DNA of 36,110 bases from a virus (lineage: Duplodnaviria > Heunggongvirae > Uroviricota > Caudoviricetes), in the IMG/VR virus record IMGVR_UViG_2585427735_000020, one strand, 5' to 3'. The translations under genes were made by a program, and so were the position numbers. This document shows positions 1-36,110 of this stretch, piece by piece; the first letter of the stretch is position 1, and each line of letters opens with the position of its first letter. The notes beneath the pieces were generated by a model. It was not told the DNA's origin, searched no databases, and worked only from the letters and a program-made list of their open reading frames with translations.

Positions 1-318
1 ATGAAAAAGATAGCTGCTATATCATTAATTAGTATTTTTATTATGTCTGGTTGTGCTGTGCATAATGATGAGACAAGTATCGGTAAATTTGGTCTTGCAT
101 ATAAAAGTAATATTCAGCGTAAACTCGATAACCAATACTACACCGAAGCCGAAGCTTCTTTAGCCAGGGGCAGAATATCTGGTGCAGAAAATATAGTAAA
201 AAATGATGCAGCCCATTTCTGTGTTACTCAGGGCAAAAAAATGCAGATAGTTGACCTGAAGACAGAAGGTGCAGGATTACATGGCGTCGCTCGTCTGACA
301 TTCAAATGTGGAGAGTGA
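1..318 (+). CDS. yegR: Small putative lipoprotein (host gene flanking the prophage), 105 aa
   Basis: ORF with N-terminal signal peptide and lipobox-like IMSGC; lies outside the att repeat; position matches the yegR side of the cyaR-yegQ locus as I recall it. Confidence 0.5.
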   Translation: MKKIAAISLISIFIMSGCAVHNDETSIGKFGLAYKSNIQRKLDNQYYTEAEASLARGRISGAENIVKNDAAHFCVTQGKKMQIVDLKTEGAGLHGVARLTFKCGE

Positions 319-475
319 GAATATTTTTTGGTAAGCGTCAAACATGCGCGTTCTGGTTGTGCTTAGCCGGAACCTGTGCGAGCACGATGCCGTTACGTGA
401 AAGGCATCGTGCTATGAAGGGAGATTCTATCGATGTGGTCAATGGAAGACGGTGACCAGGGATAGGGCTTATGCA

Positions 476-503
476 TAAAAAATAAGCCCGTGTAAGGGAG
501 ATT
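476..503. repeat. attL core, 28-bp direct repeat TAAAAAATAAGCCCGTGTAAGGGAGATT
   Basis: Exact copy of 34577..34604; matches the P2 att core as I recall it; adjacent to int. Confidence 0.85.
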
Positions 504-582
504 TAGGGTGTCACCAGTAGGGGCTTTCAACGGTACAATGCGGGTTTGAGCGGCATAAATTACCACTGAAAGCCCTTAAACG

Positions 583-1596
583 TTACTCTACTGTGGACAC
601 TGTGTGGACACTCTCGGCTTCAGTACCACCTCTTAGCGGATTAAGAGAAATGGCGTCCTGAAGGTACTCTGGCGCAAAATGAGCGTAAACCATAGTTTGC
701 TCAATCCGCGTGTGACCTAGTATCCGTTGTAGCGTGATAATACTTCCTCCATTAATCATGAAATGAGTGGCAAAGCTGTGCCTTAGTGCATGTGTGGCTT
801 GCCCCGTTGGCAAATCCGGTTTTATTGCTTTCATTGTTCGTCTGAAGCGAGGGTAATCAGCATCAGGGAATAAAAAACCTCGTTTGTTATCCGCGATCAT
901 TTTGGCAACAGCCTCTGAGATCGGGACGGTGCGTGGTTTGTTTGTTTTCGTTTTAACAAACGTGACGCGGTTATGGATGATATTTTCTGCTTTCAAACGA
1001 GCTGCTTCTCCCCAACGTGCTCCTGTACTCAGGCAAAGAATCGCAATCTTTTTGTTGTCGCCGTCAAGTGCTGCAAGCAGTAAGGCAATTTCTTCCTGTG
1101 TGAGATAGCCTGTTTCTGGTTTTTCCTCCTTAAGCCTCTTTGTCCCTCTGATAGGGTGCTCACCAAAGAATAACTCCGCTTCAATCAGGGCTGTAAACAT
1201 GCCGCTAATACATGTTAAATCACGATTGATACTCGAAGGTTTAATACCCTGACTTCTTCGGGTGGCGCAGTACTGGCTGATAAGGGATTTCGTGATTTGA
1301 AATGCGCATGGGTCATTCGTTATTTTTGTGAAGATTTCAATTTTTCCAAGATTAGATTTCCCATTCTCTTCGTGTTTACCCTTTAAATCCCACCAGATCT
1401 GTGTCAGTTCCGACAGACGTCGTTTGTCTGTTGGTTTTGATAGCCATTCTTTATTGTGGTGGTTGTACAACGTGTATTTTTCGAAAGCGACAGCTTCGCT
1501 TTTCTTATCAAACTTCCTACGGATGCGTTTTCCGTTACGTCCAGTAGGGCGGATGTCCACTTCATATCGACCATCATCGAGTTTTTTGATTGCCAT
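583..1596 (-). CDS. int: P2-type tyrosine integrase, 337 aa
   Basis: 337-aa ORF with C-terminal R...HxxR...Y-type catalytic region (ATHALRHSFATH, RILGHTRIEQTMVYAHF); adjacent to attL. Confidence 0.9.
   Translation of the reverse strand: MAIKKLDDGRYEVDIRPTGRNGKRIRRKFDKKSEAVAFEKYTLYNHHNKEWLSKPTDKRRLSELTQIWWDLKGKHEENGKSNLGKIEIFTKITNDPCAFQITKSLISQYCATRRSQGIKPSSINRDLTCISGMFTALIEAELFFGEHPIRGTKRLKEEKPETGYLTQEEIALLLAALDGDNKKIAILCLSTGARWGEAARLKAENIIHNRVTFVKTKTNKPRTVPISEAVAKMIADNKRGFLFPDADYPRFRRTMKAIKPDLPTGQATHALRHSFATHFMINGGSIITLQRILGHTRIEQTMVYAHFAPEYLQDAISLNPLRGGTEAESVHTVSTVE
592..611. promoter_or_regulatory. Tandem direct repeats TGTGGACAC x2 (candidate Int arm-type binding sites, P' arm)
   Basis: Two 9-nt copies at 592..600 and 603..611, 11 bp apart, overlapping the int 3' end; related TGTGG(T/A)C motifs occur next to attR at 34519..34537. 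Confidence 0.4.
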
Positions 1597-1711
1597 CAGA
1601 AAACCCTCCGAGTGGTACTTTTTTTTGCTACTACTAATCGCTTTTTTCGTGGTGGCTGAAATTTAGCCACCAATAGTAGGCACTTGTGATGAATATATTC
1701 ACGATAAATTG

Positions 1712-2011
1712 TTAACCAGTCTTTTGACCGGAGTGGGGCGACGTTGTTTCGTTTTGCCCAAAGTGTGCGAGAGCGGGCGCAATTTGCCCGGCTTCTGGAG
1801 CTACCTGATCAGTCATGAACCACAAAGTATATTTAGTAAATCTGGGATGTTGTAAGACCTTCATTATGGCTTCAACTCCAGCGTTTTTTGACCGGCTCTC
1901 ATAGCTCGAAAGTGAGCTGTAGGCTACACCAGTTAATTCACTGAATTCTTTACGGTTTAACCTTTCAGATTCACGGATTAACTTCAACTTCTCCGAAACG
2001 TCTATTGACAT
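1712..2011 (-). CDS. C: P2 C-type immunity repressor, 99 aa
   Basis: 99-aa ORF from the internal ATG at 2011 (MSIDVSEK...) with GGAG upstream; divergent to cox; C-terminal ...FTKYTLWFMTDQVAPEAGQIAPALAHFGQ typical of P2 C. Confidence 0.75.
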   Translation of the reverse strand: MSIDVSEKLKLIRESERLNRKEFSELTGVAYSSLSSYESRSKNAGVEAIMKVLQHPRFTKYTLWFMTDQVAPEAGQIAPALAHFGQNETTSPHSGQKTG

Positions 2012-2088
2012 AATTACTCCGATTGCATAATTTCTTGCTGATGGTGTGAAATGTTGTGCTTCTGGAGTTATCCTTTTAGGCAATAATT

Positions 2089-2107
2089 AGCCATTAGGAG
2101 CCATTAG
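2089..2107. promoter_or_regulatory. Direct repeat AGCCATTAG x2, 10 bp centre-to-centre (candidate C repressor operator over the early promoter)
   Basis: Seen in the C/cox divergent intergenic region at 2089..2097 and 2099..2107. Confidence 0.4.
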
Positions 2108-2132
2108 AAGCACTAAGGGAGAATCGTAGCAG

Positions 2133-2410
2133 ATGAATAGACAGCTTGTAAGCGTGACTGATGCCGTGCCTTATCAGGAGTTTGCAAAACTCATTGGTAA
2201 AACTCCAAGAGCTGTAAGGGGCATGATTGAGATGCGAAAGGGAAATTACCAGTTATTGAGATTACTGACCCTCAGTCAGTATCGGGGCGTGCTGGTGAAT
2301 ATTGGGTATACCTTCCGGCATGGAATAACGGACTAAAACTGGCTTATGAAAGCCGTCCTAAAGAGATTCGTGACGGCTGGTTGATGTGGTTAGGTCTCGG
2401 TGAACCACGT
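2133..2410 (+). pseudogene. cox: cox (excisionase / Pc repressor) with apparent -1 frameshift
   Basis: N-terminal 30 codons from the ATG at 2133 (MNRQLVSVTDAVPYQEFAKLIGKTPRAVRGMIE) run in frame 1; the Cox-like C-terminus (GKLPVIEITDPQ...LAYESRPKEIRDGWLMWLGLGEPR) continues in the -1 frame to stop 2411..2413 just before the next gene's SD; shift near 2235..2243 (GGG run). Confidence 0.55.
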
Positions 2411-2423
2411 TAAGGAGAACCGT

Positions 2424-2594
2424 ATGAATGAGCCTCGTTGTATTGCTCAGTTATTGCGTAACGAAAGCCCCAGGGCGATTGACTTCACCATCACCCACGG
2501 TAAGGGGCGTAAGGGAATCATTATCCGCACCAAAAAACAGAGTCCGTTAAAAAAGGCTCTGACCTTTCTGAAAAGCCGGAGGGTCTGGAAATGA
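2424..2594 (+). CDS. Small early protein (P2 orf78-like), 56 aa
   Basis: ATG 2424 preceded by AAGGAG at 2412..2417; basic small protein; position between cox and B. Confidence 0.5.
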   Translation: MNEPRCIAQLLRNESPRAIDFTITHGKGRKGIIIRTKKQSPLKKALTFLKSRRVWK

Positions 2595-3091
2595 CAGTGA
2601 TGACGCTTAATCTCGTTGAAAAACAGCCAGCAGCTATGCGCCGGATAATTGGTAAGCATCTGGCCGTCCCTCGCTGGCAGGAGACATGCGATTATTATAA
2701 TCAGATGATGGAACGCGAACGGCTAACGGTTTGCTTCCATGCGCAGTTAAAACAGCGTCACGCAACGATGCGTTTTGAAGAAATGAACGACGTCGAACGT
2801 GAACGGCTGGTTTGTGCAATTGATGAACTGCGTGGGGCATTCTCAAAACGCCGTCAGGTCGGTGCAAGTGAGTATGCATATATTAGCTTTTTAACTGTCA
2901 GTCAGCGCCGTACTTTATTTATGCATGCCGGATTGACTGAAAAAGAATTCAACCAGCCATACTGGCGAATTAATGAAGAATCATGTTACTGGCGTGATGC
3001 CTTATTCCGTGCATTACGTGAATTATTCAGCCTGTTTGAGTATGCACCGACAATTCTGACGTCGGTAAAACCAGAGCAATATCTGCATTAA
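2591..3091 (+). CDS. B: Replication protein B (helicase loader-like), 166 aa
   Basis: 166 aa, same length and position as P2 gpB; start overlaps the previous stop. Confidence 0.75.
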   Translation: MTVMTLNLVEKQPAAMRRIIGKHLAVPRWQETCDYYNQMMERERLTVCFHAQLKQRHATMRFEEMNDVERERLVCAIDELRGAFSKRRQVGASEYAYISFLTVSQRRTLFMHAGLTEKEFNQPYWRINEESCYWRDALFRALRELFSLFEYAPTILTSVKPEQYLH

Positions 3092-3154
3092 GTAATTAAC
3101 CAGAGTTTTTAACGCACTTAATTGTGCGGGGCTTCTTTTTGCCTGGAGAAAGTC

Positions 3155-3379
3155 ATGCATACAGTTTCTGAAAATCAGTGCGGTAAATACGCATTACTGC
3201 TGCAACAGGCCAGAACCGAAGCACAGGCCGACGCAGCGACGCGCTTTTCTTCTCATCTTGACGCCATGATTCGCCACATCACAAAGGCGGAGTTATCCCG
3301 CGTGGAGATAGTCGAGCTGCTCAGTCAGGAGTCGGAAAAATTTCACAATATCGGATTGTCTCGCGGGGAGGTGCTTTGA
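3155..3379 (+). CDS. Small early protein (P2 orf80-like)
   Basis: ATG 3155 with GGAGA SD 5 nt upstream; the ORF track extends to a TTG at 3122. Confidence 0.5.
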
Positions 3380-3681
3380 TGTCCTGTTCTCGTTCAGTTG
3401 TATTACTGAATAACGCCTTAAAAATCGCCGTTATGAAAAATGGCGATTTATCTCTTATTCAACTTGGTCTTGATAAAGAAAAACGCGAAATAACTGAGTC
3501 TGTTATCGCGATTTATCAGAACGAATTAAATCTCCTGTCTGATGTGGTCAATTTACTTGTTAAACGCGCTGTATTTCACAAGCAAATCTCCTCCGTGGAT
3601 GAACTGACGAAATTAACGACAGAAATCGCCAGCTATTGCGCTGATGAATTTAAAAAACTGAACGACAAAAGGAACTGGTAA
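3376..3681 (+). CDS. Small early protein (P2 orf81-like), 101 aa
   Basis: Translationally coupled ORF in the early operon. Confidence 0.5.
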
Positions 3682-3905
3682 TGCCGGACAACGTAGATTT
3701 TATTCAGGAACAACAGGCTGAATTACTGGAGCGCCAGATTAACGCGGCAAGGGTAAAACATTGCGGTGCTTCTGCGCTGGTTTGCGAAGAGTGTGACGCG
3801 CCAATACCTGCTGCCCGTCGTGCGGCTTATCCGTCAGCCACGCGTTGTGTTTCCTGTCAGGCAGTCTTTGAAGCAAAAAACAAACATTACCGGAGAACGG
3901 CATGA
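3681..3905 (+). CDS. TraR/DksA-family C4 zinc-finger protein (P2 orf82-like), 74 aa
   Basis: CxxC...CxxC pattern (CEECDAPIPAARRAAYPSATRCVSC) in a 74-aa protein. Confidence 0.6.
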   Translation: MPDNVDFIQEQQAELLERQINAARVKHCGASALVCEECDAPIPAARRAAYPSATRCVSCQAVFEAKNKHYRRTA

Positions 3906-4177
3906 GTATTCGTATTGAAATTGGCGAACGTTATGTCGTTACCAGTGACAGCTTTCAGTTTATTCTCCACGAGAAAAAGAGAGCGGAAAGCGGTAAAAAC
4001 GCCGGTCAGGAATGGCTGGCGGTGGTTGGTTATTACCCGAAATTAAGCCAGCTCGTTTCCGGCCTGATGCATCACGATATTCTGACCGGAAGCGCAAAGT
4101 CTTTTGCTGATTTAAACGCGCAGGTTGAGCAACTCAGCAAGCGTTGTTCAGAGGCTTTTGGCTCATATGACCGTTAA
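3902..4177 (+). CDS. Small early protein (P2 orf83-like), 91 aa
   Basis: Coupled ORF directly upstream of gene A. Confidence 0.5.
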   Translation: MSIRIEIGERYVVTSDSFQFILHEKKRAESGKNAGQEWLAVVGYYPKLSQLVSGLMHHDILTGSAKSFADLNAQVEQLSKRCSEAFGSYDR

Positions 4178-6269
4178 AGCCTCCGGGCATTTTGTCCCTC
4201 CGTCAGTATTTGCCGCAGGCACCGGTGAGACGTTTACCGGTGCTTATGCATGGAACGCGCCACGCGAGGCCGTCGGGCGCGAAAGACCCCTTACACGTGA
4301 CGAGATGCGTCAGGTGCAAGGTGTTTTATCCACGATTAACCGCCTGCCTTACTTTTTGCGCTCGCTGTTTACTTCACGCTATGACTACATCCGGCGCAAT
4401 AAAAGCCCGGTGCACGGGTTTTATTTCCTCACATCCACTTTTCAGCGTCGTTTATGGCCGCGCATTGAGCGTGTGAATCAGCGCCATGAAATGAACACCG
4501 ACGCGTCGTTGCTGTTTCTGGCAGAGCGTGACCACTATGCGCGCCTGCCGGGAATGAATGACAAGGAGCTGAAAAAGTTTGCCGCCCGTATCTCATCGCA
4601 GCTTTTCATGATGTATGAGGAACTCAGCGATGCCTGGGTGGATGCACATGGCGAAAAAGAATCGCTGTTTACGGATGAGGCGCAGGCTCACCTCTATGGT
4701 CATGTTGCTGGCGCTGCACGTGCTTTCAATATTTCCCCGCTTTACTGGAAAAAATACCGTAAAGGACAGATGACCACGAGGCAGGCATATTCTGCCATTG
4801 CCCGTCTGTTTAACGATGAGTGGTGGACTCATCAGCTCAAAGGCCAGCGTATGCGCTGGCATGAGGCGTTACTGATTGCTGTCGGGGAGGTGAATAAAGA
4901 CCGTTCTCCTTATGCCAGTAAACATGCCATTCGTGATGTGCGTGCACGCCGCCAGGCAAATCTGGAATTTCTTAAATCGTGTGACCTTGAAAACAGGGAA
5001 ACCGGCGAGCGCATCGACCTTATCAGTAAGGTGATGGGCAGTATTTCTAATCCTGAAATTCGCCGGATGGAGCTGATGAACACCATTGCCGGTATTGAGC
5101 GTTACGCCGCCGCAGAGGGTGATGTGGGGATGTTTATCACGCTTACCGCGCCGTCAAAGTATCACCCGACACGTCAGGTCGGAAAAGGCGAAAGTAAAAC
5201 CGTCCAGCTAAATCACGGCTGGAACGATGAGGCATTTAATCCAAAGGATGCGCAACGTTATCTCTGCCATATCTGGAGCCTGATGCGCACGGCATTCAAG
5301 GATAATGATTTACAGGTCTACGGTTTGCGTGTCGTCGAGCCACACCACGACGGAACGCCGCACTGGCATATGATGCTTTTTTGTAATCCACGCCAGCGTA
5401 ACCAGATTATCGAAATTATGCGTCGCTATGCGCTCAAAGAGGATGGCGACGAAAGAGGAGCCGCGCGAAACCGTTTTCAGGCAAAACACCTTAACCAGGG
5501 CGGTGCTGCGGGGTATATCGCGAAATACATCTCAAAAAACATCGATGGCTATGCACTGGATGGTCAGCTCGATAACGATACCGGCAGACCGCTGAAAGAC
5601 ACGGCTGCGGCTGTTACCGCATGGGCGTCAACGTGGCGCATCCCACAATTTAAAACGGTTGGTCTGCCGACAATGGGGGCTTACCGTGAACTACGAAAAT
5701 TGCCTCGCGGCGTCAGCATTGCTGATGAGTTTGACGAGCGCGTCGAGGCTGCACGCGCCGCCGCAGACAGTGGTGATTTTGCGTTGTATATCAGCGCGCA
5801 GGGTGGGGCAAATGTCCCGCGCGATTGTCAGACTGTCAGGGTCGCCCGTAGTCCGTCGGATGAAGTTAACGAGTACGAGGAAGAAGTCGAGAGAGTGGTC
5901 GGCATTTACGCGCCGCATCTCGGCGCGCGTCATATTCATATCACCAGAACGACGGACTGGCGCATTGTGCCGAAAGTTCCGGTCGTTGAGCCTTTGACTT
6001 TAAAAAGCGGCATCGCCGCGCCTCGGAGTCCTGTCAATAACTGTGGAAAGCTCACCGGTGGTGATACTTCGTTACCGGCTCCCACGCCTTCTGAGCACGC
6101 CGCAGCAGTGCTTAATCTGGTTGATGACGGTGTTATCGAATGGAATGACCCGGAGGTCGTGAGGGCGCTCAGAGGTGCACTAAAACACGGTCTAAGGACA
6201 CAAAATTATCTGCGAGACACAGCTCGCTCCCTAGATTCATGTTTACTCATGATTGGTGATTTTATATAA
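4167..6269 (+). CDS. A: Rolling-circle replication initiator gpA (HUH endonuclease)
   Basis: About 700 aa; HWHMMLF (HUH-like) and GYIAKYISK tyrosine motif; start taken as the ATG at 4167 (the track's TTG at 4125 is possible). Confidence 0.85.
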   Translation: MTVKASGHFVPPSVFAAGTGETFTGAYAWNAPREAVGRERPLTRDEMRQVQGVLSTINRLPYFLRSLFTSRYDYIRRNKSPVHGFYFLTSTFQRRLWPRIERVNQRHEMNTDASLLFLAERDHYARLPGMNDKELKKFAARISSQLFMMYEELSDAWVDAHGEKESLFTDEAQAHLYGHVAGAARAFNISPLYWKKYRKGQMTTRQAYSAIARLFNDEWWTHQLKGQRMRWHEALLIAVGEVNKDRSPYASKHAIRDVRARRQANLEFLKSCDLENRETGERIDLISKVMGSISNPEIRRMELMNTIAGIERYAAAEGDVGMFITLTAPSKYHPTRQVGKGESKTVQLNHGWNDEAFNPKDAQRYLCHIWSLMRTAFKDNDLQVYGLRVVEPHHDGTPHWHMMLFCNPRQRNQIIEIMRRYALKEDGDERGAARNRFQAKHLNQGGAAGYIAKYISKNIDGYALDGQLDNDTGRPLKDTAAAVTAWASTWRIPQFKTVGLPTMGAYRELRKLPRGVSIADEFDERVEAARAAADSGDFALYISAQGGANVPRDCQTVRVARSPSDEVNEYEEEVERVVGIYAPHLGARHIHITRTTDWRIVPKVPVVEPLTLKSGIAAPRSPVNNCGKLTGGDTSLPAPTPSEHAAAVLNLVDDGVIEWNDPEVVRALRGALKHGLRTQNYLRDTARSLDSCLLMIGDFI

Positions 6270-6451
6270 AAGCGGGGAGTGGTCTTCAAAATGCTCCTGT
6301 AGCATTACGTGTAGACTTATAATAGAAATTATATACAAATCAATAAGTTATTTTTGTTTTGTATTATGTGTTGATGCTTTGGTTTCATAATGTAAAAATT
6401 ATCAGAAATTCTCTGCTTGTAGTTTCGTCATATAACGAAAGGGATTGCTTA

Positions 6452-9400
6452 ATGTTTAATTCTTATACTGAATTTGTAAAGTCTTTGGTATTGGATATTC
6501 GGAAAGGTAAAGACGTTAGTTTTCTTCTGGGGTCAGCCGTGAGTTGCTCGCCGGAGGGGAATGGGGTACCGGGCGTTTCAGGGATGAATGATATTCTGCG
6601 GCAATATATGATTGATTTAGATATTTATGATGGCTTTGAAAGTAACATAATCGGTTTAAGTGAAACTGATAAATATCAAAAAAGTTTCGAATACCTTTTG
6701 AAGGTAGGTGATCAAGATGAAGTTAAAGAAATAATGGCTCTTGCAATGAATAATGCAAGGAGCGGCGACAAATGGTTAATTACTAAATCACTTGATGATT
6801 TTTCAAGGCTTATTTCAGAAACTAGCATTAAAGTAAAATGCATACTTACAACAAATTTTGATCCATTGATTGAAGAGGCATTGTTTAGAGTAAATAGAAA
6901 TTGTAATGTACATAATCTTATTGTAGATCAACCAATTGGTAGCGTTACCAGCTATTCAGGCGAATCCATTCCCGTAGTGCATTTACATGGAGTTTGGGAT
7001 GGAGATACTATGCATACTCAAACTCAGCTTTCTTCATTGAGGAAAAAAATTGAGTTGTCAATAAAAAATATATTGGATACAAGTAAATTATATGTTATTG
7101 GATATGCAGGTTGGGATGATGTTTTTCTACAGGCGTTAAGAAACATCGTCCATGAGTTTCAGCCAAGTTATAATGTTAGATGGGGTTTTTATAAAAACTC
7201 AATTGATGATGTGAGTAAAGAACATTCACGATTGATTGAAATTATTCAACCAGCGCTTGTTAATGCTCGTTTTCAAGGATATGTTGGGGTTGACTGTAAT
7301 ACATACTTTGAAGATGCTTTGGCTGAGATTAGTAAAAAAAAACAATTAAGTAAGTTTGTTGTAAAAAAAACTGGATTACAGCCGATAACAGAAAGCATAG
7401 TTATTTCGCTGAGACCCTATAACCTTTCAGTTGAGCCTGCGCATGATATAATTAGATTAGTAGAGCAAAAAAAAGCCACTGATTATTTAAATAATAACAA
7501 TCATTTTGAGCTTGTTTCTGGTTGGGGATACGGAAAAGCAGGTTTTTTATATTCTTTTATTCATGATGAATTTTATGATTTCACATGTTATTATAGTGAT
7601 GTCAATGGATTGACTGAATCTCGTGATATTGAAGTTAAAATAAAACAGGATATCGGTATCGATATTGCAACCTTCATATCTAATAATGGATTAGGAAAGC
7701 GGATTTTAATTCTTGATAACATAGCCAGACTTCCTCCATCAACTAAAGCTTTCTTTTCTGAGATTGCGAAATTATCATCAGATCTTAGTTCTGGTGTGAA
7801 AGTTATTTTTGTATCAGCGACATGTAACGGGATATGCTCTGGTATAGTGGAATTACAGCCTTTATCTTTAGATGATATAAAGGAGTATATTAAAGTTGGC
7901 ACTGATATTACTGAAATAAAAAGAGAGAAACTTGATAGGTTGTATGAAATAACAAATGGAATACCTTTAAAATTAGATAAGGTTAAAGAGTATTATGAGT
8001 TAATGTCATTTGATGAAGTCCTTGATGCAGGGAATATTGTTGTTTCGGCAGAGGGAACAAATACGGACATTCCACACTACATATCCAAGCAAATAAACGA
8101 GATTAGAAGTGATAATAGAAAACTATATTCATTACTATGCATTTTCTCTATGCTTGAATATGGGGAGAAATTGACAAATATTCGCTCTTATTATTCATCG
8201 TATGATTTTCATTTTGATGATTTCGCAAAACTAGAAAGATATGGTCTGATTTATACAATTACAAAGGATAATTATAAAATATTAAGGATATCACCAGTTG
8301 TTAGTGATTTTGTAAAGCAGGGTATGGATCCTAACCAACGGTATGAACTTGTAAAAAAATCCCTAGGACTTTGTATCGGTAGCGATTGGATGTCAGGGAA
8401 AGTGAGAGTCTCTCCTACAGTGAAGATGATGCTTGAAAGCACGGAGTTTTATCCTGGAAATGTCCATTCAGCTATTAGTTCATACTTTTCATTAATAGAT
8501 ATTAATAATTATGATCGAGAAGTCAAATCATTAATACATGTTTCTATAGGATATTGCATCTTTTTAAAGAGTGCATGTTACTATAAAGAACTCGTCGCAT
8601 TTTCTCGGATGCTTTATTCTAATATTTCTCATTTGGATATTCTTGATAAATTTAGGGCTGCGTATTTTTTGGCTACAAGTTTAAGAATGATTGATGAGGT
8701 TGAACAAAGTGTTGAATTTATTGAGCCTTTAAGTGATGAGTTCGAGGCAAAAGAGTTTTGTCAAAAGGAATATTATTTTAAAATGCTTGATAATATTATG
8801 ATGGCATGCTCTGAATATAATGATGAAAAAGCACGAAAATACGCAATAAAATTAAAAAAGATAGCTCCAAAGTCTTCTAGTTATTATATCAATGCTGAAG
8901 TTCATTTGGCTGACGAATTGTCTCATGGTAAAAGGGTTAATAAGCTTATTTCTCTCGAGAAAAAGTCCCGAGCTGCTGGGTATAACACGCTGGCTAATAA
9001 TATTAGCATTAAACTTCATTATTTGTTTTCTGGTTCATCTTTCAAATATATTGATAATGCCATAAAAAATGAAGGGGGAGTGTATACTAAGGCCAGGGCG
9101 TTACTTGTTAAGTATGAAGAGTTGGTACGTTGCGGAGAGTTTGAAAAAATTGATGCGGAGGGGGTGAGGGAATTAAAGGCCGTTTATGATTATTTGTTCT
9201 TGCAGCGATTAGATGAGCTTTTTAACAGATGTACCGATGTGTTATGGCAGCTTATGAAAGCGTATCGGGATGTTAATGGCTTATACTACTTATTTAAGCG
9301 TGGTTCTGTAATTTGGCGTGTAACCTCATCTTATGATAAAGAGTTAGAATATGCTAAGGAGTTGAATGAGCAACAGTTTGATATCAGTGGAGGAGGTGAT

Positions 9401-9487
9401 GATATGAAATATTTATCAATCAGACTGAGTTTTTTGGCACTAAAGGTGGAGCGAGATAAGTGTCTGATTGATGCTCCAACATTGTAA
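6452..9487 (+). CDS. Cargo protein, 1011 aa: N-terminal SIR2-like domain + STAND-like NTPase core + C-terminal helical repeats (SIR2-STAND/Avs5-like or DSR-like candidate defence protein)
   Basis: ATG 6452 with GAAAGGGA SD; SIR2 motifs FLLGSAVS...GVPG, TTNFD (6848..6862), HLHG (6980..6991), IGYAGWDD; then GWGYGKAG (7520..7543), ILILDN (about 7700..7720), GIPLKL (7958..7975); AT-rich, replaces tin/old between A and cos. Confidence 0.6.
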   Translation: MFNSYTEFVKSLVLDIRKGKDVSFLLGSAVSCSPEGNGVPGVSGMNDILRQYMIDLDIYDGFESNIIGLSETDKYQKSFEYLLKVGDQDEVKEIMALAMNNARSGDKWLITKSLDDFSRLISETSIKVKCILTTNFDPLIEEALFRVNRNCNVHNLIVDQPIGSVTSYSGESIPVVHLHGVWDGDTMHTQTQLSSLRKKIELSIKNILDTSKLYVIGYAGWDDVFLQALRNIVHEFQPSYNVRWGFYKNSIDDVSKEHSRLIEIIQPALVNARFQGYVGVDCNTYFEDALAEISKKKQLSKFVVKKTGLQPITESIVISLRPYNLSVEPAHDIIRLVEQKKATDYLNNNNHFELVSGWGYGKAGFLYSFIHDEFYDFTCYYSDVNGLTESRDIEVKIKQDIGIDIATFISNNGLGKRILILDNIARLPPSTKAFFSEIAKLSSDLSSGVKVIFVSATCNGICSGIVELQPLSLDDIKEYIKVGTDITEIKREKLDRLYEITNGIPLKLDKVKEYYELMSFDEVLDAGNIVVSAEGTNTDIPHYISKQINEIRSDNRKLYSLLCIFSMLEYGEKLTNIRSYYSSYDFHFDDFAKLERYGLIYTITKDNYKILRISPVVSDFVKQGMDPNQRYELVKKSLGLCIGSDWMSGKVRVSPTVKMMLESTEFYPGNVHSAISSYFSLIDINNYDREVKSLIHVSIGYCIFLKSACYYKELVAFSRMLYSNISHLDILDKFRAAYFLATSLRMIDEVEQSVEFIEPLSDEFEAKEFCQKEYYFKMLDNIMMACSEYNDEKARKYAIKLKKIAPKSSSYYINAEVHLADELSHGKRVNKLISLEKKSRAAGYNTLANNISIKLHYLFSGSSFKYIDNAIKNEGGVYTKARALLVKYEELVRCGEFEKIDAEGVRELKAVYDYLFLQRLDELFNRCTDVLWQLMKAYRDVNGLYYLFKRGSVIWRVTSSYDKELEYAKELNEQQFDISGGGDDMKYLSIRLSFLALKVERDKCLIDAPTL

Positions 9488-9615
9488 AGAAAATAGCATG
9501 ATAGTGCCCTAATTTGCATGCTTACGCCAAATCCATATCGAAACGTCAATGTCAATACTGGCGCGGATTCGGCTAGTTCATGCAACTGCATGAAAACCAC
9601 CTCATGAAGCGGGCA

Positions 9616-9634
9616 GGCGAGGCGGGGAAAGCAC
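9616..9634. other. cos site (19-nt cohesive end sequence GGCGAGGCGGGGAAAGCAC)
   Basis: Matches the P2 cos sequence as I recall it; lies between the cargo gene and Q where cos is expected. Confidence 0.6.
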
Positions 9635-9776
9635 TGCGCGCTGGCGGTGGTGCTGATTTTATTTTTTCAGCGTCTGAGCGCGTCGTGGCGGCGTTTAGAT
9701 TTTGCGCCGGGGCGTTGCTGTGTCTGCGGGCTGTTTTGTGCGGTGGTGAGCGTGTGAGGGCGTGATGACTGGGTGT

Positions 9777-9798
9777 AAAAAAGCCGCCCGCAGGCGGC
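9777..9798 (-). terminator. Rho-independent terminator downstream of Q
   Basis: GCCGCC-CGCA-GGCGGC hairpin, followed on the minus strand by UUUUUU (plus-strand A-run 9777..9782). Confidence 0.5.
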
Positions 9799-9803
9799 GA
9801 TGT

Positions 9804-10838
9804 TCAGCCGTTGTCAGTGTCCAGTGAGTAGTTTTTAAAGCGGATGACCTCCTGACCGAGCCAGCCGTTTATCTCGCGGATCCTGTCCTGTAACGGGATA
9901 AGCTCATTGCGGACAAAGACCTTTGCCACTTTCTCAATATCACCCAGCGACCCGACGTTCTCCGGCTTGCCGCCCATCAACTGAAAGGGGATGCGGTGCG
10001 CGTCCAGCAGGTCAGCGGCGCTGGCTTTTTTGATATTAAAAAAATCGTCCTTCGTTGCCACTTCACTGAGCGGGATAATTTTAATGCCGTCGGCTTTTCC
10101 CTGCGGGGCATAGAGAAACAGATTTTTAAAGTTGTTGCGGCCTTTCGACTTGACCATGTTTTCGCGAAGCATTTCGATATCGTTGCGATCCTGCACGGCA
10201 TCAGTGACGTACATGATGTATCCGGCATGTGCGCCGTTTTCGTAATACTTGCGGCGGAACAGCGTGGCTGACTCATTCAGCCAGGCAGAGTTAAGGGCGC
10301 TGAGATATTCCGGCATGCCGTACAGCTCCTGATTAATATCCGGCTCCAGCAGATGAAACACGGAGCCGGGCGCGAAAGGTGTCGGCTCGTTGAAGGACGG
10401 CACCCACCAGTAAACATCCTCCTCCACGCCACGGCGGGGATATTTTGCCGGTGAGGTTTCCAGTCTGATGACCTTACCGGTGGTGCTGTAACGCTTTTCC
10501 AGAAACGCATTACCGAACACCAGAAAATCCAGCACAAAACGGCTGAAATCCTGCTGGGAAAGCCACGGGTGCGGGATAAACGTTGAAGCCAGAATATTAC
10601 GTTTGACGTAAATCGGTGAGCTGTGATGCACGGCAGCACGCAGGCTTTTTGCCAGACCGGTAAAGCTGACCGGCGGCTCATACCATCTGCCGTTACTGAT
10701 ACATTCGACGTAATCCAGAATGTCACGGCGGTCGAGCACCGGCACCGGCTCACCAAAGGTGAATGCCTCCATTTTCGGGGCGCTGGCGGTCATTTTTTTT
10801 GCCGCAGGTTGCGGTGTTTTCCCTTTTTTCTTGCTCAT
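9804..10838 (-). CDS. Q: Portal protein gpQ, 344 aa
   Basis: 344 aa, same as P2 Q; start overlaps the P stop. Confidence 0.9.
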   Translation of the reverse strand: MSKKKGKTPQPAAKKMTASAPKMEAFTFGEPVPVLDRRDILDYVECISNGRWYEPPVSFTGLAKSLRAAVHHSSPIYVKRNILASTFIPHPWLSQQDFSRFVLDFLVFGNAFLEKRYSTTGKVIRLETSPAKYPRRGVEEDVYWWVPSFNEPTPFAPGSVFHLLEPDINQELYGMPEYLSALNSAWLNESATLFRRKYYENGAHAGYIMYVTDAVQDRNDIEMLRENMVKSKGRNNFKNLFLYAPQGKADGIKIIPLSEVATKDDFFNIKKASAADLLDAHRIPFQLMGGKPENVGSLGDIEKVAKVFVRNELIPLQDRIREINGWLGQEVIRFKNYSLDTDNG

Positions 10839-12610
10839 CAGTAAAACTCCAGAATGGTGGATGTCAGCGGGGTGCTGATACCGGCGGTGAGTGGCTCATT
10901 TAACAGGGCGTGCATGGTCGCCCAGGCGAGGTCGGCGTGGCTGGCTTCCTCGCTGCGGCTGGCCTCATAGGTGGCACTGCGTCCGCTGCTGGTCATGGTC
11001 TTGCGGATAGCCATAAACGAGCTGGTGATGTCGGTGGCGCTGACGTCGTATTCCAGACAGCCACGGCGGATAACGTCTTTTGCCTTGAGCACCATTGCGG
11101 TTTTCATTTCCGGCGTGTAGCGGATGTCGCGCGCGGCGGGATAGAACGAGCGCACGAGCTGGAACACGCCGACACCGAGGCCGGTGGCATCAATACCGAT
11201 GTATTCGACGTTGTATTTTTCGGTGAGTTTGCGGATGGATTCAGCCTGAGTGGCAAAGTCCATGCCTTTCCACTGGTGACGCTCAAGTATTCTGAATTTG
11301 CCACCGGCCACCACCGGCGGTGCCAGCACCACGCATCCGGCACTGTCGCCACGGTGTGACGGGTCGTAACCAATCCATACCGGGCGGGAGCCGAACGGAT
11401 TCGCGGCAAACGGCGCATAGTCTTCCCATTCTTCCAGCGTGTCGACCATGCAGCGTTGCAGCTCCTCGAACGGGAACACCGATGCCTTGTCGTCAACAAA
11501 TTCACACATGAACAGGTTTTTAAAATCGTCGGCGCTGTTTTCGCGTTTGAGCTGCTCAATGTCGAACAATGTGCAGCCGCCTTTCAGGGCGTCCTCAATG
11601 GTGACAATCTGCCGCCACTGGCCGTCCGCACAGAGAAGACCACCGGCAAGGGCGTTATGACTGACGTCGATTTCCACGCGTTCGGCGGCGCTGGCGCGTC
11701 CCCGGTTGAACAGTTCACCCGACCAGAACGGGTAGGCGTCGTGCGCCAGCGTGGACGGGGTGGAGAAATAGGTCGAGCGCAGGTGACTCTGTGAGGCCAT
11801 ACCTGATGCCACCTTACGCAGTACCTGAAAATTCGGGATCCAGAAAATCTCGTCGACGTACAGGTCGCCGTTATGGCTCTGCGCGGTGTTGGAGTTGGTG
11901 CCGAGAAAAATCAGTTTTGCGCCGTTATTGCCCAGGACAATCGGGTCACCAGTCAGGTCAACGTCAACCAGCCGGGCAAAGGCGATGATGTATTCGCGGA
12001 ACACATACGCCTGCGTTTTACTGGCCGACAGAAAAATCTGGTTATGGCCGGTTTTCAGGGCGCGCAGCAGCGCCTCACGGGAAAAATAAAACGTCGCGCC
12101 AATCTGACGGGATTTCAGGATATCGCGGATGCGGTGCTCAAGCCCGGCGCGATACCAGTGCAACTGATAGTCGAAAGACTGCTCAAAGAAAATCTGCTCC
12201 AGCTTTTCGATGGCCTCGTCACTGAAAAAATTCTTTTTCGGTTTGCGCCGCCCGCCTTTGTTGCGGTTAGCGACGTTCGGATTAAGGTCTGCCTCGTTGC
12301 CGGTCTGGCTGTAGCGATTTACCCGTGCCAGTCGTTCAATCTGGCGTCCCAGCAGGTCAATTTCCTTGAAGTCACCGCCGGTTTTCTGCGGTTTGATGAT
12401 GAGCTGGGTCAGCCGCGCTTCCAGGCTCATTTCGACACGGCTGATGGGGGCAACGTTGTCCCAGCCGTCGCGCTGTTTCCAGCTCTGCACCGTCGGGCGT
12501 TTCATCTGCAACATGGCGGCAATCTGCGGCACGGAAACCCCCTGCCAGTACAGCAGCGCCGCCTGACGACGCGGGTCGTGTAAAAGAGTGGTGTCTGTGG
12601 TGATGGTCAT
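10838..12610 (-). CDS. P: Terminase large (ATPase) subunit gpP
   Basis: About 590 aa from the ATG at 12610 (MTITTDTTLL...) with GAGGT SD; P2 position and length. Confidence 0.9.
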   Translation of the reverse strand: MTITTDTTLLHDPRRQAALLYWQGVSVPQIAAMLQMKRPTVQSWKQRDGWDNVAPISRVEMSLEARLTQLIIKPQKTGGDFKEIDLLGRQIERLARVNRYSQTGNEADLNPNVANRNKGGRRKPKKNFFSDEAIEKLEQIFFEQSFDYQLHWYRAGLEHRIRDILKSRQIGATFYFSREALLRALKTGHNQIFLSASKTQAYVFREYIIAFARLVDVDLTGDPIVLGNNGAKLIFLGTNSNTAQSHNGDLYVDEIFWIPNFQVLRKVASGMASQSHLRSTYFSTPSTLAHDAYPFWSGELFNRGRASAAERVEIDVSHNALAGGLLCADGQWRQIVTIEDALKGGCTLFDIEQLKRENSADDFKNLFMCEFVDDKASVFPFEELQRCMVDTLEEWEDYAPFAANPFGSRPVWIGYDPSHRGDSAGCVVLAPPVVAGGKFRILERHQWKGMDFATQAESIRKLTEKYNVEYIGIDATGLGVGVFQLVRSFYPAARDIRYTPEMKTAMVLKAKDVIRRGCLEYDVSATDITSSFMAIRKTMTSSGRSATYEASRSEEASHADLAWATMHALLNEPLTAGISTPLTSTILEFY

Positions 12611-12783
12611 GAATACCTCGCCGTGATGAATACACGGCAAGGCTACTGAGTCGCGTCCCGCGATTCGCTAAGGTGCTGTTGTGTCAGTGATAAGCCATCC
12701 GGGACTGATGGCGGAGGATGCGCATCGTCGGGAAACTGATGCCGACATGTGACTCCTCTAATCACTATTCAGGACTCCTGACA

Positions 12784-13638
12784 ATGGCAAAAAAAGTCTC
12801 AAAATTCTTTCGTATCGGCGTTGAGGGTGACACCTGTGACGGGCGTGTCATCAGTGCGCAGGATATTCAGGAAATGGCCGAAACCTTTGACCCGCGTGTC
12901 TATGGTTGCCGCATTAACCTGGAACATCTGCGCGGCATCCTGCCTGACGGTATTTTTAAACGTTATGGCGATGTGGCCGAACTGAAGGCCGAAAAGATTG
13001 ACGATGATTCGGCGCTGAAAGGCAAATGGGCGCTGTTTGCGAAAATCACCCCGACCGATGACCTTATCGCGATGAACAAGGCCGCGCAGAAGGTCTACAC
13101 CTCAATGGAAATTCAGCCGAACTTTGCCAACACCGGCAAATGTTATCTGGTGGGGCTGGCCGTCACCGATGACCCGGCAAGCCTCGGCACGGAATACCTG
13201 GAATTCTGCCGCACGGCAAAACACAACCCCCTGAACCGCTTCAAATTAAGCCCTGAAAACCTGATTTCAGTGGCAACGCCTGTTGAGCTGGAATTTGAAG
13301 ACCTGCCTGAAACCGTGTTCACCGCCCTGACCGAAAAGGTGAAATCCATTTTTGGCCGCAAACAGGCCAGCGATGACGCCCGTCTGAATGACGTGCATGA
13401 AGCGGTGACCGCTGTCGCTGAACATGTGCAGGAAAAACTGAGCGCCACTGAGCAGCGCCTCGCTGAGATGGAAACTGCCTTTTCCGCTCTTAAGCAGGAG
13501 GTGACTGACAGGGCGGATGAAACCAGCCAGGCATTCACCCGCCTGAAAAACAGTCTCGACCACACCGAAAGTCTGACCCAGCAGCGCCGCAGCAAGGCCA
13601 CCGGTGGTGGCGGTGACGCCCTGATGACGAACTGCTGA
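12784..13638 (+). CDS. O: Capsid scaffolding protein gpO, 284 aa
   Basis: Starts MAKKVSKFFRIGVEGDTCDGRV...; length matches P2 O. Confidence 0.85.
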   Translation: MAKKVSKFFRIGVEGDTCDGRVISAQDIQEMAETFDPRVYGCRINLEHLRGILPDGIFKRYGDVAELKAEKIDDDSALKGKWALFAKITPTDDLIAMNKAAQKVYTSMEIQPNFANTGKCYLVGLAVTDDPASLGTEYLEFCRTAKHNPLNRFKLSPENLISVATPVELEFEDLPETVFTALTEKVKSIFGRKQASDDARLNDVHEAVTAVAEHVQEKLSATEQRLAEMETAFSALKQEVTDRADETSQAFTRLKNSLDHTESLTQQRRSKATGGGGDALMTNC

Positions 13639-13696
13639 CCGGCGTCAGTCAGTCCGGGAAAACCTTCACGATTAACCCTTAATTTCAGGAAAAACT

Positions 13697-14770
13697 ATGC
13701 GCCAGGAAACCCGCTTTAAATTTAATGCCTACCTGTCCCGTGTTGCCGAACTGAACGGCATCGACGCCGGTGATGTGTCGAAAAAATTCACCGTTGAACC
13801 GTCGGTCACCCAGACCCTGATGAACACCATGCAGGAGTCCTCTGATTTTCTGACCCGCATCAACATTGTGCCGGTCAGCGAAATGAAAGGGGAAAAAATT
13901 GGCATCGGTGTCACCGGCTCCATCGCCAGCACCACCGACACCGCCGGTGGCACCGAACGTCAGCCGAAGGACTTCTCGAAGCTGGCGTCAAACAAGTACG
14001 AATGCGACCAGATTAACTTCGATTTTTATATCCGCTACAAAACGCTGGACCTGTGGGCGCGTTATCAGGATTTCCAGCTCCGTATCCGTAACGCCATTAT
14101 CAAGCGTCAGTCCCTTGATTTCATCATGGCCGGTTTTAACGGCGTGAAGCGTGCCGAAACCTCTGACCGCAGCAGTAACCAGATGCTGCAGGATGTGGCG
14201 GTCGGCTGGCTGCAGAAATACCGCAATGAAGCCCCGGCGCGCGTGATGAGCAAGGTTACTGACGAGGAAGGTCACACGACCTCTGAGGTCATCCGCGTGG
14301 GTAAGGGCGGTGATTATGCCAGCCTCGATGCACTGGTGATGGATGCGACCAACAACCTGATTGAGCCGTGGTATCAGGAAGACCCTGACCTTGTGGTGAT
14401 TGTGGGGCGTCAGCTACTGGCGGACAAGTATTTCCCCATCGTCAACAAGGAGCAGGACAACAGCGAGATGCTGGCCGCTGACGTCATCATCAGCCAGAAA
14501 CGCATCGGTAACCTGCCGGCGGTACGCGTCCCGTACTTCCCGGCGGATGCGATGCTCATCACGAAGCTGGAAAACCTGTCCATCTACTACATGGATGACA
14601 GCCATCGCCGCGTGATTGTGGAAAACCCGAAACTCGACCGCGTGGAGAACTACGAGTCAATGAACATTGATTACGTGGTGGAAGACTACGCCGCCGGTTG
14701 TCTGGTGGAAAAAATTAAGGTCGGTGACTTCTCCACACCGACTAAAGTGACCGCAGAGCCGGGAGCGTAA
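13697..14770 (+). CDS. N: Major capsid protein gpN, 357 aa
   Basis: 357 aa; P2 position. Confidence 0.9.
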   Translation: MRQETRFKFNAYLSRVAELNGIDAGDVSKKFTVEPSVTQTLMNTMQESSDFLTRINIVPVSEMKGEKIGIGVTGSIASTTDTAGGTERQPKDFSKLASNKYECDQINFDFYIRYKTLDLWARYQDFQLRIRNAIIKRQSLDFIMAGFNGVKRAETSDRSSNQMLQDVAVGWLQKYRNEAPARVMSKVTDEEGHTTSEVIRVGKGGDYASLDALVMDATNNLIEPWYQEDPDLVVIVGRQLLADKYFPIVNKEQDNSEMLAADVIISQKRIGNLPAVRVPYFPADAMLITKLENLSIYYMDDSHRRVIVENPKLDRVENYESMNIDYVVEDYAAGCLVEKIKVGDFSTPTKVTAEPGA

Positions 14771-14773
14771 CCG

Positions 14774-15517
14774 ATGACGAGTCCCGCACAGCGCCACATG
14801 ATGCGGGTCTCGGCAGCGATGACCGCGCAGCGGGACGCCGCCCCGCTGCGACATGCAACTGTCTATGAGCAGATGCTGGTCAAGCTGGCCGCAGACCAGC
14901 GCACACTGAAAGCGATTTATTCAAAAGAGCTGAAGGCCGCGAAAAAACGCGAACTGCTGCCGTTCTGGTTGCCGTGGGTGAACGGCGTGCTGGAGCAGGG
15001 CAAAGGTGCACAGGATGACATTCTGATGACGGTCATGCTGTGGCGTCTGGATACCGGCGATATTGCCGGTGCGCTGGAGATTGCCCGTTATGCCCTGAAG
15101 TACGGTCTGACCATGCCGGGTAAACACCGCCGCACCCCGCCGTACATGTTCACCGAGGAGGTGGCGCTCGCGGCCATGCGCGCCCACGCTGCCGGTGAGT
15201 CTGTGGATACCCGCCTGCTGACGGAGACCCTTGCACTGACCGCCACGGCAGACATGCCTGATGAAGTGCGCGCAAAGCTGCACAAAATCACCGGTCTGTT
15301 TCTGCGTGACGCTGGTGATGCCGCCGGTGCGCTGGCGCACCTGCAACGTGCGACACAGCTCGACTGTCAGGCAGGCGTCAAAAAAGAGATTGAACGACTG
15401 GAGCGGGAGCTGAAACCGAAGCCGGAGCCGCAGCCCAAAGCGGCCACCCGCGCCCCGCGTAAGACCCGGAGCGTGACACCGGCAAAACGTGGACGCCCGA
15501 AAAAGAAAGCCAGTTAA
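14774..15517 (+). CDS. M: Terminase small (endonuclease) subunit gpM, 247 aa
   Basis: 247 aa; basic C-terminal tail; P2 position. Confidence 0.85.
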   Translation: MTSPAQRHMMRVSAAMTAQRDAAPLRHATVYEQMLVKLAADQRTLKAIYSKELKAAKKRELLPFWLPWVNGVLEQGKGAQDDILMTVMLWRLDTGDIAGALEIARYALKYGLTMPGKHRRTPPYMFTEEVALAAMRAHAAGESVDTRLLTETLALTATADMPDEVRAKLHKITGLFLRDAGDAAGALAHLQRATQLDCQAGVKKEIERLERELKPKPEPQPKAATRAPRKTRSVTPAKRGRPKKKAS

Positions 15518-15616
15518 CAACCGAATGCGCCCCGCGCCAGGGCGGCACGCCGGTCAGTGAGGGTGAATCACCTGACACTGCACCGGCGTCCACCGCCCGA
15601 CTTTTCAGAGGTAGTC

Positions 15617-16126
15617 ATGATGACGCTGATTATTCCGCGAAAGGAGGCTCCCGTGTCCGGTGAGGGTACGGTGGTCATCCCGCAACCGGCAGGCGACGAG
15701 CCGGTGATTAAAAACACGTTCTTTTTTCCCGATATCGACCCGAAGCGCGTCCGGGAACGTATGCGCCTTGAGCAGACTGTCGCCCCCGCCCGTCTGCGTG
15801 AGGCCATCAAGTCAGGCATGGCGGAGACGAATGCGGAGCTGTACGAGTACCGCGAACAGAAAATTGCTGCCGGTTTTTCGCGTCTGGCTGACGTCCCGGC
15901 GGACGACATCGACGGTGAAAGCATCAAAGTTTTTTACTACGAGCGCGCCGTGTGTGCGATGGCGACCGCGTCGCTTTATGAGCGTTATCGCGGCGTGGAT
16001 GCCAGTGCGAAAGGCGACAAGAAGGCCGACAGCATTGACAGCACCATTGATGAACTGTGGCGGGATATGCGCTGGGCAGTGGCGCGCATCCAGGACAAGC
16101 CGCGCTGCATCGTGAGTCAAATCTGA
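15617..16126 (+). CDS. L: Head completion/stabilisation protein gpL, 169 aa
   Basis: ATG 15617 with GAGGTAG SD; 169 aa. Confidence 0.85.
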   Translation: MMTLIIPRKEAPVSGEGTVVIPQPAGDEPVIKNTFFFPDIDPKRVRERMRLEQTVAPARLREAIKSGMAETNAELYEYREQKIAAGFSRLADVPADDIDGESIKVFYYERAVCAMATASLYERYRGVDASAKGDKKADSIDSTIDELWRDMRWAVARIQDKPRCIVSQI

Positions 16127-16329
16127 TGAAGACCTTTGCGCTACAGGGCGACACGCTCGACGCCATTTGTGTCCGGTATTACGGGCGCACTGAGGGCGTG
16201 GTTGAGACCGTGCTCGCCGCAAATCCGGGACTGGCTGAACTGGGTGCGGTGCTGCCACACGGCACCGCCGTCGAACTGCCCGACGTTCAGACCGCGCCCG
16301 TGGCTGAAACTGTCAATCTGTGGGAGTAA
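16126..16329 (+). CDS. X: Tail protein gpX, 67 aa
   Basis: ATG overlapping the L stop (ATCTGATGA); 67 aa. Confidence 0.8.
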   Translation: MKTFALQGDTLDAICVRYYGRTEGVVETVLAANPGLAELGAVLPHGTAVELPDVQTAPVAETVNLWE

Positions 16330-16332
16330 CGC

Positions 16333-16614
16333 ATGACAGCAGAAGAAAAAAGCGTCCTGTCGCTTTTCATGATTGGGGTGCTGATTGTTGTCGGCAAGGT
16401 GCTTGCCGGTGGTGAACCCATCACCCCGCGTCTGTTTATCGGGCGCATGTTGCTCGGTGGTTTTGTCTCGATGGTTGCCGGTGTTGTTCTGGTGCAGTTT
16501 CCTGACCTGTCACTGCCTGCGGTGTGCGGTATCGGCTCCATGCTGGGTATCGCCGGTTATCAGGTGATTGAGATTGCCATTCAGCGCCGTTTTAAGGGCA
16601 GGGGGAAACAGTAA
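16333..16614 (+). CDS. Y: Holin gpY, 93 aa
   Basis: 93-aa hydrophobic protein with membrane helices; lysis cassette position. Confidence 0.8.
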   Translation: MTAEEKSVLSLFMIGVLIVVGKVLAGGEPITPRLFIGRMLLGGFVSMVAGVVLVQFPDLSLPAVCGIGSMLGIAGYQVIEIAIQRRFKGRGKQ

Positions 16615-17111
16615 TGCCGGTAATTAACACGCATCAGAATATCGCGGCCTTTCTCGACATGCTGGCAGTGTCCGAAGGGACGGCGAATCATCCGCTGACG
16701 AAAAACCGGGGCTATGACGTGATAGTCACCGGACTGGACGGGAAGCCGGAAATTTTCACCGACTACAGTGACCACCCGTTCGCACATGGCCGACCGGCGA
16801 AGGTGTTTAACCGTCGCGGTGAAAAATCCACGGCCTCCGGTCGCTATCAGCAACTTTACCTGTTCTGGCCGCATTACCGCAAACAGCTTGCCCTGCCGGA
16901 TTTCAGTCCGTTGTCACAGGACAGACTTGCCATTCAGTTGATCCGCGAACGCGGTGCACTGGATGACATCCGGGCGGGACGCATTGAGCGCGCCATTTCA
17001 CGCTGTCGCAATATCTGGGCGTCCCTGCCGGGTGCCGGTTACGGTCAGCGTGAGCATTCACTGGAAAAACTGGTCACCGTCTGGCGTACCGCTGGCGGCG
17101 TACCGGCTTAA
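16614..17111 (+). CDS. K: Endolysin (lysozyme) gpK, 165 aa
   Basis: 165 aa with EGT catalytic-region motif (LAVSEGT); follows the holin. Confidence 0.85.
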   Translation: MPVINTHQNIAAFLDMLAVSEGTANHPLTKNRGYDVIVTGLDGKPEIFTDYSDHPFAHGRPAKVFNRRGEKSTASGRYQQLYLFWPHYRKQLALPDFSPLSQDRLAIQLIRERGALDDIRAGRIERAISRCRNIWASLPGAGYGQREHSLEKLVTVWRTAGGVPA

Positions 17112-17125
17112 ACGGAGTAAACACC

Positions 17126-17551
17126 ATGAAGAAATTATCCCTTTCACTGATGCTGAACGTGTCGCTGGCGCTGATGCTGGCACTGTCCCTGATTTATCCG
17201 CAGAGCGTGGCCGTCAGTTTTGTCGCTGCCTGGGCGATTCTGGCGACGGTTATCTGTGTGGTTGCCGGTGGTGTCGGCGTGTATGCCACGGAGTATGTAC
17301 TGGAACGCTACGGGCGGGAGCTGCCGCCGGAATCGCTGGCCGTGAAGATTGTCACGTCGCTGTTTTTGCAGCCGGTGACGTGGTGCAGACGGGCGGTGGG
17401 TCTGGTGGTGATGGTGGCGACGTTTATCTCGCTGGTCGCTGCCGGGTGGATTTTTACCGCGCTGATTTATCTTGTGGCGTCGCTGTTTTTCCGGCTGATA
17501 CGTAAAGCCTGTCGTCAGCGTCTTGAAGGGCGGGAATTATGTCAAAGCTGA
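17126..17551 (+). CDS. lysA: Lysis regulatory membrane protein LysA, 141 aa
   Basis: 141-aa hydrophobic protein; P2 order. Confidence 0.75.
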   Translation: MKKLSLSLMLNVSLALMLALSLIYPQSVAVSFVAAWAILATVICVVAGGVGVYATEYVLERYGRELPPESLAVKIVTSLFLQPVTWCRRAVGLVVMVATFISLVAAGWIFTALIYLVASLFFRLIRKACRQRLEGRELCQS

Positions 17552-17964
17552 TGATTGTGCTGGTCGTGTTGTTATCGCTGGCGGTGGCGGGGCTGTTTCT
17601 GGCGAAGCATGAAAACGCCAGCCTGCGCGCCTCGCTGGACAGGGCGAACAACGTCGCCAGCGGGCAGCAGACGACCATCACCATGCTGAAAAATCAGCTT
17701 CATGTTGCCCTCACCAGAGCAGACAAAAACGAGCTGGCGCAGGTGGCACTGCGTCAGGAGCTGGAGAACGCCGCGAAGCGTGAAGCACAGCGCGAGAAAA
17801 CCATCACGAGGTTACTTAATGAAAACGAAGATTTTCGCCGCTGGTACGGCGCTGGCCTGCCTGATGCTGTGCGCCGGTTGCACCAGCGCCCGGCCTGCGC
17901 CGACGCCAGTGATTGTCCACAACGCCTGCCCGAAAGTGAGTCTTTGCCCGATGCCGGGCAGTGA
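17539..17964 (+). CDS. lysB: LysB (Rz-like spanin component), 141 aa
   Basis: N-terminal TM helix followed by coiled-coil-like region; 141 aa. Confidence 0.75.
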   Translation: MSKLMIVLVVLLSLAVAGLFLAKHENASLRASLDRANNVASGQQTTITMLKNQLHVALTRADKNELAQVALRQELENAAKREAQREKTITRLLNENEDFRRWYGAGLPDAVRRLHQRPACADASDCPQRLPESESLPDAGQ

Positions 17965-18109
17965 CCCGGAGACGAACGGCGATTTAAGTGCCGATATCCG
18001 GCAGCTTGAGAACGCGCTGGCACGCTGTGCCAGCCAGGTAAAAATGATTAAACACTGTCAGGACGAAAACGATGCTCAAACCCGACAGCCTGCGCAGGGC
18101 GCTGACTGA
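17819..18109 (+). CDS. lysC: LysC (Rz1-like outer-membrane lipoprotein), embedded out of frame in lysB, 96 aa
   Basis: ATG 17819; MKTKIFAAGTALACLMLCAGC lipoprotein signal with lipobox; proline-rich. Confidence 0.65.
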   Translation: MKTKIFAAGTALACLMLCAGCTSARPAPTPVIVHNACPKVSLCPMPGSDPETNGDLSADIRQLENALARCASQVKMIKHCQDENDAQTRQPAQGAD

Positions 18110-18539
18110 TGCCGTCACGGTGCTGAAAACCAGTCCAGAGATGCTTCGGATATTCGTGGATAACGGGAGTATTGCCTCCACGCTGGCGACGTCGCTGTCG
18201 TTCGAAAAGCGTTACACGCTCAATGTGATTGTGACCGACTTTACCGGTGATTTTGACCTGCTCATCGTGCCGGTGCTGGCGTGGCTGCGGGAAAATCAGC
18301 CCGACATCATGACCACTGACGAAGGCCAGAAAAAGGGCTTCACGTTTTATGCAGACATCAACAATGACAGCAGCTTTGATATCAGCATCAGCCTGATGCT
18401 GACCGAGCGCACGCTGGTCAGTGAGGTGGACGGCGCACTGCATGTGAAGAACATCCCGGAACCTCCGCCGCCGGAGCCGGTCACCCGCCCGATGGAGCTG
18501 TATATCAATGGCGAACTGGTGAGCAAGTGGGATGAATGA
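18072..18539 (+). CDS. R: Tail completion protein gpR, 155 aa
   Basis: 155 aa; P2 order. Confidence 0.8.
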   Translation: MLKPDSLRRALTDAVTVLKTSPEMLRIFVDNGSIASTLATSLSFEKRYTLNVIVTDFTGDFDLLIVPVLAWLRENQPDIMTTDEGQKKGFTFYADINNDSSFDISISLMLTERTLVSEVDGALHVKNIPEPPPPEPVTRPMELYINGELVSKWDE

Positions 18540-18984
18540 GTTTAAGCGTTTTGAAGACCGGCTGACCGGACTGACTGAATCGCTGTCACCGTCAGGGCGT
18601 CGGCGACTGAGTGCCGAACTGGCGAAACGTCTGCGGCAGAGTCAGCAGCGTCGGGTGATGGCACAGAAAGCCCCGGACGGCACACCCTACGCGCCACGCC
18701 AGCAGCAGAGCGCCAGAAAAAAGACCGGTCGTGTTAAGCGAAAAATGTTTGCGAAACTTATCACCAGTCGTTTTTTGCATATCCGTGCCAGCCCGGAGCA
18801 GGCATCAATGGAATTTTACGGCGGGAAGTCACCGAAAATCGCCAGTGTGCATCAGTTCGGTCTGTCGGAAGAAACCCGGAAAGACGGTAAGAAAATTGAT
18901 TATCCGGCGCGTCCTCTGCTCGGCTTTACCGGTGAGGATGTGCAGATGATTGAAGAGATTATCCTCGCTCACCTCGACCGTTAG
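18532..18984 (+). CDS. S: Tail completion protein gpS, 150 aa
   Basis: 150 aa; P2 order. Confidence 0.8.
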   Translation: MNEFKRFEDRLTGLTESLSPSGRRRLSAELAKRLRQSQQRRVMAQKAPDGTPYAPRQQQSARKKTGRVKRKMFAKLITSRFLHIRASPEQASMEFYGGKSPKIASVHQFGLSEETRKDGKKIDYPARPLLGFTGEDVQMIEEIILAHLDR

Positions 18985-19050
18985 TTGTGCCATTCCCGAC
19001 CCCTCATCGTCACATTGCCGCCGGTATGACCCGGCGGCATCCTTCCCGTT

Positions 19051-19686
19051 ATGAACACTCTCGCAAATATTCAGGAACTCGCGCGCGCACTGCGCAACAT
19101 GATCCGCACCGGCATTATCGTTGAAACCAACCTTAACGCCGGTCGCTGCCGTGTGCAGACCGGCGGCATGTGCACCGACTGGCTTCAGTGGCTGACCCAT
19201 CGCGCCGGACGTTCGCGCACATGGTGGGCACCTTCCGTGGGGGAACAGGTGCTGATTCTGGCCGTGGGCGGTGAACTCGACACGGCGTTCGTTCTGCCGG
19301 GGATTTATTCCGGCGATAACCCTGCGCCGTCTGCGTCGGCTGATGCCCTGCATATCCGTTTCCCTGACGGGGCGGTGATTGAGTATGAACCCGAAACCAG
19401 TGCACTCACGGTAAGCGGAATTAAAACGGCCAGCGTGACGGCTTCTGATTCTGTTACTGCCACGGTACCGGTGGTCACGGTGAAAGCGTCAACCCGTGTC
19501 ACCCTGGACACACCGGAAGTGGTCTGCACTAACAAACTGACTACCGGCACGCTGGAAGTGCAGAAGGGCGGGACGATGCGCGGCAACATTGAACACACCG
19601 GCGGTGAACTCTCATCAAACGGTAAGGTACTGCATACCCATAAACACCCCGGCGACAGCGGCGGCATAACCGGGAGTCCTTTATGA
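19051..19686 (+). CDS. V: Baseplate spike/hub protein gpV, 211 aa
   Basis: 211 aa; P2 order. Confidence 0.85.
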   Translation: MNTLANIQELARALRNMIRTGIIVETNLNAGRCRVQTGGMCTDWLQWLTHRAGRSRTWWAPSVGEQVLILAVGGELDTAFVLPGIYSGDNPAPSASADALHIRFPDGAVIEYEPETSALTVSGIKTASVTASDSVTATVPVVTVKASTRVTLDTPEVVCTNKLTTGTLEVQKGGTMRGNIEHTGGELSSNGKVLHTHKHPGDSGGITGSPL

Positions 19687-20030
19687 CAGCACGTTATCTC
19701 GGAATGAATCGCAGTGATGGCCTGACTGTCACTGACCTTGAGCATATCAGCCAGAGTATCGGCGATATCCTGCGCACACCGGTCGGCTCACGGGTGATGC
19801 GTCGTGATTACGGCTCGTTGCTGGCATCAATGATTGACCAGCCGCAGACCCCGGCGCTTGAGTTGCAGATTAAGGTTGCCTGTTACATGGCGGTGCTGAA
19901 ATGGGAACCCCGCGTCACCCTGTCATCCGTCACCACTGAGCGCAGTTTTGACGGGCGAATGACGGTCACGTTAACCGGTCAGCACAACGACACCGGCCAG
20001 CCACTTTCGTTAACCATCCCTGTGAGTTGA
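19683..20030 (+). CDS. W: Baseplate wedge protein gpW (gp25-like), 115 aa
   Basis: 115 aa; P2 order. Confidence 0.85.
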   Translation: MTARYLGMNRSDGLTVTDLEHISQSIGDILRTPVGSRVMRRDYGSLLASMIDQPQTPALELQIKVACYMAVLKWEPRVTLSSVTTERSFDGRMTVTLTGQHNDTGQPLSLTIPVS

Positions 20031-20034
20031 AACC

Positions 20035-20943
20035 ATGCCGATTATCGACCTGAACCAGCTACCTGCACCGGATGTGGTCGAGGAGCTGGACTTTGAAACC
20101 ATTCTTGCCGAACGCAAGGCGACACTGATTTCCCTTTACCCGGAAGACCAGCAGGAGGCGGTCGCCCGTACCCTGACGCTGGAATCCGAGCCTCTCGTCA
20201 AACTGCTGGAGGAAAATGCGTATCGTGAGCTTCTCTGGCGTCAGCGTGTGAATGAGGCCGCACGGGCGGTGATGCTGGCCTGTGCCGCGGGTAATGACCT
20301 TGATGTGATTGGTGCCAATTACAACACCACGCGTCTGACTATCACCCCGGCAGATGATTCGACCATCCCGCCGACACCGGCAGTGATGGAATCTGACACC
20401 GATTATCGTCTGCGTATTCAGCAGGCGTTTGAAGGTTTAAGCGTCGCCGGGTCGGTGGGTGCCTATCAGTATCATGGCCGCAGTGCCGACGGGCGTGTCG
20501 CGGATATCTCTGTCACCAGTCCGTCTCCGGCCTGCGTCACTATCTCTGTGCTGTCACGTGAAAATAACGGCGTCGCATCCGAAGACCTGCTGGCTGTGGT
20601 GCGTAACGCCCTTAATGGCGAGGACGTCAGGCCGGTGGCCGACCGCGTGACCGTGCAGTCTGCCGCCATCGTTGAATACCAGATAAACGCCACGCTTTAC
20701 CTTTACCCTGGTCCCGAAAGCGAACCCATCCGCGCTGCTGCCGTGAAAAAGCTGGAAGCGTATATCACGGCACAGCACCGGCTGGGGCGCGACATCCGTC
20801 TGTCTGCCATTTATGCCGCTTTGCATGTGGAAGGTGTGCAGCGTGTCGAACTGGCTGCACCACTGGCCGACATCGTGCTCAACAGTACGCAGGCGTCTTT
20901 CTGTACCGAATACCGCGTCGTGACCGGAGGCTCGGATGAGTGA
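20035..20943 (+). CDS. J: Baseplate protein gpJ, 302 aa
   Basis: 302 aa; P2 order. Confidence 0.85.
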   Translation: MPIIDLNQLPAPDVVEELDFETILAERKATLISLYPEDQQEAVARTLTLESEPLVKLLEENAYRELLWRQRVNEAARAVMLACAAGNDLDVIGANYNTTRLTITPADDSTIPPTPAVMESDTDYRLRIQQAFEGLSVAGSVGAYQYHGRSADGRVADISVTSPSPACVTISVLSRENNGVASEDLLAVVRNALNGEDVRPVADRVTVQSAAIVEYQINATLYLYPGPESEPIRAAAVKKLEAYITAQHRLGRDIRLSAIYAALHVEGVQRVELAAPLADIVLNSTQASFCTEYRVVTGGSDE

Positions 20944-21465
20944 TTCGCGACTGCTGCCGACCGGCTCATCACCGCTGAGGTCGCCGCCGCAAAAGCCTGT
21001 GCGGAAATTGAAAAAACGCCGGTCAGTATTCGTGAGCAGTGGAACCCGGACACCTGTCCGGCAAATCTGCTGCCGTGGCTGGCGTGGGCGTTTTCGGTCG
21101 ACAGGTGGGATGAAAAGTGGCCGGAAGCGACAAAACGCGCCGTTATCCGCGATGCGTATTTCATCCACTGTCATAAAGGCACAATAGGTGCAATCCGGCG
21201 TGTGGTGGAGCCGCTCGGCTATCTCATCAACGTGACGGAGTGGTGGGAAAACAGTGACCCGCCCGGCACCTTCCGGCTTGATATTGGTGTACTGGAAAGC
21301 GGCATCACAGAGGCAATGTATCAGGAAATGGAACGGCTGATTGCTGATGCCAAACCTGCAAGCCGCCACCTTATTGGCCTGAACATTACCCGGGACATTC
21401 CCGGCTACCTGTTCGCCGGTGGTGTGGCTTACGACGGCGATGTAATTACGGTTTACCCCGGATAA
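20936..21465 (+). pseudogene. I: Baseplate gene I with apparent -1 frameshift near the 5' end
   Basis: ATG 20936 overlaps the J stop, but the native-looking product (...EVAAAKACAEIEKTPVSIREQWNPDTCPANLLPWLAWAFSVDRWDE...VITVYPG) is in the -1 frame from about 20977 to stop 21465; the ATG frame gives an Arg-rich junk ORF; total span equals the P2 gpI length. Confidence 0.6.
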
Positions 21466-21475
21466 GTGAGGAATA

Positions 21476-23794
21476 ATGAGCACAAAATTCAGAACCGTTA
21501 TCACCACTGCCGGTGCAGCAAAGCTGGCAGCGGCAACCGCACCGGGAGGGCGGAAGGTCAACATTACCACGATGGCCGTCGGGGATGGCGGTGGTAAATT
21601 GCCTGTCCCGGATGCCGGACAGACCGGGCTTATCCACGAAGTCTGGCGACATGCGCTGAACAAAATCAGCCAGGACAAACGAAACAGTAATTATATTATC
21701 GCAGAGCTGGTTATTCCGCCGGAGGTGGGCGGTTTCTGGATGCGTGAGCTTGGCCTGTACGATGATGCGGGAACGTTAATTGCTGTGGCGAACATGGCCG
21801 AAAGTTATAAGCCAGCTCTTGCCGAAGGCTCAGGGCGTTCGCAGACCTGCCGTATGGTCATCATCGTCAGCAGTGTGACCTCAGTGGCGCTGACCATTGA
21901 CACCACAACGGTGATGGCGACGCAGGATTACGTTGATGACAAAATTGCAGAGCATGAACAGTCACGACGTCACCCGGACGCCTCGCTGACCGCAAAAGGT
22001 TTTACTCAGTTAAGCAATGCGACCAACAGCACGTCTGAAACACTGGCCGCAACGCCGAAAGCGGTAAAGGCCGCGTATGATCTTGCTAACGGGAAATACA
22101 CTGCGCAGGATGCCACCACAGCGCGAAAAGGTCTTGTCCAGCTCAGTAGCGCCACCAACAGCACGTCTGAAACGCTCGCCGCAACACCAAAAGCGGTAAA
22201 GGCAGCATATGACCTTGCTAACGGGAAATACACTGCACAGGACGCCACCACAGCGCGAAAAGGTCTTGTCCAGCTCAGTAGCGCCACCAACAGCGATTCT
22301 GAAACGCTTGCGGCAACGCCAAAGGCGGTTAAGACAGCGTATGACCTTGCTAACGGGAAATACACTGCACAGGACGCCACCACGGCGCGGAAAGGTCTTG
22401 TCCAGCTCAGTAGCGCCACCAACAGTGATTCTGAAACGCTGGCCGCAACATCAAAAGCGGTGAAGTCTGCCTATGACAATGCTGAAAAACGTCTTCAGAA
22501 AGATCAGAACGGTGCGGATATTCCGGGAAAGGATACCTTCACGAAAAATATCGGTGCCTGTCGTGCTTATAGCGGCGCTTTGAGCACTGAAGCCGGAAAC
22601 TGGACAACCGCTCAGTTTATTGAATGGCTGGATTCCCGTGGTGCATTTAATCATCCGTACTGGATGTGCAAAGGCTCATGGTCATATGCAAATAACAAAA
22701 TCATTACGGATACCGGATGTGGTGATATCCACCTGGATGGTTGTGTCGTCGAGGTCATGGGAACTAAATCTGCAATCACTATCCGAGTGACCACGCCGAC
22801 AACATCAAGTGGTGGCGGTACAACCAGCGCGCAATTCACTTACATTAATCATGGGGACGGCTACTCCCCCGGCTGGCGTCGTGACTGGAATCGTCAGGGC
22901 GACTCAATGACCGGAACGATTAATCAGGATGGCGGAAGCCAGAATGCCTATATGTCTACGGCCTTATGTTCAGGCACCAGAGGCGGCAAAAAATATCTCA
23001 GAAAGTTTCGTGGTGGAGAAGGAGACACTATCTGGCATGAAACAGTACAGGGCGGGGTAGTTCGCTGGGCGACTGGTAATACTGATGCTCAGGAAGAATT
23101 ATCACTCAGCTCCGCTTATGGTCTCCGTTCAAGAGGTGAGATTACATCACTCAGTGCTAATGGTCTGCGCATTGCTTATGGCAATTATGGTTTCTTTATC
23201 AGGAATGATGGCAGCAGCACTTATTTTATGTTGACTAAATCAGGTGACAGATTAGGCAGTTATAATAATTTAAGACCGCTGATTATAAATGATGCCACGG
23301 GTGCTGTATCAATGGGGCATGGCCTGAATGTTACTGGTGATATTGTCTCAAGTACCAAAGTACGTGCCGGTAGCGGGAAAAAATTCACGGTCAGCAGCAG
23401 TAATACATCCACGAAGGAAGCCGCATTCAATTTGTGGGGAAACTCAAGTCGTCCGGTGGTGGCTGAATTAGGTGATGATGCAGGCTGGCATTTTTACAGT
23501 CAGAGAAATACAGATAACAGCATCACTTTTGCTGTTAACGGGCAGGTATCACCATCTAACTATGGCAACTTTGATTCACGCTATGTCCGGGATATCCGGC
23601 TTGGTGGTGCTGCCACATACAAACCTGCGAACAATGGCATGACATGGACACATCAGGCACCGTCCGGGTGTGTATATTCCGGCATTATTGTTCAGGATAC
23701 CGGCTCAAACTCTGCCGATAACATTGGTGGCATATATTACAGACCGGTGCAGAAATACATTAACGGGACATGGTATAACGTGGCGCAGGTATAA
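21476..23794 (+). CDS. H: Tail fibre protein gpH, 772 aa, with internal tandem repeats
   Basis: Conserved N-terminal tail-fibre region, then 132-nt repeats, then a lower-GC C-terminal receptor-binding region. Confidence 0.85.
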   Translation: MSTKFRTVITTAGAAKLAAATAPGGRKVNITTMAVGDGGGKLPVPDAGQTGLIHEVWRHALNKISQDKRNSNYIIAELVIPPEVGGFWMRELGLYDDAGTLIAVANMAESYKPALAEGSGRSQTCRMVIIVSSVTSVALTIDTTTVMATQDYVDDKIAEHEQSRRHPDASLTAKGFTQLSNATNSTSETLAATPKAVKAAYDLANGKYTAQDATTARKGLVQLSSATNSTSETLAATPKAVKAAYDLANGKYTAQDATTARKGLVQLSSATNSDSETLAATPKAVKTAYDLANGKYTAQDATTARKGLVQLSSATNSDSETLAATSKAVKSAYDNAEKRLQKDQNGADIPGKDTFTKNIGACRAYSGALSTEAGNWTTAQFIEWLDSRGAFNHPYWMCKGSWSYANNKIITDTGCGDIHLDGCVVEVMGTKSAITIRVTTPTTSSGGGTTSAQFTYINHGDGYSPGWRRDWNRQGDSMTGTINQDGGSQNAYMSTALCSGTRGGKKYLRKFRGGEGDTIWHETVQGGVVRWATGNTDAQEELSLSSAYGLRSRGEITSLSANGLRIAYGNYGFFIRNDGSSTYFMLTKSGDRLGSYNNLRPLIINDATGAVSMGHGLNVTGDIVSSTKVRAGSGKKFTVSSSNTSTKEAAFNLWGNSSRPVVAELGDDAGWHFYSQRNTDNSITFAVNGQVSPSNYGNFDSRYVRDIRLGGAATYKPANNGMTWTHQAPSGCVYSGIIVQDTGSNSADNIGGIYYRPVQKYINGTWYNVAQV
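21995..22500 (+). repeat. In-frame tandem repeat inside H: 132-nt (44-aa) unit, about 3.7 copies
   Basis: Units start at 21995, 22127, 22259, 22391; unit is KGLVQLSSATNS(T/D)SETLAATPKAVKAAYDLANGKYTAQDATTAR. Confidence 0.85.
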
Positions 23795-23797
23795 TTT

Positions 23798-24325
23798 ATG
23801 CAGCATTTGATAAATATAACGGTGGGTAATCCAAAAACGGTTGAACAATATCAATTGACAAAGGACTTTGATGTTGTCTGGTTTTTTTCAGAAGATGGTA
23901 AGAACTGGTACGAAGAACAAAAGTATTTTGCTGATGACACGATAAAAATAGCGTACGACAAAGATAATATTATCCGCTATGTGGAAAAGGATGTGACAGC
24001 TATCAGACCAGATGGATTAAGTGTGGTTGAAGTGGCGGATATTACTGCTAACCGACGGGCGGACATTTCAGGGAACTGGATGTTTAAGGACGGCAAAGTG
24101 ATTAAACGCATTTATACGGCAGAGGAATTGCAGCAGCAGGCAGAAAACCGGAAAGCCAGACTTCTTGCAGATGCTGAATCCGTGATTTTGCCACTGGAGC
24201 GCGCTGTCAGGCTGAACATGGCAACAGATGAGGAGCGTAGCCGACTGGAAGCATGGGAACGCTACAGTGTTCTGGTCAGCCGTGTGGATCCTGCAAATCC
24301 TGAATGGCCGGAAATGCCGCAATAA
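23798..24325 (+). CDS. G: Tail fibre assembly chaperone gpG, 175 aa
   Basis: 175 aa immediately after H. Confidence 0.8.
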
Positions 24326-24360
24326 GTTGTATAAGCTCTGGTGTGAGATTACATATCTAT

Positions 24361-24410
24361 GGCACAGAGTAAAGCCTAATCTGACAGTCCGCTCTGTGCC
24401 AAGAGCGGAC
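24361..24410 (+). terminator. Two overlapping, mutually exclusive 9-bp hairpins downstream of G (possible terminator)
   Basis: GGCACAGAG(24361..24369)/CTCTGTGCC(24392..24400) and GTCCGCTCT(24387..24395)/AGAGCGGAC(24402..24410); no clear U-tract. Confidence 0.3.
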
Positions 24411-24734
24411 GTTACTACTACTCGACCTAAAGTAAAGTAATTGTACTCATTAAATAGTGGTAATTGGGTCTGGTGCTTAATCGAACGAAATCTCATGTTA
24501 GGCGAAAAAAACGTCTGAAAAATCGATTAACACATACACCTGTGTACTATGGCCGTTATTCAATTTAAAAGGAACCATTTCCGATATGATTCACTGTCCA
24601 TAATGTTTTGATTTATTAAAAAAGAGCCTTAGAGTGTGAAACCATTACGTTGAGTGGCGAACACCATTAATAAATTCTGCTTATACTTACAGCATATATT
24701 ATGTTCACGTCATATAACCATGGCAAATAAGATA

Positions 24735-24763
24735 TTGCACATCAAGCATGATTATGATAGTGA
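24735..24763 (+). promoter_or_regulatory. Candidate sigma70-like promoter for the first cargo-2 gene
   Basis: TTGCAC (24735..24740) with TATGAT/TAGTGA-like hexamers 13-18 bp downstream in an AT-rich intergenic region; weak. Confidence 0.2.
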
Positions 24764-24800
24764 TTACAAAAATGAAGAATCTTAGATAAAGGATTAGTAA

Positions 24801-25736
24801 GTGGTTACATATAATTCAATGTTGTTACCCCCCCCTAAATCTTGGGACGAATTTGAGGATATGTGCAAAAGTTCATTCCAACTGCGATGGTCCAATCCTA
24901 ATCTGAACAGACATGGACGGTCAGGGCAGCGGCAGGATGGAGTTGATGTATATGGTGATGACTCTCTTGGGCGTTTCGTTGGAATTCAGTGTAAAAATAC
25001 AGTATCAGGAATCAGTACGGCGACAATCGATGATGAATTACTCAAGGCTGAAAAATTTCGCCCAAAAATTACGGTTCTTTACATCGCTACGACAGCGCCC
25101 AGGGATGTTAGCATTCAGCGCTATGTAAGAACACTCAATGATGCCAGACAATTAAAAGGCCTGTTTCCTGTCGATGTGGTTTTCTGGGAGGATATTAGCT
25201 TTGATTTAAGCAAAGACCCAGCTGTACTCAAAATGTACTACCCGCAAATGTTCGAACGACACCAACCGACGAGGGAAGAATTTTTGCGCAAGAGAGATAT
25301 CTCAAATTTGTCGACATTGTTGAATGTTATTGATTTTCATTCAACAATAGACCATTTGCAGTGGGGCGCAAAATACATTCATTCATTAATTATTGAAGAA
25401 TACGATAATATTTTGAACATTTTAAACTCACCTGTTTTTCAACTGAATGATACAGCTTTAAAGAATGTTACAATTGATTTTGCAACGGCCTGGCGTGATC
25501 TAATTATCTTGTTTAGAAAAGCTCCATATAATTATTCAGCACCAAATGATACTTTTAGTTTTATAAATCCCGGTGACCACTGTCGAAATCAGGAGGAAAG
25601 CGATTTATACGACGAAATCACGCATAGCATGAGTAATCTCAAAGATAAAATTAGTACTTTTTGTGACTTTATAAATAATCACTACCATGAAATAAACTTA
25701 ACCGAAACGAGCGCGCAAGCCAGGAAATATTATTAA
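24801..25736 (+). CDS. Cargo protein, 311 aa: Mrr-type PD-(D/E)xK restriction-endonuclease-like N-terminal domain + uncharacterised C-terminal domain
   Basis: GTG start 7 nt after AAAGGA; FEDM...RHGRSGQRQDGVDVYGDD...GRFVGIQCKNT (nt about 24912..24998) resembles the Mrr catalytic core (D...D...QxK); AT-rich, between G and FI. Confidence 0.55.
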   Translation: MVTYNSMLLPPPKSWDEFEDMCKSSFQLRWSNPNLNRHGRSGQRQDGVDVYGDDSLGRFVGIQCKNTVSGISTATIDDELLKAEKFRPKITVLYIATTAPRDVSIQRYVRTLNDARQLKGLFPVDVVFWEDISFDLSKDPAVLKMYYPQMFERHQPTREEFLRKRDISNLSTLLNVIDFHSTIDHLQWGAKYIHSLIIEEYDNILNILNSPVFQLNDTALKNVTIDFATAWRDLIILFRKAPYNYSAPNDTFSFINPGDHCRNQEESDLYDEITHSMSNLKDKISTFCDFINNHYHEINLTETSAQARKYY

Positions 25737-26518
25737 TACTTTTTTCTTAAGGGCTGCACTCATGGCCCTTAACACCGTTAGACTGTCATATTTTGCAATC
25801 GATACGCAGTTAGGTACTTTCTTGAAGTCCGTTCCTCGCTCATAGCTGACATTCAGCTCAATTAAATCGTCCACTTCGCTCCAACAGAAGGCGTAGCTAA
25901 TCATACTGTGTATTAAAGAAAGGAGAAACGATCATGTTGAGTACAAAAAACACGAAAGACCATGATAAGGAAAATATGCGTAGAGTGACTTAGTTTATTG
26001 ATTTAAATAATATTTATGGGGGTAAGTGCTTTGAATAAAAAAACAAAAATTGAGAAGATTTAGCTAGTGCCAAAATAATTTGGACACCGCCCGTCATCAG
26101 ACCCGCTACTACACTTATCACCCCAGCCCAAAAAGTTTCAATGAAACAAGATACATATAGTAGTACAACATGGCGGAATAATTTACTCATAGGCTTCTCC
26201 TTACTGACGTAATCGTTAAGTAACGTTGAGGTAACGGATAAATGCGACTATTGGGAGAGCTGTGATGAGAATTGTAGGCATAGGAATCGAACCTATGGAT
26301 GCACTAGCTAAATTCACTCTTCACGAATTATACAGCATTGTAGTGAGTTTGTAAATACACGCCCCAAAAGTCAATCAGTCCGATCCATGAATGTTGTGTC
26401 AGTACTACTAAAGTTAAACATGCTAAAATAGGTTCCCAATATTCGTGGGTACAATCACTATCTGTGTAACTGGCGGAAGCGCTGGCATAACGACGATGCC
26501 TATTCGGGGGGCTTTAAT

Positions 26519-27385
26519 ATGGTCCGTTTTAACTTACTAGAAAATGCGTTGGATTCAGTGGAAACCGGGCTGGACTACTTTAACAAAGCGCTAGAAGGGC
26601 ATGATCGACGTGACTACAAACAGTGCCTGCTTAACCTCTTTCAGGCCGCTGAGCTATTGTTGAAGGCCGTAGTTTCGCGCAATGGGTCTGGAGCGATTTT
26701 TAATCCAGCATCGCTTCAAGAAAAATGTGTGGATCCGGCGCATCCAACCGAGTCAGAATTACACCAGTGTAAATCTGTCAACGTCAACCAGCTTTGTAAG
26801 CTGTTAAAGACATATTACCCAGCCGAATTTTCTGAATCTGCATTACAAATGATGAAAACGGTGGGTCAGTTGCGTAATAACCTTCAGCATTTTGCCCTTG
26901 AGGTTCGTCCGCAAGAACTGGCAATGCAACTGAGTGAACTGTACCAACAAATTTTTCGTCCCGCATTCGTCATAATTCAGTCAGATGAGACCGAAAATTC
27001 ATGGAACTCTGATTTACGTCAAGACATCATCGCTCTTGAGCAACAATTCCTTGATATAACTGTTAACCAGGAATACACCCTTGCACTTTGTCCCGTTTGT
27101 GAGAGTTTTTCACATTTTATCCTTTACCAAGGTGAAAGCTTTCCGGCACGGACTCACTGTATCTGTTGTGGTTTCAGCCTGAATAATCTGCAAACTTGGG
27201 ATTTTCAGGAATGTCCTGAATGTAGTGTCCCATCCGTAATTTATTTACCGGAACAAAGGGTCGGTGTCTGTCTCTGGTATAAATGTGAATACAGCAAGAT
27301 GGATGGTTTTGTTCCTATGGAGCCTTGTGAATGTGGTGCATTCCGGATGGAAGGTCATTGCAGTAACTGCGATCTTGAGGAATAG
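26519..27385 (+). CDS. Cargo protein, 288 aa: HEPN-like helical N-terminal domain (Rx4H) + C-terminal multi zinc-ribbon domain
   Basis: ATG 26519 after a G-rich SD; LRNNLQH at 26873..26890; CPVC, CICC, CPEC, Cx4C, CEC, CSNC pairs across 27089..27370. Confidence 0.55.
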   Translation: MVRFNLLENALDSVETGLDYFNKALEGHDRRDYKQCLLNLFQAAELLLKAVVSRNGSGAIFNPASLQEKCVDPAHPTESELHQCKSVNVNQLCKLLKTYYPAEFSESALQMMKTVGQLRNNLQHFALEVRPQELAMQLSELYQQIFRPAFVIIQSDETENSWNSDLRQDIIALEQQFLDITVNQEYTLALCPVCESFSHFILYQGESFPARTHCICCGFSLNNLQTWDFQECPECSVPSVIYLPEQRVGVCLWYKCEYSKMDGFVPMEPCECGAFRMEGHCSNCDLEE

Positions 27386-27747
27386 TAAAATCGTCCGATG
27401 AGAATGTACAGCAGCCTGGTCGATGATTTCTTGATGAATCGCTGAATTATCCGGTATTACTTGACAACTAAATCGCACATTTCTGTTTCTGGCAATTTGA
27501 AAGGTTTACTCTATGCCCCAGAATTCAGCACATACATAAAAACACCATTTCAGAACGCGTCTTGATCCAAAGAACGACTGTATGATAGATAGGCGTCGTC
27601 GTGAGGACAGGAATGATCTACCCCCCGTTATTCATACAGAATGCTGTTAGTAATGTCCGCAGATCGCTCAAAGCAGACTGTCAGATTTGATAGCGTTTGG
27701 GCTATGTAAGTAGCCAGTTGGAGAATGAGTGAGTGCAAATCAGGACT

Positions 27748-27789
27748 GGCGGGGGGAATGGCCGCCCTTTTTTTTTTTTTTTTTTTTTT
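27748..27789 (+). terminator. GC hairpin followed by a 22-nt poly(T) tract (terminator-like, at the cargo-2 / late-operon boundary)
   Basis: GGCGG (27748..27752), 9-nt loop, CCGCC (27762..27766), then T x22 (27768..27789). Confidence 0.45.
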
Positions 27790-27873
27790 ATCCACTGACC
27801 AGCCAGGTCAAATAGCGTCTCATGCACTGCCCAACAGAAAATAGTTGCACCCATTAACCACGGAGTTAAACGG

Positions 27874-29064
27874 ATGAGTGACTATCATCACGGCGTGCAG
27901 GTGCTGGAGATTAACGACGGCACCCGCGTCATTTCCACCGTATCCACTGCCATTGTCGGCATGGTCTGCACGGCCAGCGATGCGGATGCGGGAACCTTCC
28001 CCCTCAATAAACCTGTGCTGATTACCAATGTGCAGAGCGCAATTGCAAAGGCCGGTAAAAAAGGCACGCTGGCGGCATCGTTGCAGGCCATCGCTGACCA
28101 GTCAAAACCGGTCACCGTTGTCGTGCGCGTGGAAGACGGCACCGGCGACGACGAAGAAACGAAACTCGCGCAGACTGTTTCCAATATCATCGGCACCACC
28201 GACGAAAACGGTCAGTACACCGGACTGAAAGCCCTGCTGGCGGCGGAGTCGGTAACCGGTGTTAAACCGCGTATTCTCGGTGTGCCGGGACTGGATACCA
28301 AAGAGGTGGCTGTTGCACTGGCATCCGTCTGTCAGAAGCTGCGCGCTTTCGGGTATATCAGCGCATGGGGCTGTAAAACCATTTCCGAGGTGAAAGCCTA
28401 CCGCCAGAATTTCAGCCAGCGTGAGCTGATGGTCATCTGGCCGGATTTCCTCGCATGGGATACGGTCACCAGTACCACCGCCACCGCGTATGCCACCGCC
28501 CGTGCGCTGGGGCTGCGCGCTAAAATCGACCAGGAGCAGGGCTGGCATAAAACGCTGTCCAATGTCGGGGTGAACGGTGTTACCGGCATCAGCGCCTCTG
28601 TATTCTGGGATTTGCAGGAGTCCGGCACCGATGCTGACCTGCTTAACGAGTCAGGCGTCACAACGCTGATTCGCCGTGACGGTTTCCGATTCTGGGGTAA
28701 CCGTACCTGCTCTGATGACCCGCTGTTCCTCTTTGAAAACTACACTCGCACCGCGCAGGTGCTGGCCGACACGATGGCTGAGGCGCACATGTGGGCGGTG
28801 GACAAGCCCATCACCGCAACGCTGATTCGCGACATCGTTGACGGCATCAATGCCAAATTCCGTGAGCTGAAAACAAACGGCTATATCGTGGATGCGACCT
28901 GCTGGTTCAGCGAAGAATCCAACGATGCGGAAACCCTTAAGGCCGGAAAACTGTATATCGACTACGACTATACTCCGGTGCCTCCTCTTGAAAACCTGAC
29001 CCTGCGCCAGCGTATTACCGATAAATACCTGGCAAATCTGGTCACCTCGGTTAACAGCAATTAA
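27874..29064 (+). CDS. FI: Contractile tail sheath protein gpFI, 396 aa
   Basis: 396 aa; GGAG SD; P2 order. Confidence 0.9.
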   Translation: MSDYHHGVQVLEINDGTRVISTVSTAIVGMVCTASDADAGTFPLNKPVLITNVQSAIAKAGKKGTLAASLQAIADQSKPVTVVVRVEDGTGDDEETKLAQTVSNIIGTTDENGQYTGLKALLAAESVTGVKPRILGVPGLDTKEVAVALASVCQKLRAFGYISAWGCKTISEVKAYRQNFSQRELMVIWPDFLAWDTVTSTTATAYATARALGLRAKIDQEQGWHKTLSNVGVNGVTGISASVFWDLQESGTDADLLNESGVTTLIRRDGFRFWGNRTCSDDPLFLFENYTRTAQVLADTMAEAHMWAVDKPITATLIRDIVDGINAKFRELKTNGYIVDATCWFSEESNDAETLKAGKLYIDYDYTPVPPLENLTLRQRITDKYLANLVTSVNSN

Positions 29065-29076
29065 GGAGCCTGACCG

Positions 29077-29595
29077 ATGGCAATGCCGCGCAAACTCAAG
29101 TTAATGAACGTCTTTCTGAACGGCTACAGCTATCAGGGCGTTGCAAAGTCCGTCACGCTGCCAAAACTGACCCGTAAGCTCGAAAACTATCGCGGTGCGG
29201 GGATGAACGGCAGCGCACCGGTAGACCTCGGCCTTGATGACGATGCGCTGTCAATGGAGTGGTCGCTCGGGGGCTTCCCGGATTCGGTTATCTGGGAGCT
29301 TTACGCCGCAACCGGTGTGGATGCCGTGCCGATTCGTTTTGCAGGCTCTTACCAGCGCGACGATACCGGCGAAACGGTGGCCGTCGAGGTGGTCATGCGT
29401 GGACGTCAGAAAGAAATCGACACCGGCGAGGGTAAACAGGGAGAAGACACCGAGTCGAAAATCTCCGTGGTCTGCACCTATTTCCGGCTGACGATGGACG
29501 GTAAGGAGCTGGTCGAAATCGACACCATCAACATGATTGAGAAGGTGAACGGCGTCGACCGGCTGGAGCAACACCGCTGCAATATCGGCCTGTGA
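29077..29595 (+). CDS. FII: Tail tube protein gpFII, 172 aa
   Basis: 172 aa; P2 order. Confidence 0.9.
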   Translation: MAMPRKLKLMNVFLNGYSYQGVAKSVTLPKLTRKLENYRGAGMNGSAPVDLGLDDDALSMEWSLGGFPDSVIWELYAATGVDAVPIRFAGSYQRDDTGETVAVEVVMRGRQKEIDTGEGKQGEDTESKISVVCTYFRLTMDGKELVEIDTINMIEKVNGVDRLEQHRCNIGL

Positions 29596-29651
29596 TTTTC
29601 ATACGGTCAGCCAGGCTGACCGGTTAACCCCGATTCAGAAGTGAGAAAACC

Positions 29652-29927
29652 ATGGACAAAGAAAATGTCATTACCCTGGAAAATCCGGTCAAACGTGGTG
29701 AGCAGGTTATCGAACAGGTCACGCTGATGAAACCCAGTGCCGGGACGCTGCGCGGTGTCAGTCTGGCTGCGGTCGCAAACTCCGAAGTCGATGCACTGAT
29801 TAAAGTGCTGCCGCGCATGACGGCACCGATGCTGACCGAGCAGGAAGTCGCCGCGCTGGAACTGCCTGACCTTGTGGCGCTGGCCGGTAAGGTGGTCGGT
29901 TTTTTGTCGCCGAACTCGGTGCAGTAA
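29652..29927 (+). CDS. E: Tail assembly chaperone gpE, 91 aa
   Basis: 91 aa ending just after the slippery site. Confidence 0.8.
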   Translation: MDKENVITLENPVKRGEQVIEQVTLMKPSAGTLRGVSLAAVANSEVDALIKVLPRMTAPMLTEQEVAALELPDLVALAGKVVGFLSPNSVQ

Positions 29928-30079
29928 CGTTTCCTAAAAATCTGTCGGTCGATGACCTGATGGCGGATGTGGCAGTGATATTTCACTGGCCGCCATCAGA
30001 ACTGTATCCCATGAGTCTGACCGAACTCATCACATGGCGCGAAAAGGCGCTCCGGCGAAGCGGAAACACGAATGAGTAA
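29652..30079 (+). CDS. gpE+E' frameshift fusion product (tail assembly chaperone, long form)
   Basis: -1 frame continues ...FFVAELGAVTFPKNLSVDDLMADVAVIFHWPPSELYPMSLTELITWREKALRRSGNTNE to stop 30079. Confidence 0.65.
29900..29906 (+). other. Programmed -1 ribosomal frameshift slippery heptamer TTTTTTG (E to E')
   Basis: T6G inside the E 3' end; the -1 frame stays open to stop 30077..30079 overlapping the T start, giving an E+E' fusion of about 142 aa. Confidence 0.7.
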
Positions 30080-32519
30080 CAATGTAAAATTACAGGTATT
30101 GCTCAGGGCTGTTGACCAGGCATCCCGCCCGTTTAAATCCATCCGCACAGCGAGCAAATCGCTGTCGGGGGATATCCGGGAAACACAAAAATCACTGCGC
30201 GAGCTGAACGGTCAGGCATCCCGTATTGAGGGATTCCGCAAGACCAGTGCACAGCTCGCCGTGACTGGTCATGCACTTGAAAAGGCACGGCAGGAGGCCG
30301 AAGCCCTTGCCACACAGTTTAAAAACACCGAGCGTCCGACCCGTGCTCAGGCGAAAGTGCTGGAATCCGCAAAGCGAGCAGCGGAGGACTTACAGGCGAA
30401 ATATAACCGCCTGACGGATTCCGTTAAACGCCAGCAGCGGGAACTGGCTGCTGTGGGAATTAATACCCGCAATCTTGCACATGATGAGCAGGGGCTGAAA
30501 AACCGTATCAGTGAAACCACCGCGCAGCTTAACCGGCAGCGTGACGCGCTGGCGCGTGTCAGTGCGCAACAGGCAAAACTTAACGCAGTAAAACAGCGTT
30601 ATCAGGCCGGAAAGGAACTGGCCGGAAATATGGCCTCAGTGGGCGCTGCCGGTGTGGGGATTGCGGCGGCGGGAACGATGGCCGGTGTTAAGCTACTGAT
30701 GCCCGGTTATGAGTTTGCGCAGAAAAACTCAGAATTGCAGGCCGTGCTCGGTGTGGCAAAAGACTCCGCCGAAATGGCTGCACTACGCAAGCAGGCGCGC
30801 CAGCTCGGCGACAACACCGCCGCTTCGGCGGATGATGCTGCCGGTGCACAGATTATTATCGCGAAAGCCGGTGGGGATGTTGATGCCATTCAGGCGGCAA
30901 CGCCGGTCACGCTGAACATGGCGCTGGCGAACCGCCGCACGATGGAAGAAAACGCCGCCCTGCTGATGGGGATGAAATCCGCCTTTCAGCTTTCAAACGA
31001 TAAGGTCGCTCATATCGGGGATGTTCTCTCCATGACGATGAACAAAACCGCCGCCGATTTTGACGGTATGAGCGATGCGCTGACCTATGCCGCACCAGTG
31101 GCAAAAAATGCCGGTGTCAGCATTGAAGAAACCGCCGCAATGGTCGGGGCGCTGCATGATGCAAAAATTACCGGTTCAATGGCGGGGACGGGAAGCCGTG
31201 CCGTGTTAAGTCGCCTGCAGGCACCAACGGGAAAAGCATGGGATGCACTCAAAGAACTTGGCGTGAAAACCTCAGACAGCAAGGGAAACACCCGACCAGT
31301 ATTTACCATTCTGAAAGAAATGCAGGCCAGTTTTGAGAAAAACCGGCTCGGTACTGCCCAGCAGGCTGAATACATGAAAACTATTTTCGGGGAGGAGGCC
31401 AGCTCAGCCGCCGCCGTGCTGATGACTGCCGCCTCAACCGGAAAGCTGGACAAACTGACCGCTGCGTTTAAAGCCTCAGACGGGAAGACCTCAGAGCTGG
31501 TAAATATCATGCAGGACAACCTCGGCGGTGACTTTAAGGAGTTTCAGTCCGCTTATGAGGCGGTGGGGACTGACCTGTTTGACCAGCAGGAAGGCGCACT
31601 GCGTAAGCTCACACAGACGGCCACAAAGTATGTGTTAAAACTCGACGGCTGGATACAGAAAAACAAATCACTGGCGTCAACCATTGGCCTCATTGCCGGT
31701 GGCGCGCTGGCGCTTACTGGCATCATCGGTGCCATTGGTCTTGTAGCCTGGCCGGTTATCACCGGCATCAATGCCATCATCGCGGCAGCAGGCGCAATGG
31801 GGGCAATCTTCACGACGGTTGGCAGTGCCGTTATGACGGCCATCGGGGCGATTAGCTGGCCGGTTGTGGCCGTGGTGGCCGCTATTGTCGCCGGGGCGTT
31901 ACTTATCCGTAAATACTGGGAGCCTGTCAGCGCATTCTTTGGCGGTGTGGTTGAAGGGCTGAAAGCGGCATTTGCGCCGGTGGGGGAACTGTTCACGCCA
32001 CTTAAGCCGCTGTTTGACTGGCTGGGTGAAAAGTTACAGGCCGCGTGGCAGTGGTTTAAAAACCTGATTGCCCCGGTTAAAGCCACCCAGGACACACTGA
32101 ACCGTTGCCGTGACACGGGCGTCATGTTCGGGCAGGCACTGGCTGACGCGCTGATGCTGCCGCTTAATGCGTTCAACAAACTGCGCAGCGGTATTGACTG
32201 GGTACTGGAAAAACTCGGTGTTATCAACAAAGAGTCAGACACACTTGACCAGACCGCCGCAAGGACTCATGCCGCCACGTATGGCACCGGTGGTTATATT
32301 CCGGCGACCAGCTCTTATGCAGGCTATCAGGCTTATCAGCCGGTCACGGCACCGGCTGGCCGCTCTTATGTGGACCAGAGTAAAAACGAATATCACATCA
32401 GCCTGACGGGTGGTACTGCGCCGGGGACACAGCTTGACCGCCAGTTACAGGATGCGCTCGAAAAATACGAGCGGGATAAACGTGCGCGCGCCCGTGCCAG
32501 CATGATGCATGACGGTTAA
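30072..32519 (+). CDS. T: Tail tape measure protein gpT, 815 aa
   Basis: 815 aa, coiled-coil N-terminus, Gly/Ala-rich hydrophobic middle; P2 order. Confidence 0.9.
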   Translation: MSNNVKLQVLLRAVDQASRPFKSIRTASKSLSGDIRETQKSLRELNGQASRIEGFRKTSAQLAVTGHALEKARQEAEALATQFKNTERPTRAQAKVLESAKRAAEDLQAKYNRLTDSVKRQQRELAAVGINTRNLAHDEQGLKNRISETTAQLNRQRDALARVSAQQAKLNAVKQRYQAGKELAGNMASVGAAGVGIAAAGTMAGVKLLMPGYEFAQKNSELQAVLGVAKDSAEMAALRKQARQLGDNTAASADDAAGAQIIIAKAGGDVDAIQAATPVTLNMALANRRTMEENAALLMGMKSAFQLSNDKVAHIGDVLSMTMNKTAADFDGMSDALTYAAPVAKNAGVSIEETAAMVGALHDAKITGSMAGTGSRAVLSRLQAPTGKAWDALKELGVKTSDSKGNTRPVFTILKEMQASFEKNRLGTAQQAEYMKTIFGEEASSAAAVLMTAASTGKLDKLTAAFKASDGKTSELVNIMQDNLGGDFKEFQSAYEAVGTDLFDQQEGALRKLTQTATKYVLKLDGWIQKNKSLASTIGLIAGGALALTGIIGAIGLVAWPVITGINAIIAAAGAMGAIFTTVGSAVMTAIGAISWPVVAVVAAIVAGALLIRKYWEPVSAFFGGVVEGLKAAFAPVGELFTPLKPLFDWLGEKLQAAWQWFKNLIAPVKATQDTLNRCRDTGVMFGQALADALMLPLNAFNKLRSGIDWVLEKLGVINKESDTLDQTAARTHAATYGTGGYIPATSSYAGYQAYQPVTAPAGRSYVDQSKNEYHISLTGGTAPGTQLDRQLQDALEKYERDKRARARASMMHDG

Positions 32520-32533
32520 GGAGGTGACGAAAA

Positions 32534-33013
32534 ATGATGCTCGCGTTAGGTATGTTTGTTTTTATGCGCCAGACGCTGCCACACCAGACCATGCAGCGTG
32601 AATCGGATTATCGCTGGCCGTCAAATTCCCGTATCGGTAAACGGGATGCCTTTCAGTTTCTCGGTGTGGGTGAGGAAAACATCACGCTGGCCGGTGTGCT
32701 TTATCCCGAACTGACCGGCGGAAAGCTGACGATGACCACGCTCAGACTGATGGCAGAGGAAGGCCGGGCGTGGCCGTTGCTGGATGGCACCGGCATGATT
32801 TACGGCATGTATGTCATCAGCAGGGTGAGTGAAACAGGGAGTATTTTCTTTGCAGACGGCACACCCCGGAAAATTGATTTTACGCTGTCGCTCACCCGCG
32901 TTGATGAATCACTGGCCGCGCTTTATGGCGATATCGGTAAACAGGCGGAATCGCTCATCGGTAAGGCTGGCAGTATGGAGACCAGATTCACGGGTATGAC
33001 GGGGGCGGGATAA
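32534..33013 (+). CDS. U: Tail protein gpU, 159 aa
   Basis: 159 aa; P2 order. Confidence 0.85.
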   Translation: MMLALGMFVFMRQTLPHQTMQRESDYRWPSNSRIGKRDAFQFLGVGEENITLAGVLYPELTGGKLTMTTLRLMAEEGRAWPLLDGTGMIYGMYVISRVSETGSIFFADGTPRKIDFTLSLTRVDESLAALYGDIGKQAESLIGKAGSMETRFTGMTGAG

Positions 33014-34176
33014 TGCTGGATACGCTGACATTTGATGCAGGCAGTACGCTGACGCCGGATTACATGCTGATGCTCGACAGCAGGGATATTACCGGCAATA
33101 TCAGCGACCGTCTGATGAGCATGACCCTGACGGATAACCGGGGCTTTGAGGCTGACCAGCTTGATATTGAACTGAACGATGCCGACGGGCAGGTCGGGCT
33201 GCCGGTTCGTGGCGCTGTCCTGACGGTGTATATCGGCTGGAAAGGGTTTGCCCTGGTATGCAAAGGGAAATTTACCGTTGATGAGGTTGAACACCGGGGC
33301 GCACCGGATGTGGTCACCATCCGTGCCCGGAGTGCAGATTTTCGCGGGACGCTCAATTCCCGCCGGGAAGGCTCATGGCATGACACCACGCTCGGTGCGA
33401 TTGTTGAGGCGATAGCCTCCCGTAACAGGCTGGAAGCCAGTGTCGCTCCGTCACTGGCCGGAATTAAAATCCCGCACATCGACCAGTCGCAGGAGTCTGA
33501 TGCGAAATTTCTGACCCGTCTTGCAGAACGCAACGGCGGTGAGGTGTCGGTAAAAATGGGAAAACTGCTGTTTCTCAAAGCGGGGCTGGGGGTGACGGCC
33601 AGCGGTAAAAAAATCCCGCAGATTACCATAACCCGCAGCGACGGCGACCGTCATCATTTTGCGATTGCTGACCGTGGAGCCTATACCGGCGTAACGGCAA
33701 AGTGGTTACACACCAAAGACCCGAAGCCACAAAAGCAGAAGGTAAAACTGAAACGCAAAAAGAAAGAGAAACACCTGCGCGCACTGGAGCACCCGAAAGC
33801 GAAACCAGTCACGCAGAAGAAAGCGCCAAAAGTACCGGAAGCGCGCGAAGGTGAATACATGGCTGGTGAGGCTGACAACGTTTTTGCCCTGACCACGGTA
33901 TATGCCACGAAAGCGCAGGCCATGCGCGCCGCTCAGGCGAAGTGGGATAAGCTGCAACGGGGCGTTGCGGAGTTCTCCATCAGTCTGGCTACTGGTCGGG
34001 CAGATATTTACACGGAAACGCCGGTCAAAGTGTCAGGCTTTAAGCGCGTCATAGACGAGCAGGACTGGACAATCACTAAGGTGACACATTTTCTGAATAA
34101 TAGCGGCTTCACGACGTCCTTGGAGCTTGAGGTCAGGCTTTCTGATGTGGAGTACGAAACAGAAGATGATGAGTGA
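33013..34176 (+). CDS. D: Tail protein gpD, 387 aa
   Basis: 387 aa; lysine-rich internal linker; P2 order. Confidence 0.85.
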   Translation: MLDTLTFDAGSTLTPDYMLMLDSRDITGNISDRLMSMTLTDNRGFEADQLDIELNDADGQVGLPVRGAVLTVYIGWKGFALVCKGKFTVDEVEHRGAPDVVTIRARSADFRGTLNSRREGSWHDTTLGAIVEAIASRNRLEASVAPSLAGIKIPHIDQSQESDAKFLTRLAERNGGEVSVKMGKLLFLKAGLGVTASGKKIPQITITRSDGDRHHFAIADRGAYTGVTAKWLHTKDPKPQKQKVKLKRKKKEKHLRALEHPKAKPVTQKKAPKVPEAREGEYMAGEADNVFALTTVYATKAQAMRAAQAKWDKLQRGVAEFSISLATGRADIYTETPVKVSGFKRVIDEQDWTITKVTHFLNNSGFTTSLELEVRLSDVEYETEDDE

Positions 34177-34257
34177 TGTTTTTGTTTTATCTGTTTGTTT
34201 TATAAGGATAAATTAACTAAAATGGCACCATCAACAAAACCGGAAGAGGTGCTCGCG

Positions 34258-34476
34258 ATGTTTCATTGTCCTTTATGCCAGCATGCCGCACATGCGCGTA
34301 CAAGTCGCTATATCACTGACACGACAAAAGAGCGTTATCACCAGTGCCAGAACGTGAATTGCAGCGCCACGTTCATCACTTATGAGTCGGTACAGCGATA
34401 CATCGTGAAGCCGGGAGAAGTCCACGCCGTGAGGCCGCACCCCTTGCCGTCAGGGCAGCAAATTATGTGGATGTAA
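34258..34476 (+). CDS. ogr: Late gene transcriptional activator Ogr (zinc-finger), 72 aa
   Basis: ATG 34258 with GGAAGAGGTG SD; MFHCPLCQHAAHARTSRYITDTTKERYHQCQNVNCSATF with CxxC...CxxxxC. Confidence 0.85.
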   Translation: MFHCPLCQHAAHARTSRYITDTTKERYHQCQNVNCSATFITYESVQRYIVKPGEVHAVRPHPLPSGQQIMWM

Positions 34477-34489
34477 TTACAAACAGAAA

Positions 34490-34513
34490 GCCCCTCAGTC
34501 GAGGGGCTTTTTT
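34490..34513 (+). terminator. Rho-independent terminator after ogr
   Basis: GCCCCTC-AGTC-GAGGGGC hairpin followed by TTTTTT. Confidence 0.65.
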
Positions 34514-34576
34514 GTCGATGTGGTCAATGTGTGGACGTGACCAGAAATAAATCCTTTTATTTCAATTTGTTGTACG

Positions 34577-34604
34577 TAAAAAATAAGCCCGTGTAAGGGA
34601 GATT
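34577..34604. repeat. attR core, 28-bp direct repeat identical to attL
   Basis: Exact copy of 476..503; forms the 3' terminator end of the cyaR sRNA. Confidence 0.85.
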
Positions 34605-34664
34605 ACACAGGCTAAGGAGGTGGTTCCTGGTACAGCTAGCATTTTATGGGTTATGTTTTTCAGC
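34578..34664 (-). ncRNA. cyaR: CyaR (RyeE) Hfq-dependent small RNA
   Basis: Minus-strand sequence GCTGAAAAACATAACCCATAAAATGCTAGCTGTACCAGGAACCACCTCCTTAGCCTGTGTAATCTCCCTTACACGGGCTTATTTTTT matches CyaR as I recall it; 3' end overlaps the att core. Confidence 0.6.
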
Positions 34665-34748
34665 GAAACGGATGATAACCTTAATAAATGCAGCTGTATG
34701 TGATCGGTTTCTAAGAATTTTCCATCCGGGAAAAATAATCGAAATTAA

Positions 34749-36110
34749 TCACTTACCGTGGGGATTACGCGTGGTTTCCCCGGAGAAATTACGCATCAGC
34801 AGCGCGTAATTGAGCTCAAGATCCTGCGGGACCGGGAGCCACACAGTATAACCATCGCCTGGTGCTATCGGCATAGCTTCGCCTTTGGCGTTTTCCATGT
34901 GCTCAAGGGTAAAATTAATGTTGCCTTGCGGCGTCATCAGCTCAAGGCTGTCGCCAACGGAGAATTTATTTTTCACCGCTACCGCCGCGAGGTCCCCCTT
35001 GCGCTCACCGGTAAACTCACCAACAAACTGCTGGCGGTCAGAAACTGAATAACCGTATTCGTAGTTCTGATAATCGTCGTGAGTATGACGACGCAGGAAA
35101 CCTTCGGTATAGCCACGATGCGCCAGACCTTCCAGAGTTTCCAGCAGGCTGGTATCGAACGGTTTTCCCGCAGCGGCGTCATCGATAGCTTTGCGGTAAA
35201 CCTGTGCGGTGCGTGCACAATAGTAGAAAGATTTGGTACGACCTTCGATTTTCAGCGAATGCACGCCCATTTTGGTCAGGCGTTCTACATGGGCGATGGC
35301 GCGCAGATCTTTCGAGTTCATGATGTAAGTGCCGTGCTCATCTTCAAACGCGGTCATATACTCGCCCGGACGCTGGGCCTCTTCGATCATAAACACTTTG
35401 TCGGTTGGTGCGCCGATACCCAGCGTCGGCTCAACATTTTGCACCGGAATCGGCTCGTACTTGTGTACGATGTTGCCAACATCATCTTCTTTCCCTTCCT
35501 GGACGTTGTACTCCCAGCGGCAGGCGTTGGTGCAGGTGCCCTGGTTCGGGTCGCGCTTGTTGATATAGCCAGAGAGCAGGCAGCGACCGGAGTAGGCCAT
35601 GCACAGCGCGCCGTGAACGAAGATCTCGATCTCCATATCCGGCACCTGATTGCGGATCTCTTCAATCTCTTCCAGCGACAGCTCGCGAGAGAGGATCACG
35701 CGGGTCAGGCCCATTTGCTGCCAGAATTTCACCGTCGCCCAGTTCACGGCGTTAGCCTGCACCGAAAGGTGGATCGGCATTTCAGGGAAGTGCTCACGCA
35801 CCAGCATAATCAGCCCTGGATCGGACATAATCAGCGCATCCGGCCCCATTTCCACCACCGGTTTCAGGTCACGGATAAAGGTTTTCAGCTTGGCGTTGTG
35901 CGGTGCAATGTTGACCACGACATAAAACTTTTTCCCCAGCGCGTGGGCTTCATTGATGCCGAGCTGAAGATTTTCGTGGTTGAATTCGTTGTTGCGCACA
36001 CGCAGGGAATAACGCGGCTGGCCCGCATAAACAGCATCTGCGCCATAAGCGAAAGCGTAACGCATATTTTTCAGCGTTCCCGCCGGGGAAAGGAGTTCCG
36101 GTTTAAACAT
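34749..36110 (-). CDS. yegQ: Peptidase U32-family protein YegQ (TrhP-like), 453 aa
   Basis: Full-length 453-aa ORF starting MFKPELLSPAGTLKNMRYAFAYGADAVYAGQPRYSLRV; host gene flanking attR; starts exactly at the window end. Confidence 0.85.
   Translation of the reverse strand: MFKPELLSPAGTLKNMRYAFAYGADAVYAGQPRYSLRVRNNEFNHENLQLGINEAHALGKKFYVVVNIAPHNAKLKTFIRDLKPVVEMGPDALIMSDPGLIMLVREHFPEMPIHLSVQANAVNWATVKFWQQMGLTRVILSRELSLEEIEEIRNQVPDMEIEIFVHGALCMAYSGRCLLSGYINKRDPNQGTCTNACRWEYNVQEGKEDDVGNIVHKYEPIPVQNVEPTLGIGAPTDKVFMIEEAQRPGEYMTAFEDEHGTYIMNSKDLRAIAHVERLTKMGVHSLKIEGRTKSFYYCARTAQVYRKAIDDAAAGKPFDTSLLETLEGLAHRGYTEGFLRRHTHDDYQNYEYGYSVSDRQQFVGEFTGERKGDLAAVAVKNKFSVGDSLELMTPQGNINFTLEHMENAKGEAMPIAPGDGYTVWLPVPQDLELNYALLMRNFSGETTRNPHGK

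What the first reader, a model, noticed from the sequence alone, without database searches (positions are those of the whole stretch)
29900..30079. Conserved T6G programmed -1 frameshift producing gpE+E'
The slippery heptamer and a downstream -1 ORF ending at the T start are intact. This shows the tail morphogenesis module is otherwise well preserved, in contrast to the frameshifts in cox and I.
Basis: established knowledge. Interest (0 to 1): 0.2.

Follow-up and report, generated by a model that had tools for sequence, protein, structure and literature searches.

The report
P2 tail chaperone E/E' frameshift site
This is the well-known programmed -1 ribosomal frameshift of phage P2 that makes two tail-assembly chaperones (gpE and gpE+E') from one start codon, intact in a P2-like prophage of E. 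coli; it is ordinary and already described.

Summary
Gene E (29652..29927, 91 aa) carries T TTT TTG at 29900..29906 in the X XXY YYZ register. The -1 frame is open from there to TAA 30077..30079, which overlaps the ATG of tape-measure gene T (30072). The fused product (join 29652..29906, 29906..30079; 142 aa) differs from P2 gpE+E' at two N-terminal residues. P2's GenBank record marks the frameshift at the homologous base.

The E part matches Pfam Phage_TAC_7 and the -1 part matches Phage_P2_GpE (1e-21). In 12 of 12 phage records and 178 of 178 evaluable IMG/VR loci, from E. coli to Burkholderia phages, T TTT TTN is kept in register with an open -1 frame. Third-codon-position variability switches from the E frame to the -1 frame at the heptamer, including upstream of the internal ATG that PGAP uses as a separate start.

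No conserved downstream RNA structure was found.

One small addition: a strong Shine-Dalgarno-like AAGGTGGTC lies 2 nt upstream of the heptamer, and one of its synonymous sites never varies. It may modulate shifting; this is untested.

Verdict: confirmed, already known, low interest.

The parts
29077..29595 (+). FII, the tail tube gene, the upstream neighbour that defines the chaperone position
   Evidence: Pfam PF04985 Phage_tube at 1.6e-59; 99.4% amino-acid identity to P2 gpFII over 172/172 residues
29604..29622 (+). Hairpin CGGTCAGC-CAG-GCTGACCG in the FII-E intergenic region, at the position of the 'tI partial terminator' annotated in phage 186. It may lower expression of E/T/U/D relative to sheath and tube (inferred).
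   Evidence: Fold (8-bp stem; z-score for the whole stretch only -1.35); 186 annotation; similar sequence in P2 and 186
29652..29927 (+). Gene E: tail assembly chaperone, 91 aa, the 0-frame product
   Evidence: ORF; PF10109 Phage_TAC_7 at 2.1e-12; phrog_103 at 2.5e-44; 97.8% identity to P2 gpE
29889..29897 (+). Shine-Dalgarno-like AAGGTGGTC, 2 nt upstream of the heptamer; a candidate 5' modulator of frameshifting (inferred, untested)
   Evidence: Predicted duplex with the 16S 3' end is -12.8 kcal/mol, top 0.1% of 10-mers in the 21-kb late region. Present at the same offset in 28/32 distinct upstream contexts and in most of the Klebsiella-type clade. The third base of GTG (29894) is invariant in 72 distinct sequences, one of only 2 invariant sites among 39 four-fold sites.
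29900..29906 (+). Slippery heptamer T TTT TTG (X XXY YYZ in the E frame), the site of the -1 shift
   Evidence: P2 annotates the frameshift site at the homologous position. Invariant T6 in 78 distinct sequences, including three synonymous sites. Kept in register in all relatives.
29906..30079 (+). E' segment: the -1 frame read after the shift (G29906 is read twice), 57 codons plus TAA. The full product gpE+E' is join(29652..29906, 29906..30079), 142 aa.
   Evidence: Translation; PF06528 Phage_P2_GpE at 1.2e-21 on residues 104-139; phrog_1756 covers residues 82-142; third-position variability follows the -1 frame from the heptamer onward
29907..29927 (+). Dual-coding overlap: the last 6 sense codons and stop of E in frame 0, and VAELGAV of E' in frame -1
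   Evidence: no single frame shows the usual third-position relaxation here
30072..32519 (+). Gene T, the tail tape measure protein. Its ATG overlaps the E' stop (ATGAGTAA). It is the client of the chaperones (by analogy with lambda G/GT-H).
   Evidence: ORF; PF10145 at 1.8e-45; 98.7% identity to P2 gpT over 815/815 residues

Best explanation
This is the programmed -1 ribosomal frameshift of the P2 FETUD tail operon, intact in a P2-like (Peduovirus) prophage of E. coli. Most ribosomes translating E read GGU UUU UUG UCG... and stop at UAA 29925..29927, giving the 91-aa chaperone gpE. With tRNA-Phe on UUU (P site) and tRNA-Leu on UUG (A site), a minority slip back one base onto U UUU UU. They then continue in the -1 frame (GUC GCC GAA...) for 57 more codons and end at UAA 30077..30079, over the start of T, giving the 142-aa gpE+E'. 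By analogy with lambda gpG/gpGT, the shared E domain binds the tape measure protein gpT. The rarer E' domain recruits tail tube subunits, so a fixed ratio of the two products is set by the slip frequency. What is shown here: the geometry, the homology, the conservation and the frame-specific selection. What is inferred: the slip itself, its frequency (about 10% in P2, from my recollection of Christie et al. 2002) and the chaperone roles, all taken from work on P2 and lambda. No downstream RNA structure appears to be involved. A conserved SD-like element just upstream may tune the efficiency; that is a hypothesis.
For: Register and open frame. 98% nt identity to P2, whose record annotates gpE, gpE+E' as a -1 frameshift join, and the shift site at the homologous base. 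Position between the tube and tape-measure genes, with PF10109 on E and PF06528 on the -1 part and PHROG tail families. The heptamer T TTT TTN is in register with an open -1 frame in 12/12 phage records spanning Peduovirus, Eganvirus, and Yersinia, Klebsiella and Burkholderia phages, and in 178/178 evaluable IMG/VR loci. Several of these records annotate the same join. Variability at codon position 3 is 0.20 in the E frame upstream of the heptamer. It is 0.22 and 0.12 in the -1 frame downstream, including the stretch between the E stop and the internal ATG. The synonymous sites inside the heptamer (GGT, TTT, TTG) are invariant, while neighbouring four-fold sites have a median minor-allele frequency of 0.17. 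Published statements: P2 shifts -1 at TTTTTTG to give the 91-aa E and 142-aa E+E', conserved in Burkholderia P2-like phages, with no downstream hairpin (PMC3091744). The lambda G/GT mechanism is described in PMC5009743.
Against: Nothing in the sequence argues against it. No expression data exist for this prophage, and the primary paper (Christie et al. 2002) could not be read here. UUUUUUG is not among the most shift-prone heptamers in E. coli, and no classical 3' stimulator was found. How a useful efficiency is reached is therefore not explained by sequence alone. The prophage has lesions in cox and I, so the operon may no longer be under selection in this particular host.
Confidence: 0.93

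Rival explanations
1. E' is a separate small gene translated from its own start codon ATG 29960 (39 aa), as NCBI's PGAP annotates it ('GpE family phage tail protein'), with no frameshift.
For: RefSeq annotation of an identical stretch gives a separate CDS at 29960..30079, and several phage records do the same. The Met is conserved in many relatives. The Pfam PF06528 model starts at that Met.
Against: The 33 nt between the E stop and that ATG evolve as -1-frame coding sequence, with position-3 variability of 0.22 against 0.07 and 0.05. The -1 frame is open from the heptamer in all relatives. The peptide upstream of the Met (V-A/T-E-x-G ... L-S/T-V-D-D-L) is conserved, and phrog_1756 aligns to residues 82-142. 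The Met is Val in the Klebsiella clade. Predicted anti-SD pairing upstream of 29960 is weak, -5.3 kcal/mol. This reading gives no reason for the invariant in-register heptamer. P2's record calls the fused product an essential tail protein.
Confidence: 0.03
2. The long product arises mainly from transcriptional slippage. RNA polymerase adds one extra U on the T6 run, and standard translation of that mRNA gives E+E' with Phe-Phe instead of Phe-Leu at the junction.
For: The T6 run is preceded by a weak hairpin, so the site scores as terminator-like (29879..29900 plus the T tract). That context could pause the polymerase. The sequence alone cannot tell the two routes apart.
Against: Efficient slippage in bacteria is described for runs of about 9 A or T (PMC5009743); here there are 6. 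The hairpin has four G-U pairs and no covariation support, with the observed pairing reached by 208/500 shuffles, and it is broken in relatives such as Kp4882-2. Conservation is of the register-specific X XXY YYZ pattern, with the seventh base G, A or C but the six T's fixed in frame, which fits tRNA re-pairing. The P2 literature and GenBank record describe a translational frameshift.
Confidence: 0.04

Closest known systems
Bacteriophage P2 gpE / gpE+E' -1 programmed frameshift (FETUD operon; Christie et al. 2002, J Bacteriol 184:6522; GenBank AF063097)
   Same: Same genes, same gene order (FII-E/E'-T), same heptamer at the homologous base, same lengths (91 and 142 aa), same overlap of the E' stop with the T start. 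419/428 nt and 140/142 aa are identical.
   Different: Two N-terminal substitutions (D2N, E10D) and 9 nt differences, including the E stop (TAA versus TGA). It sits in a prophage between yegR and yegQ that has different cargo genes, a different immunity repressor, and lesions in cox and I.
Phage 186 orf51/orf52 (gene H), PSP3 gp23/gp23.5 and other Peduoviridae E/E' homologues
   Same: The same T TTT TTG in register, 6 codons before the E stop and 57 codons of -1 frame, ending over the tape-measure start.
   Different: About 76% nt identity, and the E proteins carry a 20-aa N-terminal extension.
Phage lambda gpG / gpGT and the general tail assembly chaperone frameshift of dsDNA tailed phages (Levin et al. 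1993; Xu, Hendrix and Duda 2004)
   Same: Two overlapping ORFs between the major tail tube gene and the tape measure gene. A low-frequency -1 shift near the end of the first ORF. Products that are assembly chaperones rather than virion parts (PMC5009743; PMC3091744).
   Different: No detectable sequence similarity (different Pfam families). Lambda uses G GGA AAG. P2 has a contractile tail. The chaperone roles of E and E' are inferred by analogy and were not tested here.
E. coli dnaX -1 frameshift (A AAA AAG with a 5' SD-like element and a 3' stem-loop)
   Same: A tandem-slippage heptamer in E. coli, with an SD-like sequence upstream of the shift site.
   Different: No conserved 3' stem-loop. 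The SD-like element is closer: 7 nt from the G that would pair with 16S C1535 to the heptamer, against 9 in dnaX by my alignment. The published range for -1 stimulation is 9-14 nt counted from the SD (PMC5009743). Its role here is unproven.

Membership tests
P2-type gpE/gpE+E' tail chaperone frameshift (Peduoviridae) | Located between the tail tube gene (FII) and the tape measure gene (T) in the late tail operon | tested here: met
   FII 29077..29595 (PF04985), E 29652..29927, T 30072..32519 (PF10145)
P2-type gpE/gpE+E' tail chaperone frameshift (Peduoviridae) | The upstream ORF is a gpE homologue (Phage_TAC_7) | tested here: met
   PF10109 at 2.1e-12, 47.3 bits against a cut-off of 25; 97.8% identity to P2 gpE
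P2-type gpE/gpE+E' tail chaperone frameshift (Peduoviridae) | T TTT TTG heptamer in the X XXY YYZ register a few codons before the E stop | tested here: met
   29900..29906, 6 codons before the stop; homologous to the annotated P2 site
P2-type gpE/gpE+E' tail chaperone frameshift (Peduoviridae) | The -1 frame is open from the heptamer to the start of T and encodes the GpE (E') domain | tested here: met
   57 codons, PF06528 at 1.2e-21; -1 frame codon periodicity across relatives
P2-type gpE/gpE+E' tail chaperone frameshift (Peduoviridae) | A fused E+E' protein is actually produced at low frequency and is essential for tail assembly | not testable with these tools
   Known for P2 from the GenBank note 'essential tail protein' and from the literature. 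There are no expression data for this prophage.
General tailed-phage tail assembly chaperone frameshift (lambda G/GT type) | Two overlapping ORFs upstream of the tape measure gene, joined by a conserved slippery sequence | tested here: met
   conservation in 190 related loci
General tailed-phage tail assembly chaperone frameshift (lambda G/GT type) | The short product binds the tape measure protein, and the extension binds the tube protein | not testable with these tools
   Inferred from the lambda work summarised in PMC5009743. The single-sequence AlphaFold model was too poor to use (pLDDT 58).
dnaX-type stimulated -1 frameshift | SD-like element 9-14 nt 5' of the shift site | tested here: inconclusive
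   A strong SD-like AAGGTGGTC is present and conserved, but it ends 2 nt from the heptamer. The aligned spacing is 7 nt, just outside the published range.
dnaX-type stimulated -1 frameshift | Stable 3' stem-loop or pseudoknot 5-9 nt downstream | tested here: not met
   There is only a 3-5 bp CCG-N4-CGG hairpin starting 1 nt after the heptamer. Fold z-scores are -1.5 and -0.4, there is no covariation and there is no Rfam match.
Transcriptional slippage site | Homopolymer run long enough for RNA polymerase realignment (about 9 A or T in bacteria) | tested here: not met
   The run is T6; the length criterion comes from PMC5009743

The most novel reading that the evidence does not exclude
The conserved Shine-Dalgarno-like sequence (A/G)AGGTG(G/A)T that ends 2 nt upstream of the slippery heptamer may be a functional 5' element that sets the E:E+E' ratio. 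It would pair with the 16S rRNA 3' end of the elongating ribosome at a shorter spacing than in dnaX and IS elements. That would explain how a weak UUUUUUG site works without any 3' structure. The evidence does not exclude this and mildly favours nucleotide-level selection: the motif is in the top 0.1% for anti-SD pairing, it sits at a fixed offset in most clades, and one four-fold site in it never varies. Codon preference for GTG and the shared ancestry of the sequences could also explain these observations.
Probability: 0.25. Interest if true: 0.3.

Novelty: already known. Interest (0 to 1): 0.08.

Why it matters
Little is new biologically. It confirms that the FETUD tail operon of this prophage still carries its recoding signal, so the tail tube, tape-measure and chaperone part of the module looks functional even though cox (excision) and I (baseplate) are broken. 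The practical point is annotation. Automatic pipelines (PGAP, and many phage records) split E' off as a separate 39-aa gene from an internal ATG instead of joining it to E. About 29% of complete E. coli genomes (1582 of 5426) carry this region, so the mis-annotation is widespread. The conserved SD-like element next to the slip site is a cheap hypothesis to test about how frameshift efficiency is set in the absence of a 3' stimulator.

Tried and rejected
1. **Downstream stimulatory structure.** Folding 29907..29990 and 29880..29960 gave z-scores of -1.5 and -0.4. The small hairpin 29908..29921 keeps only its CCG/CGG core, and its outer pairs break in relatives (for example A-C in 9 contexts). 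Pair counting showed no excess over shuffles.
2. **Upstream hairpin 29879..29900 that makes the T6 run look like a terminator.** It has four G-U pairs, no covariation, and is broken in several relatives. Rejected as a conserved element.
3. **RNAalifold on 33 diverse contexts.** It proposed only a weak long-range pairing of 29890..29898 with 29950..29958 (-5.3 kcal/mol, essentially no compensatory changes). The 5' arm would be inside the ribosome at the moment of slippage, so this was rejected.
4. **Rfam scan of 29550..30150.** One chance hit far below threshold.
5. **PDB sequence search with the E+E' profile.** Nothing below E = 0.38.
6. **Structure prediction.** The single-sequence model had pLDDT 58 with the E' part below 50, so no fold search was run.
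7. **NCBIfam.** No model matched.
8. **The primary P2 paper (PMC135442).** It is not held in the library, so the figure of about 10% efficiency rests on my memory of its abstract.
9. **Large protein-database searches.** Deliberately not used, because the answer did not depend on them.

Full report
**What is there.** The window is a P2-like (Peduovirus) prophage integrated between the E. coli genes yegR (1..318) and yegQ (34749..36110, minus strand). It is about 96-98% identical to phage P2 over the shared genes. In the late tail operon the gene order is:

- FI, tail sheath: 27874..29064
- FII, tail tube: 29077..29595
- E: 29652..29927
- T, tape measure: 30072..32519
- U: 32534..33013
- D: 33013..34176

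All of these are full length at 98-99% amino-acid identity to P2.

**The observation.** E is a 91-codon ORF. Its last codons read ...AAG GTG GTC GGT TTT TTG TCG CCG AAC TCG GTG CAG TAA. TTTTTTG therefore occupies 29900..29906 in the X XXY YYZ register of the E frame.

The -1 frame has a stop at 29888..29890 and is then open to TAA 30077..30079. A ribosome that slips back one base after decoding UUG reads 57 further codons (VAELGAVTFPKNLSVDDLMADVAVIFHWPPSELYPMSLTELITWREKALRRSGNTNE). T's ATG is at 30072, so the E' stop and the T start overlap as ATGAGTAA.

The finding's coordinates (29900..30079) are exact: the first base of the heptamer to the last base of the E' stop.

**Is it more than chance?** I listed every in-register XXXYYYZ heptamer in 37 genes of the window and found 47. 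Only three lead to a -1 reading that passes the 0-frame stop, and this is one of them. The other two simply run into the next overlapping gene.

The -1 peptide matches Pfam PF06528 (Phage_P2_GpE) at 1.2e-21, and E matches PF10109 (Phage_TAC_7: 'tail assembly chaperone proteins E, or 41 or 14') at 2.1e-12. PHROG tail families 103 and 1756 cover the two parts. Family 1756 aligns to residues 82-142, which begins at the shift site, not at the internal Met.

**Identity with the known P2 element.** The 428 nt from the E start to the E' stop differ from P2 (AF063097) at 9 positions, none in the heptamer. The fused proteins differ only at D2N and E10D. The P2 record annotates gpE, gpE+E' ('shares amino terminus with gpE; -1 frameshift; essential tail protein') and a 'site of -1 translational frameshift' that maps to window 29907. 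Lynch et al. 2010 (PMC3091744) state three things:

- In P2 the -1 shift occurs at TTTTTTG and gives the 91-aa E and the 142-aa E+E'.
- The site is conserved in Burkholderia P2-like phages.
- No downstream hairpin is present.

From memory, Christie et al. 2002 measured about 10% shifting and showed E' to be essential. That paper is not in the library.

**Conservation in relatives.** I fetched 12 phage records from the closest to the most distant blastn hits: P2, 186, PSP3, EtG, an Enterobacter phage, two Yersinia enterocolitica phages, four Klebsiella phages and Burkholderia phage Mana. All 12 have T TTT TTN in register near the end of the E homologue and an open -1 frame of 56-58 codons ending over the tape-measure start. 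Eleven have TTTTTTG and one has TTTTTTC.

Three scans of IMG/VR gave 179 loci, one of them truncated. All 178 evaluable loci keep the heptamer in register with the open -1 frame. The seventh base is G in most, A in 6 and C in 2.

The region is present in 1582 of 5426 complete E. coli genomes.

**Evidence of translation in the -1 frame.** In 78 distinct 330-nt sequences with the same geometry, mean minor-allele frequency by codon position (positions 1/2/3) is:

| Stretch | Frame | Pos 1 | Pos 2 | Pos 3 |
|---|---|---|---|---|
| Upstream of the heptamer | E frame | 0.05 | 0.03 | 0.20 |
| E stop to the internal ATG (29928..29959) | -1 frame | 0.07 | 0.05 | 0.22 |
| ATG 29960 to the end | -1 frame | 0.04 | 0.02 | 0.12 |

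The frame under purifying selection switches at the heptamer, and the stretch upstream of ATG 29960 is coding. This argues against the PGAP-style annotation of E' as an independent 39-aa gene. Three further points argue the same way: anti-SD pairing before that ATG is weak (-5.3 kcal/mol), the Met is replaced by Val in the Klebsiella clade, and the peptide upstream of it is conserved.

Inside the heptamer, the synonymous sites (third base of GGT, third base of TTT, first base of TTG) never vary. Neighbouring four-fold sites have a median minor-allele frequency of 0.17.

**Stimulators.** No conserved 3' structure was found.

- The only local hairpin (29908..29921) starts 1 nt after the heptamer, retains only a CCG/CGG core in relatives, and shows no compensatory change.
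- Fold z-scores are unremarkable, pair counts do not exceed shuffles, and Rfam finds nothing. This agrees with the literature.
- A weak hairpin upstream makes the T6 run score as terminator-like, but it is not conserved.

What does stand out is AAGGTGGTC at 29889..29897:

- Its predicted duplex with the 16S 3' end is -12.8 kcal/mol, in the top 0.1% of all 10-mers in the 21-kb late region.
- An equivalent (A/G)AGGTG(G/A)T sits at the same offset in 28 of 32 distinct upstream contexts, and in most Klebsiella-type and several more distant loci. The Burkholderia Mana group has GGAG 8 nt upstream instead.
- Of 39 four-fold degenerate codons in the last 200 nt of E, only two have an invariant third base in 72 distinct sequences. 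One is the GGT that starts the heptamer and the other is the GTG inside this motif.

The motif ends 2 nt from the heptamer. Counted from the G that would pair with 16S C1535, the spacing is 7 nt, against 9 for dnaX by my alignment. The range quoted for -1 stimulation is 9-14 nt from the SD (PMC5009743 section 36).

A role as a 5' modulator is therefore possible but unproven. Codon preference for GTG, protein constraint on K/E-V, and the relatedness of the sequences are alternative explanations. I found no paper in the held library that mentions such an element for P2.

**Mechanism.**

- *Best explanation (0.93).* Tandem -1 ribosomal slippage occurs on U UUU UUG, with tRNA-Phe in the P site and tRNA-Leu in the A site. 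It gives a minority fused product that supplies the E' domain. By analogy with lambda G/GT, E binds the tape measure protein and E' recruits tube subunits.
- *Rival: independent initiation at ATG 29960 (0.03).*
- *Rival: transcriptional slippage on T6 (0.04).* The run is well below the roughly 9 nt described for bacteria. This route is distinguishable by the junction residue, Leu versus Phe.

It holds. cox carries a 5-nt insertion (GATGC, 2231..2235) relative to the closest intact relative, CP031321, which splits the reading frame. Baseplate gene I lacks one T at about 20976 (CCGCTTGAGG in P2, CCGCTGAGG here), so codons 1-14 and 15-176 are in different frames. The best E. coli matches have 802 nt where the window has 801. 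Whether these are real mutations or sequencing errors cannot be told from the sequence.

**Verdict.** The element is the textbook P2 E/E' recoding site and is already known, so interest is low. The only mildly new point is the conserved SD-like motif beside the slip site.

Noticed in passing
window 2133..2410 (insertion at 2231..2235): cox is split by a 5-nt insertion (GATGC) relative to the closest intact relative (E. coli CP031321, 99.1% identical, cox 91 aa). Residues 1-36 and 34-91 lie in different frames. No complete E. coli genome in the collection carries the identical sequence.
   Followed up: yes
window 20936..21465 (deletion at about 20976): Baseplate gene I has a 1-nt deletion (CCGCTTGAGG in P2, CCGCTGAGG here), so codons 1-14 and 15-176 are in different frames. 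The best E. coli matches have 802 nt where the window has 801. It could be a real mutation or a sequencing error.
   Followed up: partly
window 6359..9487 (+): A 1042-aa ORF with a SIR2-like domain occupies the hotspot where P2 carries old and tin. It matches PF13289 at 2.6e-7 and PADLOC SIR2 models associated with pAgo systems at 1e-15. It is probably an anti-phage defence cargo gene.
   Followed up: partly
window 24414..27650 (ORFs 24801..25736 and 26519..27385, +): The fun(Z) hotspot between G and FI holds different cargo. A 288-aa ORF matches PADLOC candidate system PDC-S64 (3.7e-21), and a 311-aa ORF has no Pfam or PADLOC match.
   Followed up: partly
window 4167..6269 (+): Replication gene A matches P2 gpA only for residues 1-680 of 761. 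The ORF then diverges and ends at 6269 (700 aa), next to the cargo region, so the C-terminus is replaced or truncated.
   Followed up: no
window 2549..2555 and 3875..3881 (+): Two more in-register slippery heptamers lie near gene ends, with a -1 frame that runs into the next gene. They are A AAA AAG, 12 codons before the orf78 stop (running into B), and A AAA AAC, 7 codons before the orf82 stop (running into orf83). Both are also present in P2 and in another E. coli prophage. They are likely a by-product of ATGA gene overlaps, but A AAA AAG is the most shift-prone heptamer in E. coli.
   Followed up: partly
window 29889..29897 (+): A strong Shine-Dalgarno-like AAGGTGGTC lies 2 nt upstream of the slippery heptamer. 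It is in the top 0.1% for anti-SD pairing in the late region, is conserved at a fixed offset in most relatives, and contains an invariant four-fold site. It may modulate frameshifting; this is untested.
   Followed up: partly
window 29604..29622 (+): An 8-bp hairpin in the FII-E intergenic region lies at the position annotated in phage 186 as the 'tI partial terminator'. It has no T tract. It may attenuate transcription into E/T/U/D.
   Followed up: partly
window 29960..30079, and L013 (NZ_LR778153.1) at the same coordinates: RefSeq/PGAP and many phage records annotate E' as an independent 39-40 aa 'GpE family phage tail protein' that starts at an internal ATG or GTG, instead of joining it to E. 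This is a widespread annotation artefact.
   Followed up: yes
window 1712..2011 (-): The immunity repressor C is only 65% identical to P2 C, and the 1842..2154 region has no megablast match to P2. This prophage therefore has a different immunity type from P2.
   Followed up: no
window 21476..24325 (+): Tail fibre gene H is mosaic and longer than in P2 (772 versus 669 aa). Residues 1-251 are 95% identical to P2, followed by extra copies of the fibre repeat, and the C-terminus is only 57% identical. The assembly gene G is 75% identical. This suggests a different host range.
   Followed up: no
window 18986..19051: P2 orf30 (between S and V, minus strand) is absent.
   Followed up: no
window 1..476 and 34604..36110: The prophage sits between yegR and yegQ, with ogr next to yegQ. 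From my own knowledge, this is the locus that holds a cryptic P2 remnant (ogrK) in E. coli K-12.
   Followed up: partly
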